Part shown: in pieces, positions 1 to 64,000 of the stretch | How positions within the stretch are numbered: position 1 is the stretch's first letter | How the letters are laid out: each line of letters begins with the position of its first letter | Source of the DNA: an uncultured Ignavibacteriales bacterium | GTDB taxonomy: Bacteria > Zixibacteria > MSB-5A5 > GN15 > FEB-12 | Length of the DNA: 64,000 nucleotides | NCBI GenBank assembly: GCA_964627305.1 | Contig: CAZVHP010000001.1 | Span: 269,792-333,791, forward strand | Reading direction: 5' to 3' | Notes under the pieces: model-generated | Seen by the model: only the letters and a program-made list of their open reading frames with translations | What the model was told of the DNA's origin: nothing | Databases searched by the model: none | Translations under genes and position numbers: made by a program

Positions 1-677
1 CCCAGATGACCACAGTCGGGCCCGGCAAGGAGCTCTCCGATGTTGTCGGGCCACTCGGCATTCCCTCGCATGTCGAGAACTGGGGGACCGCCTGCGTTAT
101 TGGCGGCGGTATCGGGATTGCCCCCATCTACCCGATTGCCCAGGCCTACAAGCAGGCCGGTAACGAAGTCATTACCATCATCGGTGCTCGCAATAAGGAG
201 ACTATCTTCTATGAGCAAGAGCACCGGGCTGTTGCCAATGAACTCCATGTCTGTACCGACGACGGCTCTTATGGGCATCATGGTTTTGTCTCGGATGTCC
301 TGAAGAAGCTGGTCGAGCAGGACAAACGACAGGTTGACATGGTTATGGCCATCGGTCCAGTGCCCATGATGAAAGTCGTCTCCAATCTGACCAGGGGTTT
401 TGACCCGCCGATTCCCACCTGGGTGTCGCTTAACCCGCTGATGATTGACGGCACCGGGATGTGTGGCGGCTGCCGTGTCTCGCTGGGCGGCGAGACGAAA
501 TTCGCCTGCGTCGACGGGCCTGATTTTGACGGTCACAAGGTGGATTTCGATCTGCTCACAGCGCGTCTGGGTGCGTATAAGGAGCAGGAGCAGGAAGCCA
601 TGAAGCGCTTCCTGGCCAATCCGGGGTGCAAGCTGGCCGATGCGGTCAGGAATTTCTCCTATCCCAGCTCAAAATGA
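1..677 (+). CDS. nfnA: NfnA/SudB-like FAD/[2Fe-2S] electron-transfer subunit (ferredoxin-NADP+ reductase family); 5' end cut by window edge
   Basis: Frame is open to the window edge. Translation shows VVGPLGIPS, GGGIGIAPIYPIA and a C-terminal MCGGCRV...FACVDGP cluster motif. A GltD-like partner gene follows 43 nt downstream. Confidence 0.75.
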   Translation, partial: QMTTVGPGKELSDVVGPLGIPSHVENWGTACVIGGGIGIAPIYPIAQAYKQAGNEVITIIGARNKETIFYEQEHRAVANELHVCTDDGSYGHHGFVSDVLKKLVEQDKRQVDMVMAIGPVPMMKVVSNLTRGFDPPIPTWVSLNPLMIDGTGMCGGCRVSLGGETKFACVDGPDFDGHKVDFDLLTARLGAYKEQEQEAMKRFLANPGCKLADAVRNFSYPSSK

Positions 678-719
678 CAACGAGGAATGACCACCGCCGG
701 TTGACAGCGATGTCTATGT

Positions 720-2174
720 TTGAATGAGAGGAAGAGTACTGTGGCTGAGAAGTTGAAACCCAAAGAGCGCATGAAGATTCCGCGGGTCAGCATGCCGGAG
801 CAGAAACCAGAGGATCGTGTCAGGAACTTCCGGGAGGTCCCCTTCGGCCTGACCGAGGAACTCGCCAAACAGGAGGCGGCCCGTTGTCTGGATTGCCCCA
901 AGGCCCCCTGCATCAAGGGGTGCCCCGTTGAGGTTGATATTCCGGCCTTCATCAACCTTGTCTATGAAGGCAAATACGCTGAGGCCGCGCGCAAGATCAA
1001 GGAAACCAACTCTCTGCCGGCAGTGTGCGGACGCGTTTGCCCCCAGGAAGAGCAGTGCGAGATGGTCTGTATTACCGGCAAGAAGTTCAAGCCTGTGGCC
1101 ATTGGCCACCTGGAGCGGTTTGTTGCCGACTATGAGCGCGACAACGGCCTGGTGGAAATCCCTGCCGTCGCACCTCCGACCGGTCGCAAAGTGGCCATTG
1201 TCGGCTCCGGCCCGGCCGGGCTCACCGTGGCCGGCGACCTGGTGAAACTGGGCCATGACGTAACCATCTTCGAGGCACTTCATAAGCCCGGCGGCGTGCT
1301 GGTGTACGGCATCCCGGAGTTTCGCCTGCCGAAAGACATCGTGCAGGCCGAGTGCGATTTCCTGCGCGATATGGGGGTGAAGTTCCAGAACTCCACAGTG
1401 GTCGGCAAAATGGATACAATCGACGAGCTGTTCGAAATGGGTTACGATGCCGTCTTCATCGGTACCGGTGCCGGTCTGCCCAATTTCATGGGTGTCGAGG
1501 GAGAGAATCTTATCGGTATTTACTCCGCCAACGAGTATCTGACACGATCCAATCTGATGCGCGCCTATGACTTCCCGAACAACGATACTCCCATTATCCA
1601 GGGCCGCAATGTCGCCGTTCTCGGCGGCGGCAATACCGCTATGGATGCGGTTCGCACTGCCCTGCGTCTGGGTGCCGAGAATGGTTACATCGTCTATCGT
1701 CGCTCCGAGGCCGAAATGCCGGCCCGTGCCGAGGAGATCCACCACGCGATGGAAGAAGGAGTGCAATTCCACCTGCTGACTAACCCGGTCAGGTTCATCG
1801 GCGATGACAATGGCAAGGTAAAGGCGATGGAGTGCATCAGCATGCAGTTAGGTGAGCCGGATGCCTCCGGTCGCCGCCGCCCTATACCGATCGAGGGCTC
1901 CAATTTCATCATGGAGGTCGATCTGGTCGTCGTGGCTATCGGCAACTCCTCCAACCCGCTCATTCCGCAGACAACCCCCGGTCTGCAGACAAACAAATGG
2001 GGTAATATCACTGTAGATGAGGAGACGATGCAGACCTCACGCGAGGGCGTGTACGCCGGCGGCGATATTGTCACCGGCGGTGCCACCGTCATCCTCGCGG
2101 CTGGAGCCGGCAAGAAAGCGGCCCGCGCCATGCATGCTTTCCTGATGGAGAAGGTACAGAAACAGCCCGTCTGA
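720..2174 (+). CDS. nfnB: NfnB/GltD-like NAD(P)H oxidoreductase (glutamate synthase small-chain family) with N-terminal Fe-S region
   Basis: 484-aa ORF with CLDCPKAPC and CGRVCPQEEQCE Cys motifs, VAIVGSGPAGL and VLGGGNTAMD dinucleotide folds, and GEPDASGRRRP. The TTG start at 720 is uncertain; ATG 771 is an alternative. Confidence 0.85.
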   Translation: MNERKSTVAEKLKPKERMKIPRVSMPEQKPEDRVRNFREVPFGLTEELAKQEAARCLDCPKAPCIKGCPVEVDIPAFINLVYEGKYAEAARKIKETNSLPAVCGRVCPQEEQCEMVCITGKKFKPVAIGHLERFVADYERDNGLVEIPAVAPPTGRKVAIVGSGPAGLTVAGDLVKLGHDVTIFEALHKPGGVLVYGIPEFRLPKDIVQAECDFLRDMGVKFQNSTVVGKMDTIDELFEMGYDAVFIGTGAGLPNFMGVEGENLIGIYSANEYLTRSNLMRAYDFPNNDTPIIQGRNVAVLGGGNTAMDAVRTALRLGAENGYIVYRRSEAEMPARAEEIHHAMEEGVQFHLLTNPVRFIGDDNGKVKAMECISMQLGEPDASGRRRPIPIEGSNFIMEVDLVVVAIGNSSNPLIPQTTPGLQTNKWGNITVDEETMQTSREGVYAGGDIVTGGATVILAAGAGKKAARAMHAFLMEKVQKQPV

Positions 2175-2200
2175 TTCCACTGTACCGGTCGAGTAACACA

Positions 2201-2235
2201 GGCGGGTGCTGTTGGTGCCCGCCTTTCTTGTTGTG
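2201..2235 (+). terminator. Rho-independent terminator after nfnB
   Basis: GGCGGGTGC-TGTTG-GTGCCCGCC stem (two G-U pairs) followed by TTTCTTGTTGT. It overlaps the ORF-track start of the next gene, arguing for a later queG start. Confidence 0.65.
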
Positions 2236-2269
2236 TATTCCTGCCACGCGTGGCAGATTCGAAGTAATT

Positions 2270-3235
2270 GTGTTGAATTCCTCAATCGTCAAGGACCTCG
2301 CCCGCTCCTGCGGGTTCGACCTGTGCGGTGTCACGTCCCCCGACGTGATTCCAGACGCGGTCAGGCGCTTCGACCGCTGGCTGGCTGCCGGCAATCACGC
2401 CACCATGGACTGGCTGGCGACCAGTCGCGATCGGCGGTCCGACCCGCGGAAACTCCTCTCGTGCGCCCGGTCGGTCATCATGCTCGGTGTGAACTACTAC
2501 CAGCCTGATTCAAAGGCAGTACCCGAAGGCTCCGGCCGGGTTTCCCGTTACGCGCGCGGGAGAGACTACCACAAGGTGCTTGGCCGTATGATCAAACACC
2601 TGATTCACAAGCTTCGAAAGGCGCCGGGTGCGAACACCGAGCATGACTTCTATTGGTGGGTGGACTACGGCGCTTTCTTCGAGCGCGAGTATGCCCGCGC
2701 CGCCGGGCTGGGGTATATCGGGAAGAATACGATGCTCATAAATCGGGATTTCGGCTCATGGCTCTTCCTCGCTGAAATCCTGACCTCGGTTGAGCTGGAT
2801 GTTGACGATCCTGATGCGGTCGACCATGGTGCCTGCGGTGAGTGTACGCTCTGTATCGATGCCTGTCCGACCGAGGCTATCAGCGAGGATACGGGGGTCG
2901 ACAGCCGACGGTGCATATCGTATCTCACGATCGAACGCCCGCCGCAAATCCCGCCGGAGCTAGCCCAGCATATGGACAGCATGATCTTCGGTTGTGACGT
3001 CTGTCAGGAGGTCTGTCCGCACTCGCAACGCAGCCAATTGACCAGCATCCGGGAGTTCCTGCCCGAGGCGGGGGTCGGGGAACTCCTCGACTGCCGGGCT
3101 GTCCTGAATATGACCGCAGCCGAGCAGTTTCTCACTCTGACAGCCGGTACACCACTGACCAGACCGCGACTGGACAATCTGCAGCGTAATGCCCGTATTG
3201 TTCTGAGCAATCAGCGGCGTGGTAAGGATATCTGA
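2270..3235 (+). CDS. queG: Epoxyqueuosine reductase QueG
   Basis: Motifs GRVSRYARGRDYHKVL, CGECTLCIDACPTEAI, RCISYLTIE and GCDVCQEVCPHS. Start moved to GTG 2270 because the track start 2228 lies inside the nfnB terminator; the exact start is uncertain. Confidence 0.85.
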   Translation: MLNSSIVKDLARSCGFDLCGVTSPDVIPDAVRRFDRWLAAGNHATMDWLATSRDRRSDPRKLLSCARSVIMLGVNYYQPDSKAVPEGSGRVSRYARGRDYHKVLGRMIKHLIHKLRKAPGANTEHDFYWWVDYGAFFEREYARAAGLGYIGKNTMLINRDFGSWLFLAEILTSVELDVDDPDAVDHGACGECTLCIDACPTEAISEDTGVDSRRCISYLTIERPPQIPPELAQHMDSMIFGCDVCQEVCPHSQRSQLTSIREFLPEAGVGELLDCRAVLNMTAAEQFLTLTAGTPLTRPRLDNLQRNARIVLSNQRRGKDI

Positions 3236-3354
3236 GGAATGTGGTTGCGCTTAGGCATTGTACACCATAGCTTGATTAACGCCATGCACGTTGTCAATCA
3301 GGTCGCATATTCCGCAAACAGCCGGGTTAAGGCAACCGGGGAGGGCACACAAGC

Positions 3355-4011
3355 ATGGCAATGATCGCACCCTCGGTGCTCGGCGCCGACTTCGCCCGCC
3401 TCGGTGAGGAGGTTGCCTCGGCTGATGCCGCCGGCGTCGACTGGCTCCACCTGGACATTATGGATGGGCACTTCGTACCGAATATCTCTTTCGGTCCCGG
3501 TATCGTCGGGACGATTGACCGGCTTTCGGACACCTTCCTTGACGCGCACCTGATGCTCGCCGAGCCGGAGAAGTACTTCGAGGCCTTCATCAAAGCCGGT
3601 GCCGATTGCATAACATTCCATGTGGAGGTGCACCCCGATCCGGCGCCCCTTGCCGACCAGCTCCATGCTATGGGCGTACAGGCCGGAATCTCAGTCAATC
3701 CCGATCGGGGGGCAGACAGTGTCATCCCGCACCTGCAGCATGTCGATCTGCTGCTGGTGATGTCGGTCTTTCCGGGTTTCGGGGGGCAGTCGTTTGTTGA
3801 ATCGAGCCTCGACACCGTGCGTGAGGCCCGTCGGCACATTGACCGCAGCGGACTTGAGACGTTGATCGCGGTCGATGGAGGAGTTGATGCCTCCAACGCT
3901 GCCAAAGTCGTACGCGCCGGCGCCGACGTGTTGGTGATGGGAACGGCCTTCTTCCGGTCTGAGGATCGTGCCGGTCTGGCCCGGATGGTGCAGCAACTGA
4001 GGCGGGAGTAG
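3355..4011 (+). CDS. rpe: Ribulose-phosphate 3-epimerase
   Basis: APSVLGADFARLGEEV, HLDIMDGHFVPNISFGP and MSVFPGFGGQSF are typical Rpe motifs. Confidence 0.93.
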   Translation: MAMIAPSVLGADFARLGEEVASADAAGVDWLHLDIMDGHFVPNISFGPGIVGTIDRLSDTFLDAHLMLAEPEKYFEAFIKAGADCITFHVEVHPDPAPLADQLHAMGVQAGISVNPDRGADSVIPHLQHVDLLLVMSVFPGFGGQSFVESSLDTVREARRHIDRSGLETLIAVDGGVDASNAAKVVRAGADVLVMGTAFFRSEDRAGLARMVQQLRRE

Positions 4012-4014
4012 TCG

Positions 4015-4983
4015 ATGCTGGCAGGTTACATCACAGCCACAACCGTCCAATTGGCGCGGGTTACGCTTCGCAGCGGCAAGGTGCAATTTGCGGATCGTCA
4101 GACGTTCCAGAACCACGATTTCGACCAGTTCGCCGAGCTTCTGCATCGCTATCTTGACAGGACGGAATCAACGCCTGCGGTGGCCTGCTTCGGCGTCGCG
4201 GGAACTGTAATCAACAACGAGGTGCTTCAGGGGACATTCCCATGGACACTGAGTGCCCGGCAGATCGAACGCGAGTTTGCGCTCAAGAGCGTTAGGCTCC
4301 TGAATGACCTGGTGGCAACTGCCAAGGGCATGTTCGAGCTATCGGACGACAAATTCTACACGATCAAGCCCGGGCACACCGACAGAACCGGCAATATCGG
4401 TCTTCTCGCAGCGGGGTCGGGGCTGGGTCAGGCACTCATTGTCTTTGATGAGCAGCGCTATGTGGTCACGCCAAGCGAGGGGGGGCACTCCCTGTTCGCT
4501 CCGGCGGCGCCTATGGAAACCGAATTGCTGGAGTACCTTTCGGCAGAGCAACCGTATGTTGAGGTCGAGGATGTCGTCAGCACCCGCGGTCTGGAGTCGA
4601 TCTATAAGTTTCTGACCTTCCGACGTGGCGAACAGCCTGCTGTGTGGTTTGACCGCTCACCTCAGCCGTACACTGCTGTCATTGAGCACGCTCTGGCCGG
4701 CAGTGATGAAGTCGCTGTTGCGGCGCTTGATATGTTCATTGACTGCTTTGCCTCCGAGGCGGCCAACCTCGCGCTCAAGGGCATCACCCTGGGCGGGTTG
4801 CATCTGGGCGGTTTGATCGCCCCGCAGATTGCCACTGCCCTGGACCAGGGACGCTTCGTGAGTCGGTTCGTGCGCCCCGGCCGTATGCGTTCGATTCTCA
4901 AGGAGATGCCGGTGGTGGTCATCATGGACCCCGGCACGGCCCTGCTCGGTGCTGCCTGTGAAGTCCTGGGACTGCGCAAATGA
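4015..4983 (+). CDS. glk: Glucokinase-family (Glk/ASKHA) protein with degenerate N-terminal phosphate-binding motif
   Basis: Glk-like stretches ACFGVAGTVINNEV, PWTLSARQIEREF and LLNDLVATAKGM. The N terminus reads LAGYITATTVQLA where Glk has GDxGGTNxRLA. Confidence 0.65.
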   Translation: MLAGYITATTVQLARVTLRSGKVQFADRQTFQNHDFDQFAELLHRYLDRTESTPAVACFGVAGTVINNEVLQGTFPWTLSARQIEREFALKSVRLLNDLVATAKGMFELSDDKFYTIKPGHTDRTGNIGLLAAGSGLGQALIVFDEQRYVVTPSEGGHSLFAPAAPMETELLEYLSAEQPYVEVEDVVSTRGLESIYKFLTFRRGEQPAVWFDRSPQPYTAVIEHALAGSDEVAVAALDMFIDCFASEAANLALKGITLGGLHLGGLIAPQIATALDQGRFVSRFVRPGRMRSILKEMPVVVIMDPGTALLGAACEVLGLRK

Positions 4984-5633
4984 CAGCCGCAGTGCTATAC
5001 CTGCACGGTCGATATCCTGCCCGCTACCACAGCTTCTACCGCTCCTTAGCCAGGGGACGTTCGGTGATCGCCGTCGATGGCGGTTACAGCTTCGTGCGCA
5101 AGGCCGGCCTTGGTCCGGCGGTAATAATCGGAGACTTCGATTCCTTGAGACATCCGCCCCGGAACCTGCCGGCATCCGTCAAGGTCATCACTCATCCGGT
5201 GCACAAAGACCAGACCGACGCCGAGCTGGCCGTGCGCCTGTGCCTGGAGTCGGGTGTCAACGATCTCGTCATGGTATGTCCATCAAGCACCGAGATAGAC
5301 CACTTTCTCGGGGCCGTCGGACTGCTGGAGATCATTGCACGCAGCCGGCGACCGATGCGCGCTCGCCTGATCAACCATGGCTACCTCTTCGAGGTGATGC
5401 GCGACCAGAGTGTGAGCATACTTCACCGCAAGGGGGAAGTCCTGTCGGTCTTCCCGGTGTCCCGCCGGATCACACTATCTACTTCCGGCACGCGGTACCG
5501 AGCCGACAGCGTGACCGTCAACCGCGGAGAATCACTTGCCCTGCGCAACCTGATCACCGCCAACCGGGCCAGGGTGGCCGTCAGGGGGACGGCCCTGCTG
5601 TATTACACGCACCCCGCGGAAAATCTTCACTGA
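4980..5633 (+). CDS. thiN: Thiamine pyrophosphokinase
   Basis: 217-aa ORF overlapping the glk stop (ATGA). It has the VIIGDFDS motif and KDQTDAELA typical of TPK. Confidence 0.75.
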   Translation: MTAAVLYLHGRYPARYHSFYRSLARGRSVIAVDGGYSFVRKAGLGPAVIIGDFDSLRHPPRNLPASVKVITHPVHKDQTDAELAVRLCLESGVNDLVMVCPSSTEIDHFLGAVGLLEIIARSRRPMRARLINHGYLFEVMRDQSVSILHRKGEVLSVFPVSRRITLSTSGTRYRADSVTVNRGESLALRNLITANRARVAVRGTALLYYTHPAENLH

Positions 5634-5648
5634 GGCCAAAGCCGGCCC

Positions 5649-5676
5649 TTGACATGAAGACTGGAATATATATACT
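5649..5676 (+). promoter_or_regulatory. Sigma70-like promoter upstream of tRNA-Gln
   Basis: TTGACA (5649-5654), 16-nt spacer, TATACT (5671-5676), about 65 nt upstream of the tRNA. Confidence 0.5.
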
Positions 5677-5740
5677 TGTTGCACTCAGGACTACGGTGGT
5701 TGAAGCTTCACGCCAAACCTGCCGATAGTCACATGTACAC

Positions 5741-5811
5741 TGGGAGATCGTCCAATGGTAGGACATGCGGCTCTGGACCGTAGAATCGGGGTTCGAATCC
5801 CTGTCTCCCAG
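5741..5811 (+). tRNA. tRNA-Gln (anticodon CUG)
   Basis: Manual cloverleaf: acceptor TGGGAGA/TCTCCCA, D arm GTCC-AATGGTA-GGAC, anticodon arm TGCGG-CTCTGGA-CCGTA (U33, anticodon CTG, purine 37), variable GAAT, T arm CGGGG-TTCGAAT-CCCTG, discriminator G. CCA is not encoded. Confidence 0.9.
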
Positions 5812-5988
5812 CTTCTCATTTGCGGGAACGGCTGGTAGCGTTCCGCTCACTCCCCTGAGTCGTTTCTCTTTGGGGCTAAGAGACTTAACCGGACTTGGTT
5901 AATCCTGTATGGCCGGGAACAAGATTCCACGCCGACCGTTTGTGTAGTAACGAAACATCCCGCAAGGGACAGCGAAAGGTATACCGTA

Positions 5989-6879
5989 ATGACCATAGCC
6001 ATCACCACGCCGACTGGCAATATCGGTCGCAAACTCGTTACCCTGTTGCTCGATGATGGGTCGCACGAGCTGGTTCTTCTTGCCCGCCACCCTGAAAAGC
6101 TTGCCGAAGAGCAAGGTCGCGGAGCCAGGGTGGTCGCGTGTGATCTTGCTGATCCAGCGCAGGTGGTCCGGGCTACAGAGGGTGTCGACTCCCTGTTTTG
6201 GGTCAACCCGCCCGATATGCGCGCCGAAGACTACACGGCCTACTACACCGGGCTTGCCCGTAATGCCACCGAAGCCGTTAGAGCTAATGGCATTCACAAT
6301 GTGGTGCTCATATCTTCAGTTGGTGCCCATCTGGGGCAGGGGGTCGGTCCGGTCAATGCGCTCAGACAGGTTGAGGAGATCCTCAGTGAGGCAGCTGACA
6401 ATCTGACCATCCTCCGTCCGACGTTCTTCATGGAGAACTTCCTTGTATCGGCTGCGGCAATCGCTGAACACAACCATGTGTTTCTGCCGGTGAAGGCGGA
6501 GACACGGCTCTCGATGGTGGCCACAGAGGATATCGCGCGGGCTGCCGCCAGTGCCCTGACACAACCGGCCGAGGGAATCCGCATCCGACCGATACACGGA
6601 CCAAAGGACTATAGTTTCGGTGAGGCCGCCGAGATTATTGGAGAAGTTCTTGGCCAAGACGTCAAGCTCGTCACCATTACTCCCGACCAGGCCATCGAGG
6701 CGCTGACGACAATGGGAGCCACGCGACACGTTGCCGAGACGATGGTGGAGTTGTACCGTGCTCTCGACAGCGGCCATCTTAAGGACGATCATCCCCGCAC
6801 AGAGCAAACCACGACCCCGACAACGTTCGAGGATTTCTGTGAGCGGATGCTGGTCCCAACCCTGAGATCGCGGCAGTAA
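5989..6879 (+). CDS. NmrA-family NAD(P)-binding protein
   Basis: N-terminal Rossmann stretch IAITTPTGNIGRKLVTLLL and overall NmrA-like length and layout. Confidence 0.7.
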   Translation: MTIAITTPTGNIGRKLVTLLLDDGSHELVLLARHPEKLAEEQGRGARVVACDLADPAQVVRATEGVDSLFWVNPPDMRAEDYTAYYTGLARNATEAVRANGIHNVVLISSVGAHLGQGVGPVNALRQVEEILSEAADNLTILRPTFFMENFLVSAAAIAEHNHVFLPVKAETRLSMVATEDIARAAASALTQPAEGIRIRPIHGPKDYSFGEAAEIIGEVLGQDVKLVTITPDQAIEALTTMGATRHVAETMVELYRALDSGHLKDDHPRTEQTTTPTTFEDFCERMLVPTLRSRQ

Positions 6880-7056
6880 CGGACTGCATGTGACACTGCC
6901 GGATGTTGCGGTCGGCAATGGTTCGATGCGGCGCCGTTACCTGGGAAACCATGCCATCGAGTCGATATGGTTATCAGGGAAAGCACGCAGACCGACACCG
7001 CGACAGCAGGCTGCGGGACCCACAAACGAATGACCAGGCGCAAGGAAAGGGCATCT

Positions 7057-9744
7057 ATGGCCGAGAAGCATGACACAGACCATGCCCGCGAGATTGAATT
7101 TGAGAACAGAGAATGGCTTGAATCTCTCGATTACGTCTACAAGAGTCAGGGGCCAGAGCGAGTCAGGGAGCTGCTGCGTCGTCTTCAGATACGCGCCCAG
7201 CAGCAGGGCATCGCCACCTCCTTCACCGCCAACACCCCGTACATCAACACCATTCCCGTTGAGCGGCAACCAGCTTTCCCCGGCAGTCGGGAGATAGAAC
7301 GACGTATCAAGAGCATCGTCAGGTGGAACGCGATGGTGATGGTGGTGCGGGCCAACCAGGTGTCCGATGGCATCGGCGGCCACATCTCCACCTATGCTTC
7401 GGCCGCGACGCTGTATGAGGTTGGATTCAACCATTTCTTCCGTGCACGCAGCCAGAAACATCCCGGCGACCTTGTATACTTCCAGGGGCATGCTTCGCCG
7501 GGCATCTATGCCCGCGCCTACCTGGAGGGACGCCTCTCAGAGCAGCAACTGGTTAACTTCCGGCGTGAACTGCACCCGAAGGGGGGGCTGTCCTCTTATC
7601 CGCACCCGCGCCTGATGCCTGAATTCTGGGAATTCCCCACCGTCTCGATGGGTCTTTCACCGATCATGGCTATCTACCAGGCGCGGTTCAATCGCTACCT
7701 GCATGATCGCGGTATCAGGGACACGTCAGACCAGAAGGTGTGGGCCTTCCTTGGCGACGGAGAGACTGACGAGCCGGAAACACTCGGTGCCATCACCCTC
7801 GGCTCTCGCGAGAGGCTCGACAACCTCATCTTCGTCGTAAACTGCAATCTGCAGCGGCTCGATGGCCCGGTTCGTGGTAATGGCAAGATTATTCAGGAAC
7901 TGGAGGCCGCGTTCCGGGGGGCCGGGTGGAACGTCATCAAGGTCATCTGGGGATCCGACTGGGACCCGTTGCTGGCCGCCGACAACGAATCAGTGCTGGT
8001 GCGTCGCATGGAGGAGGTTCCCGATGGCCAGTACCAGAAGTACACTGTCTCCGGCGGCGACTTCATCCGCAAGGACTTTTTCGGCGCTGATCCGCGCCTG
8101 CAGGAGCTGGTTAAGTCGTATTCCGATGAGCAACTCGCCAGGTTGCGGCGCGGCGGGCACGACCCGCACAAGGTCTATGCTGCCTACAAGGCGGCTGTCA
8201 ACCACAAGGGTGCTCCTACCGTTATTCTGGCCAAGACGATCAAGGGTTACGGTCTTGGTGAGGCCGGCGAAGGACGCAACGTCACCCACCAGCAGAAGAA
8301 ACTCAACGAAGAGGAACTCCGCGCCTTCCGCAGCCGTTTCGGCATCCCGCTGTCCGACAAAGAAGTAGAGAAGACACCATTCTACCGACCGGCCAAAGAC
8401 AGCGAGGAGATGAAATACCTTAAGGAACGACGCCAGGAGCTTGGTGGCTATCTACCCCGACGTATGGTCACAGTGCCACCGCTCAATCCCCCCAGAGAAG
8501 GCCTGTTCACCGAATTCGATGAGGGCAGTGGTGACCGTCAGGTAGCTACTACCATGTCCTTTGTCTATTTGCTTTCGAAGTTGCTGTCCGATGACGATCT
8601 GGGAAAACTGATCGTGCCGATTGTCCCCGATGAAGCTCGCACGTTCGGTATGGAATCGCTCTTCAGAAAGGTCGGAATCTACTCCCACGTGGGCCAAATC
8701 TACGAACCCGTCGACAAGAAGAGCCTGCTGTACTATCGCGAAGCACGTGATGGTCAGATTCTCGAAGAAGGAATCACCGAGGCCGGCTCCATGTCGTCAT
8801 TCATCGCGGCCGGGAGTGCCTATGCCACCCACGCGCGCAACATTATCCCGTTTTTCATCTTCTATTCGATGTTTGGCTTCCAGCGCATCGGTGATCTGAT
8901 CTGGGCCGCCGGTGATATGCAGGTGCGCGGCTTCCTCGTCGGCGGAACGGCCGGCAGAACCACCCTTGCCGGCGAAGGGCTGCAGCATCAGGATGGTCAC
9001 AGTCACCAGTTCGCGTATGCCCTGCCAACCCTGCGCGCCTATGATCCCGCCTTTGCCTACGAGATCGCCGCAATCGTCAAGGACGGAATAAGACGGATGT
9101 ATCACGACCAGGAAAACATCCTGTACTACATGACCGTCGAGAACGAGTTCTACCATCAACCACCGAGGCCCAAAGGTGCCGGAATCGAGGAGGGGATCAT
9201 CAATGGTCTGTACAAGTTCTCCGCCTCCGGTGCAAAGAAGACAGACAAGAACAAGATAAACCTGCTCGGTAGTGGCGCTATTCTGAATGAGGCACTCAAG
9301 GCACAGAAGATACTACAGGACGATTACGCCATTCCGGCCGACGTCTTCAGCGCAACCAGCTACAAACAGCTCTATCACGATGCCATCGATGTCGATCGAT
9401 ACAACCGCCTCAACCCGGACAAGAAGCCGCGCGTGCCCTGGGTGTCGAAGGTCCTCGACGGTGAGGGGGACATCTTCGTTGCCGCTTCCGATTACCTGAA
9501 AAACCTTCCCAGCTCTGTCTGCCAGTGGATGCCCAGCAGGGCGGTTTGCCTGGGTACCGACGGATTCGGGCGCTCCGAATCCCGTGAGGCGCTTCGTGAT
9601 TTCTTTGAGGTCGACGCTCGTTACATCGCCTGGGCGGCGCTGGTCGAGCTGTACCGGAAGGACCGCCTCAAACTGCAGACGCTGAAGTCCGCAGGCAAGA
9701 AGCTGGATATCAATCCCGCGAAAGCTAATCCGCTACACGATTAG
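7057..9744 (+). CDS. aceE: Pyruvate dehydrogenase E1 component, homodimeric type
   Basis: About 895-aa ORF with ThDP motif FLGDGETDEPE...NCNLQRLDGPVRGN and an AceE-like N terminus EWLESLDYV. Start set at ATG 7057; the track extension from 6967 looks non-coding. Confidence 0.92.
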   Translation: MAEKHDTDHAREIEFENREWLESLDYVYKSQGPERVRELLRRLQIRAQQQGIATSFTANTPYINTIPVERQPAFPGSREIERRIKSIVRWNAMVMVVRANQVSDGIGGHISTYASAATLYEVGFNHFFRARSQKHPGDLVYFQGHASPGIYARAYLEGRLSEQQLVNFRRELHPKGGLSSYPHPRLMPEFWEFPTVSMGLSPIMAIYQARFNRYLHDRGIRDTSDQKVWAFLGDGETDEPETLGAITLGSRERLDNLIFVVNCNLQRLDGPVRGNGKIIQELEAAFRGAGWNVIKVIWGSDWDPLLAADNESVLVRRMEEVPDGQYQKYTVSGGDFIRKDFFGADPRLQELVKSYSDEQLARLRRGGHDPHKVYAAYKAAVNHKGAPTVILAKTIKGYGLGEAGEGRNVTHQQKKLNEEELRAFRSRFGIPLSDKEVEKTPFYRPAKDSEEMKYLKERRQELGGYLPRRMVTVPPLNPPREGLFTEFDEGSGDRQVATTMSFVYLLSKLLSDDDLGKLIVPIVPDEARTFGMESLFRKVGIYSHVGQIYEPVDKKSLLYYREARDGQILEEGITEAGSMSSFIAAGSAYATHARNIIPFFIFYSMFGFQRIGDLIWAAGDMQVRGFLVGGTAGRTTLAGEGLQHQDGHSHQFAYALPTLRAYDPAFAYEIAAIVKDGIRRMYHDQENILYYMTVENEFYHQPPRPKGAGIEEGIINGLYKFSASGAKKTDKNKINLLGSGAILNEALKAQKILQDDYAIPADVFSATSYKQLYHDAIDVDRYNRLNPDKKPRVPWVSKVLDGEGDIFVAASDYLKNLPSSVCQWMPSRAVCLGTDGFGRSESREALRDFFEVDARYIAWAALVELYRKDRLKLQTLKSAGKKLDINPAKANPLHD

Positions 9745-9759
9745 GATGGATGAGAGTAT

Positions 9760-11139
9760 ATGTCGAAACAGGATATCACGGTTCCGGAAATCGGCGAGAA
9801 GATCACATCGGGAACAGTTGTGGGGGTAATGGTTAAACAGGGAGACCGGGTACGCGCTGAGGACCCGGTCATCGAGTTCGAGACCGACAAGGCGGTTGTC
9901 GAGATTCCCGCTCCTGCCGATGGCGTCATCACTGAGGTGCTGGTCAAAGAGGGTCAGGACATTGATGTCGGCGCCGTCATCGCCCGCATGGATACCCAGA
10001 CCGATGCCCAGGCCGAACCGGAATCCGAAGCAGAATCCGACGCCGACGACGGAGACGAACCCGAACAGGATGCGGATGCTCAGAAGTCATCGGACGAGCA
10101 GACCGAACAGGAAGCTTCTGCGAAAACCGAGACGCCGGAACCAAGACCAGAGGAGAAGACCTCTGATAGTCAGGAAGCATCGAGGCGCATGCCCGAAAGG
10201 GAGTCTGTCCCCGGCACACAGGAGGGGGTCGCCACCGCTTCGTCGCTGGCGCCGGCCTCACCTACCGTGCGGCGTCTCGCTCGAGAACTGGGCGCCGACA
10301 TCAACCAGATCGACGGTTCCGGGCCGGGGGGGCGCATCACTCCTGATGACGTCAAGTCGTTCGTCAAGCAGGTAGTATCCGGCAGGAGCCGCCCAACATC
10401 CGGCGCTGCGGTGCCCGAGTTGCCGGATTTCAGCCGGTGGGGCGACATCGAACGGGAGGATATGACCACTGTCCGCAGGATCACAGCCGAAGGCATGGCC
10501 AATGCCTGGACCACCGTCGCCCACGTGACCCAGTTCGACAAGGCCGACATCACTGCCCTTGAGCAGTTCCGCCGCCAATACAATCCTCTGGTCGAGAAGG
10601 AGGGTGGCAAACTGACCGTGACAGCCATTCTGCTCAAGGTCATTGCCTCCGCCCTACAGAGATTCCCCCGCTTCAATGCCACTGTCGATATGAACGCCGG
10701 GCAGATAGTCTACAAGTCGTATTGCCACGTGGGCATTGCAGTCGATACCGATCGCGGTCTTCTGGTGCCGGTAATACGCGATGTCGACAAGAAGGGGATC
10801 AAGCAGTTGTCGATTGAGCTGAAGGACGTCTCAGACAGGGCGCGGTCAAAAAAGGTCTCGCCCGAAGACCTGGAGGGTGGCACCTTCACCATCTCCAATC
10901 AGGGCGGGATCGGCGGGACTGACTTCACACCCATTGTTTACTGGCCCCAGGTCGCCATTCTCGGTGTCAGCCGTGCCGGCGTCGAACCGCGGTTTATCGA
11001 CGGCGAATTCCAGCCGCGCACTATGCTCCCTCTGTCACTGTCGTATGATCACCGGGCCAACGATGGGGCTGACGCCGCCCGGTTCCTGCGGTGGGTGACT
11101 GAGGCATTGGAGAACCCATTCCTGCTGCACTTCGATTGA
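9760..11139 (+). CDS. aceF: Dihydrolipoamide acetyltransferase E2 (single lipoyl domain)
   Basis: Lipoyl motif EFETDKAVVEIPAP, acidic Glu/Asp/Gln-rich linker, subunit-binding domain SPTVRRLARELGADI and catalytic DHRANDGADAARF. Confidence 0.92.
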   Translation: MSKQDITVPEIGEKITSGTVVGVMVKQGDRVRAEDPVIEFETDKAVVEIPAPADGVITEVLVKEGQDIDVGAVIARMDTQTDAQAEPESEAESDADDGDEPEQDADAQKSSDEQTEQEASAKTETPEPRPEEKTSDSQEASRRMPERESVPGTQEGVATASSLAPASPTVRRLARELGADINQIDGSGPGGRITPDDVKSFVKQVVSGRSRPTSGAAVPELPDFSRWGDIEREDMTTVRRITAEGMANAWTTVAHVTQFDKADITALEQFRRQYNPLVEKEGGKLTVTAILLKVIASALQRFPRFNATVDMNAGQIVYKSYCHVGIAVDTDRGLLVPVIRDVDKKGIKQLSIELKDVSDRARSKKVSPEDLEGGTFTISNQGGIGGTDFTPIVYWPQVAILGVSRAGVEPRFIDGEFQPRTMLPLSLSYDHRANDGADAARFLRWVTEALENPFLLHFD

Positions 11140-11192
11140 CACAAGGCTGCAGGCGAGATCAAGAAGGATCAGAACAGCAAGGACGAAGATAC

Positions 11193-12620
11193 ATGGCGGA
11201 ACACAAGAGCAAGACCCAGGTTGCAGTCATCGGCGGTGGCCCCGGCGGCTATGCTGCAGCCTTTATGGCGGCCGATCTCGGGCTGGACGTGACGCTTATC
11301 AACCCCGAAGCAAACCCGGGCGGTGTGTGCCTCTATCGCGGCTGTATACCCTCCAAGGCCCTGCTTCATGTGGCCAGGCTGCTGGGTGAGGCGCAGGAAG
11401 CCGAACACTGGGGAATCACCTTTGGCCAGCCGAAGATCGATCTCGACAGGCTGCGTGCGTGGAAGGAAGAGGTGGTAGAACAACTCACCTCCGGTCTTGG
11501 ACAGCTCGCCAGACAGCGCAAGATCACCTATCTGAAAGCAACCGCTTCGTTCAAGGACAACGAGACCCTTCAGATCGACCATGTGGACGGTGGCAGAGAT
11601 TCACTCACCTTTGAGAGTGCCATTGTTGCCACCGGCTCGCGTCCGAGCAGTATCCCCGCGCTTGATATCGGCTCCGAGCGCGTCATGGATTCGACTGCTG
11701 CGCTCAAGCTGAAGGAAGTCCCCAAATCACTGCTGGTGATCGGCGGCGGCTACATCGGTCTGGAGATGGCCACCGTCTACGCTCGGCTTGGCGCCAAAGT
11801 GACCATTGTGGAGATGACACCCGATCTGCTGCCCGGAGTGGATTCCGATCTGGTCTCCGTACTCGCGAAACAGCTGGAGCGCCAGACAGATCAGATCCTC
11901 CTTAATACCATTGTCAGAGAAATGAAGGAGCAGAAGAACGGTGTGAAGGTGACAATGGAGACCAAAGCTGGGGAGGATGCCACGCGCGTGTTCGATCGTG
12001 TGCTGGTCGCCGTCGGCCGTCGTCCCAACTCAAACGATATCGGGCTGGAAAACACCCGGATCGAGACCGATGATCGCGGCTTTGTCAGGGTTGACCGTCA
12101 GCGACGCACCGCAGAGGCTAATATCTATGCCATAGGCGATGTTGCCGGAGAACCGATGCTGGCTCACAAGGCCTCTCACGAGGGGCGTCTCGCCGCCGAG
12201 GTAATCGCAGGGAAGAAAGTGGTGTGGGAGCCTCAGGCTATCCCCGCTGTGGTCTTCACCGATCCGGAGATCGCTTGGTGCGGACTGACTGGCAACGATG
12301 CCAAGAACCGGGGAATCGATGTTGAAACCGCCCGCTTCCCCTGGATGGCTTCAGGACGAGCCAAGACACTCGGGCGAACCGACGGCGTCACCAAGCTGCT
12401 GGTCGATCCCCGGACCAAACGCATTCTCGGTATGGGCGTCGCCGGACCCGGCGCCGGAGAGCTCATCGCCGAGGGCGTTCTGGCTGTCGAGATGGGAGCT
12501 GTGGCCTCTGACCTGGGGTTGTCAATCCATCCTCATCCCACTCTCTCAGAGACGGTGATGGAGGCGGCCGATTTGATCTACGGCCACGCCACCCACTATC
12601 ATCGACCGAAACGAAGATGA
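11193..12620 (+). CDS. lpdA: Dihydrolipoyl dehydrogenase E3
   Basis: VAVIGGGPGGYAAA, redox disulfide GGVCLYRGCIPSK and C-terminal HPHPTLSE. Start set at ATG 11193. Confidence 0.92.
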   Translation: MAEHKSKTQVAVIGGGPGGYAAAFMAADLGLDVTLINPEANPGGVCLYRGCIPSKALLHVARLLGEAQEAEHWGITFGQPKIDLDRLRAWKEEVVEQLTSGLGQLARQRKITYLKATASFKDNETLQIDHVDGGRDSLTFESAIVATGSRPSSIPALDIGSERVMDSTAALKLKEVPKSLLVIGGGYIGLEMATVYARLGAKVTIVEMTPDLLPGVDSDLVSVLAKQLERQTDQILLNTIVREMKEQKNGVKVTMETKAGEDATRVFDRVLVAVGRRPNSNDIGLENTRIETDDRGFVRVDRQRRTAEANIYAIGDVAGEPMLAHKASHEGRLAAEVIAGKKVVWEPQAIPAVVFTDPEIAWCGLTGNDAKNRGIDVETARFPWMASGRAKTLGRTDGVTKLLVDPRTKRILGMGVAGPGAGELIAEGVLAVEMGAVASDLGLSIHPHPTLSETVMEAADLIYGHATHYHRPKRR

Positions 12621-12663
12621 GCGCCGGTCAGGCCGTGATCCGGTTGTGGCTCGCCGGACCTGA

Positions 12664-14355
12664 TCACCCCTTCTTCTGTATCTTGCCCCACGTGTCCCGA
12701 AGGCCGACTGAGCGGTTGAACACCAGTCGCGTCGCACGAGAGTCCTTTTCATCGAGGCTGAAATACCCGTGCCGGAGAAACTGCAGCAGATCCTCATGAG
12801 TGGCCTGTGCCAGACTTGGCTCCACCTTGCAACCGGTCAGGACTGTCAGAGAATCAGGGTTGATATTGGCAGCGAAATCCTCTCCCTCCGGAGCATCAGC
12901 GGGGTCGGCCTTCGTGAACAGATGATCGTACAGTCGCACCTCCGCCTCAACCGCATGTGACGCCGACACCCAGTGCAGGGTGCCCTTGACACGGCGATTG
13001 TCCGGGGTGGTCCCTCCGCGACTTTCAGGATCATACGTGCAGATCAACTCGGTGATGTTGCCCGCTTCGTCTTTTACAACCTCTTTGCAAGTGATGAAGT
13101 AGGCGTGCTTGAGCCGCACTTCGCGTCCCGGCGCCAGGCGGAAGAACTTGCCGGGAGGGTTTTCCATGAAGTCATCGCGCTCGATGTACACCTCGCGAGA
13201 AAACGGAACCAGCCGCGTGCCGTCGGTGTCATTCTCCGGGTTGTTGATTGCCTCGAAGTGCTCCACCTTGTCCTGCGGGTAGTTCTCGATCGTCACCTTG
13301 AGCGGATCGAGCACGGCCATCACACGACGGGCACGAAGGTTCAGATCCTCACGCAGGCAGTGCTCCAGCAGGGCGATATCGACCACGCTGTCGCGGCGTT
13401 TGGCGACACCGATGCGGTCGGCGAAGTCCCTAATGGCCTTGGGGGTGTAGCCGCGCCGACGCAAGCCTGATATCGTGGGCATCCGGGGGTCATCCCAGCC
13501 GGAGACCAGGTGCTCGCGAACCAGCTTGAGCAGCTTGCGCTTGCTCATAATGGTGTGCGACAACTCCAGGCGGGCAAACTCGATCTGCTGCGGATGGTGC
13601 ACCCCCAACTGCTCCAGAAACCAGTCATACAATGGGCGGTGATCTTCGAACTCAAGCGTACAGACCGAGTGCGTGATCCCCTCAATCGAATCGCTCTGCC
13701 CATGAGCCCAGTCGTACGTCGGGTAGATGCACCACTTGTCGCCGATCCGATTGTGCCGCGCGGGTAATATGCGGTACATCACCGGATCGCGCATATTGAT
13801 GTTCGGCGCCGCCATGTCTATCCTGGCTCGCAATACCCGGGCTCCATCCGGAAACTCACCCTGGCGCATCCGTTCGAACAGGTCCAGATTCTCCACCACC
13901 GACCGCTCACGATACGGGCTGTTCTTGCCCGGCTCGGTCAAAGTGCCGCGGAACTCGCGTATCTCATCCGCAGTAAGATCGTCGACATACGCCTTGCCGT
14001 CTTTGATCAGCCGAACAGCCCACTCATACAACTGGTCGAAATAATCCGAGGCGTAGTACTCCCGATCTTCCCAGTCAAAACCAAGCCAGCGGATATCGCG
14101 CTTGATCGATTCGACGTACTCCTCCTCCTCCCTGGTCGGATTGGTGTCATCGAAACGAAGATTGCACTTGCCGCCATAGTCTCTGGCCAGCCCGAAATTG
14201 AGACAGATCGACTTGGCATGACCAATGTGCAGATAGCCATTCGGTTCCGGCGGGAAGCGGGTGTGCACACGGCTGTCATTCTTGCCGGTTTCGAGGTCAC
14301 GATCAATGATGTCGCGGATGAAATTCGATGGAGACTTCACTTCAGAGTCGGTCAT
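12664..14355 (-). CDS. glnS: Glutaminyl-tRNA synthetase
   Basis: Class I signatures [13 protein letters not shown] and IMSKRKL, plus a GlnRS-like C-terminal anticodon-binding region. Start set at ATG 14355 (GAGGA upstream). Confidence 0.93.
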
Positions 14356-14607
14356 GATTGAGTAGTCCTCACACAAGGTCAGTGGCAAAGTATCGGGTAC
14401 GCCCGGTTTCTGCGACTAAACTCTGTATCGGTTGCTCGTTGCGCCGGGCTGAAGGTCGTAATGTACACAAAGCCCCCTCCGGATCAACTAATTATCTTGG
14501 CCGCCCAACTCCATCCGTACATTTGACAGAGGGCCGACAAATCGGTACCTTCGTGTTTTCGGCCTCGGCCAAGCACCGGGCAGAATGGTCCATCAACAGG
14601 AAAGACT

Positions 14608-16023
14608 ATGAACCGCAAGGACTTCTTTGAAACACTCCTTGGCCTGATCGACCGCTTTGTGTCCGAGAGCGAGCGTGGTTCCACAAGGGTTTCAGACTAC
14701 CGTGATCCCGGGACACTCACAGAACTGCTGCGACTTGATCTGCCCACCGTCGGCCGGGGCGAGAGCGAAGTCCTGGCGGCCGCAGATACCTACCTTAATC
14801 ACTGCGTGCGGACGGCGCATCCGCAGTTTCTCAATCCGCTGTGGGGCGGCTTCTCACTGCCGGGAGTCGCGGGTGAGCTTCTCAGTGCTGCCAGCAACAC
14901 GTCCATGTATACCTATGAGGTCGCACCGGTCGCAACCCTGATGGAGCAGAAGGTTGTGAGCACCCTGCTGAACATGGCCGGTTTCGGCGACGGTGATGGC
15001 ATCTTCCTGACCGGTGGCAGTAACGCCAACCTCGTCGCCATGCTGGTCGCTCGCCATCATGCATTCCCCGCTGTTCGTACACACGGCTGGAGTCAGTCAG
15101 CCGGCCAGTCTCCAGTTGCCCTCGTGTCGGATCAGGCGCATTATTCGCTTGGTAAGGCAGCCAACGTGCTCGGATTGGGGACCGCCAACGTTATCGAGGT
15201 GGCCAGCGATGAGTGCGGCTGTATGCGCCCGGACTCGCTTGATCAGGCCATCCGACAGGCAAAACTCGAAGGCCAGACACCGTTCATAGTCACGGCTACC
15301 TCCGGCACTACGGTCCTGGGCGCATTTGACCCCATTGAGCCGATTGCGGAAATCTGCAGAAAACACGGCATCTGGCTGCACGTCGATGCCGCTATGGGCG
15401 GCCCGCTCCTGTTCAGTGCCCGCCACCGCCACCTGTTGAGAGGACTGAACCGGGCCGACTCTGTCGCATGGGATTTCCACAAACTGCTGGGCCTGCCGCT
15501 GACCTGCTCTGTTATCCTGCTCAACCAACCTCATCGTCTGCAGCCCGCAGTAGGCTCAAGCGACACCGAGTACCTCTTTCATGGCGGTCGGGACAGTCGG
15601 TTCGACCTCGGCGAAAAGTCGCTCCAGTGCGGCCGACGGGTCGATATCCTCAAGCTCTGGCTGGCCTGGCAGTATCACGGGACCGATGGCTGGCAGCGCC
15701 ACATTGATCATCTCATCGACCTTGCTGCCTATGCTGAATCTCGGGTCAACGAATCAGACCTCCTCGCTTTGGCAGCCCCCCGGCAATCGGTGTCCGTCTG
15801 CTTTCAGGTCAAACCTCCCACGGGAACGAGTGTCAACGATTTCACTGTGGCCGTCCGTGAAAGACTCCATCGGACCGGTCGTGTTCTCGTGAACTATGCT
15901 CGTCTCAAAGATAGTCGTACCGTTATTCGGCTGGTCGTGGCCAACGGTGCTGCCACGACCGCAGATATCGACAGATTTTTCGACCAGCTCAGCACGACGG
16001 TGGCCGAATTGTCAACACACTGA
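14608..16023 (+). CDS. Group II PLP-dependent decarboxylase (glutamate / cysteine-sulfinate / diaminobutyrate decarboxylase family)
   Basis: 471-aa ORF with SGTTVLGAFDPI and the PLP-lysine context DFHKLLGLPLTCSV. Substrate cannot be assigned. Confidence 0.8.
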   Translation: MNRKDFFETLLGLIDRFVSESERGSTRVSDYRDPGTLTELLRLDLPTVGRGESEVLAAADTYLNHCVRTAHPQFLNPLWGGFSLPGVAGELLSAASNTSMYTYEVAPVATLMEQKVVSTLLNMAGFGDGDGIFLTGGSNANLVAMLVARHHAFPAVRTHGWSQSAGQSPVALVSDQAHYSLGKAANVLGLGTANVIEVASDECGCMRPDSLDQAIRQAKLEGQTPFIVTATSGTTVLGAFDPIEPIAEICRKHGIWLHVDAAMGGPLLFSARHRHLLRGLNRADSVAWDFHKLLGLPLTCSVILLNQPHRLQPAVGSSDTEYLFHGGRDSRFDLGEKSLQCGRRVDILKLWLAWQYHGTDGWQRHIDHLIDLAAYAESRVNESDLLALAAPRQSVSVCFQVKPPTGTSVNDFTVAVRERLHRTGRVLVNYARLKDSRTVIRLVVANGAATTADIDRFFDQLSTTVAELSTH

Positions 16024-16130
16024 GCACTCTGCCGTACTCACAAGAGATTCCGGCGCCATCAGAAACTTGATGGCCGGTGCCGATGTTACGGGAGGTTAGT
16101 TGCGAATGAAACAATTGCAAGTGTAACTAT

Positions 16131-16646
16131 TTGGACAACAGAAGAACCAAAGAGACTGAGCCTCAACTCGACCCGCGAGACTTCCTTCCTCGGTTGATTG
16201 GCATGACTGCGGTCGCCTGGCAGCGCCGCCTCAACGATGTTTTTGCCGAGGCAGGTGTCAACATAGTGCTGGAGCAATGGATCATCCTCGTGAACCTCTT
16301 CTACCACAATGACGTCGTTCAGGGCAGTCTGGCGAATATGCTCATGCGGGACAAGAGCTTCATGACGCGGATCGTCGATGACCTCGAGGGCAGAGAACTC
16401 GTGCAAAGACGACGTGACCCTGCGGACCGTCGTCGCTGGCGAATTCACCTGACCGACAGAGGCCGTCGGTTTGTCAAGCCGGTATTGGACATCGTGATCC
16501 GGACGAGCCACTTGGCCCAGTCCGGGCTTGCCAATGAGAAGCTGGATTGCACGCGGGAGGTGCTGCGGCATATGTTCAGGAACCTCACCGGCTATTCTGT
16601 GGAAAGCTGCTGGGGGAAGGTTGAGGAAGATCAGAATCCCGATTGA
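16131..16646 (+). CDS. MarR-family transcriptional regulator
   Basis: Winged-helix pattern (LEGRELVQRRRDPADRRRWRIHLTDRGRRF). It precedes the efflux operon. The TTG start is uncertain. Confidence 0.8.
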   Translation: MDNRRTKETEPQLDPRDFLPRLIGMTAVAWQRRLNDVFAEAGVNIVLEQWIILVNLFYHNDVVQGSLANMLMRDKSFMTRIVDDLEGRELVQRRRDPADRRRWRIHLTDRGRRFVKPVLDIVIRTSHLAQSGLANEKLDCTREVLRHMFRNLTGYSVESCWGKVEEDQNPD

Positions 16647-16891
16647 AGAACCAGCCGGCGGAACATATCCGGGCCAATGGATATTGATGGATATTGTAGA
16701 TTTGACTAATCGACTATTGCTGAGTGATGGCCTCCCTGGAATGGGGCTGCCTGAGCTGGTACAATACGCAAGCAATGACTGCGAGGTAATACATGGCAGA
16801 CGGTCCGACAACATCGACATCCCCGACCCCACAACCGAGCTCCGCGTCGTCTCCGCCAGGGGGTGGCGACCCCGGAGCGGGGGAGAGTGGT

Positions 16892-18037
16892 ATGCGTAAG
16901 TACCTGAAATTCATCATCCCTGTTGCAATTTTGGTTATCGGCTTCGTGGTGATGAATCTTCTGCTGGGTATGCGCGAGCAGCCCCAGCGTCGTACGCCGC
17001 AGCCGCGCCCGCGTATTGTTGCAACCGAGGTCGTGCGGTTAGTTCCTGTGCCGTCGCAGATCATCGCCTACGGCCGCGTACAAAGCGCCGAACCGGTGGA
17101 TCTGTACAGCGAGGTGGCCGGAACGCTGATGCCCGGAGATGTCCCCTTCAAACCGGCCCAGACCTTCTCGAGAGGTGATCTGCTGGTTCGGATAGACGAT
17201 CGACAGGCACGACTCGATCTCAACTCATCGAAAGCCAGCCTGCTGACTGCCTTGGCGCAGGTACTTCCTGAAATTCGGGTCGATTTTCCCGATGAGTATC
17301 AACTCTGGCAGGACTACTTCGACAGCATCGAGTTTGACCAACCCCTGCCGCCGCTGCCGGAGACGGAGAACCAGCGGATCAAGCTGTTCCTTTCACGCTT
17401 CAATGTGTACCAGCTCTACTTCCGCATTCGCGATCAGGAGATCAGGCTGGAAAAACACGCCTTCAGGGCGCCCTTCGACGGCTCCATTGTCTCAGCTGAC
17501 CTGCGAATCGGTTCGATCGCACGCAGCGGCACGAAACTCGGCGAGCTTATCAGCCTTGAGGACCTTGAGGTCGAAGTCCCGGTTCCCGCTCGCGATATCC
17601 AGTGGATAGATTTCACCAAACCGGTGCGTCTGGTATCCGATGAAATCTCCGGAGAATGGAGTGGCGGGATCGCCAGAGTCGGTTCCGACATTGACACCCG
17701 CACCCAGGCGGTCAGCATATTCATCGAGATCGATCCCGGCACGCAGGGTGCGCCGCTCAATGGCGTCTTCATGCAGGCGCAGATACCGGGTATTATCATC
17801 GACCGGGCGCTGTCCATACCGCGACGGGCTCTGTACGATCAGCAGTATGTCTACCTCATAAGAAACGGGCAACTCGAAAGGCAACAGGTAAGCATTGCCC
17901 GTCTGGAGACAGAGGACGCCATCATCAACGGTGGGCTGAATGACGGCGATACTCTCGTGACCGACGTTCTGCAGGGAGTTGCCCCGGGCATGCCTGCCCA
18001 ATCTCGCGGGACCGTAACCGGTGTGGAGACCAACTGA
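16892..18037 (+). CDS. RND efflux periplasmic adaptor (MFP/HlyD family)
   Basis: N-terminal TM anchor KFIIPVAILVIGFVVMNLLL followed by barrel-sandwich/hairpin-like regions. Start set at ATG 16892 (GGGGAGAG upstream); the track start 16793 adds a low-complexity extension. Confidence 0.8.
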   Translation: MRKYLKFIIPVAILVIGFVVMNLLLGMREQPQRRTPQPRPRIVATEVVRLVPVPSQIIAYGRVQSAEPVDLYSEVAGTLMPGDVPFKPAQTFSRGDLLVRIDDRQARLDLNSSKASLLTALAQVLPEIRVDFPDEYQLWQDYFDSIEFDQPLPPLPETENQRIKLFLSRFNVYQLYFRIRDQEIRLEKHAFRAPFDGSIVSADLRIGSIARSGTKLGELISLEDLEVEVPVPARDIQWIDFTKPVRLVSDEISGEWSGGIARVGSDIDTRTQAVSIFIEIDPGTQGAPLNGVFMQAQIPGIIIDRALSIPRRALYDQQYVYLIRNGQLERQQVSIARLETEDAIINGGLNDGDTLVTDVLQGVAPGMPAQSRGTVTGVETN

Positions 18038-21000
18038 TGCGTAGGGTCACAGCATTCATGATCCGTTACCCCGTCTGGGTAACAGTGCTTCTGTTCGGGA
18101 TCGTCGCCTTTGGCCTGATCAGCCTGTCACAGCTCAGATACTCCTTCTTTCCTGAGATCGAGCCTGACATCATTCAGGTGCAGGTTGTCTACCCCGGTGC
18201 TTCTCCCGAGGAGGTCGCCGAGGGTGTGGTGCTCAAGATCGAGGAGAATATCGATGGGCTGGAGGGAGTTGAGCGCATCACGTCGGTCTCTCGCGAGAAC
18301 ATGGGCACTGTCACGGTCGAAGTACTCAAGGGGGCCGATATTGAGTTGGTGCTCGCCGATGTCAAGAACGCCGTCGACCGTATCAATTCATTCCCCGTCG
18401 ATGCCGAGAAGCCCGTGATTTTCAAGCAGCTGTTTCGCACGCGGTCGCTGTCTATTGTCCTGTTCGGCAAGGCTGACTTGTACAACCTGAAACACATCGC
18501 CGAGGCCTTCCGCGACGACCTTCTGGCCGATCCCGGAATCTCACAGGTGAGCATCGAGGGCCTGCCGGCGCTGGAGATCTCAATCGAGGTCTCCGAGGAA
18601 CGCCTCCGCCGCTACCAACTGACTTTTGCCGAGGTTGCCCGCGCCGTAGCTGCAGCCAATGTCAATATCTCCGGCGGTAAGTTTGAAACCGTCGATGAAG
18701 AAATCCTCATCCGCTCCTGGGGACGCGACTATAACGCCCAGGGATTTCTTGATATCCCCGTCAGGGGAAACGCTGACGGTACCGTCGTTCTGCTGAAGGA
18801 TGTTGCCGACATTCACGAGAAGTGGGAAGACAATCCGAGTAAGAGGTATTACAACGGTCAGCCCGCTGTCATACTCAATGTCGACCAAACCGGCAACGAG
18901 GACATCCTGGCCATCGCCGAGAAAGCCAAGGCTGTCCTTGCTGAGTTCAACGATTCCCACCAGTCGGTACAGGGAGTGGTGCTTGATGACCGAACGGTCC
19001 CGCTGACACAAAGGCTTGAGCTGCTGATCAAGAACGGACTGATCGGCCTGCTGCTGATCATCATTGCACTTGGGCTCTTCCTCAATCTGCGATTGTCATT
19101 CTGGGTGGCGATCAGCATTCCCTTCTCATTCGCGGGTATGTTCATCATCGCCAATTTCGCCGGAATCACAGTCAACGTCATTTCGCTGTTCGGTATGATC
19201 ATCGTGGTCGGTATTCTCGTCGATGACGCCATTGTTGTGGCCGAGAACATCTACGCCCAATATGAGAAGGGCAAACCCGCCTTCAGGGCGGCCATCGACG
19301 GCACCATGGAGGTTATCGCGCCCGTAACAACCTCTGTCTTGACGACAGCTATAGCCTTCATGCCGTTCTTTTTCCTTGATGCCATGCTCGGGAAGTTCAT
19401 CTGGCACATGGCGCTGGTGGTGATCGCCTCGCTGATCTTCTCGCTGATAGAGGCCTTCTTCATCCTGCCGTCTCATCTGGCACATTCGCGCGGGTTACGT
19501 TCGCATACCGATGACTCCGGGATCCGAAGGCGGCTTGATGGCCTGTTCCGATATCTTGCGGACAACATATACGGCCCCTCCCTGAGATTTGCCCTGCGCC
19601 ACAAGTGGATTACGGTAGTCACTCCGGTGGCCCTCGTGATGCTCACTGTCGGTTTGATCGGCGGTGGGCTGATTGGCGTGACTTTCTTCCCCTTCATTGA
19701 CGGGGATACTGTTCCCATCAACGTCTCACTGACTTCCGGTCGTCAGGAAGCCGACACTGATTCGTTGCTCGCCCGCATAGAAACGGCCGTCTGGGAGGTG
19801 GGCGAGCAACTTAAGACTGAACGGCCGGATGGCCGTGATGTTGTCCTCGGTGTGCAACGCGACATCGGAAGCAATGACTTTGGTGAATCCGGCAGCCACA
19901 CCGGTCGATTGACTGTCCAACTGCTCGATGGCGAGATCAGGGATATGGAGTCCGTCGTCATTGCCAACCGTATCCGCGAGGCCGTGGGGCCGCTTCCCGA
20001 GGCCAACAATATCACCTTCGGCGAAGTCTCCCGCTTTGGCAAACCGGTGTCAATCAGCCTTCTTTCGAATAATCGTGAGCAACTGGAACAAGCCCGGGAT
20101 ATGCTTCTGACGGAGCTTGAGAATTTCAGCAGTCTCAAAGACGTTACGACCACTGATCAGGAGGGGCGACGCGAGTTGGACATCAGGCTCAAACCGCGTG
20201 CCCACGCCCTCGGATTGACCCTTCAGGATGTGGTCGGTCAGGTACGCCAGGGGTTCTTCGGTCAGGAGATCCAGCGCATTCAGCGCGGTCGCGACGAGAT
20301 CAGGGTGTGGGTGCGCTACCCGGATTCTGATCGCGCCGCCCTCGGGTTTCTCGACCGTATGCGAGTTCGCACCCCCTCAGGTGGCGAGTATCCTTTCAGC
20401 GAGTTGGCTACCTATACTATTGACCGCGGCGTGACCAAGATAAGTCATCTCGATCGTCAGCGCGAAGTCAAGGTCGAAGCCGCCCAGGCCAATATCACTG
20501 ATGATCTTCCCCCCATTCTCAACGAGATCGAGTTTGCGGTCCTGCCTCCCATTCTGGCCCAGAATCCTTCGGTGCGCTACTCGTTCGAGGGACAATCCCG
20601 GTCTCAGGCGAAGATCGCTGCTTCTATGCGTAAGGCCTTTCCGATCGCGCTGATTGGTATGTTCATCCTCGTGGTTCTCGTCTTCCGCTCCTATGCTCAG
20701 GCGTTCATGATTTTCGGCCTGATTCCGATAGGAGTCCTCGGCGCCATCTGGGGACACGGAATACAGGGATTGCAATTGAACATGCTCTCGCTCTTTGGAA
20801 TCATTGCATTGTCAGGGATCATAATCAACAGCAGCATTGTCTTCATCCATCAGATCAACCACAACCTGCGCGACCGCATGCCCGTCGCCGAGGCCGTCTA
20901 CGCTGCCGGTTTAGCGCGTCTGCGACCGATAATGCTGACGACGTTGACAACCGCCCTCGGCCTCGCGCCGCTCATCCTGGAGACCAGCCGTCAGGCCCAG

Positions 21001-21198
21001 TTCCTGATCCCAATGGCGGTCTCAGTGGCCTATGGCCTCATATTCGGCACATTCATTCTTCTGGTCATTCTGCCGGCGAGCTTCCTGGTCTTCAATGCCA
21101 TCCGAGTCAGGGTCAGCGAGCTGTTTACCGGCAAGCGGGTTTCATCAGAGGAGGTCGAACCCGCCGTACAGGAGCTTCAAACCATGGCGACGGATTAA
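18037..21198 (+). CDS. RND efflux permease (AcrB/CzcA superfamily)
   Basis: 1053-aa ORF with the two-fold repeated TM/periplasmic-loop layout of RND pumps. Its ATG overlaps the adaptor stop (CTGATG). Confidence 0.9.
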   Translation: MRRVTAFMIRYPVWVTVLLFGIVAFGLISLSQLRYSFFPEIEPDIIQVQVVYPGASPEEVAEGVVLKIEENIDGLEGVERITSVSRENMGTVTVEVLKGADIELVLADVKNAVDRINSFPVDAEKPVIFKQLFRTRSLSIVLFGKADLYNLKHIAEAFRDDLLADPGISQVSIEGLPALEISIEVSEERLRRYQLTFAEVARAVAAANVNISGGKFETVDEEILIRSWGRDYNAQGFLDIPVRGNADGTVVLLKDVADIHEKWEDNPSKRYYNGQPAVILNVDQTGNEDILAIAEKAKAVLAEFNDSHQSVQGVVLDDRTVPLTQRLELLIKNGLIGLLLIIIALGLFLNLRLSFWVAISIPFSFAGMFIIANFAGITVNVISLFGMIIVVGILVDDAIVVAENIYAQYEKGKPAFRAAIDGTMEVIAPVTTSVLTTAIAFMPFFFLDAMLGKFIWHMALVVIASLIFSLIEAFFILPSHLAHSRGLRSHTDDSGIRRRLDGLFRYLADNIYGPSLRFALRHKWITVVTPVALVMLTVGLIGGGLIGVTFFPFIDGDTVPINVSLTSGRQEADTDSLLARIETAVWEVGEQLKTERPDGRDVVLGVQRDIGSNDFGESGSHTGRLTVQLLDGEIRDMESVVIANRIREAVGPLPEANNITFGEVSRFGKPVSISLLSNNREQLEQARDMLLTELENFSSLKDVTTTDQEGRRELDIRLKPRAHALGLTLQDVVGQVRQGFFGQEIQRIQRGRDEIRVWVRYPDSDRAALGFLDRMRVRTPSGGEYPFSELATYTIDRGVTKISHLDRQREVKVEAAQANITDDLPPILNEIEFAVLPPILAQNPSVRYSFEGQSRSQAKIAASMRKAFPIALIGMFILVVLVFRSYAQAFMIFGLIPIGVLGAIWGHGIQGLQLNMLSLFGIIALSGIIINSSIVFIHQINHNLRDRMPVAEAVYAAGLARLRPIMLTTLTTALGLAPLILETSRQAQFLIPMAVSVAYGLIFGTFILLVILPASFLVFNAIRVRVSELFTGKRVSSEEVEPAVQELQTMATD

Positions 21199-21211
21199 GG
21201 AGGTGACCAAA

Positions 21212-22534
21212 GTGATTCGACATGCAGTGTTTCTGGTCATGATTCTCGTCGTTGGCAGCTACGCCGACGCGACGTCCGCGCAGCTCCTGACCGTCGAGGA
21301 GGCTATCCGCGTCGGTTTGAAGAACAACTATGCCATACAGATTGCCCGGAACGCTGCTGAGAGCGCCGGCAAGCAGCGGGCACTCGGAAGGGCCGAGTTC
21401 ATGCCGACAGTGGATGCCAACGCCGGCTACAATCTGAGCAGCGAGGACGTGGAAACGAACAGCCCGTTCTCTTTCGGCAACTCTGACGCCGAGAACTGGT
21501 CAGCCTCGGCGGCGCTCAACTGGACTGTCTTCGATGGCTTCCGCATGTTCGCCGAAAGGAGCCGCTTCGAAAACCTGGCTCGGCTTGGCGAGACTCAGGC
21601 GCGGCAAACCATTGAGAACGCCGTTGTCGCCATCATGCGCGCTTACTTCAATGTCGTGCAGCAGGAGCAGTTGCTGCATGTATTCAGGCAGTCGCGCGAC
21701 ATTTCGAAGACGCGTCTGGAAAAGGAAGAGCTTCGCAGCGAACTTGGCGGGGCATCATCCACCGATCTGCTCAACGCCCGCGTGGCCTTCAATGCGGATC
21801 AGGCCGCGTTCCTGACGCAGCAACTCCAGGTAACCATTGCCCGCGAGAATCTCAATACACTGCTGGGACGGGAGCCCGGTGTCGATTTCGAAGTTACGCC
21901 AGAGTTCGAGGTGCCGGCACTCGAACGCGATGTAGATCAGATTCTCCGACAGGCCGAGTATCGCAACACTGCCCTCGCAGCAGCCGCCCATCAGAAAGCC
22001 ATCGCCGAGAAACAGGTAACGACCGCAAGCTCCCGGTTTCTGCCGAAGGTGTCACTGAATGCCTCGGCCAGCTATACGGATCGTACCGTCGCGTCCGACC
22101 GGGAAGACTTCACGAATGATATCACTACTCAGACCACGACCTACGGAGTGGGGCTGCAGTTGTCCTTGAATGTTTTCAACGGCTTCCGCGATGGTGTTGC
22201 CGTTCAGCAGGCACGGATCGAAGCTAACAATCGCACCCTGGCCCTGCGCGATGCCCACAACCAGCTCGCCGGACAGGTGAGCCAGGCGATCAAGACCTTC
22301 CGACAGCGGTTGGAGCTGGTCGAACTCGAGACACAGAACGTCGAAGCCGCTCAACGCAACCTTGAACTCATGCAGGATCGGTACCGCCTCGGATCTGCTA
22401 CCTCGCTTGAGTTTCGTGATGCTCAGGTTAGCCTGAACCGTGCCCTCAACGCGCTGATTGTCGCCCGCTATCAGGCGCGGATCAGCCGCCTTGAGCTGGA
22501 CCGACTGACCGGCGATATTCGGATCGAACACTGA
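21212..22534 (+). CDS. TolC-family outer-membrane efflux protein
   Basis: Signal peptide VIRHAVFLVMILVVGSYADA and two OEP-type repeats. AAGGAGG lies 8 nt upstream of GTG 21212; the track start 21032 overlaps the pump gene. Confidence 0.85.
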   Translation: MIRHAVFLVMILVVGSYADATSAQLLTVEEAIRVGLKNNYAIQIARNAAESAGKQRALGRAEFMPTVDANAGYNLSSEDVETNSPFSFGNSDAENWSASAALNWTVFDGFRMFAERSRFENLARLGETQARQTIENAVVAIMRAYFNVVQQEQLLHVFRQSRDISKTRLEKEELRSELGGASSTDLLNARVAFNADQAAFLTQQLQVTIARENLNTLLGREPGVDFEVTPEFEVPALERDVDQILRQAEYRNTALAAAAHQKAIAEKQVTTASSRFLPKVSLNASASYTDRTVASDREDFTNDITTQTTTYGVGLQLSLNVFNGFRDGVAVQQARIEANNRTLALRDAHNQLAGQVSQAIKTFRQRLELVELETQNVEAAQRNLELMQDRYRLGSATSLEFRDAQVSLNRALNALIVARYQARISRLELDRLTGDIRIEH

Positions 22535-22651
22535 TGCCATCCGCATGAATCCGTCTTGGCGTCACCGCAGGTGTGTCCGCAGGACTGAGTTCACACGGAT
22601 GTGGGCTGCATACAATAGGGAGAGGTGGGCACCGGCGAGACGAGAGGCTGC

Positions 22652-24415
22652 TTACATCTTGAGCTGTTTACGGGCGAGTTCGCCATACAACGCAGATCGC
22701 TCCAGCAATTGCTCATGCGTGCCCTGATCGACAATCGTCCCCCTGTCCATTACGATGATCCTGTCAGCGTCGCGAACCGTAGCCAGCCGGTGGGCAATGA
22801 TGATCGATGTCTTTCCCTTAAGTGCCTTGTCGAGCGCCTGCTGAATCAATTCTTCGCTGCGCGTGTCCAGCGATGATGTGGCCTCGTCCAGCAGCATGAT
22901 GGGCGGATCCTTCAGTATGGCCCGCGCCAGGCACACTCGCTGACGTTCCCCACCAGAGAGAGTCACCCCGCGCTCGCCAACTTCGGTCTGGTATCCATCG
23001 GGCAAAGATGCAATGAAATCATGGATGTTCGCGATTCTGGCAGCTCGAATGATCCGGTCCAGGTCGGCATCAGGATCGCCATAGGCGATGTTCTCCCGCA
23101 GCGATGCCTTGAACAGCAGCGGCTCCTGATCGACCAGCCCAATCTTAGATCGCAGATCTTTCACCAGCACTCGTCTGACATCAACGCCGTCTATAAGAAT
23201 GCAACCCCGGTGAGGATCAAAGAAACGCAGGATCAGGTTGATGACCGTTGTCTTGCCGGCCCCGGATGGTCCGACAATGGCAACCCGTTCGCCCGGCGCG
23301 ATTGACAGCGACACATCCCTAAGCCTGAAGCCGTTGTCGTCATACGCAAACGACACTCCTTCAAACACGATATGGCCGCGCACATGTTTGAGGTGCATCG
23401 GGTTCTCATCCTCGGCCACCGCCGGCCCAATGTCAAGATACTCAAAAATGCGATGTACCGAGGCCATCGCAATTTCTACGTCGACATTGATCTGCGCCAG
23501 ATCCTGGATCGGCGAATAGAGATAGCCGACGAGAATGTAGAACGCCAGCAGAGTCCCCAGCAGCACGGTATCGCCGGCCACCAGATAGGCGCCCCAGGCC
23601 AGTACTGCAATCGGTGCCAGCATCGTCACGAACTGCACCAGGTTGATTGCCAGCGACGTGAAGACACTGTTTCTAATGTACAGTCCGGTCAGGGATTTCA
23701 GGACACCGTCGGTAGTCTCTTTCTCGCGACGCTCCTGTGCAAACGCCCGGATCGTCCGAATGGCCGAGAACGACTGCTGGTAGCGCCCGGACAACCGTGC
23801 GATCGTCTCCTGCAGCGCCCGGCTTATCCGATGCAGCGACAGCCCGAAGCGATTGGAGAGGAAGATCGTAATCGGCACCGGGATGAGTACTATCAACGTC
23901 CACTTCCAATTCCACACGAGAAGAACCGTAAGGACACCCGCAACCAGCAGGACGTTCATGACAAACATCAACAGCGTCGATGACAGCAGTTGCTGAACGC
24001 GCTGCACGTCCGAGAGCAGCCGTGACATTATTTCCCCGACCTGATTCCTTTGAAAGAAGCGCAGCGGCACATTGGTAAGATGATCGAACAACTCGCTGCG
24101 CATATCCGCGATGATACTCGCCCCTACCCGACCGGCCAGGTAGTCGCGCACCACGGAGAGCCCCAGATTAGCGAGATAGATTCCGGCCAGAAAAGCGCCG
24201 TAGTAAACCACCGGCGTGGCATTCGGGTTGCCCCCTGATTCTCGCTGCTCGGCCAGATCGGGAATGAGATCATCGATCAGGTACTTCAGGGCCAGCGGCA
24301 TGGCAATCGTGACGACCGTCAAAGCGATCATCGTGGCGAACAGCAACAATTCCAGTTTCCAGTAGGGCCTGAGATAGTACCAGAGCCGCCTACGCGTTTT
24401 GGCGTCGGGTATCAT
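22652..24415 (-). CDS. ABC exporter, fused permease/ATPase (MsbA-like half transporter); no N-terminal peptidase domain
   Basis: Six-TM domain followed by Walker A GPSGAGKTT, signature LSGGERQR and Walker B IMLLDEATS. Start set at ATG 24415 (GGGAG upstream), overlapping the preceding gene by 26 nt. Confidence 0.9.
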   Translation of the reverse strand: MIPDAKTRRRLWYYLRPYWKLELLLFATMIALTVVTIAMPLALKYLIDDLIPDLAEQRESGGNPNATPVVYYGAFLAGIYLANLGLSVVRDYLAGRVGASIIADMRSELFDHLTNVPLRFFQRNQVGEIMSRLLSDVQRVQQLLSSTLLMFVMNVLLVAGVLTVLLVWNWKWTLIVLIPVPITIFLSNRFGLSLHRISRALQETIARLSGRYQQSFSAIRTIRAFAQERREKETTDGVLKSLTGLYIRNSVFTSLAINLVQFVTMLAPIAVLAWGAYLVAGDTVLLGTLLAFYILVGYLYSPIQDLAQINVDVEIAMASVHRIFEYLDIGPAVAEDENPMHLKHVRGHIVFEGVSFAYDDNGFRLRDVSLSIAPGERVAIVGPSGAGKTTVINLILRFFDPHRGCILIDGVDVRRVLVKDLRSKIGLVDQEPLLFKASLRENIAYGDPDADLDRIIRAARIANIHDFIASLPDGYQTEVGERGVTLSGGERQRVCLARAILKDPPIMLLDEATSSLDTRSEELIQQALDKALKGKTSIIIAHRLATVRDADRIIVMDRGTIVDQGTHEQLLERSALYGELARKQLKM

Positions 24416-25823
24416 CCAGCCACTCCCGGAAGTAGTTGCGGGCCGCAAATGCTCTTGCCTCCGGCGCCAGGGCCGTCCGCATTCGTTCCAGCCGCTCGTT
24501 CATCATGCTTTCCCACAGACGAACACCATCCCCGCTGAGGTCCCGCGAGGGGACCACCTGCATGCTTGCTTCGTACTGGTCGGCTGCATCTTTCCACCAG
24601 TCACCAGAGTTGAACTCCGCACCGAACTGTGACTGATACCACTCTCGCTGGTCGTCCACGGCGCATCCCGGAAAGTGCATGTAGCCATGAGGCGCCCATA
24701 TCAGATACGAGGGCGACTCCTCCAGCTCTCGATCCATGAACGCAAAGGTCTCATCCAGCGTCTGCCGCGTTTCACCCGGATGATTGAATATCACATTGGC
24801 TCGATGCATTATGCGATGCCTGGTTAGAAGACGGCTGACATGCCGAAACTGCTGCAGATAGCGCTCCGGGTGACGAGTCTTGTTCATGAGTCGGAGCATA
24901 TCCAGAGAGCCGCTCTCCAGCCCAAACTGAACCTCCACCTTCAGGTCCGCAAGCATGGCGATATCTCTCTCATCAAGATACTCCGGGCGCGTTTCGAAGA
25001 CAATCCAATAGTCATCTCCGCGCTCGCATAGCTTGCGAAGGAACTCCCTGCGCCACGACGGTCTCATGCCAAAGCAGGCATCGGCGATTGCGATTGAGTG
25101 AGGCGTCAAGAAGTCGTACAGGCGTTCCATTTCATCGAGGGCGGCAGCGACCGTGTACGACCGCCAGCGTCGGTCCTTGGTCGGCTCCATGCAGAACGAG
25201 CAGGCAAACGGGCATCCCCGCGAGAGATACAGGCACGGCCCCTTGATGCCCTCCGGTACATGTTCCCGAACGAAATCGGCCAACAGGTCCCACCGATAGG
25301 GAACGAAATGCTCTTCGCCGACTGCCGCTCCCCGGATCACCCGCGTTGCATTCGGTCGCCCCTCCCGGGCGTGTCGCTCGGCCACGTGTTCCAGCGCCAG
25401 CTCACCCTCGCCGCAGACCACAAAATCAAACAGCCCGCTGCCGTTGTCAAATTCGTTTGGCCGGGCTGTGACGTGGTATCCGCCGACGACTATGAGTTTC
25501 TCAGGGAACAGATCCCGACAAATCCGAGCCACAGACAGCGTCGCACGATACGACAGCGATGTCCAGCAGGAAATCGCCAGAATATCAAACTCGTGCGATA
25601 GAAGAAAGCGCCGAACGTGTCGCTCATAGCGGCGGATTTGCGTGGGGCTGTTGGGGCGTCCGATCTGCTGCTCGAAATCGGCATATGACACCCCGAAGCG
25701 CCGGCTCAGGTACGATGCCAGCCAGACCAGCGACGTCTTGAGTTCCGCCCGCTCCATCCACGGTGGGTAGAAAAAGCAGGACGGATGAAGTAAGAGAATG
25801 TGCGGCGTCTTACCGCTGGTCAT
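24390..25823 (-). CDS. B12-binding-domain radical SAM enzyme
   Basis: N-terminal Rossmann-like B12-type domain (ILLLHP...ILAISCWTS...LIVVGGYHVT) followed by YLSRGCPFACSFC (CxxxCxxC). ATG 25823 overlaps the upstream gene stop by 14 nt. Confidence 0.8.
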   Translation of the reverse strand: MTSGKTPHILLLHPSCFFYPPWMERAELKTSLVWLASYLSRRFGVSYADFEQQIGRPNSPTQIRRYERHVRRFLLSHEFDILAISCWTSLSYRATLSVARICRDLFPEKLIVVGGYHVTARPNEFDNGSGLFDFVVCGEGELALEHVAERHAREGRPNATRVIRGAAVGEEHFVPYRWDLLADFVREHVPEGIKGPCLYLSRGCPFACSFCMEPTKDRRWRSYTVAAALDEMERLYDFLTPHSIAIADACFGMRPSWRREFLRKLCERGDDYWIVFETRPEYLDERDIAMLADLKVEVQFGLESGSLDMLRLMNKTRHPERYLQQFRHVSRLLTRHRIMHRANVIFNHPGETRQTLDETFAFMDRELEESPSYLIWAPHGYMHFPGCAVDDQREWYQSQFGAEFNSGDWWKDAADQYEASMQVVPSRDLSGDGVRLWESMMNERLERMRTALAPEARAFAARNYFREWLDDTRRQNA

Positions 25824-26925
25824 CAGGTACGACCACCCGTTCGTGCTCGGCCCTGAACGGTGCCAGAAGTTCGGCCATCTGTTCAGTGATGGTCGGCTCG
25901 ATCCCGCGCTTCCGTTCAATCTGGTAAATGCAGTACGGGTTGTTAGCCCGTTCGCCCGAAGCTGACACCGAGGTCGTCATACAGCCACCCCTGCACAGCG
26001 GCAGGAACTGACAATCGCGGCACTCACCAGAGGCTGTGTCGCGCGTGAACTTACGATTGTACAGGAACCTGGTCGGGTCGTTCCATATCCTGGTGAACGA
26101 TGATTCCCGAATATTGCCCTCGACGAACTCCGGTTGCTGCGACAGACAACCCTTCACATCCCCGTTTGAGCAGATCCCGGCCACGCGCGTGCCGGCATAG
26201 CATCCCAAGTACGGCACATCATCCAGCAGCTTGCTGCCCTTGCAGCCGTAATAGCCGATATTCTCGCCGACATCGATCGGGACCCGTCCGTCTCTCTTGA
26301 GTTCCATGATCTTGTCGATCATCCGTTCGAACAACTCAAGATCCATCACCATGTCCTTCTGCATCCGCCCGGTGACAGTCGTCATCTGGATCCGCCATTC
26401 GCTGGCGCCGACATCAACAAGGTCCTTGTAGATGTGATCGAGGTCGTCAATGTTGACCCGTGAAACCTGCGTGACAGCCTCGAACCGCTGCCCGGCTGCG
26501 CGCAAGTGCCGCATCGCATTGAGTGCTCGCTCGTAGCTTGACTTGTGCTGACGGATATAGTTGTGCACATCGCGGCTGCCGTCGAAACTGACCCCGATAT
26601 TGCCGAAGCCAATGTCCACGAACTGCCGGGCGATGTCCTCAGTCACCATGTAGCCGTTCGTGATCAGAAAAGTGCCTATCCCGCGCTCTTTGCTGCGACG
26701 CGCCAGCACCGGCCAGTCCTTCCGCATCAGCGGTTCCCCGCCGGACAGTGTTAACCCCCGGCAGCCAAGATCCGCCAACTCATCGATCAGTGCCAGCGAC
26801 TCCTCTGTCGTCAGTTCATCACTGCGCGGAACACCGGCAGAAGTCCCGCAATGGATACAACGCATATTGCAGGCATAGGTGATCTCCCATACGACTTGTT
26901 CTGGGAAGAACTTGAACTCACTCAT
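25810..26925 (-). CDS. Radical SAM/SPASM-domain enzyme (no N-terminal extension)
   Basis: CxxxCxxC at residues 19-26 (YACNMRCIHC). C-terminal SPASM-type Cys pattern GCYAGTRVAGICSNGDVKGC ... CRDCQFLPLCRGGC. Its SD GGAAAGGAG lies inside the last codons of the upstream gene. Confidence 0.85.
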   Translation of the reverse strand: MSEFKFFPEQVVWEITYACNMRCIHCGTSAGVPRSDELTTEESLALIDELADLGCRGLTLSGGEPLMRKDWPVLARRSKERGIGTFLITNGYMVTEDIARQFVDIGFGNIGVSFDGSRDVHNYIRQHKSSYERALNAMRHLRAAGQRFEAVTQVSRVNIDDLDHIYKDLVDVGASEWRIQMTTVTGRMQKDMVMDLELFERMIDKIMELKRDGRVPIDVGENIGYYGCKGSKLLDDVPYLGCYAGTRVAGICSNGDVKGCLSQQPEFVEGNIRESSFTRIWNDPTRFLYNRKFTRDTASGECRDCQFLPLCRGGCMTTSVSASGERANNPYCIYQIERKRGIEPTITEQMAELLAPFRAEHERVVVPDDQR

Positions 26926-26928
26926 CTG

Positions 26929-28308
26929 TTACTCCTTTCCGGCGGTTCGCACTTCGGAGGCCTGTTGCGCCTGTTGACGACGCTGCATCTCCTGCTGTCG
27001 CGAAACCGCGATAATTTCCAGCATCGGCTGCAGGTTGTGCTTCCAACCCTCGCACATCTGCTCATCGGACAGCCCTCGGTCCACCCGACGGGCCGGACAG
27101 CCCCCCATGCAGACAGGAAGGACACTGCACTCAAGGCATCGACTGTCTTCAAAGGGGGTATATTCAAAAAGCCGCGTGAAATTCGGATGCAGCAAGTTGA
27201 TTTCATCCATAATCGTTCCCGAGGCTTTGCTCTGATCACCGACATCATTCCAGCAGCGGTAAAGCCACCCCTCGGGATCGACAAGAAACGCGTTGACCGT
27301 CTGCGTCATGCAGAACGTCGAAATCGGCGAGGGGAGTTTCTGGATCACGAAACCCCGCTGGAGCAGTTCATGGTAGTACTGCACCTCAATCTGGGAGAAA
27401 TCCGCCACCTCATAGCAGGCCTCAGCGATATTCGAGCAGACCTGTGACGCCGCCTCTACCATGCCGAAATACACCCCCACTTTGTCCCGCAGCCCCGCTT
27501 CCACAAGCTCGTCGAGCAACTCGCTGATGTCATCGACGGTAAACGACTTGTCGACATTTACACGAACCCCGATCTGCATCTTCCGTTCAACGGCCGCCTG
27601 TACGTTGACGATAATGCGATCAAAGCTGTCACCGCCGTTTCGCAACGGACGCTTCGTATTGTGAAGCCGCGCCGGGCCGTCCAGAGTCACCTGCGCGCTG
27701 AAGACTCGAAGCCCCATCAGTCTGTCCACTGTCTCCGGGGTCAGCAGGTAACCGTTGGTGACAATCGATGAGCTGTAGTCAAATTTGTACTCCTGTCCAA
27801 GATCGAGAAAAGACTCCGTGAGATCCTCGATCACGTCCAGAGCCAGCAGCGGCTCCCCGCCGTACCAGCCAACATCGAGCGCTCCGATTTGTCTTGCCTG
27901 CTTTTCAACAAACTCTATGACGGCCTCGATGACTTTCGGAGACATCTTCGTGGCAGTGTGTTTCTCAAAACAATAGGTACAGGCCATGTTGCAGGCCATT
28001 GTCGGTGCTATGACCAGGCCCAGCCCCGTGCGATTGAATCGGCTGAGGTTATGAGCCAGTTTGAGCCTGGTGATCTCGTCCACATCACCAGTGTGCACGA
28101 AACACCCATACTCGAGCTGCTTCAGTAATTCGCTTTCCGATTCGGTCAGCTCAGGTGAAGGATTCCGCTCGAGCTTGGCTGCCAACTGCTGATACACCTC
28201 CAGGTTCTCCTGTGTCATCAGCGCCACCGCGCCGGATAGGGCATTGTAGGCGAGGACATAACCATCCTGCCACGGGTGGAAATGGTTGTATCGAGATATC
28301 TTAGGCAT
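26929..28308 (-). CDS. Radical SAM/SPASM peptide maturase with about 100-residue N-terminal (RRE-position) extension
   Basis: CxxxCxxC at Cys106/110/113 (MACNMACTYC). N-terminal YNALSGAVALMT segment as in AslB/sactisynthase-type enzymes. C-terminal CLECSVLPVCMGGCPARR SPASM motif. Confidence 0.85.
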   Translation of the reverse strand: MPKISRYNHFHPWQDGYVLAYNALSGAVALMTQENLEVYQQLAAKLERNPSPELTESESELLKQLEYGCFVHTGDVDEITRLKLAHNLSRFNRTGLGLVIAPTMACNMACTYCFEKHTATKMSPKVIEAVIEFVEKQARQIGALDVGWYGGEPLLALDVIEDLTESFLDLGQEYKFDYSSSIVTNGYLLTPETVDRLMGLRVFSAQVTLDGPARLHNTKRPLRNGGDSFDRIIVNVQAAVERKMQIGVRVNVDKSFTVDDISELLDELVEAGLRDKVGVYFGMVEAASQVCSNIAEACYEVADFSQIEVQYYHELLQRGFVIQKLPSPISTFCMTQTVNAFLVDPEGWLYRCWNDVGDQSKASGTIMDEINLLHPNFTRLFEYTPFEDSRCLECSVLPVCMGGCPARRVDRGLSDEQMCEGWKHNLQPMLEIIAVSRQQEMQRRQQAQQASEVRTAGKE

Positions 28309-28456
28309 GATAAGTATCCATGGTGCGAACTTCGAGACGAGGGTTACCAGTGTCTTTGCGCCGGCTCTCCGTCTGTTACGTGGTCCTTGCTATCTCCTGC
28401 CGGCCGATCAGCATCTCTCAGGGAAGTCGTTGTGACACGACAACCGAAGAACTGGC

Positions 28457-28483
28457 TCGCGCCGTGCGAGGGCCACGGCGCGA
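28457..28483 (-). terminator. Perfect 10-bp GC-rich hairpin between precursor gene and first maturase (partial terminator / mRNA-stabilising element)
   Basis: TCGCGCCGTG-CGAGGGC-CACGGCGCGA, starting 20 nt after the precursor stop. On the mRNA it is followed by GCCAGUUCUUCGGUUGUCGUGU, which is U-enriched but not a clean U-tract. Confidence 0.55.
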
Positions 28484-28503
28484 ACCATAGTCTCTGCAAT
28501 CGC

Positions 28504-28626
28504 TTAGATCTCGACCGGATCAATACCGTACAACGGCTTAATCCCGCAGTAGGTCGAGCACTTCAGTCTGCAGTCGCCGGTAACCGACTGACGCAGCGTG
28601 TTCTGCGGATCGATCAAATAGATCAT
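28504..28626 (-). CDS. 40-aa Cys-x3-Cys-x3-Cys peptide, candidate RiPP precursor (not in the ORF track)
   Basis: ATG 28626 preceded by GGGAGGTG plus a 6-nt spacer. Translation is MIYLIDPQNTLRQSVTGDCRLKCSTYCGIKPLYGIDPVEI with stop TAA at 28504-28506. 31 of 40 codons end in G/C, like the neighbouring genes. It is the first gene of the rSAM operon. Confidence 0.8.
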   Translation of the reverse strand: MIYLIDPQNTLRQSVTGDCRLKCSTYCGIKPLYGIDPVEI

Positions 28627-28845
28627 TCAATTCACCTCCCTTCGATCATTCCGCGGTTCACTCCTGTGCCTTACCCGTCCGTATTTCCATTCTGGCGGCA
28701 AGGCTCACCTCGTGGCACGTAGCACCACATAGCTATGAGTACGGGACGGCCCGCAGGGGACCTCCCGGCTATTAAGATTCGACCGGTTCATACTTCCAGA
28801 TGATAGCAGTTTCAAAGATGTTATTCTAACTCTCGATTATCTGGT

Positions 28846-28875
28846 ATTATAATCACATGACCCGCACGCGGTCAA
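28846..28875 (-). promoter_or_regulatory. Sigma70-like promoter of the precursor/rSAM operon
   Basis: On the minus strand: TTGACC (28875-28870), 18-nt spacer, TATAAT (28851-28846). It sits in the only AT-rich patch of the region and implies a 5' UTR of about 210 nt. Confidence 0.55.
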
Positions 28876-29272
28876 GAGATTCCACGTCGCTCGCCACGAG
28901 TCTCTTACGATCTGAATGCGAGGGCTGTTCGACAGCATCAAAAGGAAACCGCTTGTACAGCACCCGGTGCCCCCTGCTTGCACCAATCAACTGCGATGTT
29001 TCACATCGTCCTGGATGACGTCGAGTTTGGCACCGACAACTCCGGGCAGCGGAACCTGAAGTTTGAGGTTGTTAATCATCACTCCACGGGGTACAATGAT
29101 GTGGACCACTTAGTGAACACGGCACCGGTCGCTCGCTGGCAATGGCCCGATAGCGATACATGAAGCCAGAGGCCTGATCAGCCGAGCGGATTCACGCGCA
29201 CGCTGCAGTCGTGAGTGCCCCTCCGCTCTGCTCCGGCGCGTGCAAACCGCAAGAGAAGGAGGCACAATTGCG

Positions 29273-30253
29273 ATGCTGAGCCGGAAGGATGCTCGAGTTG
29301 TCGAGCGACCAACCCGCGAAAGGCTGGCTCTTCGCACGTTCACGGCCGTGCTCTGTCTGCTCGTGACGGGGGATATCTTGGCTCAAGACACATTCGAGCC
29401 ACCCGCCTCTGGCTTTGAGACCGGCTGGGAGCGGTCCGAGCAACTGCTTACCTTCATCGGGCATGATCTCTACGCGCATATCAACGGCGGCGCCGAGTTG
29501 TATCACGAGTTCGGATTCGACCGGCTCCATGTTCAGTATTACCGGAAGGCTGACCAGGAACTGACCCTTGAGGTGTACCTGATGACCGACCCCAACGCTG
29601 CCCTCGGACTCTACCTGCTGAAGGCGGCCCAGGAGAGTCCCGTTGACGGCATCCGCGAACGTAACAGCGGCGATGCTTCGCAGATTGTCGTCGTCAAGGG
29701 AAGTGCTTTTGTCAGAATCAACAACTACACTTTCACCGACTCCCTGTTGCCGACGATGGTCAATCTGGCCAACACGGTGACCGTGAATCTTCCCGATGAG
29801 CCGGCTCCAGCCTTGCTCAGCCGTTTGCCCCTCACAGGTCTCCAGCACGGGACTGAGCGCATCATTCGCGGTCCCTACGCACTGGCCCAGGAAGCGAATC
29901 TCGGTCAGGGCGACATCCTGCAACTGGCTGGCCGCATTTGGGGGGTGCTCGGACGATACACTGATCAGCATGACTCGACCTTCACGCTTATCGAAGTCCG
30001 CTATCCCGATCCGGAGCGCGCAGGCGCCGCATTCAATCATCTGATGCACAACCTTAATGAACTGCAGACCATCATAGAGAAAGAGCGCCTCTCATTCACT
30101 TTCCGGGACCATCGCGGCCGATTCGGTGAGGTGACGGTCCGGGACACGATAATGGTATTGAACCTGGATATGTACAGCCGTGACAGCCATCCGGCTGCCG
30201 GCGATGCTGATACCACGACCGCCTCTGGTCCTTCTGATGCTCCGAAACCCTGA
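29273..30253 (+). CDS. Secreted hypothetical protein
   Basis: AAGGAGG 10 nt upstream of ATG 29273. Signal-peptide-like N terminus (LALRTFTAVLCLLVTGDILAQD) and high GC3. No motif recognised. Confidence 0.6.
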   Translation: MLSRKDARVVERPTRERLALRTFTAVLCLLVTGDILAQDTFEPPASGFETGWERSEQLLTFIGHDLYAHINGGAELYHEFGFDRLHVQYYRKADQELTLEVYLMTDPNAALGLYLLKAAQESPVDGIRERNSGDASQIVVVKGSAFVRINNYTFTDSLLPTMVNLANTVTVNLPDEPAPALLSRLPLTGLQHGTERIIRGPYALAQEANLGQGDILQLAGRIWGVLGRYTDQHDSTFTLIEVRYPDPERAGAAFNHLMHNLNELQTIIEKERLSFTFRDHRGRFGEVTVRDTIMVLNLDMYSRDSHPAAGDADTTTASGPSDAPKP

Positions 30254-30382
30254 AGGCCCCAATACCCTGCAAACTCGCGATCTAACGCGGGTCTCCTTCT
30301 CATCGCAGCGGCGGCTTGGTAGGAACGCCGCTTGACGTGCCTCTGTAAGGGAACCCGTGATGCCTCTGCCGTAACCGACTTC

Positions 30383-32398
30383 TCAGAACTCCCGCTTGTC
30401 GGCTGTGGCCAGTTGCGTGACCATCGAAACCTCCTCACCACTGCCCAGCATATAGATGACGTCTCCCGTCCTCAGCGTAAACTCCCCCTCCGGATTCGGG
30501 TGCATTCGCTTGCCGCGATATACTCCCACCACCGTCACACCGTGTCTCTTCCGAAGGTCCAGTTCGGCCAGGGACCTGTCTGCCAGCGATGACTGTTCGT
30601 GCAGCGTGACCGGGACTATTTCAAGATCGGGAGTATGACGCCTCAGATCCGAAAGCCGCGCGGAGGGGGCTGACATCGATCTGAACATGCCATAGCCGTC
30701 CGCCCGCACGGTGTCAACAAAGCGCTCGATTTGGTCGATCGGCACCAGATAGCGCGCCAGTACCCGGGTGAATATTTCAATCGAGGTCTCGAATTCCTCG
30801 GGAATGACTTCTTCCGCGCCACCCTCAAGCAAATCCGGCATCTCCTTGACAAACCGTGTGCGCACGATCAGATATACCGATGGATTCAATGCCTTGACCT
30901 GGCGGACGATATTCCGTGTGGCCGCCGGATCCGAGATCGCAATTACCACCACCCGCGCCTCCTTGATGCCGGCGTGCAGGAGCACCTCCTTACTGGTAGC
31001 ATCACCATACCGAATCGGTCGCCCCAACTTGCGTTCTCGGCGCACCGTCTCAGGATTCATCTCGATGATCAGATGGGGGATATCAACCTCACGTGCTGCC
31101 CGTGCCAGGTTGTTCCCGTTAAGACCATAGCCGATGATAATCAGGTGGTCACGCAACTCCCCCTGTCCGCTGGTGTCGTTATCAGAGATGTCGCTGTCTG
31201 CTGCCGCGACAACCTTGCTCCCCACTAGTCTGTTGGCCAGGGCCGGTGCCCCCGCGATTATGAACGGCGTTGCCGCCATCGTAAGGATACTTACCGCAAT
31301 GAATGCCTGGTACGTATCCTGATCCAGCAGCCCCGTCGATACGCCAACCCGCGAGAGGATGAAGGAAAACTCCCCAATCTGGCTGAGAGCCAGGCCCGAG
31401 ATGATCGCAATTCGTGTCGGCAAACCTAAGATGACAACCACCCCTCCTGCCAGAACACTCTTGAGCACCAGCACGACAACAACCATGATCAGTACCATCA
31501 GAAGGTTCTCGGTAAGGAAGCTCAGGTTGAAGAGCATTCCGACTGAGACAAAGAAGAAACTACTGAATACCTCCTTGAACGGAAGGATGCCATCAAGCGC
31601 CTGGTAGGAGTACTCCGAATCGGAGATGATAAGCCCGGCGAGAAACGCCCCCAGCCCCAACGAAAGACCCAGCTGCGATGTCCCCCACGCGACCACTATA
31701 CAGATGAGTACGATCGACATCAGAAAGAGCTCGCGGCTGCGAGTGCGCGTGATATGGTAGAGCATCCAGGGGACGACGTAACGCGCACCAAGTACGACGG
31801 CCACAATAATTGCCATTACCTTGATCAGAAGAATGAGCAGCTCTTGCGGGACATCGGTTTGCCCCCCGGCGAGCAGTGGCGTCAGTATCATCATGGGAAC
31901 AATCACAATGTCCTGCAGAATCAAAACGGACAGCACTACCCGCCCGTGCGGAGTCTCCATCTCAGCTCGGTCCTGCATGGTTTTGAGTACGATTGCGGTC
32001 GAACTGAGCGCAACCAGGCAGCCGGCAAATACAGCCTGATTCCAGGGCCAGTGAACAAGCCACGTCAGCAAAGCGACCGTCGCAAGCGTCAGCCCTACCT
32101 GCATTCCACCGCCAACAATGACCAGCTTGCGGGAGGCGAGTAAGTCCTTCAAAGAGAACTCAATGCCAATTGTGAACAGCAGAAGGATCACCCCCAACTC
32201 GGCCAGCAGCTCCACGGCATGGATCGAACTGACAATTCCAAGAGCGTGCGGTCCAATCAGCACGCCGGCGGCAAGAAAGCCAACAACCGAAGGCATCCGA
32301 AAACGACTGAACAACCACACGATCGCGGCCGAAAACCCAAAAATGACAACAATATCCCGCAGCAAAGGGAAATCTACAACGCCGGCACTGATGATCAT
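30383..32398 (-). CDS. CPA2-family cation:proton antiporter (Kef-type) with C-terminal RCK/TrkA-N and TrkA-C domains
   Basis: About 13 TM segments, then the Rossmann stretch HLIIIGYGLNGNNLA and a C-terminal TrkA-C-like region. The start lies 3 nt after the upstream antiporter stop. Confidence 0.88.
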   Translation of the reverse strand: MIISAGVVDFPLLRDIVVIFGFSAAIVWLFSRFRMPSVVGFLAAGVLIGPHALGIVSSIHAVELLAELGVILLLFTIGIEFSLKDLLASRKLVIVGGGMQVGLTLATVALLTWLVHWPWNQAVFAGCLVALSSTAIVLKTMQDRAEMETPHGRVVLSVLILQDIVIVPMMILTPLLAGGQTDVPQELLILLIKVMAIIVAVVLGARYVVPWMLYHITRTRSRELFLMSIVLICIVVAWGTSQLGLSLGLGAFLAGLIISDSEYSYQALDGILPFKEVFSSFFFVSVGMLFNLSFLTENLLMVLIMVVVVLVLKSVLAGGVVVILGLPTRIAIISGLALSQIGEFSFILSRVGVSTGLLDQDTYQAFIAVSILTMAATPFIIAGAPALANRLVGSKVVAAADSDISDNDTSGQGELRDHLIIIGYGLNGNNLARAAREVDIPHLIIEMNPETVRRERKLGRPIRYGDATSKEVLLHAGIKEARVVVIAISDPAATRNIVRQVKALNPSVYLIVRTRFVKEMPDLLEGGAEEVIPEEFETSIEIFTRVLARYLVPIDQIERFVDTVRADGYGMFRSMSAPSARLSDLRRHTPDLEIVPVTLHEQSSLADRSLAELDLRKRHGVTVVGVYRGKRMHPNPEGEFTLRTGDVIYMLGSGEEVSMVTQLATADKREF

Positions 32399-32401
32399 AA
32401 A

Positions 32402-33583
32402 CTATCGCCTCACCAACAAATCGAACAGCCACTGACCGAGCCCGAACAGCACCAGAATGCCTCCCTCAAGTCGACTCAGCCTGCGCCCAGTGTACATGAA
32501 GATGAGTATGACCACCAGGATCAGGCACATAACTGCCATGCTCAAGGCCGCCTGGTGGCTGACAATGACTGAGGCCGCGATCGGCGGCTGCAGAAGCACC
32601 CCTGCAATGCCCAGCACTCCAAATATGTTGAAGACCGAACTGCCCAGAAGATTGCCGACCGACATATCGGCTGATCCATGCCGCGCCGCCGCCAGCGAGA
32701 CCACCAGTTCCGGCGCTGAAGTGCCGGCAGCGACTATCGTGATACCGATAACATACTCCGGAATACTGAAGTAGTAGGCGAACCACAGGGCGCCGAAACC
32801 CTCCAGACCTCGCGATGCCGGCTCGGCATACCCGATCAGGTACTGACACCCGCCAACAACCATCACCAACCCCACTATCAGGTAGACCGCCTCACCAATC
32901 CAGTGACCGTCCGACGGCTGTTGAGTCGCTGGTCTTCCGCCTGTGTCCCGACGGGCAATGTAAAGCAGCCAGATGTAAACTGCCAGGCCCAGCAGCAGAG
33001 CCAGGCCCTCGATGAAATCCAGCCGCATGTTAAGCAGCGTTCCCAGGACCGGCTCGGTGCTGCCGTCGGCCAGTCTCGTTGCTCCCGGAAGATGTCCCAA
33101 TGCCACAAGCGCCAGCACCGTCCCCAACAGCAGTATCGGGCCGTCGCGCTTCACCAGGGGACGAGCGATATGCACACCTCCGGCCGTAAACAGCGCCACC
33201 GCCCCGAGGATGAAATACATGTTGAAGATATTCGACCCGATGACGTTCGCCACCGTGATGTCCCCGCTCCCGCGCAGCCCGGCCACAACCGAGGCCGCCA
33301 TCTCCGGAGCACTCGTACCGAAAGCCACCACCGACAAACCTATCACCAGTTCCGATATGCCCAGCCGACGGGCAAGCCCAGCGGCACCGTCAACCACCCA
33401 GTCAGCACCGCGACTGACCAGCCAGATCAGGATCGCGAAGGAAGCCACTCTGAGCACGATTGCCAGAGCGCCCTCGGTCTCGATCGTACCGATGCCCGCA
33501 TGCACAACCGCGAGGAGTACCCCCAGGGCGGCCGGAACTGCAAACTGCCTGTGCCACGGATTACGCATACGTTGACGTAACAA
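32402..33583 (-). CDS. CaCA-family sodium/calcium (cation) antiporter, YrbG-like
   Basis: Two alpha-repeat signatures, AFGTSAPEMAASV and AAGTSAPELVVSL, in a polytopic membrane protein. Start is uncertain (TTG 33583 or ATG 33568). Confidence 0.85.
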   Translation of the reverse strand: MLRQRMRNPWHRQFAVPAALGVLLAVVHAGIGTIETEGALAIVLRVASFAILIWLVSRGADWVVDGAAGLARRLGISELVIGLSVVAFGTSAPEMAASVVAGLRGSGDITVANVIGSNIFNMYFILGAVALFTAGGVHIARPLVKRDGPILLLGTVLALVALGHLPGATRLADGSTEPVLGTLLNMRLDFIEGLALLLGLAVYIWLLYIARRDTGGRPATQQPSDGHWIGEAVYLIVGLVMVVGGCQYLIGYAEPASRGLEGFGALWFAYYFSIPEYVIGITIVAAGTSAPELVVSLAAARHGSADMSVGNLLGSSVFNIFGVLGIAGVLLQPPIAASVIVSHQAALSMAVMCLILVVILIFMYTGRRLSRLEGGILVLFGLGQWLFDLLVRR

Positions 33584-33605
33584 TCACGCCGATCACGGGT
33601 TCAGG

Positions 33606-33656
33606 CAAACAAAAAACGGCGGTAGTTGACACCAGTTGTGTGTCACTTGCCGCCGT
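33606..33656 (-). terminator. Rho-independent terminator immediately upstream of the antiporter genes
   Basis: On the minus strand: ACGGCGGCAAGTGACAC-ACAACTG-GTGTCAACTACCGCCGT (15-bp stem with one mismatch and two wobbles) followed by TTTTTTGTTT. It ends about 25-40 nt before the antiporter start. Confidence 0.7.
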
Positions 33657-33789
33657 CATCAGATGCCGGCGCCTACTTATCGGATGATGCACTCTTGTCA
33701 TGTTATGTTGCCACTATGGATCACTTGCTCTTGTTCGATGGATGACCTACTCAGAAGTCCAAAGAGAGGGAAGCTGCTGTGCGGATTTC

Positions 33790-34068
33790 TTAGCTCAGCA
33801 GCTTGCCCACTCCTCGATACAGCCTGCCCGAGACCGGCGCACTGACCAGCAGGACTGCCGCGGCAAGGTAGCAGACCAGCGCCACCAGTGCCACCGATTC
33901 AGCCAGCGAGCCGAAATAGCTCTCCAGCACCTCGCCCGCGTAATCCCACACGCGGCCGCGATAGGCATAAACCACCAGCCCGGTCTCCAGATGGACCAGA
34001 CCGACCGCCGCCAGCAGCACTTTCAGCACGTGCTCCAGCAGCTTGTTTGACTTGAAGTAATGGTACAT
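33790..34068 (-). CDS. Small (92-aa) integral membrane protein, unknown function
   Basis: Very high GC3. Two to three hydrophobic helices (LLAAVGLVHL..., VALVALVCYLAAAVLLV). Purine-rich GAGAGGGAAG upstream of the ATG. Confidence 0.6.
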   Translation of the reverse strand: MYHYFKSNKLLEHVLKVLLAAVGLVHLETGLVVYAYRGRVWDYAGEVLESYFGSLAESVALVALVCYLAAAVLLVSAPVSGRLYRGVGKLLS

Positions 34069-34294
34069 TGCTTCCCTCTCTTCGGAATCACTGATTCCTT
34101 CTCCGTCCGATTACCCGGGTATTTGCCCGGATCAGCATAACTCGGCCGTTTCGGACCCGCTACGTCTGCGGTTCCGCGATTACTGTCGAATGTGTGACTG
34201 GGAACGAACTGGGGGTGAGAGAGAAGCCGGACTGACCTGGAGTCGGTCAGAAACCTCGGTTGATTTGGCATATGCTGCCCGAGGCCTCCGATCC

Positions 34295-34423
34295 CTACAT
34301 TCGGCTGTCTGTCACCTCGCTCGATTCGTTCACCCACGCGATCTTGCGATAGCTGTTCATCCCCGAGGGGACAATGAGCTGCCGGCAAAATCGCCTCTTG
34401 GCTTGTCCTGGCTGTGACACCAT
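34295..34423 (-). CDS. 42-codon ORF with strong SD (not in the ORF track), unknown function
   Basis: AAGGAGG plus a 5-nt spacer before ATG 34423. Translation is MVSQPGQAKRRFCRQLIVPSGMNSYRKIAWVNESSEVTDSRM with stop TAG at 34295-34297. 31 of 42 codons end in G/C. Confidence 0.45.
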   Translation of the reverse strand: MVSQPGQAKRRFCRQLIVPSGMNSYRKIAWVNESSEVTDSRM

Positions 34424-34473
34424 GGTGTCCTCCTTTTGCGAACCGTTTGAGGTTATCGTTGACTCGTGAACAC

Positions 34474-34654
34474 AAAAAAACCCGAGACCTGGGTCCCGGG
34501 GAAAAACTGCGGATAAGCATCCGGTGGGATAGTCCAGATCTATAACATGCGCCTGCCCTTCAGAAGCTGGCCGTTGTACGTCTTACAAAGTTCAAAAATC
34601 ATATCAGTCTCTATCGGTTCCTACACTGAAGGCTTTAGTCGTCTGTTCTGGTTG
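34474..34654 (-). ncRNA. About 180-nt structured RNA bounded by a promoter and an intrinsic terminator: either an independent sRNA (rod-like, 6S-reminiscent) or a terminator-type cis-regulatory leader
   Basis: The promoter is listed separately. Long-range complementarity between the two halves: GGUGG/CCACC, CCAGA/UCUGG, GCCUUCAG/CUGAAGGGC. CGGAU-GCUU-AUCCG hairpin. Terminator CCCGGGAC-CCAG-GUCUCGGG followed by U7. Confidence 0.45.
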
Positions 34655-34660
34655 GCCACC

Positions 34661-34689
34661 AGAATATGCTGCCCTCTACGTTCTGTCAA
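34661..34689 (-). promoter_or_regulatory. Sigma70-like promoter driving the structured RNA
   Basis: On the minus strand: TTGACA (34689-34684), 17-nt spacer, TATTCT (34666-34661). Confidence 0.55.
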
Positions 34690-34896
34690 GCACTAAGTTG
34701 CCTGCTCTTCATTTTTAATGTGTTACGAGTTATCCACTTTTGCAGGTGGTGGCTGATATCTTTGAGCGGTTGGCCGAAGTGCTGTCCTCTTTGGGCCCCC
34801 CCAGCAATGAACAACTTCTCGTTGAACTCGGCCCAGCGATCTGCTACATTGCTGCCAGTGTTCACAAAGCATCCTCGATCTCAGGAGAACCGTCCC

Positions 34897-37800
34897 ATGT
34901 CTCGTTCTTTCCCGGCTGCCGCTTTCTTTTTCGCACTGCTGTTACCATTGCTGGTGTCATCGTCGCCGAGTCCGGCCGACCAACCCGGGCCGCAGGGCTA
35001 TTATCGGTATCCTGCCATTGGCGGAGGTTTCATAGTGTTTACCGCCGAGGGCGACCTCTGGCGGGTGCCAATCGAAGGCGGTCTGGCCCGGCGCCTGACC
35101 ACCCATCATGGATGGGAGTATCGCCCCGTTGTCTCACCCGACGGAACACAAGTGGCCTTTACTGCCCAATACGAGGGTACCAGCGATGTCTATGTCATGC
35201 CGCTTGCCGGCGGTTTACCACGGCGCCTGACTTGGGAGAACGAGCAAAGCTATGTCGCCTCATGGATCGACAACAAGATCCTGCTGTATGCCACCTCGCA
35301 CTTCTCTACCCTGCCGAGCTATCAACTGGTCAGGCTCAACCTGACCACCGGTGAGCGGGTACCCGTCCCCCTGGCGCAGGCCGCCGATGGTGTCCATGGT
35401 GACGCCGAAGAGCTGTTCTTCGTCCGTCTCCCGCACCAGGGGAGCCACGCCCGAAACTACCCCGGTGGTACGGTACAGAACCTCTGGAAGTTCACTCCCG
35501 ATATGGCCGACGCCGTAAGACTGCATCCCGACTTCGAAGGTACCAGCCGCAGCCCCATGTGGTGGCAGGGAAGAGTGTACTTCGCCACTGACCGTGACCG
35601 GACCATAAACCTCTGGTCGATGCTCCCGGATGGCACCGACCTCAGGCAGCACACGTTCCATGAAGGATGGGACGTGAAATCTCCCGCTTTGTCTGATGGT
35701 ATGATTGTCTATCAGCTCGGGGCCGACCTGTACCTGTACGAGATCGCCACCGATCAGACGGCCATGGTCGAGATTACTCTCGCCTCCGATTTCGACCAGA
35801 TGCGCGAGAAGTGGATCGACAAGCCGATGGATTATCTGACCTCTGCCCATTTGTCCGGTGACGGCAGCCACGTTGTGCTTACTGCCCGCGGGCAGGTGTT
35901 CGTGCGACCGGTGAAGGCCGGCCGAATGCGGGAAGTCACCCGCAATGACGGCGTGCGCTACCGCAGCGCCCGGTTTCTGCATGGCAACGACACCCTGATT
36001 GCCCTCTCGGACGAAAGCGGCGAGGTGGAGTTCTGGCAACTGCTCGCCGACGGCACCGGAGTCCCTCTGCAGCTTACCGACAATGCCGAGGTACTGCGCT
36101 TCGATGGCCTTCCGTCGCCCGATGGGAATCTCATCGCCTACACCGACAAGAACAACAGGCTATGGGTCTATGAACGTGACCGTGATCGGCACCGGCTGGT
36201 TGACAGCGGTCGCTACGGCGCCGCCCATGACCCCACCTGGGCACCGGACAGCCGCCATCTGGCCTGGGTCGGCGAGGCCGAAAACGACTTCTCCCGGATA
36301 TGGATCTACGCGGTTGTTGATGATGAGCGCTTTGCCGTCACCAGCGATCACTATGAATCCTATGACCCCGCTTTCAGCCCCGATGGCAAGTGGCTGTACT
36401 TCATATCACAGCGCAATCTGGATGCGATCGCCGGCAATGTCTGGGGGCCGCGTGCAGAGCAGCCGTTCCTATACGCTCCGGCCAAACTATATCAGCTGGC
36501 CCTGTCCAAAGACGCCCGGTCGCCATTCGAGTTGAAGGATGAGCTTACCCTCAAGACTGAAGCGACAGCGAAGACCGACAAAGATGACAAGAAGGATCAG
36601 AAGCCGGCTGTCGTGGTCAGCATCGATCGCGATTCACTACCGTGGCGCCTGTATGAACTCCCGGTCGACGGCGGCAACTACACTGACCTGAATGTAACCG
36701 ATAAGGCTGTCTACTACCGCTCCTGGCCCGCTGTCGGCAGCCGCAAATACACGCTCAATGTCCTCGAAATCAGCGATGATTCTCCCAAACCGGCCGAATT
36801 CGCGAGCAACATTTCGGAATACGAGCTGTCAGGCGATCTGTCGAAGATACTCCTGAGGTCCGGCGATAACCTCTATGTCGTCGACGCCTCCGTCAGCCCT
36901 CCTGCCAGTCTCGATAAAGGCAGGCTGGACCTGACCTCGTGGACGTTCCCGCTCAACCCGCGCGAGGAGTGGCGTCAGATGTTCCTTGAGGCGTGGCGTC
37001 TCGAACGGGATTACTTCTACGATACTGGTATGCACGGTGTGGACTGGACAGCCATCCGCGACAAGTATCTTCCTCTGGTCGACCGCGTCACCGATCGCTG
37101 GGAGCTTAGCGACCTGCTGGCCCACATGATCAGCGAGTTGTCGGCCCTGCATATGACAGTCGGCGGCGGTGATCACCGCACTGCCGAGGAGAAAGTCACC
37201 ATCGCCTCGCTTGGCGCACTGCTGATACGCGATGTTCGCGGCGGTGGCTACCGCGTTGACCACATCTACCGCGGTGATCCCGAACGTCCGGAGACACTCA
37301 GCCCGCTGGCCAAACCCGGAGTCGGAATCACCGAGGGGGATATGCTGGTCGGTATCAATGGGCAGGACGTCCTGAAGGCATCGCATATCAACGAGCTCAT
37401 TCGCAACAGGGTCGGTCAACAGGTGCTCGTGGAATACAAACCGCATAATCGGTCCGGCACCGAAAAGGCCATTGTCGTTCCCGTCTCAGGAGCAGCCGAG
37501 CGCAATCTTCGCTACCTCGACTGGGAGATCACGCGCCGCCGGATGGTCGACAGCCTCAGCGACGGCCAGATCGGCTATGTCCACATTCGCGCTATGGGGC
37601 GCGGCAACTACGCTGAGTGGGCACGCGACTTCTTCCCCGTCTGGAATCGCCCCGGGCTCATTATCGATGTCCGCCACAACCAGGGCGGCAATATCGACAG
37701 TTGGATTATCGGATCGCTGCTGCGTAAGCCGTTCCTGTGGTGGCAGCCCCGCATAGGGCAGGCCGACCCCAACTTCCAGTACGGTTTCGCCGGCCACATG

Positions 37801-38181
37801 GTCACGCTTTGCAATGAATGGACTTCCTCCGACGGGGAAATGTTCGTGGAAGGTTTTCGCCGCCTGCAACTGGGCAAAGTGATCGGCACCCGGACCTGGG
37901 GAGGCGGCATCTGGCTGAGCTACGCCAATCGCCTCGTCGATAACGGCATCGCAAGTGCGGCCGAATTCGGTGTGTTCGGACCCGAAGGAAGCTGGCCGAT
38001 CGAATGGTACGGCGTCGAGCCGGACAGCACGGTGGACAATCTGCCCCACGAGACGTTCAACGGCCGCGACCGCCAGCTCGAAACAGCCATAGAGCACCTG
38101 ATGGACAAGATACGCACCGATCCGATCGAGCGCCCGATCGGCCCCGAATACCCGGACCGGACACGACCGGACCAGCAGTGA
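34897..38181 (+). CDS. Tricorn-protease homolog (S41B peptidase with beta-propeller, PDZ and C-terminal catalytic domains), exported
   Basis: AGGAGA 8 nt upstream of ATG 34897. Signal peptide MSRSFPAAAFFFALLLPLLVSS. Tricorn N-terminal signature YRYPAIGGGFIVFTAEGDLWRVPIEGG.ARRLT. WD40/TolB-like repeats (SPDG...) and an S41-type C-terminal domain. Confidence 0.85.
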   Translation: MSRSFPAAAFFFALLLPLLVSSSPSPADQPGPQGYYRYPAIGGGFIVFTAEGDLWRVPIEGGLARRLTTHHGWEYRPVVSPDGTQVAFTAQYEGTSDVYVMPLAGGLPRRLTWENEQSYVASWIDNKILLYATSHFSTLPSYQLVRLNLTTGERVPVPLAQAADGVHGDAEELFFVRLPHQGSHARNYPGGTVQNLWKFTPDMADAVRLHPDFEGTSRSPMWWQGRVYFATDRDRTINLWSMLPDGTDLRQHTFHEGWDVKSPALSDGMIVYQLGADLYLYEIATDQTAMVEITLASDFDQMREKWIDKPMDYLTSAHLSGDGSHVVLTARGQVFVRPVKAGRMREVTRNDGVRYRSARFLHGNDTLIALSDESGEVEFWQLLADGTGVPLQLTDNAEVLRFDGLPSPDGNLIAYTDKNNRLWVYERDRDRHRLVDSGRYGAAHDPTWAPDSRHLAWVGEAENDFSRIWIYAVVDDERFAVTSDHYESYDPAFSPDGKWLYFISQRNLDAIAGNVWGPRAEQPFLYAPAKLYQLALSKDARSPFELKDELTLKTEATAKTDKDDKKDQKPAVVVSIDRDSLPWRLYELPVDGGNYTDLNVTDKAVYYRSWPAVGSRKYTLNVLEISDDSPKPAEFASNISEYELSGDLSKILLRSGDNLYVVDASVSPPASLDKGRLDLTSWTFPLNPREEWRQMFLEAWRLERDYFYDTGMHGVDWTAIRDKYLPLVDRVTDRWELSDLLAHMISELSALHMTVGGGDHRTAEEKVTIASLGALLIRDVRGGGYRVDHIYRGDPERPETLSPLAKPGVGITEGDMLVGINGQDVLKASHINELIRNRVGQQVLVEYKPHNRSGTEKAIVVPVSGAAERNLRYLDWEITRRRMVDSLSDGQIGYVHIRAMGRGNYAEWARDFFPVWNRPGLIIDVRHNQGGNIDSWIIGSLLRKPFLWWQPRIGQADPNFQYGFAGHMVTLCNEWTSSDGEMFVEGFRRLQLGKVIGTRTWGGGIWLSYANRLVDNGIASAAEFGVFGPEGSWPIEWYGVEPDSTVDNLPHETFNGRDRQLETAIEHLMDKIRTDPIERPIGPEYPDRTRPDQQ

Positions 38182-38355
38182 CGGCGGCTTTCAGCTCGCC
38201 AGGGAGGACAGCAGACCAAAGCGCAGAATCATGGACAGCCGTGAAAACTTTAGTTGCCGCCGGTGTGTATCATTGCTATATGGCGACCGACAAACATCAA
38301 AGGGTGATAGACGCATTCTAACACCAATAAACTATTCAGATTAGGGAATGATCAC

Positions 38356-38952
38356 ATGAAGCAGCTCATCGTTCTGGTTCTCATAGGAGCACTGCTGACT
38401 GCCTGTGGCGGCGGCAAGCAGGTGACCCGGCTGGAGGCCGACACCGTCACCGATCTGTCCGGTCGCTGGAATGACACCGATGCCCGGCTGGTGGCCGAGG
38501 AGATGATCGGCGATGCCCTGACTCATCGCTGGCTCACGGACTACATCGAACAGCAGGGTTCCCGCCCGGTGGTCACGGTTGGCATCATTCGCAACATGAC
38601 CAGCGAGCACATTAATATGGAGGTGTTCACGACCGAGTTTGAACGCCAGCTCATCAATTCCGGCAAGGTCCGGTTCGTGGCCAGCAAGGATGTCCGCGCC
38701 GAACTGCGCGCCGAACGCCAGGAACAGCAGGAATTCGCAACCGCCGAGACCGCCAAGAGAATGCGCGCTGAAACCGGAGCCGATTTCATGCTCCAGGGGC
38801 ACGTCAAGACCATAACCGATACCGAGGGTGGGAAGTCAGTCGTCTATTACAAGACCGATTTTGAGCTGGTCAACATCGAGTCCATGGAAAAGGTCTGGAT
38901 CGGTACCAAGGAGATCAAAAAGGGTATCTCGCAGGGCAGGACGAAGTGGTAG
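38356..38952 (+). CDS. LpoB-like (COG3417) lipoprotein
   Basis: Lipobox LLTAC. DLSGRWNDTDARLVAEEMI and later segments resemble the penicillin-binding-protein activator LpoB family. Confidence 0.6.
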   Translation: MKQLIVLVLIGALLTACGGGKQVTRLEADTVTDLSGRWNDTDARLVAEEMIGDALTHRWLTDYIEQQGSRPVVTVGIIRNMTSEHINMEVFTTEFERQLINSGKVRFVASKDVRAELRAERQEQQEFATAETAKRMRAETGADFMLQGHVKTITDTEGGKSVVYYKTDFELVNIESMEKVWIGTKEIKKGISQGRTKW

Positions 38953-38972
38953 CAGCCTGAGGGGGTGACCTG

Positions 38973-40379
38973 ATGTTTCCTGCCGGTAGCTGGCGCCGTG
39001 GGTTGTGTCTCGCGGTGCTCGCCCTTGTGGTGAGCGCGTGCGGTTCGATGTCCACTCGTCGCGGCTTCTACGAGCCGATCACGCAGCGGGTTGTGCAGCA
39101 CGAGTTCGATTCCGCCCTCATGCTGCTGGAAAGCGCCCGCGAGTCGGGGAAGTATGGACAGAAAGATCGCCTGCTTTACTTCCTCGATGCCGGCTTCCTC
39201 AACCATTATGCTCAGGACTACGAGGCCTCCAACGAGAGACTCGAACTGGCCGAGGCCGCTGCCGAGGAGCTGTTCACCAAAAGCGTCTCACGCGCAATTG
39301 CGTCTTTGGCCCTCAACGACAACGTACTGGAGTACGCCGGCGAGGATTACGAAGTTCTCTACGCCAATCTTATCAAGGCTGTCAACTACATCTGTCTGAA
39401 CCAGTTCGATGGCGCCTTTGTCGAGGTCCGGCGGGCGAACCTCAAACTCGATCAGCTCGAAGACAAATACGGCGATGCCTTCGCGCGCATGCAGCGCTCC
39501 GCCCGCGAGAGGGAAGAGGGAAGCATCTCGCTCCAGATGGAACCGGAGAAGATACACTACCACAACAATGCCTTCGCTCGCTGGCTCAGCATGCATATGT
39601 ACGCCGCTGATGGGCTGTACGACGACGCGCGGATCGATCACGAGGCTTTGCTTGATGCCTTCACCACCCAGTCCCACATCTACACCTTTCCGCCGCCCGA
39701 TGTGAAGTATCGCTCTGAAGCCGGCGGCATTCTCAGTGTCGTCGGTCTGGCCGGTCTTGGTCCGACTCGCGAAGCCACGACCGTGCGCCTGAAAACCGAT
39801 TCCGAGCTTGACCTCGTCTGGGTTCTCGGAACCGATACTCATGGCAATGAGGTCGCGCTCTTCGGACCCTTTTCTGCGAAGATATCCGATGACTTCTTCT
39901 TCAAGTTCTCTTTACCGCGCATGGAGCCACGCCGTTCCGCAATCACCCGTATTGAGGTGGACGTCAACGGCCGGTTGCTGGGACGCCTCGAGCTTATCGA
40001 GAACGTCAACGACGTCGCCCAGGAAGTCTTCAAGGCGAAGCGCTCCATGATCATCTTCGAATCCGTTGCGCGGGCGCTGGCCAAGGGGATCGTGGCACAC
40101 AAACAGAAGGACAAGGTGGATGACGGCGGTCTGGTGGGCTGGCTGAAGAAGACCGCCATCGATGCCGCTGTCGAACTGACCGAGAGCGCTGACCTGCGCT
40201 CCGCTCAGTACCTGCCGGGGCGGGTTTTCGTCGGTGATTTCGAGCTGGAGCCGGGAACATACGACATCACGATTCGCTACCTGACGGCCGGCGGAGGCGT
40301 GGCCGCCGTGGAGCACTTCCACAACTATGAAGTCCGGCCGGGTGCGTTCAACCTCGTCCACGCCTTCTCCCCACAGTAG
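38973..40379 (+). CDS. Hypothetical lipoprotein
   Basis: GAGGGGGTG upstream of the ATG. Lipobox LVVSAC. 468 aa. It directly follows the LpoB-like gene, and no motif was recognised. Confidence 0.55.
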   Translation: MFPAGSWRRGLCLAVLALVVSACGSMSTRRGFYEPITQRVVQHEFDSALMLLESARESGKYGQKDRLLYFLDAGFLNHYAQDYEASNERLELAEAAAEELFTKSVSRAIASLALNDNVLEYAGEDYEVLYANLIKAVNYICLNQFDGAFVEVRRANLKLDQLEDKYGDAFARMQRSAREREEGSISLQMEPEKIHYHNNAFARWLSMHMYAADGLYDDARIDHEALLDAFTTQSHIYTFPPPDVKYRSEAGGILSVVGLAGLGPTREATTVRLKTDSELDLVWVLGTDTHGNEVALFGPFSAKISDDFFFKFSLPRMEPRRSAITRIEVDVNGRLLGRLELIENVNDVAQEVFKAKRSMIIFESVARALAKGIVAHKQKDKVDDGGLVGWLKKTAIDAAVELTESADLRSAQYLPGRVFVGDFELEPGTYDITIRYLTAGGGVAAVEHFHNYEVRPGAFNLVHAFSPQ

Positions 40380-40415
40380 AGACTTCCGGAGGTCTTTGTT
40401 GCCAGTCACAATGAA

Positions 40416-40450
40416 GGCGGGCTCCTGCGTTCACAGGACCCGCCTTTCGT
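40416..40450 (+). terminator. Rho-independent terminator in the convergent gap
   Basis: GGCGGGCTCCTG-CGTTCA-CAGGACCCGCC (one bulge) followed by TTTCGT. Confidence 0.6.
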
Positions 40451-40485
40451 CATGTTATCGCGAAACTCGGCCGGCCTCCACTCGC

Positions 40486-41838
40486 TCAGAAGTCAGTCTT
40501 GCCGGAGAACCTGAACGACTTCAGATGAACCGCCGGCGCAATAGCGCAGCCAATACTGCTCCACCAGGAATCGACCAGCTCCCGCTCTTTTGATATGGCT
40601 ACAGCAGTTCCGAAAGCCCGCGGCATGGCATCGGTGAATCGAAGATTCTTGATGCCGCACACGATTTCTCCGTTGCGAATGAGGAAGGTGCCATCGCGCG
40701 TCATGCCGGTCAACACCCCCCGGGGCTGATCGATGAAGCCGTTGATATAGTGAAAGCGCGTCACCAGGATGCCCTTCTTGACGCTTCTGATCATCTCCTC
40801 GCGTTTTGCCGTGCCCGCCCTCATGCACAGATTCAGCCCGATACCGCCCTCGCCCATTTGATCGGCTGTGTACGCATGGCCGGTCGGTTTGCGACCTTCT
40901 TTCGCCGCCGACAGCCGGTCCCACACCGTGTCGGTGGCCACTCCCTTGTCGATGTACATCACCTTCCGGCGGGGTACACCTTCGAAGTCGAACGGCAGAC
41001 CGATTCCTCCAGGCTCGAACGCGTTGTCATACCAGCTCACCAGCTCCGAGGTGATCTTCTTGCCGAACTTGCCGGACAGCAGCGACATCTTCTGCAGAAC
41101 CGGTTTGTTGCGAAGGCCCACGTAGTTGAGCCACTCCAGCAGTGAGGCTACCGCCACCGGTTCCAGAATGACCTCGTACTCGCCGGGGTCAATACTCTGC
41201 GGGTGCACCGACCTGCGGCACTTCTCAGCGGCCACTGCGGCGAGGCCCTTCGTATCCAGACTGCCGAGGGCAGGCGACAACCCGGCACCGTACCCCGAGG
41301 AATCATCCGACATGGCGATGAAATTCACCGATGCCGATGTGCCGGCATGGTATGCCTCGACGCCATTGCTGTTGACCACTGCCGTCTCGGTCACTGTCGT
41401 CGATAGCGCACCGGCCGCTCCCTGCTTCAGCCGGTCAGTGATCTTGATCATACTCTTCACTGCTCGCGCCCGCTGCATGGGCGATGCCTTGGCCGTCGCC
41501 TCATCAAAGTTATCCAGCATCTTGTACTTTGCCGGCTTCGGTAACCCCGGCCAGTCAGGGTTCTCCGGCCGCATTTTGGCAATGCTGCAGGCATTGCGCA
41601 CTGTCTGCACAAGCTCCGCCTTGTTCAGCGAGTTGGTGACTGCGACCCCGATCCTGTTGCCAATCACACAGCGCACGATCACCCGCTGGTTCGTTTCGGC
41701 GACATTCTGGTGGATGGCCGAATTGGCAAACCGCGTCAGTCCGGAATCCTGGGCGAAGCAGGTCACTTCGGTCTGCTCTGCCTCCGATGCATCCAGTACG
41801 CTTCGCAGGCTGTTCAGTAGCTTCTCACGCCCAATCAT
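40486..41838 (-). CDS. pmbA: PmbA/TldE-family metallopeptidase subunit
   Basis: 450-aa TldD/PmbA-fold protein lacking the HExxxH motif. Its start overlaps the stop of the upstream tldD gene by 4 nt. Confidence 0.85.
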   Translation of the reverse strand: MIGREKLLNSLRSVLDASEAEQTEVTCFAQDSGLTRFANSAIHQNVAETNQRVIVRCVIGNRIGVAVTNSLNKAELVQTVRNACSIAKMRPENPDWPGLPKPAKYKMLDNFDEATAKASPMQRARAVKSMIKITDRLKQGAAGALSTTVTETAVVNSNGVEAYHAGTSASVNFIAMSDDSSGYGAGLSPALGSLDTKGLAAVAAEKCRRSVHPQSIDPGEYEVILEPVAVASLLEWLNYVGLRNKPVLQKMSLLSGKFGKKITSELVSWYDNAFEPGGIGLPFDFEGVPRRKVMYIDKGVATDTVWDRLSAAKEGRKPTGHAYTADQMGEGGIGLNLCMRAGTAKREEMIRSVKKGILVTRFHYINGFIDQPRGVLTGMTRDGTFLIRNGEIVCGIKNLRFTDAMPRAFGTAVAISKERELVDSWWSSIGCAIAPAVHLKSFRFSGKTDF

Positions 41839-43277
41839 TTGCTCACCCCCACCCTGATGTTGCGAAATCTACTGGGAGCGGCGCCGTGAGCCACGTGGGC
41901 TACCTGCATCGGTTCCCCCTTCCCGCAGTTCGGAATTGCCCACACCCGCCAGTGGTCCTGGTCGCAGATCGCATCGCACGTATTCCAGAACTCCGGTGTG
42001 ATGCCGGTGTAGACCGGGTTCTTGTACATCTGGCCCAATTTGCCTCCCCTGATCTGCCACGCACACTCGCAGCCAAACTGGAAATTCAGCCGCTTGTCGT
42101 CGATTGACCAGCTCTTGTTCAGATCGAACAGGATCCCGTCCTCGGTATCTGCAATGAGATCGTCAAGTCTCCAGCTCCCCGGCTCCAGGTTGACATTGGT
42201 CATGCGGATCAGAGGTATCCGATTCCACCCGTCAGCCCGCATAGTGCCGTTGGAACGCTGCCTGATCACCGGCGCCGTTTCGCGACTTGTCAGGTAACCT
42301 ACGAAAAGGCCGTCCTTGACTATCGGCGCCCGCTGTGCCTTGACACCCTCATCATCGTAGCCAAACGTTCCCAGGCCTCCTTCCACGGTCGCGTCGGCAT
42401 TGATACTCACCAACTCCGAACCGTACCGCAGCTTGTTCATCTTGTCGAGCGTCAGGAACGATCCGCCCGCCAGCGATATCTCGGTGCCGAGCACTCGGTC
42501 CAGCTCAATGGGATGACCACACGACTCATGAATCTGAAGCGCCATCATGGGTCCGCACAGAATGATGGTGGTATCCGTATCGGGGCACGGCTTGGCCTTC
42601 AGCAATTCGATCGCCTCTTCGCGTACCCGCTCTGCGTTCTCCACCAGGCCAAGCTCCCGGATGAACTCCCAGCCGCGTGTGGCGTAATCGCCGCCGTGCG
42701 AGTTGGGAAATGAACGCTTCTGCGCCTGACCATCGCCAACGGCAATAGCGTGATAGCCGCCGCCGGACTCCACTATGTCCTGCTCGATCTGGGCGCCCTC
42801 GCTGGACACAAACAGCTTGTTGGTCTTGAAGAAATTGAGCGACACCTCGGCCGTCTTGATCTTCTTCGATCGGGTCAGGCGCTCAGTGACGGTTTGCATC
42901 AGGCTGAGTTTCTCATCGAAAGACACCTCGAACGGGTCGGCTGCGCACGGCGACACATAGTGATCAGTGAAGGCCTCCTGCTCGGCCAGTTGCACCGGTT
43001 CTCGCCGCGTCAGCGCCGAGGCCTTCGCGATCTGCAACGCCCGGCTGGCCGCCTTGTTCATCTCCGCTTTGGAGGTTCCTGCCGTTCCGGCAAACCCCCA
43101 GCAACCCTGATGGAGTACCCTGACTCCAATCCCCACATCGATATCCCGACCAAGCTGGTCAACCTTGCCGTTGCTCATCCTGATGGACTCGCGCTGACGG
43201 CTGACGTATCGGGCATCGGCGTAATCGACTCCCTTGACCTTCAGGGCATCGATACAATCCCGCAATCGCTGTTTCAT
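41835..43277 (-). CDS. tldD: TldD-family metallopeptidase
   Basis: 480-aa ORF with the zinc motif HESCGHPIELD and GSFLT typical of TldD. Confidence 0.88.
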   Translation of the reverse strand: MKQRLRDCIDALKVKGVDYADARYVSRQRESIRMSNGKVDQLGRDIDVGIGVRVLHQGCWGFAGTAGTSKAEMNKAASRALQIAKASALTRREPVQLAEQEAFTDHYVSPCAADPFEVSFDEKLSLMQTVTERLTRSKKIKTAEVSLNFFKTNKLFVSSEGAQIEQDIVESGGGYHAIAVGDGQAQKRSFPNSHGGDYATRGWEFIRELGLVENAERVREEAIELLKAKPCPDTDTTIILCGPMMALQIHESCGHPIELDRVLGTEISLAGGSFLTLDKMNKLRYGSELVSINADATVEGGLGTFGYDDEGVKAQRAPIVKDGLFVGYLTSRETAPVIRQRSNGTMRADGWNRIPLIRMTNVNLEPGSWRLDDLIADTEDGILFDLNKSWSIDDKRLNFQFGCECAWQIRGGKLGQMYKNPVYTGITPEFWNTCDAICDQDHWRVWAIPNCGKGEPMQVAHVAHGAAPSRFRNIRVGVSK

Positions 43278-43490
43278 ACGACCTCTCTTCAGATAACAAT
43301 GACAGGTCCCACACCATCAGCTCACAATGTAGACCGCTCCAGGCCCGCTGACAAGTGCAATACGCTAAATCCTTTGCTAATGAACTTTGCAGTGCTATAT
43401 TGCCCTCAGAAACATACGCCGGTGTCCGGTGTCCGGTCTGTGGTCACCGAATCGGCCCCAAAACCCCCGTACTTGCGCAAGCCGAGGAAT

Positions 43491-45647
43491 ATGATGCACA
43501 CATCACGATTGTCCCGTCGACTCTCTCTGGTCACTATAGTACTACTGATCAGCGTTGGAACATCAGTCGCTGAAATCCCAACCGACCGCGAAACGGACCT
43601 CGTCTGCCTCAACTGGCTGCAGACGGTCGTTGCCACTGAGGGAGACTGGGACGGCACTGTCAATCCTGCCATCGCTGCGCGCGATATCCTTACACACCAG
43701 GGACAGGATGTTGCAGTCGTCTACTCGATCGACCCCCGTGGACATGTTCTGGTACCTCTGCTTAAGGAACTTGCGCCGGTCAAGTCATACAGCACGACCA
43801 GCGGCCTCGACCTGACTCCCAACAGCGCCCTGGGCTATACGGCCATGCTGCGTGATGTTCTTGGCAACCGCTTTCAGGAGTTCGTTAAGTACTACGGCAG
43901 CCTGAACTCGAGGCAGCCCGACACCGGTACGGTGCTCTTCGGCCGCAGTCAGCGGAGTCTGTGGGACGAGTACGCTGTCGATCCCGGGTTGTTCGCCCAG
44001 CGGCTTCCCCAGCGCGGAATCAAGAGCGCTCAGGCCGGACCCCTTATGAGTACGTCCTGGGATCAGGGCGCCCCCTACAACGACCTGTGTCCAACCGGTG
44101 ATTCCAACGTACGCTGTGTCGTCGGCTGTGTGGCGACGGCATTCGCTCAGGTAATGAACTACTGGCAGTGGCCGGCTTCCGGTGTAGGCAGCCACACCTA
44201 CTGGTGGAATGGGGACCACTCCTGCGGCGGGTCTACACCCGGCAGGTACTTGACCGCGTATTTCGACAAGCAGTACGACTGGGACAACATGCCCCTGGAA
44301 TGCATCCTCGGCTGCTCCCCGGAACAGGGCGCTGCGGCCGCAGAGCTTTGCTACGATGTCGGCGTCGCCTTTGATATGGGCTACGGCGCCTGCGGCTCAG
44401 GCGCCTGGCCGGCACGAGCGGAGACCATGTATCCCCGACACTTCTGGTATGATTCATCGATTACGCGCGAGTACCGGTTCGACTATACCTACGACGGCTG
44501 GTTCAACGTGCTCAAGGGCCAGATCGATCTCGGTCGTCCAATTCCCTATACGATCTACAGCCACGAGATTGTCTGCGATGGCTGGAAAGAAATCGATGAC
44601 CTCAAGCAGATTCATATGAACTATGGTTGGGCGTCCGGTCACGACAAGTGGTACACTGTCGATGAGCTGCACTGCCCCTGGGACGGCTGCGAGTGGTTCG
44701 AGGACTATGCCATGATCAATATGTTCCCGGATGAGGCGGTAACCTTCGCACCCGACCAGCGGATCGGATTCGAGCCGTTCGAGATCACCTTTACCGGGAA
44801 TTCCAACCTCAGCGCCCCGGCGTGGTCGTGGGCGTTCGGTGATGGGGGTACTGCCGATGTACCCAACCCCGTCCACGTCTACACGCAACCGGGCTACTAT
44901 AATGTCTCCGCGACCGTCACGGACCCCGACACCACCCGCTCACGGACGTGGCAGGATTGTTTAATCGTCCTGGCCGATTCCCTTATCGGCAGCGAAGCTT
45001 CCGGCGCCGCAGGAGAGGATGTCGAGATCGTTATCATGGCCCGGAACACAATTCCGGTCAGCTCCATCAGAATCCCAATCGTGATCTCCGGCAGCCTGAT
45101 CGGTATTACTCTCGACTCGTTCTCAGTTGACGGATGCCGCACCAGTGATTTCGCCTCGGTCGGCTACTCCCACTGGCTCAGCAGTACCCAGTACACGATG
45201 CGCGTATCCAACCCTCTGGTACATCCTGACACAGACCTGCCGCCCGGCGTCGGCCCGGTGCTCAAGCTCTACTACTCGATACCCGGCTCTGCCAGGGGTG
45301 GCCAGCAAGCCGTTCTCTCATTCGACGGTTACCCGGGCAACCAGCCGGAGATGTCCGGCCGCGTAGCCACCTACAATGCCCGTAGCAAATCGGCCACGAT
45401 CACAGCCCAGTCCGGCGGAACGTGCTGCGTTGGCGTGACCGGCAACATCGACGGTGACCCCGACGAGTTGGTTAACGTCTCGGACTTGACGCGGTTTGTT
45501 GACTACTTGTTCGTCAGTGGTGAGGACCTTCCGTGTCCGGCCGAGGCTGACGTCGATGGTGACGGCAACATCAATCTGTCGGACCTCACCCGTCTGATCG
45601 CCTATTTGTTTGAAGGCGATGCCGACGCCTTGAGTCCCTGCCCGTAA
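43491..45647 (+). CDS. Exported C10-family (streptopain-like) cysteine peptidase with PKD domain and C-terminal dockerin-like module
   Basis: Signal peptide LSLVTIVLLISVGTSVA. C10 signatures SWDQGAPYNDLCP, CVVGCVATAFAQVMNYWQWP (catalytic Cys) and IYSHEIVCDGW (His). PKD WAFGDGGTADVPNPVHVYTQPGYYNV. C-terminal GNIDGDPDELVNVSDLTRFVDYLF ... DVDGDGNINLSDLTRLIAYLF. The track start 42750 is an antisense extension over tldD. Confidence 0.82.
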   Translation: MMHTSRLSRRLSLVTIVLLISVGTSVAEIPTDRETDLVCLNWLQTVVATEGDWDGTVNPAIAARDILTHQGQDVAVVYSIDPRGHVLVPLLKELAPVKSYSTTSGLDLTPNSALGYTAMLRDVLGNRFQEFVKYYGSLNSRQPDTGTVLFGRSQRSLWDEYAVDPGLFAQRLPQRGIKSAQAGPLMSTSWDQGAPYNDLCPTGDSNVRCVVGCVATAFAQVMNYWQWPASGVGSHTYWWNGDHSCGGSTPGRYLTAYFDKQYDWDNMPLECILGCSPEQGAAAAELCYDVGVAFDMGYGACGSGAWPARAETMYPRHFWYDSSITREYRFDYTYDGWFNVLKGQIDLGRPIPYTIYSHEIVCDGWKEIDDLKQIHMNYGWASGHDKWYTVDELHCPWDGCEWFEDYAMINMFPDEAVTFAPDQRIGFEPFEITFTGNSNLSAPAWSWAFGDGGTADVPNPVHVYTQPGYYNVSATVTDPDTTRSRTWQDCLIVLADSLIGSEASGAAGEDVEIVIMARNTIPVSSIRIPIVISGSLIGITLDSFSVDGCRTSDFASVGYSHWLSSTQYTMRVSNPLVHPDTDLPPGVGPVLKLYYSIPGSARGGQQAVLSFDGYPGNQPEMSGRVATYNARSKSATITAQSGGTCCVGVTGNIDGDPDELVNVSDLTRFVDYLFVSGEDLPCPAEADVDGDGNINLSDLTRLIAYLFEGDADALSPCP

Positions 45648-45964
45648 AGAGGTGGTACTCAGCGACAAGTGCGGTCCACGAACCTGAACCGATCCTGCGA
45701 ACTAAAGTACTGGTGTTTTGTGGTTCGTTCCGTATATTGTACAAGATATACAGCAAACAGATTACTGATTACTATGTGTTGGCCTTGCTTGAACCGCACC
45801 CAACACCGCCGCTCGCACACCCCTCACGTTCGTGTTGCTCTTGCTTCGGCAGGATCTGATGAATGCGTAGCGAGCGGATCACCGGTAAACAAACGGACAG
45901 CCGAGCCGACATCATTGAAACACCGATGCCCTTCGCCACGGCTGGTTACCAAAGGAGATGAGAC

Positions 45965-48142
45965 ATGATTGCCCGGGCACACCAGGGAAGTAGATTGCAC
46001 ACACCGTTACGAAAAGGGGAAGCCAAAGGGCTGCGTGCCGTTATCTGGGCCGCCCTGTTAGTATTCGTTCTCGTCGGAACGGTCTCCGCCGAGCTGGCCG
46101 ACAAACAACAGATGGACAATGTTGCCGTTAACTGGGTTTTGTCCCATACCGCCTCGTTCGGCCAGTGGGCCGAGGCGACCGATCCCCAGATAACCGGAAT
46201 GGACCCGCTGTACCACAACGACACCCTGGTCGGTCACTGTTACCATATTGCACCGGCCGGATACGTTGTCGTCCCGGTACTGATGGAACTGCCGCCGGTG
46301 AAGCTCTATTCCGATGTCAGCAATCTCGACGTCAATGCTGCCGATGGCATGGCGCTGATGGTCCGCGAAGTGCTGCTGCATAGGATGCAGTACTACATTG
46401 ATCGCTTCGGCTCGCTCGATGCGGTCCAGACCGACAAGAGCGATATTGCTTACGACCCGGCTAATCGGGCCGAATGGGACAGATTCGCTGTCGACCCGGA
46501 AGACTTCGCCCAGCAGCTTCAGTCCGGTCAGAAGGCCGACATTCAGCAGGTCGGACCGCTGCTCACGCAATCCTGGCACCAGGGGTACCCGTACAATCTA
46601 CTGGCGCCGTATGGCGATGGCGGCCGCTGTGTGGTTGGCTGCGTTGCGACCGCCGCGGCTCAGATCATGGCGTATCACAAGTGGCCGATCCAGGGTAACG
46701 GTACCGTATCGTACTACTGGAGCGGCGATTACTCCTGCGGCGGCAGCACCCCCGGTCAGCAGTTGTCCGCCGATCTGACCAATCCCTACGATTGGGATAA
46801 TATGCCCGATGACTGCCACGACGGTTGCACCAGCGCCGAACGCGACGCTGTCGCCGAGCTGTGCTACGAAGTTGGTGTTGCGTTCCAGATGAACTACGGC
46901 CGTTGCGGGTCGGGCGCCTATACCTCGTATGCCCAGACTGTCTTCCCGGAGTACTTCGGCTACAGCGATTCTCTGATCGACCGCACGAACCGCTCGAATA
47001 CCTCCGCCGCCGCTTACTTCCAACTCATCCAGGACGAGATCAACAACCTCAGGCCGATGCAATACCGCATATACTCTCACTCCATAGTCTGCGATGGCTG
47101 GCGACTGCAGGGTGAAACCAAGCAGATGCACCTTAACTACGGTTGGGATAGCGGTCACAACGCCTGGTACACAATGGACAATCTGCACTGCCCCTGGGAT
47201 GGTTGCTCCCCCTGGGAGGAGTATATCATCCATGGAATCATGCCGTTCAATGCCGCCAGCTTCAGTTGCGACAAGGCTGTCGGCCAGGTCCCTCTTGAGG
47301 TCGCCTTTCAAGGCGGCTCCGACCTGATGGTCGACCAGTGGATATGGGATTTTGGCGACGGAGACTCCGCCTGGACCCAGTCTCCTGTGCACACCTACAG
47401 CGAACCCGGTGTCTATACCGTCGTCCTTGAAGTCCACGCCGGATCCGATGTCTACGCCAGTACCCGCCAGGACTACATTGCCGCTCTCGCCGACACGATG
47501 GTGGCCATGGAAATCGAGGGTGGCCCCGGCGACACCGTCGAAGTCGTGGTCTACGGCCGCAATGTGTGCCCGTTGGATGATATCCGTATACCTGTCCAGG
47601 TCTCCGGTGATCTCGTATTGACCATGCTCGGATACACAACTCAGGACTGCCGCACCAGCTACTTCGACTTGCAGGACTACGTCCACTGGGATGCCTTCTT
47701 CAACCGCTACACGGCGCGCCTGCAGGTTGACGCCCAACCCGATCTCGGTGCCGGTGACGGCCCCCTGGCGCGGCTTCTGTTCGCCATCTCCACTGCCGCC
47801 GAACCCGGACAATCCGCACAGGTGAGTATTGGCGGCTACGGTGACTATCAGCCCCGGTTCAGCGGACCGGTAGCGTCATACAATCCGTACGTCATCTCCG
47901 GTACCGTCAATATGGCCGGATGCTGTATCGGTATCCGCGGCAACGTTGACAATGATCCCAACAACCTGGTAAATGTCAGCGATGTCACCGCCTTGATCGC
48001 CTTCCTGTTCGATGACGGCCCCATGCCCGAATGTCCCGAAGAAGCCGATGTCAGCGCGGATGGCAACATAAACGTCCAGGACCTGACCTTCCTGATCTCC
48101 TATCTGTTCGACGACGGCCCGCCGCCGCCATCCTGCTACTGA
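45965..48142 (+). CDS. Paralogous exported C10-family cysteine peptidase with PKD domain and dockerin-like module
   Basis: AAGGAG upstream of the ATG. SWHQGYPYNLLAP, CVVGCVATAAAQIMAYHKWP, IYSHSIVCDGW, PKD WDFGDGDSAWTQSPVHTYSEPGVYTV, C-terminal GNVDNDPNNLVNVSDVTALIAFLF ... DVSADGNINVQDLTFLISYLF. Confidence 0.82.
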   Translation: MIARAHQGSRLHTPLRKGEAKGLRAVIWAALLVFVLVGTVSAELADKQQMDNVAVNWVLSHTASFGQWAEATDPQITGMDPLYHNDTLVGHCYHIAPAGYVVVPVLMELPPVKLYSDVSNLDVNAADGMALMVREVLLHRMQYYIDRFGSLDAVQTDKSDIAYDPANRAEWDRFAVDPEDFAQQLQSGQKADIQQVGPLLTQSWHQGYPYNLLAPYGDGGRCVVGCVATAAAQIMAYHKWPIQGNGTVSYYWSGDYSCGGSTPGQQLSADLTNPYDWDNMPDDCHDGCTSAERDAVAELCYEVGVAFQMNYGRCGSGAYTSYAQTVFPEYFGYSDSLIDRTNRSNTSAAAYFQLIQDEINNLRPMQYRIYSHSIVCDGWRLQGETKQMHLNYGWDSGHNAWYTMDNLHCPWDGCSPWEEYIIHGIMPFNAASFSCDKAVGQVPLEVAFQGGSDLMVDQWIWDFGDGDSAWTQSPVHTYSEPGVYTVVLEVHAGSDVYASTRQDYIAALADTMVAMEIEGGPGDTVEVVVYGRNVCPLDDIRIPVQVSGDLVLTMLGYTTQDCRTSYFDLQDYVHWDAFFNRYTARLQVDAQPDLGAGDGPLARLLFAISTAAEPGQSAQVSIGGYGDYQPRFSGPVASYNPYVISGTVNMAGCCIGIRGNVDNDPNNLVNVSDVTALIAFLFDDGPMPECPEEADVSADGNINVQDLTFLISYLFDDGPPPPSCY

Positions 48143-48195
48143 TACGCGGCAGGTACGATCACATAAGATATTGACTACCAGTAGTCATGCGCTCA

Positions 48196-48227
48196 GCGGC
48201 CGATGGTTCATCAGAATCATCGGCCGC
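48196..48227 (+). terminator. Strong hairpin after the second C10 gene (possible terminator)
   Basis: GCGGCCGATG-(12 nt, partly paired)-CATCGGCCGC perfect 10-bp stem. The downstream CCGCCTTTACAG is only weakly T-rich. Confidence 0.4.
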
Positions 48228-48361
48228 CCGCCTTTACAGACAACCTGCCCCGAATCTGCTCTACGGGCTTGCCTGCCGCCGATTTGCGGTGTACTATGAC
48301 CACTTCACATGTTGCCGCAATGGCGATGCCCTGTTAAGCAAGAAACAAGGGAGAGCAATCC

Positions 48362-51300
48362 GTGACTGTCCGCACCGCGATTTCCTCAGCCATCTTCATC
48401 TGTATCCTGATCCTCGCCTCGGCTGCCTTCACCGCCGCCGATGAAATCCTGTACGCCCGATACCCGGTCCTGTCTCCGGATAACCAGACCATCGCCTTTA
48501 CCTGGCAGGGCGACATATGGGCTGTTCCCGCAGGTGGGGGAGAGGCAACCCGCCTGACGGTCCATGAGGCCGAGGACATCAGACCGTACTACTCACCCGA
48601 CGGACGCTGGCTCATGTTCTCCTCGCGGCGCTACAACAACTACGATGTCTTCATCATACCCGCCACAGGCGGCTCGGCCAAACGCCTGACTGTTCATTCC
48701 TCCGACGACTTCGGCTCCGGCTGGACCCCCGGCAGCGACAGCGTCATCTTTACCTCGCATCGCAACTCCCGTCGCGATATCTACGCCGTCTCCATCGAGG
48801 GCGGAACTCCGGTCGGACTGGCCACCACCCCGTGGGAACACCTGTACGGCGGTCGCATCTCCGGCGATGGCACCAGGCTGCTGTTCGCCAGCGGCTCCGG
48901 CCTGTCTCGTTGGTGGCGACGCGATTTGCGTACGGCTATGGTCGCCGATCTTTACGTTCAGGATCGCACCGTCACGCCGTTCACCTCCACGCGACTAACC
49001 AATCACGGCGGTCACGACCTGTGGCCGGTCCTCAACTGGGAGACCGATGATGTCTACTTCGTCTCCTGCCGCGGCGACTGGGCGCAGGTGTTCCGAACGG
49101 ATTTGTCCGGCCTTGAGGCGACTCCCATCACCAGCTTTGACGGCGATGGCGTCCAGTGGCTGAACAGCAATCCCCAGGGAACCCAGCTCGTGTTTGAACA
49201 GGGTTTCAAGATCTGGCATCTGGACCCGTCGCTTCCCGCTCTCAGGTCCGTGCCCATTCGCATCGCCACCGATGAGCGAACGAACCTCATCGAACACAAG
49301 CGCCTCACCGAAGATGTCGAGTGGTTCCAGTTGTCTCCTGATGGTCGGAAGATCGTCGCCGTCGTTCACGGTGAACTCTATCTCCTGCCTGCCGAGGACC
49401 CCCGGCTCGCCCGCCGTCTGACAGAGACATCTGCACGAGAACGCTTCCCTGTCTGGGGGCCGGACTCGCGCACCATCTACTATGCCTCCGACCGCAATGG
49501 CAACTACGACATCTTCGCTCTTGATGCCACTACCGGCGAGGAACGCCAGCTCACCCGTGACAGTGTCGACGAAACCAAGCCGTTGGTGTCTCCCGATGGT
49601 CGCTGGCTGGTCTTCTATCGCGGCCTCAGGCAGATCAGTCGCTACGATCTGGCCAAGGACAGGGAGTCCGTATGGATCGAAGGACCCTTCCTTGACGGCG
49701 GTGTAGCAATGACTATGGAATACGCCTGGTCACCAGATTCCAAATGGCTCACGTACACAATGGGGGGCCCCACCTTCGAGTCCAATACCTATGCCGCTGA
49801 CTTCGAGAACAACCGGTACAACCTGAGTCTGTTTGTCGACTGGAACTACCGTCCGCTCTTCTCGCCCCGGGGCGATTATGTGTATTTCACCTCCAACAAT
49901 CGTTGGGATCGCGGCATCTACCGCGTGCACCTCCAGCCCCGCCCAATCGAGTTCGACGAAGCCGCCATTGACAGCCTGTTCGTGGAGACCGAGAAGCATA
50001 AGGCGAAGGGCAACGACCGCGGCCCGGACAGGGACAGCCTCCAGGCTGCACCTTTCGAAGTCACCATGGACACCAGTCGCATTGACCTGCGCCGCGAGAA
50101 GATGGTTCGCCTCGATGCCCCCGGCGAGTCTCCTGTCGTCACCCCCGACGGCAAACAGCTTCTGTTCGTCGCTCCGGTCCTTGGCAAACCCGAGATATGG
50201 TCGGTCAGGATCGACGAGGACGATCCGAACCTCACCCAGATCACGCGTTCGGGCAAAGCCAAGACACAGTTGCAGGTGTCGCCGGACGGCAAGCGAGTCT
50301 TCTACCTCCAGAGCGGCAACATCCTGAGCTGCGAGATCGAATCTGCCAAATGTGAAAGCCTGCCGCTTTGCGCCGAGCTTGAGGTCAACACCATCGAGAA
50401 CAACCGGCAGAAGTTCCGCGAAGGCTGGCAGATGCTCAACAGCTATTTCTATGACACGACTTTCCACGGCACCAACTGGGACGGCGTCCGGGCCAGGTAT
50501 CAACCGGTCGTGGACCACATCCGCTCCGAGGAGGAGTTCCGCAATCTCTTCATGGAACTGATGGGCGAACTGCGCGCCTCTCACCTGCACATCTACTCCC
50601 GTGAACCCGGCCCTGCACCGGCCGTGCGCACCGGCTGTCTCGGGGTCGACTGGGATTACGGCGCCCTGCGAGACGAGGGCATGCTTCGAATCGGAACTGT
50701 CCTGCCGTCTTCCGCCGCCGCTCGTGCCGGCCTCAAACCGGGCCAGGTTCTGCTCGCAGTGAACGAGACACCGTTGGCCACAACGACCAACGTTCATGAA
50801 CTGCTCGCCGGCACAACCGGACGCCGGGTGACTGTCACCGTGTCGGACAAACCCGGAGGCAAGACCATGCAGGTCGAACTCAAACCGGAGTCTGAAGGTG
50901 CAGAGAACAACCATCGCTACGAGGCGTGGATAGTGCGCAACCGTGCCATCGTCGACTCGCTTTCCGGCGGTCGCCTGGCCTATCTTCACATTCGCAGCAT
51001 GAACCAGCCCGCTTTGGAGCGCTTCGAGCAGGAACTGGTCAACTTGGCCGAAGACAAGCTTGGTGCCATCATCGATGTCCGCTTTAACGGCGGCGGCTGG
51101 ACAGCCGTGCATATTCTGGGCACCCTTATCAAATCACCATATATTATGCGTTCCTTCCGCGGCGAACCGCCAACATCAGAGAACAAGATGCGTTCCAAGG
51201 CATGGGAACGCCCCCTCGCGCTGCTGATCAACAGCGCCTCCGGATCCAACGCCGAGATCTTTGCCGAAGGGTTTCGCAAACTCGCACTCGGCCCGGTCAT

Positions 51301-51535
51301 CGGCACACATACCAGCGGTGCCGTCATCGGCACCAGCTCGTATGAGCTGATCGACGGCACGACTATCCGACGGCCATCATGGGGAGCCTTCACTACCGAC
51401 ATGGTAGACACAGACTTAACCCCTCGCCAACCGGATGTCGTGGTAGAGATGCTGCCCGATGATTACATTAACGAACGCGACCCGCAACTGACCCGCGCCG
51501 TCCGAGAGCTGATCGACGAACTGGACCGCCGATGA
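48362..51535 (+). CDS. Second tricorn-protease homolog (S41B), exported
   Basis: AAGGGAGAG upstream of GTG 48362. Signal-like AISSAIFICILILASAAFTA. RYPVLSPDNQTIAFTWQGDIWAVPAGGGEATRLT, TolB-like repeats and an S41 C-terminal domain parallel to the first copy. Confidence 0.85.
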   Translation: MTVRTAISSAIFICILILASAAFTAADEILYARYPVLSPDNQTIAFTWQGDIWAVPAGGGEATRLTVHEAEDIRPYYSPDGRWLMFSSRRYNNYDVFIIPATGGSAKRLTVHSSDDFGSGWTPGSDSVIFTSHRNSRRDIYAVSIEGGTPVGLATTPWEHLYGGRISGDGTRLLFASGSGLSRWWRRDLRTAMVADLYVQDRTVTPFTSTRLTNHGGHDLWPVLNWETDDVYFVSCRGDWAQVFRTDLSGLEATPITSFDGDGVQWLNSNPQGTQLVFEQGFKIWHLDPSLPALRSVPIRIATDERTNLIEHKRLTEDVEWFQLSPDGRKIVAVVHGELYLLPAEDPRLARRLTETSARERFPVWGPDSRTIYYASDRNGNYDIFALDATTGEERQLTRDSVDETKPLVSPDGRWLVFYRGLRQISRYDLAKDRESVWIEGPFLDGGVAMTMEYAWSPDSKWLTYTMGGPTFESNTYAADFENNRYNLSLFVDWNYRPLFSPRGDYVYFTSNNRWDRGIYRVHLQPRPIEFDEAAIDSLFVETEKHKAKGNDRGPDRDSLQAAPFEVTMDTSRIDLRREKMVRLDAPGESPVVTPDGKQLLFVAPVLGKPEIWSVRIDEDDPNLTQITRSGKAKTQLQVSPDGKRVFYLQSGNILSCEIESAKCESLPLCAELEVNTIENNRQKFREGWQMLNSYFYDTTFHGTNWDGVRARYQPVVDHIRSEEEFRNLFMELMGELRASHLHIYSREPGPAPAVRTGCLGVDWDYGALRDEGMLRIGTVLPSSAAARAGLKPGQVLLAVNETPLATTTNVHELLAGTTGRRVTVTVSDKPGGKTMQVELKPESEGAENNHRYEAWIVRNRAIVDSLSGGRLAYLHIRSMNQPALERFEQELVNLAEDKLGAIIDVRFNGGGWTAVHILGTLIKSPYIMRSFRGEPPTSENKMRSKAWERPLALLINSASGSNAEIFAEGFRKLALGPVIGTHTSGAVIGTSSYELIDGTTIRRPSWGAFTTDMVDTDLTPRQPDVVVEMLPDDYINERDPQLTRAVRELIDELDRR

Positions 51536-51602
51536 ATGCAGAAGTCCGATGCCCGGATAAAAGGATGCGCGCCTGACCGATTTTTGGCCCCATTCTCGGT
51601 GT

Positions 51603-51637
51603 AAGCACTTGACAAAGTGCTTGCAAGACTGTTAATT
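51603..51637 (+). promoter_or_regulatory. Candidate qmoA promoter with a perfect 8+4+8 palindrome over the -35 element
   Basis: AAGCACTT-GACA-AAGTGCTT (51603-51622) embeds TTGACA (51609-51614). A 17-nt spacer leads to TTAATT (51632-51637). Confidence 0.4.
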
Positions 51638-51648
51638 GGCCGGAAAGT

Positions 51649-51666
51649 TTGTTACGAACTTCACAA
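51649..51666 (+). promoter_or_regulatory. Rex/CRP-FNR-type inverted repeat upstream of qmoA (imperfect)
   Basis: TTGTTAC-GAAC-TTCACAA. The right half is perfect and the left half has 2 mismatches against TTGTGAA. It ends 72 nt before the qmoA ATG. Confidence 0.5.
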
Positions 51667-51737
51667 GCGACTTATGACTTGAGCATACTAACACAATCGC
51701 CCACAATTAGTTGGGCGTTGGCGATAAGGAGATAGAT

Positions 51738-53018
51738 ATGGCCAAGTACGAACCGGGCGACGATGTCATCCGCGCGGAGACACTCGTAGTCGGGGGCGGC
51801 ATCGCCGGTATGACAACGGCCATCGAGACCGCTGAGGTCGGGCGCGACGTTATCCTCTTGGAACGTCAGCCCACTTTGGACGGCCGCGTTGCCTCGTCGT
51901 ATCAGTATTTCCCCAAACTGTGCCCCCCTACCTGCGGTATCGAGATCAATCTCAAGAGAATCCGCATCAACCCGCATATCCGGGTACTCACTCTGGCCGA
52001 GATCGAGTCAGTCAGCGGCTCTCCGGGCGATCTGGAGGTCAGAATCACTCTGAAGCCTCGATATGTGAATGAGCGTTGCACCTGCTGTGGCGAGTGCGCC
52101 AAGGTCTGCGAGATAGAGCGCGACAACGACTTCAACTATGGTCTGGATAAGACCAAAGCCATATACCTGCCGCACATGATGGCTTACCCGCAACGCTATG
52201 TCGTCGACCCGAGATTCGTCAACGACCCGGCCATGAAGAAATGTGTCGAGGCCTGCGAATACGGTGCCATCGAACTGGACATGCAGCCGCGCACAATCAC
52301 CGCCAAAGTCGGCGCCATCGTCTGGGCAACCGGTTGGAAGCCATACGACGCCACCAAACTGGACAATCTCGGATTCGGCAAGATCAAGAACGTCATTACC
52401 AACGTTATGATGGAGCGCCTGGCTGCGCCCAACGGTCCCACCGAGGGCAAGATCCTCCGCCCGTCCGATCAGAAGGAAGTCAAGTCCGTCGGTTTCGTGC
52501 AGTGTGCCGGCTCTCGCGATGAGAACCACCTGCCGTATTGCTCCGCCATCTGTTGTCTTGCCTCGATGAAAGAGGCAACTTACGTACGAGAGCAGTATCC
52601 CGACGCCAAAGTCCATATCTTCTACATCGATGTGCGCTCCCCGGGGCGCATGGAGGACTTCTACGTCAAACGTCAGGAAGATGACAAGATCCACTTCCAC
52701 CGTGGCAAAGTAGCCCGCATAACTGAAAACACCGCCAACGGAAACCCCATTCTGGAAGCCGAGAATACCCTGACCGGTGAGATCACCAAGACCGAAGTGG
52801 AGATGGCTGTTCTCGCGACAGGAATGGTCCCAAACAACATCGACGTCAAGCCGCCGCTCGATACACCGCTGGACGACTTCGGGTTTATTGTCCAGGGTTT
52901 CGAGCAAAACGGCGTCATCGGTGCCGGTGTTGCTGTCAGGCCATTCGATGTCTCGCAATCGGTACAGGACGGCACCGGGGCTGCCCTGAAGGCTATGAAC
53001 GTCGGGGCAAGGAGGTAA
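51738..53018 (+). CDS. qmoA: QmoA (HdrA-like flavoprotein of the quinone-interacting membrane-bound oxidoreductase complex)
   Basis: AAGGAG upstream of ATG 51738. VVGGGIAGMTTAIE, YFPKLCPPTCGIEINLKRI and PRYVNERCTCCGECAKVC closely match the QmoA pattern known from Desulfovibrio. Confidence 0.85.
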   Translation: MAKYEPGDDVIRAETLVVGGGIAGMTTAIETAEVGRDVILLERQPTLDGRVASSYQYFPKLCPPTCGIEINLKRIRINPHIRVLTLAEIESVSGSPGDLEVRITLKPRYVNERCTCCGECAKVCEIERDNDFNYGLDKTKAIYLPHMMAYPQRYVVDPRFVNDPAMKKCVEACEYGAIELDMQPRTITAKVGAIVWATGWKPYDATKLDNLGFGKIKNVITNVMMERLAAPNGPTEGKILRPSDQKEVKSVGFVQCAGSRDENHLPYCSAICCLASMKEATYVREQYPDAKVHIFYIDVRSPGRMEDFYVKRQEDDKIHFHRGKVARITENTANGNPILEAENTLTGEITKTEVEMAVLATGMVPNNIDVKPPLDTPLDDFGFIVQGFEQNGVIGAGVAVRPFDVSQSVQDGTGAALKAMNVGARR

Positions 53019-53021
53019 GCG

Positions 53022-55301
53022 ATGGATCCCAAAGTAGGAATCTACATATGCAAGGGTTGTGACATCGCTAAGGCCGTCGATGTCGACAAGCTTGTCGAGG
53101 AGGCCGGCAAGGGCAAGAACGTCGCCGTGTGCAAGGCACAGGATGTGATGTGCGCCCGTGAAGCGGTGGAACAGATTAACAAGGATATCGAGTCCGAAGG
53201 TCTCAACAGAGTTGTCATCGGCGCCTGCTCGCCGCGCGTATTCCCTGAAGTCTTCGATTTCGGACCGAAGGTGCTTACCGAGCGTGTCTCGCTGCGCGAG
53301 CACGTTGCCTGGTCTCACGAAACCGACGATGAAGAAGACATGGAAATGCTGGCCCAGGACTATATGATGATGGGTCTGGCCAAAGTCAATCACACTGAAC
53401 CGCCCGAGCCGTTCATCGCCGAGACCTCCAAAGATGTCCTCGTCGTCGGCGGTGGTGTCGCCGGCATGACGGCCGCTCGTGCCATTGCCGACGCCGGCTA
53501 CAAGGTGCACCTGGTCGAGAAGGAAGACCATCTCGGCGGCTGGGCTGCCAGGTATGCGAAGGTCTTCCCGAAACAGCCTCCGTATGATTCGCTTGAGGAC
53601 TTCGATGTCGACTCGCTCATCAAGACCGTTGAATCCCACGACAAGATCACGGTCCACAAATCCTCTGCCGTCAAGAAGAGCAAAGGACAACCGGGCGAGT
53701 TCATGGTTGAACTGAGCAATGGCTCCGCCCCCGAACCGTTTACAGTCGGAGCCATCATTCTCGCGTCCGGCTGGAAACCTTACGATCCGGCCAAACTGGG
53801 CAAGTGGGGATACGGCATTTCGCCGGACGTCATCACCAACGTCCAGATGGAAGACATGATGAAAAGCGGCGCCATCAAGCGCCCGTCAGATGGCAAAGCC
53901 CCCGAAAGCGTCGCGTTCATCCAGTGTGCCGGTTCGCGCGACAAGGACCACCTCCCGTATTGTTCGGCCGTGTGCTGCCGGGTGTCGCTCAAACAGGCGA
54001 AATACGTGCGTGAAGCATACCCCGATGCCAAGGTCTACATCATCTACAAGGACCTCCGTTCGCCACAGCAGTATGAGTTGTTCTATCAGAACGCACAGGC
54101 CGATGAAGGCATTTTTTTCACCAAAGGCGAAATCGGTGAGGTAACCTCCAACGGCGATGGTCGGGTGACTATCAATGTCTCCGAAACGCTGCTTGGTGAG
54201 GATATCCAGGTCAAGGCCGATATGGTCGTGCTGGCGGCTGGTATGGTGCCAACCACCAGGGTCGAGGGCGTCAAGGGTGATCTCGACGTCATGGCCGAGG
54301 TGGCCGAGATGCTCGATGCCGGTGAGATTCCCAAGGAGGAAGAGAAGGAAGAGGCACTCGAGGACGGCAAAAAAGCCGCTGCCGGAGCCGAAAAGGGCGC
54401 CAAAATCCTGAACCTGTCCTATCGCCAGGGAACGGACCTGCCCACTCTCAAGTACGGTTTCCCGGACTCCCACTTCATTTGTTTCCCCTATGAAACCCGC
54501 CGCACTGCCGTTTACGCGGTCGGAGGTGTTCGTGCCCCTATCGACATTGCCGGCACCATCAACGATGCCTATGGAGCCGGGCTGAAAGCCATTCAGGCCG
54601 TGGAATCCATCGCCAGGGGAGCCGCCGTGCATCCTCGCGCGGGCGATCTGTCGTATCCGGAGTTCTTCCTGCAGCGTTGCACCCAATGCAAGCGATGTAC
54701 CGAAGAATGTCCGTTTGGAGCTCTCGATGAAGATGACAAGGGTACGCCCAAGCCGAACCCCTTCCGGTGCCGTCGTTGCGGCGTCTGCATGGGGGCCTGC
54801 CCGGAGCGTATTGTCACCTTCAAAGACTACAACATCAGCATGGTCTCCAATATGATCCGGTCGATCTCCATGCCCGATGAATTCGACGAGAAACCGCGAA
54901 TACTCGCTTTCGTGTGCGAGAACGATGCCATGCCCGCACTGGAGATGGCTTCCTCATTGCGCATGAAGTACAACGAGATGATTCGCATCATCCCGTTGCG
55001 CTGCCTGGGCTCCATGAACACCATCTGGATCAGCGATGCCCTTTCCAACGGTTTCGATGGTGTCATCCTGCTGGGCTGCCGCAAGGGAGAGGACTACCAA
55101 TGCCACTTCGTCCGCGGCTCGGAACTCGCCCAGTACCGGATGGAGAATGTCAGGGAGAAACTCAAACAACTCGTGCTTGAGGAAGAACGGGTCGAGGTCC
55201 ACGAAGTCGCCATCTCCGAGTTTTACAAAATCCCGAAGATCTTCAATGACTTCCTGGAAACCATCGAGTCGGTCGGCCTGAATCCCTATAAAGGCATGTA
55301 G
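53022..55301 (+). CDS. qmoB: QmoB (HdrA-like flavoprotein with ferredoxin and C-terminal MvhD-like domains)
   Basis: 759 aa. N-terminal VGIYICKGCDIA, VVGGGVAGMTAA, CTQCKRCTEECPFGAL / CRRCGVCMGACP, and C-terminal ILAFVCENDA...LRCLGS...GVILLGCRKGEDYQCHF (MvhD-like). Confidence 0.85.
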   Translation: MDPKVGIYICKGCDIAKAVDVDKLVEEAGKGKNVAVCKAQDVMCAREAVEQINKDIESEGLNRVVIGACSPRVFPEVFDFGPKVLTERVSLREHVAWSHETDDEEDMEMLAQDYMMMGLAKVNHTEPPEPFIAETSKDVLVVGGGVAGMTAARAIADAGYKVHLVEKEDHLGGWAARYAKVFPKQPPYDSLEDFDVDSLIKTVESHDKITVHKSSAVKKSKGQPGEFMVELSNGSAPEPFTVGAIILASGWKPYDPAKLGKWGYGISPDVITNVQMEDMMKSGAIKRPSDGKAPESVAFIQCAGSRDKDHLPYCSAVCCRVSLKQAKYVREAYPDAKVYIIYKDLRSPQQYELFYQNAQADEGIFFTKGEIGEVTSNGDGRVTINVSETLLGEDIQVKADMVVLAAGMVPTTRVEGVKGDLDVMAEVAEMLDAGEIPKEEEKEEALEDGKKAAAGAEKGAKILNLSYRQGTDLPTLKYGFPDSHFICFPYETRRTAVYAVGGVRAPIDIAGTINDAYGAGLKAIQAVESIARGAAVHPRAGDLSYPEFFLQRCTQCKRCTEECPFGALDEDDKGTPKPNPFRCRRCGVCMGACPERIVTFKDYNISMVSNMIRSISMPDEFDEKPRILAFVCENDAMPALEMASSLRMKYNEMIRIIPLRCLGSMNTIWISDALSNGFDGVILLGCRKGEDYQCHFVRGSELAQYRMENVREKLKQLVLEEERVEVHEVAISEFYKIPKIFNDFLETIESVGLNPYKGM

Positions 55302-55331
55302 GCAAGACAATAACAACTGCATCTGCGAATC

Positions 55332-55363
55332 AGAACCCCCAAACTTGGGGGTTCTTTTCATTT
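55332..55363 (+). terminator. Rho-independent terminator after qmoB
   Basis: AGAACCCCC-AAACTT-GGGGGTTCT followed by TTTCATTT. Confidence 0.8.
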
Positions 55364-55596
55364 GGCCCTGTGCGCCCATATCCAGTCACTCAAGGTCTCA
55401 GATTCTGGGGGAATGTAGGGTTTATATGTAAAATCAACCTGGACACAAACACGCACCAGAGCCTTGAAATCACATTCACTTACAATGTTAAACTCTTTAA
55501 TGACAATGCTTTTAATCGTGAAGCTCGCCAACTTGACACTACCCCGTGAGTAACTGCCTTGTGACTGGAGTTAAGGAAATTTTTCACATTTTGCTC

Positions 55597-55625
55597 TTGA
55601 CTCCGAAGGCCAAAAGCATTATCAA
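55597..55625 (+). promoter_or_regulatory. Candidate distal dsrA promoter
   Basis: TTGACT (55597-55602), 17-nt spacer, TATCAA (55620-55625), inside a roughly 430-nt AT-rich spacer. Confidence 0.35.
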
Positions 55626-55701
55626 AACAAATGATCAAATAGTGAAAAAAATAACGAGTGCGCCGGACAAAACTTACTAATCTTGTAAGGAATACCGAAC
55701 T

Positions 55702-55719
55702 TTGTGACGATAATCACAA
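55702..55719 (+). promoter_or_regulatory. Rex/CRP-FNR-type inverted repeat upstream of dsrA
   Basis: TTGTGA-CGATAA-TCACAA, with perfect 6-bp arms. It ends 71 nt before the dsrA ATG. Confidence 0.6.
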
Positions 55720-55789
55720 GCAATTCGTTGGAGTGAAACAGGCAATTAGAAGATTTTCAACGATTTACTATCCGAACTGAGGAGTTGCA

Positions 55790-56986
55790 ATGGCTGACAA
55801 TCTACCCAAAACCCCCAAGCTCGACGAGCTTGAAAAGGGCGGTTGGCCGAGCTTCGTGAAAGAGATCAAGATGGCCGCCAAGGGAAGCCCTATGGCGGCA
55901 GATCTGCTTGGCCAATTGGAGCAGTCCTTCGAGGAAAGAATTGGCCACTGGAAGCACGGCGGTATCGTCGGTGTTATGGGCTATGGCGGCGGTGTAATCG
56001 GACGTTACTCTGACCTGCCGGACAAGTGGCCCAATATCTCACATTTCCACACCATGCGTATCAACCAGCCCGCAGGGTGGTACTATACCTCTGATGCCCT
56101 GCGCAAGATCTGTGACATCTGGGAGGAGCACGGCTCCGGTCTGACCAACATGCACGGCTCCACCGGCGACATCATCCTGCTCGGTACCCGTACCGAACAA
56201 CTTGAACCGGTCTTCGAGAAGCTTGGTAAGATCGATTTCGATATCGGTGGCTCCGGCTCCGATCTTCGCACCCCTTCCTGTTGCTGTGGCAAATCCCGCT
56301 GTGAGTGGGCCTGCTATGACACCATGCAGTCCTGCTACGATTTGACTATGCACTACCAGGACGAGTTGCACCGTCCGGCCTTCCCGTACAAGTTCAAGTT
56401 CAAGTTCTCCGGCTGTCCCAACGACTGCGTAGCCTCCATCGCGCGTGCCGATATGTCGTTCATCGGGACCTGGCGTGACGCTATCCGCATCGATCAGGAT
56501 GCGGTGCGCGAGTACGTTGACCGTGGACTGAACATTCAGGAGGACGTCATCAGCCGCTGCCCCGGCAACTGCATGGAGTTCGACGGCAAGGAACTGCATA
56601 TCGAAAACAGCTACTGCAAGCGCTGTATGCACTGCATTAACGTGATGCCGAAGGCGCTCCGTCCCGGTACCGACACCGGCGCCACCATTCTCATTGGTTC
56701 CAAGGCCCCCATCATCGAGGGCGCCCTGCTGTCCTCCGTCCTCATCCCGTTCTACAAGATGGAACCTCCGTACGAGGACCTCAAGGAACTGATCGAGGAG
56801 ATCTGGGACGTCTGGTGTGAAGAGGGCAAGAACCGCGAGCGCATCGGAGAATTCATCCAGCGCGTCGGCATGGGGAACTTCCTCGATGCCATCGGGATGG
56901 AACCCGTTCCTGAGATGGTCGCCCATCCGCGCGAGAATCCCTATGTCTTCTTCGAGGAAGACGAGGACGATGAGGACGAGGGCTGA
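55790..56986 (+). CDS. dsrA: Dissimilatory sulfite reductase alpha subunit
   Basis: GAGGAG 5 nt upstream of the [23 protein letters not shown], siroheme/[4Fe-4S] Cys motifs ([26 protein letters not shown]) and ferredoxin insert CPGNCMEF...[12 protein letters not shown]. Confidence 0.92.
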
Positions 56987-57048
56987 TTTGGCCTCCCCAG
57001 CGTCAAAGATGAGAAACGACAATAACGTTACACTAATAGAGGTTTGAC

Positions 57049-58128
57049 ATGGCAGATGTTCAGGAAAGAAGAACTGACTTTGGCCCGCCTCACTTCCAGC
57101 AGTTTCTGCCGCCGGTGATCAAGGAAAACTACGGCAAGTGGAAATACCATGAGATTCTCAAGCCGGGTGTCATGGTCCATGTGTCGGAAACCGGCGCCAA
57201 ACTGTGGACCGTGCGCGCGGCCTCGGGTCGTCTGATCAGTATCAACAAGATTCGAACCTTCTGTGACCTGGCTGACAAGTACTGCAAGGGCTTCTTCCGT
57301 TTCACCAGCCGTCACAATGTCGAGTTCCTGCTCGACTCGGACGAGAAGCTCGATGACCTTATCGCCGATCTCAAGGCCATCGGCCATCCCATCGGCGGCA
57401 TCGGCAATTCCATCACCGCTATCGTACATACTCAGGGCTGGGTCCACTGCCATTCAGCGGCGACCGACGCCTCCGGTATCGTCAAGGCTGTCATGGATGA
57501 CCTGATGGAGTACTTCGAAAACATGAAGCTGCCGGGCAAGCTGCGTATTGCTCTGGCCTGCTGTCTGAATATGTGCGGTGCCGTGCACTGCTCCGATATC
57601 GCGATTCTTGGTATTCACCGCAAGCCGCCCCGGATCGACCACAGCCGCCTGAACAAGCTGTGCGAAATCCCCAACGTCAGCGCTTCCTGCCCGACCGCAG
57701 CCATCCGACCGGCTACTGTCGACGGCAATCCCTCTGTGGAAGTGATCGACGAGCGCTGCATGTATTGCGCCAACTGCTTCACTGTCTGTCCGGCTATGCC
57801 CTTGAACGATCCGGACAACGACGGTGTCTCCATCTGGGTTGGTGGCAAGGTGTCGAATGCCCGCTGCGAGCCTATGTTCTCCAAGCTGGCCATCCCCTAC
57901 CTGCCCAACAATCCGCCGCGTTGGCCCGAGGTAACATCTGCCATCCGTAATCTCGTGGAGTTGTGGGCCAAGAACGCCCGCAAGTACGAGCGGATGGGAG
58001 AATGGATTAACCGTATCGGTTGGCCGAGATTCTTCAAAATGGCCGGTATTGAATTCACCAAGATGCACATCGATGACTTCAAACATGCCGGTCTGACCTT
58101 CAAGCGGTCAACCCATCTAACCTTCTAA
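57049..58128 (+). CDS. dsrB: Dissimilatory sulfite reductase beta subunit
   Basis: [36 protein letters not shown], and ferredoxin insert CPTAAIRP...[13 protein letters not shown]. Confidence 0.92.
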
Positions 58129-58138
58129 GGGGTTTGTA

Positions 58139-58384
58139 ATGAAGCCTGTTGAAGAAGTAGCAGAGGCTATGTTCGAGATGGTCAAGGATGCCCAGGCCGT
58201 CAAGAAGAAACTGAAACCCATGGATCTGACCAAGGCCATGATTGCGACCTATGGCGATGAAGTGGACAAGAAGCTCTGCAAGGAGGCTATCAAGCAATTG
58301 ATTAACTCCGGACGATGCGTGTACACGTATTTCGGCGGAAGCTTTATCGAGATTCCGCACCGGGAGGGTGCAGCCAACGACTAA
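58139..58384 (+). CDS. dsrD: DsrD
   Basis: 81-aa winged-helix-like protein directly after dsrB. The C-terminal half (KEAIKQLINSGRCVYTYFGGSFIEI) resembles the DsrD pattern. Confidence 0.75.
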   Translation: MKPVEEVAEAMFEMVKDAQAVKKKLKPMDLTKAMIATYGDEVDKKLCKEAIKQLINSGRCVYTYFGGSFIEIPHREGAAND

Positions 58385-58408
58385 GGTCCTCAAGCGGAGG
58401 TTGCGGCA

Positions 58409-59869
58409 ATGGTGGTGAAAGCACCGCGAGTGGTTGTTGCCGGGCTGTCGGGAGACAGCGGCAAGACCATTGTCAGTCTGAGTCTGATTACCGGACTGCG
58501 CGAACGCGGCTTGGCAGTCGCCCCATTCAAGAAAGGCCCGGACTACATTGACCCCGCCTGGCTTGCCTGGGCTGCCAAGGCTACCTGCCGTAACCTGGAC
58601 ACCTTCCTGGTCGATGAGTCGGTGGTGGCGCACACGTTCTCCCGCCACGCTGCTGCTTCTGAGATAGCGGTCATCGAAGGAAACAGAGGCCTGTTCGACG
58701 GTCGCGACGTTTCCGGATCGCATAGTACTGCGGGGCTTGCAAGGCTCTTGCAAGCCCCGGTTGTATTGGTGGTCAATGCCACCAAGACAACCCGTACTGC
58801 CGCCGCCCTTGTCCATGGTTGTATGACCTTCGAAGACAACGTGAAGATTGCCGGTGTTGTCCTCAACCGGATCGCCGGCACTCGACACGAAAGCGTCACC
58901 CGCCAGGCCATCGAGTCTGCCTGCCGGATTCCCGTCCTGGGTGTCATTCCCAAACTCAGGGAATCACGTTCCCTGATTCCCGGACGTCACCTCGGGCTTG
59001 TACCGCCAACCGAATTGGATGAACAAGCGGCTGTGAGACAACGTATGACTGAGATCGCCAACAGCTACCTCGACCTCGACCGGATCCAGGCCATTGCCGC
59101 CCAAGCCCCGCCCCTGGGAGCTGCTGATCCGGTGAGTCAATCCGTCACCGCCGATCCGGTAAGAGTTGGTGTCTTTCGCGATTCTGTCTTCACCTTCTAC
59201 TACCCGGAGAACCTTGAAGGCCTTCAGCGCGAGGGAGCAACGATTGTTCCAGTCTCATCACTTGAGGATAGTTGTCTGCCGCCGATCGATGCCCTCTACA
59301 TTGGTGGAGGCTTCCCTGAGACGCACGCCGAGCGACTGATTGCCAATCGATCCCTGATGGCCTCCGTCCGTGAGGCAGCCGAGCGCGGACTGCCCATCTA
59401 TGCCGAATGCGGTGGCCTGATCTATCTGGCGCGGTCGGTGACATGGAATCAACAGCGCTACGATATGGCCGGGGTCTTTCCCATTGATCTGATTATGACC
59501 TCCAGGCCTGCCGGTCACGGTTACGTGGAGGCCGAGGTGGACAGCCCCAACCCCTTCTTCCCGATCGGCACCCGCATCAGAGGTCACGAGTTTCACTACT
59601 CCACTCCCGCCGACAAGCCTCATGCGGCTACGTGCCTTGCAATGAAGTCAGGAGTCGGCTTTGCGGACAAGCGCGATGGGTTGATCGCCGGCAGCGTCCT
59701 CGCTGCCTACAGCCACATCCACGCCGAAAGCGTCCCCTCATGGGCCGAAGCCGTGGTCTGTCGAGCGCGCGAGTACCGTAAGGCGGCAGCAAGGTCTGCG
59801 TCCGGTCAGACAAACGGTGAAAGCGATACAGAAGAGAGTGATTTGGACTCCAATAGGGTTTGTGTGTAA
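58409..59869 (+). CDS. dsrN: DsrN (cobyrinate a,c-diamide synthase homolog, siroheme amidase)
   Basis: CbiA/CobB-type N-terminal ATPase (VVVAGLSGDSGKT) and a C-terminal glutamine amidotransferase domain (YAECGGLIYL), in the position typical of dsrN. Confidence 0.8.
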   Translation: MVVKAPRVVVAGLSGDSGKTIVSLSLITGLRERGLAVAPFKKGPDYIDPAWLAWAAKATCRNLDTFLVDESVVAHTFSRHAAASEIAVIEGNRGLFDGRDVSGSHSTAGLARLLQAPVVLVVNATKTTRTAAALVHGCMTFEDNVKIAGVVLNRIAGTRHESVTRQAIESACRIPVLGVIPKLRESRSLIPGRHLGLVPPTELDEQAAVRQRMTEIANSYLDLDRIQAIAAQAPPLGAADPVSQSVTADPVRVGVFRDSVFTFYYPENLEGLQREGATIVPVSSLEDSCLPPIDALYIGGGFPETHAERLIANRSLMASVREAAERGLPIYAECGGLIYLARSVTWNQQRYDMAGVFPIDLIMTSRPAGHGYVEAEVDSPNPFFPIGTRIRGHEFHYSTPADKPHAATCLAMKSGVGFADKRDGLIAGSVLAAYSHIHAESVPSWAEAVVCRAREYRKAAARSASGQTNGESDTEESDLDSNRVCV

Positions 59870-59997
59870 TAATTAGAGGATATAGTAGAGAGGCTGGTTG
59901 ACTTTTCGGCCCCGACGCCAACATTCTCGGTGATCAGGAGGATGGCCGAACACGCAGCCGAGCCGTATGACGCGATACTCAACGAAAGAGAATCATC

Positions 59998-61683
59998 ATG
60001 GGTCTGTTGAACAAGAAAAAGAAAAAAGGCGGCCTGAGCAGGGTATCCGGCGCCTCCGGCAGCTCGGGCGTGGAGTCCTCGCCGCTTCGGCCGCAATTTG
60101 TGGAGAAGAAAGCTCCCTGCGGCGTTGGCTGTCCGAATCACAATCACATCCGCAAGATGCTCATGACCATTCACAAGGCCGAGGATCTCAAGAAGAGCTA
60201 CGATCAGGCCTTCGAAGAAGCCTTTCATATCTTCCTCGAAACCACTCCGTTCCCCAGCGTTTGCGGACGCGTCTGCCCGCACCCGTGTGAGTCCGAGTGC
60301 AACCGCGGCGGTAAGGAAGGTGCTGTCGGAATCAACAGTGTCGAGCGCTTCATAGGTGACTATGGACTCGAGAAAGGTCTGAAGCCTAAGATGCTCGCCG
60401 ACCAGAAGCGCGACAACAAAGTCGCCATCGTCGGTTCCGGCCCCGGCGGTATGTCGGCTGCCTACCACCTCGCCCGCAGAGGTTACCAGGTAACCGTCTA
60501 TGAGGCCTTCCCGAAATCCGGCGGCATGCTCCGCTATGGCATCCCCAACTACCGCTTGCCGCAGGATATCCTTGACAAGGAGAACCAGCGCATTCTCGAT
60601 ATGGGCGTCAAACTGAAACTGAACACCAGTGTCGGCAAAGATGTCTCATACGAGCAACTGCAGAAGGACAATGATGCCGTCTTCGTCGCCATTGGCGCCC
60701 ACAAGGGTCGCTTCCTGCGCGTCGAAGGGGAGGAGGCCGAGAATGTCTTCACCGGCACTGACTTCCTGCACCGGGTCAACCGTGGCGAGGCGGTCGATGT
60801 CGGCGATCATGTGGTCGTAATCGGTGGCGGTGACACTGCTATTGACGCCGCCCGCATTGCCCGCCGTCTTGGCGCTAAGGCAACTATCCTGTATCGCCGC
60901 ACACGCAACGAGATGCCGGCTATCGATGAAGAAATCGTCGGAGCAGAGGAAGAAGGCGTCAGAATTGACCTGCTGGCCGCTCCGCTGGAGGTCTACCAGA
61001 CCAACGGTCGGGCCACCGGCATGAAGTGTCAGCGCATGCAGCTTGGTGAACCCGATTCATCCGGCCGTCGTCGGCCGGTACCCATTGAGGGGGACACCTT
61101 CGACATGGAGTTCTCCACCCTTGTGGCTGCCATCAGCCAGGAACCGGACTTCACCGGCTGCGAGAATCTCATTGAAGGCAGAGACTGGATCAAGGTCAAC
61201 GACAAGTACATGACCAAAGTCGAACGCGTCTTCTCCGGTGGCGATGATGTCAACCTCGGGCTGGTGATCGATGCTATCTTTCACGGCCGCATGGCCGCAG
61301 CCCATATCCACGAGATGATCTCCGGAGAAACGCTGCCCACACCGCCCGATCGCAAAATCGTGCGGCTGGAAAACATGTATCATGCCTACTATGAGGAGAA
61401 GCAGCCGATTCGTGCTACCACGATCCCGGTGGAAGAGCGCTTCGCTGACATCGATCGCGAGATCATGCCAACCATGACTCAGGATCAGGCTGTCGGCGAG
61501 GCCAAACGGTGTATGAGCTGCGGCATGTGCTTTGATTGCGGAAGCTGCTGGAGCCTGTGCCAGGATCAGGCCGTCATCAAGCCCCAGCAGAAGATGGGCG
61601 AGTACAAGTTCAAACTCGAGTTCTGCAACGGGTGCAAGAAATGCGCCGAGAACTGCCCCTGCGGATATATTGAGATGCACTAA
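59998..61683 (+). CDS. dsrL: DsrL-like NAD(P)H oxidoreductase (GltD-family core plus C-terminal 2x[4Fe-4S] ferredoxin domain)
   Basis: CGRVCPHPCESEC, VAIVGSGPGGMSAA, VIGGGDTAIDAA, GEPDSSGRRRP. C-terminal CMSCGMCFDCGSCWSLC and CNGCKKCAENCPC. Located between dsrN and dsrC. Confidence 0.7.
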   Translation: MGLLNKKKKKGGLSRVSGASGSSGVESSPLRPQFVEKKAPCGVGCPNHNHIRKMLMTIHKAEDLKKSYDQAFEEAFHIFLETTPFPSVCGRVCPHPCESECNRGGKEGAVGINSVERFIGDYGLEKGLKPKMLADQKRDNKVAIVGSGPGGMSAAYHLARRGYQVTVYEAFPKSGGMLRYGIPNYRLPQDILDKENQRILDMGVKLKLNTSVGKDVSYEQLQKDNDAVFVAIGAHKGRFLRVEGEEAENVFTGTDFLHRVNRGEAVDVGDHVVVIGGGDTAIDAARIARRLGAKATILYRRTRNEMPAIDEEIVGAEEEGVRIDLLAAPLEVYQTNGRATGMKCQRMQLGEPDSSGRRRPVPIEGDTFDMEFSTLVAAISQEPDFTGCENLIEGRDWIKVNDKYMTKVERVFSGGDDVNLGLVIDAIFHGRMAAAHIHEMISGETLPTPPDRKIVRLENMYHAYYEEKQPIRATTIPVEERFADIDREIMPTMTQDQAVGEAKRCMSCGMCFDCGSCWSLCQDQAVIKPQQKMGEYKFKLEFCNGCKKCAENCPCGYIEMH

Positions 61684-61755
61684 CTGCCATGGAATGCGAA
61701 TACGATACAGTGAATAAATGTGACCTAACAACTACTTGCTTACGGAGGATCTATC

Positions 61756-62073
61756 ATGCCGACATTTACGCATGGTGATATCAGCATCGACGTTGATGAA
61801 GACGGATTCATGGAAGAGCCGGATCAGTGGAACGAAGAGGTTGCCAAAGCCCTCGCAACCACTGAAGGTGTCGACGAAATGACCGAAGAGCACTGGAAAC
61901 TGGTGAACTACCTGCGCGAGTACTACCTCAAATTCGGTATTGCTCCCATGATTCGCAAGCTCTGCAAAGAGACCGGCTTCCCGCTCAAGAAGGTCTATGA
62001 GCTGTTCCCGTCGGGACCGGCCAAGGGCGCCTGCAAAGTCGCCGGGCTGGCCAAGCCGACCGGTTGTGTGTGA
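61756..62073 (+). CDS. dsrC: DsrC (TusE/DsrC family) with both conserved C-terminal cysteines
   Basis: GGAGGA upstream of the ATG. 105 aa ending ...GPAKGACKVAGLAKPTGCV, with the penultimate Cys and a second Cys 11 residues upstream. Confidence 0.92.
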   Translation: MPTFTHGDISIDVDEDGFMEEPDQWNEEVAKALATTEGVDEMTEEHWKLVNYLREYYLKFGIAPMIRKLCKETGFPLKKVYELFPSGPAKGACKVAGLAKPTGCV

Positions 62074-62092
62074 TCGCATATTGCCGGACTCC

Positions 62093-62125
62093 AGGCCGAG
62101 AGACTTCAGCCTCTCGGCCTGCTTT
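62093..62125 (+). terminator. Perfect 10-bp hairpin after dsrC (likely terminator or processing site)
   Basis: AGGCCGAGAG-ACTTCAGC-CTCTCGGCCT followed by GCTTTC (weak T-tract). Confidence 0.5.
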
Positions 62126-62233
62126 CGGGCAACAAACAGGACGGTTTTTATCCCGTCAGTCGATCCTGAGTGCCAGACTAGCCCTGCAAATCAGGTATCA
62201 TGGACAAGCAGGTGAAAAATCGCCAAATATAGG

Positions 62234-62262
62234 TTGACCTCGGTCAGCCGGGATTTTACTAT
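62234..62262 (+). promoter_or_regulatory. Sigma70-like promoter for dsrT-dsrM-dsrK
   Basis: TTGACC (62234-62239), 17-nt spacer, TACTAT (62257-62262). Confidence 0.5.
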
Positions 62263-62299
62263 TGTAGCAGTTGCCGAGCCGCTTTTTTTTGACCACCAC

Positions 62300-62317
62300 T
62301 TGTGAAGGTATTCACAA
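62300..62317 (+). promoter_or_regulatory. Perfect Rex-type operator TTGTGAA-N4-TTCACAA upstream of dsrT
   Basis: TTGTGAAGGTATTCACAA, about 30-48 nt downstream of the predicted -10 and 41 nt before the dsrT ATG. Confidence 0.65.
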
Positions 62318-62357
62318 ACACTCGCAGTGTCCGGCTTGGCTGTCTTATGAGGGTAAC

Positions 62358-62912
62358 ATGTTGCTTAAGCAGCAGATACTTCAGCATCGCGAGGCCATTA
62401 TCGACAGCTGGCGACAGGCAGTTTTCGGTACATACCCCTCCGAGTCGGCCACATTTCTGACCTCACGACACAATCGGTTTGCCAACCCCGTCGGTCAGAC
62501 AATTCATGACAATGTCGAGCAGCTCTTTGACCAGGTTTCCGGGTCCTTCGAACCCGCTGCCGCGACCGTTGCCCTCGATGCTATCATCCGCATTCGGGCT
62601 GTGCAGGAGTTCTCCGCCGCCGAGGCAATTCAGTTCATATTCGAGATCAAGAACATCGTCCGGCAATTCGTCGGCCTGTCGCAGAACGGACACCCCGACC
62701 GGGCAGTCGTCGAGGACCTGCGCAGTTTCGACCAGCGCGTCGACAACCTGGCTCTGCTCGGATTCGACCTGTTCATGCGCTGCCGTGAGAAGCTGTACGA
62801 AATCCGTACGAACGAAACTCGCCGCCGCCACGAGAAGCTCGTCGAGCGATTGGTGGCCAGGGATCAGAATCAAAACGGCGATGCAGACACGTCGCCTGAT
62901 GAAGACAAGTAA
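62358..62912 (+). CDS. dsrT: DsrT (RsbRD N-terminal-domain protein)
   Basis: GAGGGT 4 nt upstream of ATG 62358. HREAIIDSWRQAVFGTYPSESATFLTSRHNRFANPVGQTI matches the RsbRD_N/DsrT pattern. It sits directly upstream of dsrM. Confidence 0.6.
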   Translation: MLLKQQILQHREAIIDSWRQAVFGTYPSESATFLTSRHNRFANPVGQTIHDNVEQLFDQVSGSFEPAAATVALDAIIRIRAVQEFSAAEAIQFIFEIKNIVRQFVGLSQNGHPDRAVVEDLRSFDQRVDNLALLGFDLFMRCREKLYEIRTNETRRRHEKLVERLVARDQNQNGDADTSPDEDK

Positions 62913-62950
62913 GCAGCAATGAGACATAGAAGCAAGAGAGGACATTGCGA

Positions 62951-63952
62951 ATGAAACTGGTGCTGTCTGTGTTAGCTATCATCGTGCTGGCACTGGTGCC
63001 GTGGGTGGGAGTCAGTACTATGGGCCTGCACACTGTATTCGGTGTGGTCCTGCCGTATCTGGCCATCGCCATCTTCCTGATCGGCTTCGTGTGGCGGATT
63101 ATCGACTGGGCGCGATCGCCGGTACCGTTCCGCATCCCCACCACCTGTGGTCAGCAGAAATCGCACGCCTGGATCAAGCAGGACAGACTGGAGAATCCCG
63201 ACGGCTTCTGGAGTACTGCCGGAAGGATGCTCCTTGAAGTCCTGTTCTTCCGGTCGTTGTTCCGCAACACCAAGGCCGACATCAAGGAAGGATCAAAGCT
63301 GGTCTACGGATCAAGCAAGTGGCTGTGGGCAATCGGCCTGGCGTTCCACTATGCCTTTCTCGTCATCTTCCTGCGACACTTCAAGTACTTCGCCGAACCG
63401 ACTCCCGACTGGGTGCTCGCGCTCCAGTGGGTCGACAGCTTCTGGCAGGTCGGTGTACCGTTGATCTACATGACTGATCTTATCCTTGTTGGTGCTGTGT
63501 CACTGCTGTTCATCCGACGCCTCTGGAATCCGCAGGTGCGCTACATCTCGCTCGCAGCCGACTACTTCCCGTTGCTGCTCATCCTCGGAATCGGCATCAG
63601 CGGCATATGGATGCGCTATTTCAGCAAGACCGATCTGCTTGCCGTCAAACAGCTCGGTACCGCACTGATCAGCTTCAGCCCGGCCGGGGCCGATGTGCTC
63701 AGCAGTATCGGCGTGGTGTTTTTCATACATCTGTTTCTGGTATGCTGTCTGTTCATCTACTTCCCGTTCAGCAAGCTGATGCACCTTGGTGGCGTCTTCC
63801 TCAGCCCGACCAGAAACCTGGCCAACAATAACCGGGTCAAACGGCACATCAACCCGTGGAACCCTGAGGTCAAGTTTCACACCTATGACGAGTACGAGGA
63901 TGAGTTCAGGGATGTGATGAAGGCTGCCGGACTTCCGGTAGAGAAGGAGTGA
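62951..63952 (+). CDS. dsrM: DsrM (NarI-like membrane cytochrome b)
   Basis: Polytopic membrane protein with WARSPVPFRIPTTCGQQKS after TM1, and NarI/HmeC-like length and helix pattern. It precedes dsrK. Confidence 0.8.
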   Translation: MKLVLSVLAIIVLALVPWVGVSTMGLHTVFGVVLPYLAIAIFLIGFVWRIIDWARSPVPFRIPTTCGQQKSHAWIKQDRLENPDGFWSTAGRMLLEVLFFRSLFRNTKADIKEGSKLVYGSSKWLWAIGLAFHYAFLVIFLRHFKYFAEPTPDWVLALQWVDSFWQVGVPLIYMTDLILVGAVSLLFIRRLWNPQVRYISLAADYFPLLLILGIGISGIWMRYFSKTDLLAVKQLGTALISFSPAGADVLSSIGVVFFIHLFLVCCLFIYFPFSKLMHLGGVFLSPTRNLANNNRVKRHINPWNPEVKFHTYDEYEDEFRDVMKAAGLPVEKE

Positions 63953-63955
63953 TCA

Positions 63956-64000
63956 TGACCAAAATACCCAAACCTGATGAGCTAATCAAGATTGATCTCA
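63956..64000 (+). CDS. dsrK: DsrK (HdrD-like), first 15 codons only; truncated by window end
   Basis: AAGGAG upstream of the ATG. MTKIPKPDELIKIDL... in the expected position after dsrM. The call rests mainly on synteny. Confidence 0.5.

Follow-up and report, generated by a model that had tools for sequence, protein, structure and literature searches.

The DNA analysed here, a 64-kb stretch that we call the window, carries related palindromes in front of qmoA, dsrA and dsrT, and the question raised by this locus is whether they are operators of one regulator and, if so, of which. In our reading, a common regulator, probably Rex-like, switches the whole sulfate-reduction pathway of this uncultured Zixibacteria-type bacterium, a form of control already known in Desulfovibrio. 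The first-pass annotation had proposed a Rex- or CRP/FNR-type operator and a common regulator over the sulfur-energy operons, and conservation, targets and geometry support that proposal.

Palindromes and predicted promoters in the window

Checks against NCBIfam and Pfam gave these gene identities: qmoA and qmoB (HdrA-like), dsrA, dsrB, dsrN-like and dsrL-like genes, dsrC, dsrT (RsbRD_N) and dsrM. No qmoC lies beside qmoAB in the window. The genes, predicted promoters and putative sites are:

51609-51637, plus strand: predicted qmoA promoter (-35 TTGACA at 51609-51614, 17-bp spacer, -10 TTAATT at 51632-51637)
51649-51666, unstranded: putative qmoA operator, TTGTTACGAACTTCACAA, 22.8 bits
51698-51717, plus strand: qmoA 5' UTR stem-loop CGCCCACAATTAGTTGGGCG, lying after the operator and before the Shine-Dalgarno sequence
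51738-55301, plus strand: qmoA (51738-53018) and qmoB (53022-55301)
55332-55355: terminator-like hairpin after qmoB
55572-55589, unstranded: O-up, TAAGGAAATTTTTCACAT, centre about -51, its end 7 nt upstream of the dsrA -35
55597-55625, plus strand: predicted dsrA promoter (-35 TTGACT at 55597-55602, 17-bp spacer, -10 TATCAA at 55620-55625)
55640-55657, unstranded: O-TSS, TAGTGAAAAAAATAACGA, a weaker site that ranks fourth in the window by matrix score (13.6 bits)
55702-55719, unstranded: O-down, putative operator of dsrA, TTGTGACGATAATCACAA, 22.2 bits, both 6-bp arms perfect
55790-62073, plus strand: dsrA, dsrB, an 81-aa ORF in the DsrD position, dsrN-like, dsrL-like, dsrC
62094-62119: hairpin after dsrC
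62234-62262, plus strand: predicted dsrT promoter (-35 TTGACC at 62234-62239, 17-bp spacer, -10 TACTAT at 62257-62262)
62300-62317, unstranded: putative dsrT operator, TTGTGAAGGTATTCACAA, 23.2 bits, a perfect match to TTGTGAA-N4-TTCACAA
62358-63952, plus strand: dsrT (62358-62912) and dsrM (62951-63952); dsrKJOP continue past the window end

The three sequences reported by the first-pass annotation were all recovered at their positions. TTGTGA-N6-TCACAA is exact at 55702 and 62300, and has one core mismatch at 51649. The site at 62300 had correctly been called a perfect match to the Rex consensus, and that at 55702 a palindrome with perfect 6-bp arms; the latter deviates from TTGTGAA-N4-TTCACAA at two positions. 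The two mismatches ascribed to the 51649 site hold against the 7-nt Rex half-site, but the 6+6 core has only one. Distances from site end to start codon were as first given for qmoA (72 nt, ATG at 51738) and dsrA (71 nt, ATG at 55790), and the distance is 41 nt for dsrT (ATG at 62358). The centres of the window sites are GGTA, GATA and GAAC; those in relatives are nearly all W4, though their intergenic DNA is A/T-rich anyway.

Two exact matches occur in the window against 0.0017 expected, and six with at most two mismatches against 1.8 expected. By weight matrix, the three sites scored 22-23 bits, the next best (at the dsrA promoter) 13.6 and the background at most 8.8, and none of 200 resampled windows yielded a match of at least 20. 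The sole further match in the window with no more than one mismatch is at 47143, within a C10-peptidase ORF; it scores 7.9 bits and was treated as chance. The first-pass annotation, which had found the motif nowhere else in the 64 kb by eye, missed the conserved elements at 55640-55657 and 55572-55589.

Conservation and targets in related loci

The window DsrA is 80-83% identical to those of Zixibacteria MAGs. Of 43 loci whose QmoA is at least 63% identical, 27 have a high-scoring site 5' of qmoA, and in 19 of the 27 it stands 64-77 nt from the ATG (mostly 70-77). Because these sites are conserved while the DNA flanking them is unalignable among relatives, phylogenetic footprinting indicates that they are functional. 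The single shared operator that had been postulated is conserved in position and sequence before qmoA across many related genomes, and we consider it very probable that the palindromes, as putative sites, make up a conserved operator regulon. Variants in relatives include TTGTTAAAATTTTCACAA and TTGTGAAAATTTTAACAA, and of 22 distinct qmoA operators, 21 have TGTTA (or TAACA) rather than TGTGA in one half. At position 12 most qmoA sites have T, but several sat sites and the window dsrA site have A or G, a variation that counts against the Rex reading. O-down is matched in L010 by the correspondingly placed TTGTGAAAAAAATAACTA (72 nt from the ATG, 76 nt past the -10), and counterparts of the dsrT site are present in only two of 17 related loci examined, L090 (TTGTGAAATATGTAACAT, 38 nt before the ATG) and, weakly, L006.

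Among relatives, the motif also precedes dsrA, dsrT, dsrL, sat-aprBA and a QmoC-like gene. A search upstream of sat, aprBA, qmo and dsr genes had been recommended, and it was rewarded in Zixibacteria relatives: sat-aprBA is preceded by the motif in L038 and L020, and both sat-aprBA and a divergent QmoC-like gene are so in L165-L168, four Zixibacteria-clade loci that were fetched independently and lie outside the matrix-building set. In L090 the motif stands before dsrL and dsrT. Of 44 matches of at least 19 bits in 2.36 Mb, 40 sit in the 6.5% of sequence that lies 5' of sulfate-reduction operons. A strong site also precedes a glutamate dehydrogenase gene in L001, and the predicted targets (sat-aprBA, qmoC-like, qmoAB, dsrAB-L-C, dsrT-MKJOP and this gene) are energy-metabolism or NAD(H)-linked genes. 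The same recommendation had extended to nfn genes; on the source contig, neither nfnAB nor the pdh genes have a site upstream. A broad Rex regulon might include nfnAB and pdh, and absence there counts against Rex.

Site placement and additional promoter elements

Sites had been described as lying downstream of sigma70-like promoters, and this is borne out, with sites found on or just after the predicted -10. The qmoA operator begins 11 nt past its predicted -10 (about +5 to +22), O-TSS 14 nt past that of dsrA (about +9 to +26); O-down lies 76 nt past the same -10 and the dsrT operator 37 nt past its own. The promoter arrangements recur in relatives, as cTTGACA-16/18-T/A-rich hexamer 5' of qmoA and as a cTTGAC(T/A/G)-17-TAnAAT-like dsrA promoter kept in 25 loci, window included. 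The qmoA site begins 9-14 nt past the predicted -10 in the window, L005, L014, L083, L084, L099, L113 and L152, as do the dsrA O-TSS and the sat site of L038. A very similar motif lies 5-7 nt past the predicted -10 of Desulfobacterota-like sat promoters, and in L165, L166 and L168 the sat site falls within the spacer and -10 of TTGACA-17-TACATT. Judged against these predicted promoters, the placement is repressor geometry, and the near-consensus -35 boxes mean that the promoters should need no activator. About half of the relatives, however, have their qmoA operator 54-72 nt past the predicted -10, and three loci (L094, L104, L112) have the site 6 nt upstream of a -35, so that no single simple steric mechanism fits every locus.

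Two further elements accompany the dsrA promoter. O-TSS has counterparts, such as TAGTGAAAnnnnTAACA, 10-11 nt past the -10 in L002, L006, L007, L088, L094, L096, L099, L104 and L152. O-up has a motif-like right half and a left half that departs from the consensus yet is conserved; in relatives it takes the form aGATAATGAAwTTTTTCACAw in all 24 anchored loci, and it recurs, reversed, 5 nt upstream of the -35 at the sat promoter of L038. Whether O-up would be bound by the same regulator as the other sites is uncertain.

Identity of the regulator

We think it reasonably probable that a single dimeric repressor of the helix-turn-helix type reads the sites and that it is Rex, which senses NADH/NAD+ and whose gene would lie elsewhere in the genome; which protein binds, what signal it senses and whether it represses or activates are what we infer. 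At sigma70-type promoters, Rex would bind TTGTGAA-N4-TTCACAA-like sites that coincide with the -10 or transcription start or follow it closely; the promoters in question serve qmoAB, dsrABD-N-L-C and dsrT-MKJOP, with sat-aprBA, the qmoC-like gene and dsrL added in relatives. Bound Rex would block RNA polymerase; when electron donors raised NADH/NAD+, NADH-bound Rex would leave the DNA, and with its release all of dissimilatory sulfate reduction would be derepressed at once, to serve as an electron sink. The sites of the window and its relatives have the form of a Rex operator, an 18-bp inverted repeat in which a TTGTTAA/TTAACAA variant is tolerated. No rex gene (PF06971 plus PF02629) turned up by Pfam or by tblastn (with a validated Thermus Rex probe) in the window, in a further 17 kb or so of the source contig flanking it or in related loci totalling about 2.4 Mb, which weighs against Rex. 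Neither rex nor crp/fnr was found in the roughly 81 kb of source contig searched, and the earlier remark that the window holds no regulator gene agrees with Pfam and tblastn alike. No conserved regulator gene adjoins the operons in related loci, which fits a global regulator encoded elsewhere.

By comparison, the Rex regulon of Desulfovibrio (D. vulgaris DVU0916, D. alaskensis G20) has a matching motif and set of targets; its sites were first predicted as those of HcpR (CRP/FNR). Predicted operators there lie at sat, apsAB (apsBA), qmoABCD, dsrABD and dsrMKJOP, and a rex mutant shows derepressed qmo and sat (PMC4045070); rex deletion or mutation of the Desulfovibrio sat site of this type derepresses sat (PMC7531388, citing Christensen 2015). 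The two systems share the 18-bp palindrome type, the whole dissimilatory sulfate-reduction target set and operators overlapping the -10 or start site, here against predicted promoters (PMC545781; PMC4045070; PMC7531388), as well as one-sided degeneracy such as TTGTtAA...TCACAA (PMC545781 Table 10), seen in the D. vulgaris sat and apsAB sites, TTGTaAAtTtTTTCACAA and TTGTtAAtTccaTCACAA (PMC545781), as in the sites here. The present host, in contrast, is Zixibacteria-like (FCB group) and not a member of the Desulfobacterota; qmoAB is split from qmoC, dsrL and dsrT lie within the cluster, dsrA carries up to three elements, and within the sequence examined no rex gene and no sites at non-sulfur energy genes were found.

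A CRP/FNR-family regulator of HcpR1 type, turning sulfate reduction off or on in response to NO, nitrite, oxygen or another acceptor signal, would see the same core: TGTGA-N6-TCACA, present in the two exact window sites, is the CRP/HcpR1 consensus, and Rex and HcpR1 sites have been stated to be identical (PMC5701242). The consensus used by the first-pass annotation, TTGTGAnnnnnnTCACAA, was indeed first assigned to HcpR in Desulfovibrio, with predicted repression of sat/apsAB through a site overlapping the -10 (PMC545781; PMC5701242), and the local regulon, with no site at nfnAB or pdh, seems specialised to sulfate reduction. We nevertheless regard this reading as unlikely, if the most serious of the alternatives. 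The Desulfovibrio sat site of this type acts as a Rex site (PMC7531388). HcpR genes, which respond to nitrosative stress, usually lie with hcp-frdX, and neither hcp nor hcpR was found in the sequence examined here; an insensitive tblastn search with E. coli CRP and FNR probes returned no CRP/FNR homologue from the window or 162 related loci, and PF00027 is absent from the Pfam lists of the source-contig and related loci examined. The TGTTA half in nearly all distinct qmoA operators and the conserved outer TT/AA fit Rex better, and those outer bases, like the A found at position 7 and a centre that is A/T-rich in nearly all relatives, agree with the longer Rex half-site. In E. coli CRP, the second G:C pair of TGTGA is the key specificity contact for the canonical protein. 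Activator placement near -41.5 or -61.5 without a good -35 is not seen, the -35 being TTGAC(A/T) and the sites lying after the -10, in the spacer or at about -50; CRP/FNR proteins can also repress, and so this leaves room for that family. Rather less probable still is a regulator peculiar to the lineage and from another or an unknown family, which would be dedicated to sulfate-reduction genes and independent of NADH. Such a protein would account for a regulon made up almost wholly of those genes within the sequence examined, for the way in which qmoA operators strictly combine a perfect half with a variant one and for the invariant non-consensus half of O-up, which hints at a second specificity; but its operons have no conserved adjacent regulator gene, a strong site precedes glutamate dehydrogenase in L001, and the similar motif at sat promoters of distant Desulfobacterota-like loci points to a widespread regulator.

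The remaining readings concern what the sites do rather than what binds them. As class II or class I activator sites they would serve weak promoters just downstream, and in the window the right half TTCACA, an 18-bp spacer and CATACT do look promoter-like, with the site centre near -39; the sites upstream of a -35 in L094, L104 and L112 also favour this, as does a fixed site-to-ATG distance alongside a variable promoter-to-site distance. At qmoA, the stem-loop in the 5' UTR may account for the fixed operator-to-ATG distance; it is a 4-pair consensus helix with modest support, every pair having at least one sequence with a compensatory change. Across loci, no -10-like hexamer is kept at a suitable spacing 3' of the site, the dsrT ATG, 41 nt past its site, leaves no room, and the sat sites of L165, L166 and L168 lie inside a consensus promoter; we consider activation highly improbable. 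RNA hairpins or chance matches are barely credible. Sites downstream of predicted promoters would be transcribed and can be drawn as a 6-nt loop on a 6-bp stem, but the hairpin reading is effectively refuted: covariation is lacking, 21 of 22 qmoA sites break the fifth pair, pairing falls below every one of 500 shuffles, and no Rfam family reaches threshold. Chance is excluded by the exact-match expectation, the gap in matrix scores and the confinement of matches to sulfate-reduction upstream regions.

Rex operators (ROP) of Gram-positives and Thermotogae share with these sites their length, symmetry and both half-site variants and, with nearly all sites of the relatives, an A/T-rich centre, with TTGTGAAW4TTCACAA bound by S. 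aureus Rex (PMC2883068) and TTGTTA-N6-TAACAA predicted in Thermoanaerobacterium (PMC5886521). Those regulons are centred on genes for fermentation and respiration (adhE, ldh, hydrogenases, cyd, nuo), whereas the putative sites described here stand before sulfate-reduction genes.

Probable operators over the sulfate-reduction genes

The three 18-bp palindromes of the type TTGTGA-N6-TCACAA that the first-pass annotation had placed before qmoA, dsrA and dsrT were confirmed in sequence and position.

51649-51666: qmoA site, TTGTTACGAACTTCACAA, ending 72 nt before the qmoA ATG (51738)
55702-55719: dsrA palindrome, TTGTGACGATAATCACAA, ending 71 nt before the dsrA ATG (55790)
62300-62317: dsrT site, TTGTGAAGGTATTCACAA, ending 41 nt before the dsrT ATG (62358)

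By NCBIfam and Pfam, the sulfur genes run in the order qmoA, qmoB, dsrA, dsrB, an 81-aa ORF, dsrN, dsrL, dsrC, dsrT and dsrM; qmoA and qmoB are HdrA-like, dsrN is CobB-like, dsrL is of GltD type with a ferredoxin domain, and dsrT has an RsbRD_N domain. Two exact matches to TTGTGA-N6-TCACAA are present in the window vs 0.0017 expected at 58% G+C. On a weight matrix, the three palindromes score 22-23 bits and a further site at 55640 scores 13.6 bits, with nothing above 8.8 bits elsewhere, and a score of 20 bits was reached in none of 200 resampled windows. The other one-mismatch match, at 47143, lies within a peptidase ORF and scores 7.9 bits.

Related loci carry the motif to the remaining genes of the pathway. 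The first-pass annotation had proposed a check of sat, aprBA and nfn genes among others, and the motif is present at sat/aprBA in L038, in L020 (a Zixibacteria MAG) and in four further Zixibacteria-clade loci; none was found upstream of the nfnAB-like genes (window 6-2174; upstream region 6074-6436 of the flank L164). The sat-aprB-aprA promoter of L038 has a 25-bit site that begins 9 nt past its -10, and L020 has one of 24.5 bits, roughly 100 nt ahead of a sat-aprB pair in divergent orientation. The four further sat loci (L165-L168) were fetched independently, via Sat homologues, and all four have sites between a divergent QmoC-like gene and sat. Among these, one falls within the spacer and -10 of TTGACA-17-TACATT, another is located 57-68 nt ahead of the sat start codon, and tandem copies spaced by 21 bp are on the side of the QmoC-like gene. 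A site also precedes dsrL in L090. The sole clear non-sulfur target seen is a glutamate dehydrogenase gene on the complete Zixibacteria chromosome L001, where a strong site (TTGTTACATATTTCACAA, 1179-1196) lies about 30 nt upstream. Furthermore, in distant Desulfobacterota-like sat-aprBA-qmoAB loci (QmoA about 60% identical), TTGTTACAAAATGCACAA follows TTGACA-16-TATAAA at a distance of 5-7 nt; five of these loci have it before sat (L122 136, L135 5609, L138 4419, L155 186, L156 5932), and L141 has it before aprB (2354). The same control logic therefore appears in a second lineage.

Across 2.36 Mb, 40 of the 44 matches of at least 19 bits fall within the 6.5% of sequence that makes up the 350 nt ahead of the leading gene of each sulfate-reduction operon, a count from a matrix partly trained on these very sites and from loci related to each other. 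No further site was found in about 81 kb scanned of the source contig (522,657 bp, from an ENA metagenome), including the region upstream of its pdh genes. A conserved operator regulon is very probably real, and it takes in the whole pathway of dissimilatory sulfate reduction in a Zixibacteria-type bacterium. Such an operator offers a concrete handle (one protein, one signal, about five operons), and the motif can serve to define the extent of the regulon in MAGs and to interpret metatranscriptomes.

Promoter layout and the qmoA half-site rule

The predicted promoters have near-consensus -35 boxes and spacers of 16-18 bp, and the sites are found inside the spacer and -10, at 5-14 nt past the -10, or farther downstream at some loci. 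This placement bears out the repressor geometry claimed earlier, and from it we infer that the sign of regulation is repression; a repressor on these sites would exclude or block RNA polymerase. Placement of the repressor type had also been deduced for the sites at sat and apsAB of Desulfovibrio (PMC545781). That the sites are instead activator sites is a weak alternative, as the site is not followed by a conserved -10 at the spacing needed and there is no room for such an arrangement at dsrT. A class II activator promoter overlapping the qmoA site was rejected for want of a conserved -10 at the needed distance.

The dsrA promoter holds more elements than the first-pass annotation reported, in a four-part layout common to the window and 24 related loci.

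55572-55589: upstream element, TAAGGAAATTTTTCACAT (aGATAATGAAwTTTTTCACAw across loci), ending 7 nt before the -35
55597-55602: predicted -35, cTTGAC(T/A/G) across loci
55620-55625: predicted -10, TATCAA (TAnAAT-like across loci), after a 17-bp spacer
55640-55657: dsrA site, TAGTGAAAnnnnTAACA, starting 10-14 nt after the -10 in ten loci

The palindrome at 55702 lies a further 62 bp downstream of the 55640 site and has a positional counterpart solely in L010, and the spacing of the three elements is 62-68 bp. In the upstream element the right half is motif-like and the left half is invariant and non-consensus; the element recurs inverted in L038, 5 nt upstream of the -35 of the sat promoter. The dsrT copy is the least conserved of the three window sites. 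In most of 17 related loci the dsrC-dsrT spacer is short and without a recognisable promoter or site. Exceptions are L090 and, weakly, L006, where a long spacer holds a TTGAC promoter and, 38-56 nt ahead of the start codon, a site; the long spacers of L008, L088 and L152 contain no site.

For qmoA, we compared 43 loci from genome and metagenome scans with QmoA at least 63% identical, and a site of at least 17 bits was found upstream of the gene in 27 of them, ending 64-77 nt before the start codon in 19 of the 27. The lineages of L092, L095, L101 and L108 are examples of relatives that lack the motif. The twelve core positions are invariant or nearly so, and the flanks are unalignable. Each operator has one half TTGTGAA/TTCACAA and the opposite half TTGTTA/TAACAA, so that the fifth palindrome 'pair' is broken in 21 of 22 distinct sites; base pairing in these sites was also below that of all 500 shuffles. 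There is therefore no selected RNA hairpin, a reading of the palindromes that can be ruled out, and a search for known RNA families (Rfam) gave none above threshold. The pattern at the fifth pair points to a protein that would tolerate G or T at that position. The two half-site orientations may represent few inherited events, and the anti-correlation between halves should thus not be over-read.

The candidate binding protein

The footprint, regulon and placement support the hedged first-pass proposal of one palindromic operator of Rex or CRP/FNR type. Judged from the operators and their targets, the regulator is probably Rex, the NADH/NAD+-sensing repressor. In its favour are the extended form of the half-site, tolerance of the G-to-T change, an identical set of targets and, in a second and distant lineage, the presence of the motif at sat promoters. 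In its half-sites the motif agrees with the Rex operator, TTGTGAAW4TTCACAA (PMC2883068), and its TTGTTA/TAACAA form is the one predicted for Rex in Thermoanaerobacterium (PMC5886521). In Desulfovibrio, qmoABCD, sat, apsAB, dsrABD and dsrMKJOP have been predicted to make up the Rex regulon, and a rex mutant shows derepression of qmo and sat (PMC4045070); sat of D. vulgaris is repressed by Rex (PMC7531388). A CRP/FNR protein is an unlikely candidate, although such sites were first assigned to one, HcpR, with TTGTGAnnnnnnTCACAA as consensus (PMC545781), and the sites of Rex and HcpR1 are reported to be identical (PMC5701242). Another protein, belonging to neither family, is rather improbable. Current explanations do not fully cover the rule of one perfect and one variant half at qmoA, the composite upstream element or the multi-operator dsrA layout. 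A dedicated Zixibacteria-type multi-operator switch specific to the sulfate-reduction genes (triple at dsrA, tandem at the QmoC-like gene, obligately half-degenerate at qmoA) would be a long shot; it would be worked by a regulator that is neither Rex nor classical CRP/FNR, or by Rex plus another factor bound to the dsrA/sat upstream element at its invariant, non-consensus half.

The absence of a regulator gene from the window, as first noted, was upheld by a Pfam scan of essentially all its ORFs of at least 150 aa, which gave no DNA-binding regulator, and by tblastn over the window and 162 loci with probes for Rex (Thermus, B. subtilis) and for CRP and FNR (E. coli), which gave nothing credible. 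The Thermus probe was validated by 89-92% identity to Thermus Rex proteins, and in a large-database search only Deinococcota Rex proteins were among the best 120 matches listed. About 17 kb of extra source-contig flank held neither motif nor regulator, no rex or crp/fnr gene turned up in the four independently fetched sat loci, clustering of the ORFs upstream of qmoA in 27 loci gave no recurrent neighbour, and our literature search found no paper connecting Zixibacteria with Rex.

Zixibacteria, like neighbouring lineages without cultured members, possess dsr, apr, qmo and sat genes. To our knowledge, no regulation of sulfate-reduction genes has been described in the phylum, and we know of nothing on the control of these genes there or on the direction of DsrL-containing clusters. 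The control proposed here is of the same type as Rex/HcpR control of sulfate reduction in Desulfovibrio; this logic is thus not restricted to Desulfobacterota, and the known picture of how such regulation works is unchanged. Were Rex the regulator, the pathway would be derepressed at high NADH/NAD+, and this would argue that it acts as an electron sink and so in the reductive direction.

Gene context

DsrD and DsrL usually serve as markers to call reductive vs oxidative direction, and the dsr cluster in the window has mixed markers: an 81-aa ORF at the DsrD position (58139-58384), conserved in relatives and without a Pfam match, and a DsrL-type NAD(P)-binding iron-sulfur flavoprotein (59998-61683). 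The qmoAB genes (51738-55355, with a terminator-like 3' hairpin at 55332-55355) lack qmoC. In Zixibacteria relatives, a QmoC-like gene (391-392 aa, Fer4_8/Fer4_17/NarI-like) stands apart from qmoAB, divergent from sat-aprBA (L165 8248-9423; L166 7575-8750; L168 8115-9293).

After aprA sit a small Ogr_Delta-like zinc-finger protein (73-94 aa) and a CxxCxxCC protein (L165 13791-14911; L166 13126-14240; L168 13880-14987; L038 8884-9954). The former was rejected as a lineage-specific regulator because its homologues (about 45 loci in many lineages by tblastn, several adjoining apr/qmo genes) also adjoin such genes in many lineages that lack the motif; it is a possible equivalent of the conserved 'QmoD'-type protein.

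A stem-loop in the qmoA 5' UTR (CGCCCACAATTAGTTGGGCG, 51698-51717) lies about 30 nt past the operator and 8 nt before the Shine-Dalgarno sequence. Its helix is kept at the same spot in relatives, with some compensatory changes, and it may be an mRNA-stabilising or translational element.

On the source contig just past the window end (L163 15140-21002), dsrMKJOP leads on to a pyridine-nucleotide disulfide oxidoreductase fused to a rhodanese domain and then to hemA, a CysG-like NAD_binding_7 gene, cobA/hemD and hemB (siroheme supply), an order common to relatives (L168 504-6674). The other 50 kb of the window hold nfnAB, housekeeping genes, a pdh complex, an RND efflux pump, radical-SAM genes and a peptidase block. 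This block of secreted or large peptidases (34666-51535), immediately 5' of qmoA, includes two tricorn-like proteases (1171 and 1057 aa), two C10 peptidases with PKD and dockerin domains and a TldD/PmbA pair. The radical-SAM cluster (22652-28308, minus strand; one B12-binding, one SPASM-domain) adjoins an ABC transporter, an arrangement that resembles peptide-modification systems, and a similar rSAM-SPASM-ABC set lies near sat in L165 (16299-20540). Finally, the closest DsrA proteins in the genome collection (80-83% identity) belong for the most part to MAGs of Candidatus Zixiibacteriota or to MAGs with the label Ignavibacteriales.

Follow-up and report, generated by a model that had tools for sequence, protein, structure and literature searches.

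The dsr genes at the end of the window (the whole 64,000-nucleotide stretch of DNA that was analysed), together with those that follow on the source contig (L001), probably encode the complete reductive-type Dsr pathway of a Zixibacteria-like (GN15) bacterium. This pathway would carry out dissimilatory sulfite reduction, which most likely forms the final step of sulfate reduction. ORFs and family-model matches bear out the gene order dsrA-B-(81-aa dsrD-like)-N-L-C-T-M-K, all on the + strand, that had been proposed in an earlier sequence-only reading. Past the window end, L001 carries the rest of dsrK, then dsrJ, dsrO and dsrP; judged by its gene families, the locus is a complete reductive-type operon, dsrABDNLCTMKJOP. 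The genes present, the families to which they belong, their sequence type and the conserved synteny are direct observations (Table 1).

Table 1. Coordinates of the dsr genes, the genes upstream of them and the separate nfn genes in the window.
Feature	Coordinates	Strand	Evidence
nfnA (5′-truncated at window start) and nfnB	6..2174	+	DHODB_Fe-S_bind and NAD_binding_1, then Fer4_20 and Pyr_redox_2
qmoA-like, HdrA-like flavoprotein, 435 aa	51711..53018	+	HdrA-family matches only; no dedicated model
qmoB-like, 759 aa	53022..55301	+	HdrA-like, 2x[4Fe-4S] and C-terminal MvhD/FlpD domain (PF02662 FlpD 1e-38; Fer4; Pyr_redox_2)
Terminator-like hairpin	55332..55355		3′ of the qmoB-like gene
dsrA, reductive-type sulfite reductase alpha subunit	55790..56986	+	TIGR02064 586 bits; cut-off 393
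dsrB, beta subunit	57049..58128	+	TIGR02066 503 bits; cut-off 342
Divergent dsrD-like gene, 81-aa winged-helix protein	58139..58384	+	Position, fold, profile-profile match
dsrN, CobB-type a,c-diamide synthase (siroheme amidase homologue)	58409..59869	+	TIGR00379 443 bits; CbiA and GATase_3
dsrL, type DsrL-2, 561 aa	59998..61683	+	NF009410 582 bits; Fer4_20, Pyr_redox_2 and C-terminal Fer4_21
dsrC	61756..62073	+	PF04358 1e-37; Cys93 and Cys104
dsrT, RsbRD_N domain protein	62271..62912	+	PF14361 9e-17; start from ORF reading, 62358 in the public gene call (L001)
dsrM, membrane cytochrome b	62945..63952	+	NF038037 513 bits
dsrK start	63957..64000	+	Gene runs beyond window; dsrJ, dsrO, dsrP next

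DsrA, DsrB, DsrM, DsrK, DsrJ, DsrO and DsrP are all matched at the equivalog level. On L001, the NCBIfam equivalogs score 746 bits for dsrK, 156 for dsrJ, 304 for dsrO and 463 for dsrP, all above cut-off. All five subunits of DsrMKJOP are encoded, each matching its own equivalog model above cut-off, and the search for dsrJOP that the sequence-only reading had called for is answered by the genes found beyond the window. DsrJ contains three CxxCH motifs. DsrC is the two-cysteine protein previously described, with both conserved C-terminal cysteines, Cys93 and the penultimate Cys104 (C-terminus CKVAGLAKPTGCV). The gene adjoining dsrP encodes a persulfide reductase of the Npsr type that has both catalytic cysteines, and another 10 related loci (L002-L007, L009, L026, L030 and L039) also have it beside dsrP.

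By its sequence, DsrA groups with the reductive and not with the oxidative type. Identity is 63% with A. fulgidus DsrA and 60% with Desulfovibrio-type DsrA, which are solved reductive proteins, versus 48% with oxidative gammaproteobacterial rDsrA. In neighbour-joining (NJ) trees built with a limited reference set, the oxidative rDsrA clade splits from all other DsrA sequences in 100% of bootstraps; with a DsrB outgroup, the deep nodes are weakly supported.

The 561-aa protein is, on sequence criteria, a DsrL-2 of the kind published for reductive DsrAB, and not an NfnB or GltD protein. Its description as a short DsrL with a GltD-type core and a C-terminal 2x[4Fe-4S] domain was accurate: an N-terminal 2x[4Fe-4S] region and an FAD/NAD(P)H core are followed by a linker and a C-terminal 2x[4Fe-4S] ferredoxin, with Fer4_21 and Fer4_7 matches at residues 510-560 and 11 cysteines in 505-555, including CxxCxxCxxxCP. 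The published DsrL-2 criteria (Loffler et al. 2020, PMC7596348) are a YRR motif, Ser or Thr at the position of NfnB Cys39, Arg and not Cys at that of Cys42 when DsrA is reductive, no long insertion in the substrate-binding domain, a short linker, and a C-terminal 2x[4Fe-4S] ferredoxin domain that keeps all its cysteines. Arg at this distal-cluster position has been described exclusively in DsrL-2 whose DsrA partner is reductive, and oxidative DsrL-2 form separate subclusters, 2A and 2B. In the window protein, YRR corresponds to Y299-R-R in the NAD(P)-binding domain, a motif also present in NfnB and in paralogues without dsr neighbours, which therefore separates DsrL-2 from DsrL-1 only. The sequence S28-P-L-R31 places Ser at the Cys39 position and Arg at the Cys42 position; [ST]-x-x-R occurs in all full-length DsrL of the dsrD-linked subclade (n=31 besides the window protein), and S-x-K-C in 5/5 rDsrAB-linked DsrL. 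A 52-aa insertion in the NAD(P) domain, found at position 293 in rDsrAB-linked homologues, is missing here, residues 243-343 aligning to Nfn-type chains with a gap of at most one residue. An NJ tree, rooted on the genome's own NfnB and built from a set without DsrL-1 or D. amilsii references, places the protein in a dsr-linked clade (bootstrap 100) and, inside it, in a dsrD-linked subclade (81), with the rDsrAB-linked sequences as a separate clade. These features together assign the protein to the DsrL-2 type that the sequence-only reading had suggested.

The alternative that this protein is an NADPH oxidoreductase of the general NfnB/GltD type, placed in the operon but without any function alongside DsrAB, is very improbable and largely refuted. 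Its best curated match is indeed a generic subfamily (NF009410, 'NAD(P)-binding protein'), its best matches among solved proteins are Nfn- and formate dehydrogenase-linked modules, and its YRR motif is one that NfnB and the paralogues without dsr neighbours have too. However, the genome has a separate true nfnAB pair outside the dsr locus, and NfnB (484 aa) lacks both the linker and the C-terminal ferredoxin domain. Moreover, most members of the clade with bootstrap 100 lie in dsr operons, and the clade includes neither NfnB nor the paralogues (38-43% identical) that have no dsr genes next to them; the grouping with NfnB/GltD about which the sequence-only reading had cautioned does not appear.

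Two known systems help to place this DsrL. DsrL-1A of Allochromatium vinosum (dsrABEFHCMKLJOPNRS cluster) has the same N-terminal Fe-S region, FAD/NAD(P)H core and C-terminal ferredoxin, and its role as direct redox partner of DsrAB would also be shared. In contrast to the window protein, it is about 90 aa longer, with NAD(P)-domain and linker insertions, and has no YRR; its preferred cofactor is NAD(H), and it occurs with oxidative rDsrAB and dsrEFH but no dsrD, none of which applies here. The NADPH-specific DsrL-2 of Desulfurella amilsii, which has been biochemically characterised (PMC7596348), resembles the window protein by published criteria, in its YRR, its short substrate-binding and linker domains and its reductive-type DsrA partner. 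D. amilsii is a sulfur/thiosulfate reducer and disproportionator that does not reduce sulfate.

The close relatives of the locus are Zixibacteria of the order GN15, and the host is Zixibacteria-like. Published Zixibacteria MAGs (GN15, family PGXB01; Anantharaman 2018, Diao 2023, Klier 2024) belong to the same phylum-level lineage and share dsrABCD, dsrL type 2, dsrMKJOP, dsrT, qmoAB and the lack of dsrEFH, but are different species-level genomes. The GN15 MAGs of PMC10591310 (Table S1) have sat, aprAB, qmoABC, dsrABCD, dsrL, dsrMKJOP and dsrT, and no dsrEFH. In the case of the GN15 MAG WJKG01, the gene order is identical and protein identity is 87-97%, except for DsrN (74%), DsrT (70%), DsrJ (84%) and DsrO (81%). 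Acidobacteriota loci (Ca. Sulfopaludibacter SbA3; MAG CO124) also combine reductive dsrAB, dsrD, DsrL-2, dsrN, dsrC, dsrT and dsrMKJOP, without qmoAB directly upstream. The acidobacterial loci L026 and L038 fall in the window's dsrD-linked DsrL subclade, with DsrL 48-50% identical, but have dsrL before dsrN, unlike the window.

The arrangement qmoAB-dsrABDNLCTMKJOP is kept in 8 related loci, with the qmoA-like and qmoB-like genes directly upstream of dsrA. Both genes are assigned to Qmo, as putative members, by their architecture and by the literature on relatives. QmoABC is recognised by QmoA, QmoB and QmoC occurring together next to aprBA; the window contains QmoA- and QmoB-like architectures, with no qmoC after the qmoB-like gene or anywhere else in it, and no aprBA beside the qmoAB-like genes. 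Within about 72 kb of the 522-kb contig (the window plus 7.7 kb downstream), we found no sox, sqr, sat or apr genes and no dsrEFH-like ORFs, the last as had been stated for the window. A Zixibacteria relative (L039) carries sat and aprA immediately upstream of dsrA.

In the working that we infer for this pathway, including its electron flow, NADPH specificity and direction, sulfite would be reduced by DsrAB with DsrC, on a siroheme amidated by DsrN. The product on DsrC would be a trisulfide between Cys93 and Cys104, which the DsrMKJOP membrane complex would convert to sulfide, tied to the quinone pool. Electrons would pass from NADPH to the FAD of DsrL-2 and through four Fe-S clusters to DsrAB, for which the DsrD-like winged-helix protein may act as an allosteric activator. 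QmoAB, encoded upstream, would feed an APS reductase encoded elsewhere.

A dsrD-like gene and a short DsrL-2 do occur together here, but this combination is ordinary and already described for Zixibacteria. Papers from 2018 to 2024 report Zixibacteria with exactly this gene set and class them as reductive (sulfate/sulfite reduction). One proposal is that DsrL-2C beside reductive dsrAB and dsrD indicates a reductive pathway (PMC10591310). Another paper explicitly names Zixibacteria as having lost dsrEFH but retained dsrD and dsrL, and states that they 'would develop a reductive metabolism' (PMC11406059). An acidobacterium with DsrD and DsrL-2 (MAG CO124) was shown to reduce sulfate (PMC10564751). 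The sequence-only reading had treated the locus as an unresolved mix, which is out of date. It was right that a locus alone cannot prove physiology, but the pairing of DsrL-2 with reductive DsrAB is well established as a class, and the literature reads it as reductive. On the points that this reading had asked to be checked, both DsrA and DsrL belong to the reductive-associated type, and Zixibacterial relatives carry sat and aprA, either directly upstream of the operon or elsewhere in the genome.

Several observations nevertheless speak against the reductive reading: no Zixibacterium is in culture, the ~72 kb contained no sat, aprBA or qmoC, and in Desulfurivibrio and cable bacteria reductive-type DsrAB with dsrD runs during net sulfide oxidation or disproportionation (PMC8794893). 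Sulfur, thiosulfate or sulfite could instead be disproportionated by the same enzymes, which we consider unlikely. The characterised DsrL-2 does come from a sulfur disproportionator, DsrAB/DsrD/DsrL-2 in non-sulfate reducers have been explained in this way (PMC8794893), and the conserved Npsr-type gene adjoins dsrP. However, no disproportionation-specific markers were seen within 72 kb, the Npsr-like protein has a homologue in A. fulgidus, an ordinary reducer of sulfate and thiosulfate (PMC7969121), and Zixibacteria are listed as sulfate/sulfite reducers. A net oxidative direction, from sulfide or sulfur to sulfite with DsrL electrons passing to NADP+, as has been suggested where rDsrAB occurs with DsrL-2, seems still more doubtful. 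The sulfide oxidation of Desulfurivibrio and cable bacteria through reductive-type DsrAB is a precedent for it, but here DsrA is not of the oxidative type, Arg and not Cys occupies the DsrL distal-cluster position, a dsrD-like gene is present where dsrEFH is absent, oxidative DsrL-2 belong to other subclusters, and rDsrAB-linked DsrL form a clade of their own in our tree.

The reported presence of dsrD stands in part. The 81-aa ORF begins 10 nt after dsrB, and nearly all related loci with both genes have the same arrangement, with a gap of mostly 4-19 nt. No match to the protein was obtained with the Pfam DsrD model PF08679 (E <= 10), nor any sequence match with the DsrD structure 1UCR; homologues from related loci match PF08679 at E 0.016-0.04 or not at all, and 7 of 43 family representatives match it, the best at 5e-6. 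In hhalign comparisons, the family profile aligned with 24 canonical DsrD sequences at E = 8e-5 (probability 61%, 64 colinear columns) and with 1UCR alone at E = 0.011. The AF2 model (pLDDT 92.6, H-H-H-E-E topology) superimposes on 1UCR with TM-scores of 0.62/0.67, although 1UCR ranks only 50th in Foldseek, among generic winged helices. The wing motif YTYFGGSF aligns with the canonical YWSSGSTT, a motif described for Desulfobacterota DsrD only. Homology to canonical DsrD is detectable, on weak but consistent sequence evidence, and the dsrD name is used because of position, fold and remote profile-profile homology, the only links to DsrD. Canonical DsrD (Desulfovibrio vulgaris, 1UCR, PF08679) shares the length of about 80 aa, the winged-helix fold and the position directly after dsrB, but has no cysteines, whereas the 81-aa protein has two, Cys47 and Cys60, which are partly conserved. 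With a sequence too divergent for the Pfam model, the protein is a putative activator of DsrAB.

There is a slim chance that the ~80-aa post-dsrB proteins of DsrL-2 lineages (Zixibacteria, Acidobacteriota, Nitrospirota, Myxococcota and others) make up a subfamily whose function differs from that of canonical DsrD, which would account for both the Pfam miss and the partly conserved cysteines. Such a subfamily might fit DsrAB to DsrL-2/NADPH as redox partner, or control in which direction the reaction runs, and the presence of dsrD would then be no safe reductive marker in those lineages.

The genes between 52 and 64 kb form a single co-directional row on the + strand of the ORF map. They include the operon dsrABDNLCTMKJOP, whose last genes lie past the window end on the source contig. 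This 522-kb ENA metagenome contig (ERZ27252298, k141_132186) was identified by an exact match to the DsrL protein; the DsrM ORF gave no exact match, probably owing to a different start in the public gene call. The ORF map and curated models bore out the gene order and coordinates of the earlier, sequence-only reading, and dsrJOP, which it had listed for checking, were found beyond the window with equivalog-level matches. DsrJ carries three CxxCH motifs, and DsrC has both Cys93 and the penultimate Cys104, as expected of the two-Cys protein first described. No dsrEFH genes were found among small ORFs in all gaps, in the window or in the 7.7 kb downstream, and the absence originally reported holds over that whole range. 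The window also contains no sat, aprBA, sox or sqr, and no plausible small genes in the gaps between its genes.

Features of the dsr locus and its surroundings (L001, source-contig locus including 7.7 kb beyond the window end)
Feature	Position	Strand	Remarks
nfnA-nfnB, true pair	window 6-2174		nfnA cut by window start
fused-ATPase ABC transporter, then three radical SAM genes	window 22652-28308 (- strand)		one radical SAM gene with B12-binding domain
two tricorn-type proteases and two tandem C10 (streptopain-family) peptidases	window 34666-38181, 43281-48142, 48362-51535
qmoA-like and qmoB-like	window 51711-55301		directly upstream of dsrA; two HdrA-like genes with QmoA and QmoB architectures
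terminator-like hairpin	window 55332-55355		closes qmoA/qmoB-like pair
dsrA		+	TIGR02064, 586 bits
dsrB		+	TIGR02066, 503 bits
dsrD-like (81 aa)	window 58139-58384	+
dsrN		+	CobB family TIGR00379, 443 bits
dsrL-like (561 aa)	window 59998-61683	+
dsrC		+	PF04358
dsrT		+	RsbRD_N domain
dsrM		+	NF038037, 513 bits
dsrK	starts in final 44 bases of window	+
dsrK, dsrJ, dsrO, dsrP	L001, in 7.7 kb past window end		all above NCBIfam equivalog cut-offs
Npsr-type CoA-disulfide-reductase/rhodanese fusion	L001 18093-19802		about 4.1 kb past window end, directly after dsrP
hemA (glutamyl-tRNA reductase) and precorrin-2 dehydrogenase-like gene (NAD_binding_7)	L001 19817-21686		after operon

The window DsrA was compared with four solved reductive DsrA from PDB alignments and with the DsrA of related loci. 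It is 63% identical to the A. fulgidus protein, 60% to the Desulfovibrio type, 64–66% to dsrD- and dsrL-linked DsrA of Nitrospirota and Acidobacteriota, and 48% to gammaproteobacterial oxidative-type DsrA (rDsrA); the reductive references are themselves 42–45% identical to rDsrA. A DsrA tree rooted on DsrB suffered from saturated distances and poorly supported deep nodes, so the type was judged from the unrooted split together with the pairwise identities. In this neighbour-joining analysis of a limited set of references, the oxidative clade parts from all other DsrA in 100% of bootstraps, and the window DsrA falls outside it, which bears on the placement check proposed for DsrAB. Judged by its sequence, the window DsrA is of the reductive type, in agreement with published Zixibacteria.

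Whether the 561-aa protein is a DsrL was open at the outset, because its top curated match is the generic subfamily NF009410 and the solved structures nearest to it are Nfn- and formate dehydrogenase-linked modules. Unlike the 561-aa protein, the NfnB encoded at the window start has neither the linker nor a C-terminal ferredoxin domain. Scanning 185,579 species genomes for DsrL homologues yielded 80 loci. All homologues with at least 46% identity and enough flanking sequence adjoin dsrA-dsrB and the gene for the 81-aa protein; no dsr genes flank those at 38–45% identity (L045, L048-L081), except for six from Gammaproteobacteria that have rdsrAB or further dsr genes next to them. With NfnB as the root, a neighbour-joining tree unites dsrD-linked DsrL in a subclade (bootstrap 81) and puts the window protein in a Zixibacteria group (bootstrap 100). 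The 561-aa protein is therefore DsrL, on account of the separate nfnAB in the genome, the dsr linkage in the scan and the tree placement; as first called, it groups with the clade of dsr-linked proteins (bootstrap 100) and not with NfnB.

The unlinked DsrL-like proteins (L048-L081), a large set at 38–43% identity, have the same core, a YRR motif and a C-terminal ferredoxin domain with no dsr genes nearby; their hosts include Anaerolineae, Zixibacteria and Syntrophobacterales, among others. Such proteins are likely to be mis-called DsrL when similarity alone is used. Some of them (L079 and L080, 1134 aa) are fused to longer HdrA-like N-termini.

Loffler et al. 2020 (PMC7596348) defined DsrL-2 by three features, among them the YRR motif and substrate-binding and linker domains that are free of long insertions. 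YRR was dropped as a test against NfnB; since NfnB and the unlinked paralogues carry it too, it sets DsrL-2 apart from DsrL-1 only. The window DsrL has Y299-R-R and S28-P-L-R31, and every full-length member of the dsrD-linked subclade has [ST]-x-x-R. In DsrL encoded beside oxidative rdsrAB in Gammaproteobacteria MAGs the motif reads S-x-K-C, and 52 aa are inserted at position 293; this insertion is absent from the window protein. The motifs YRR and S-x-x-R and the uninterrupted NAD(P) domain agree with the DsrL-2 class that had been suggested. On the definition by context given in Diao et al. 2023, the window protein is DsrL-2C; this assignment rests on context and literature, since the genome scan yielded no sequences of DsrL-1, of D. 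amilsii or of cultured organisms for the DsrL tree. The gammaproteobacterial MAG loci (L041-L044, L046, L058; dsrC-rdsrA-rdsrB-dsrL order in L041-L044 and L058) offer a side observation: in L041-L044 and L046, DsrL has YRR and a Cys at the fourth distal-cluster position, yet keeps the 52-aa insertion in the NAD(P) domain, a blend of published DsrL-1A and DsrL-2 traits.

The 81-aa protein had been read simply as DsrD. It gave no match to Pfam DsrD, even at E ≤ 10, nor to the canonical structure 1UCR with either the single sequence or the family profile; direct Pfam and PDB searches returned generic winged-helix matches only. The 2,082 homologues found in the database are unnamed, and none has a precomputed Pfam domain. 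A near-identical homologue is wrongly labelled 'septin family protein' in one source. In nearly all related loci with both genes, across several phyla, the gene of this family follows dsrB, mostly by 4–19 nt. AlphaFold confidently predicts a winged helix (pLDDT 92.6); the model has a TM-score of 0.62/0.67 to 1UCR, which ranked only 50th among generic winged helices in a Foldseek search that is not specific. PF08679 was matched by 7 of 43 family representatives (best 5e-6). The sequence-level link to DsrD came only from a profile-profile comparison with 24 Desulfovibrionaceae DsrD sequences (E = 8e-5, 64 colinear columns), where YTYFGGS aligned on the canonical YWSSGST motif. Position, fold and this link uphold dsrD, while its simple assignment, for want of a PF08679 or 1UCR match, does not stand; we conclude that the protein is probably a divergent DsrD. 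By analogy with DsrD as a DsrAB activator (PMC8794893), it may have an activator function. The DsrD of A. fulgidus stimulates DsrAB in reducing sulfite. Whereas canonical DsrD is described as cysteine-free, the 81-aa protein has Cys47 (xCKxA) and Cys60 (GRCVY), which are partly conserved in its family (window and L003-L040) and both missing from the Nitrospirota members.

The QmoB-like protein encoded upstream of dsrA has a C-terminal MvhD/FlpD domain. Neither qmoC nor aprBA was found beside the qmoA/qmoB-like genes or elsewhere in the window; the qmoAB-dsrA linkage is kept in eight related loci (L003-L007, L030, L033, L047). Downstream, the Npsr-type (NADH-dependent persulfide reductase) fusion keeps both catalytic cysteines, Cys48 (SYGTCGLPY) and Cys530 (CQRGPR), and has the A. 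fulgidus enzyme 6pfz as its top solved match. Ten further related loci (L002-L007, L009, L026, L030, L039) also have it next to dsrP; in L008 it lies upstream instead, beside a dsrMK-like pair. The position of hemA is shared by several relatives, and with the precorrin-2 dehydrogenase-like gene it fits a local siroheme supply. In Nitrospirota loci L016-L034, nfnAB lies directly 3' of dsrABDL.

Elsewhere the window carries housekeeping and proteolytic genes, including nfnAB, queG, rpe, glk, a pyruvate dehydrogenase complex, glnS, an RND efflux system, radical SAM genes and TldD/PmbA. The ABC transporter and radical SAM genes resemble a peptide- or cofactor-maturation cluster. Both C10 peptidases contain PKD domains, and one also a dockerin domain; together with the two tricorn proteases they suggest a protein-degrading lifestyle. 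An Rfam search of the window found one tRNA and nothing else; the 931 bp at 28309-29239 contain no credible ORF, Rfam match or tRNA.

The nearest homologues of both DsrL and DsrD bear the label candidate division Zixibacteria or GN15. The GN15 MAG WJKG01 has the same gene order, with 87–97% identity in most locus proteins and lower values for DsrN (74%), DsrT (70%), DsrJ (84%) and DsrO (81%). In the Zixibacteria relative L039, sat and aprA lie immediately upstream of the same operon. Four loci labelled Ignavibacteriales or Ignavibacterium (L002, L005, L006, L030) are of Zixibacteria type, with DsrL inside the Zixibacteria clade (bootstrap 100); either these labels are wrong or the locus is shared by members of the FCB group. 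Zixibacteria have been listed among sulfate/sulfite reducers with dsrABCD (Anantharaman 2018) and among lineages with a full Dsr set, dsrD and DsrL type 2 (Diao 2023, PMC10591310); Table S1 of the latter gives GN15 MAGs sat, aprAB, qmoABC, dsrABCD, dsrJKLMOP and dsrT, with dsrEFH absent. Klier 2024 (PMC11406059) placed them in a group that turned reductive, with dsrEFH lost but dsrD and dsrL retained, and an acidobacterium with DsrD and DsrL-2 was shown to reduce sulfate (Dyksma and Pester 2023, PMC10564751).

We consider it probable that the operon serves dissimilatory sulfite reduction, at the end of sulfate respiration. DsrL-2, fed by NADPH, would be the cytoplasmic electron donor for DsrAB, DsrD would act as activator in sulfite reduction, and DsrC with DsrMKJOP would complete the reduction. 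Disproportionation would draw on these enzymes too, run in the same direction for its sulfite branch, and appears rather unlikely: the conserved Npsr-like persulfide reductase beside dsrP is compatible with it, but the top solved match of this protein comes from a sulfate reducer. Every sequence marker speaks against net oxidation by the operon, which we hold to be improbable even though, as Desulfurivibrio and cable bacteria show, genes alone do not settle the direction. The initial view of mixed markers reflects pre-2020 knowledge; the configuration has been published and classified for the Zixibacteria phylum, and what is new here is only one more genome.

Sulfur-cycle roles of uncultured microbes are widely assigned by marker rules, with dsrD indicating a reducer and dsrL or dsrEFH an oxidiser. 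[quoted passage not shown] The DsrD of these lineages escapes standard Pfam annotation, and dsrD will therefore be under-called by automated pipelines; the generic model named 'NAD(P)-binding protein' fails to tell DsrL from dsr-unlinked paralogues. What interest is left attaches to the divergent DsrD subfamily and to the physiology of Zixibacteria.
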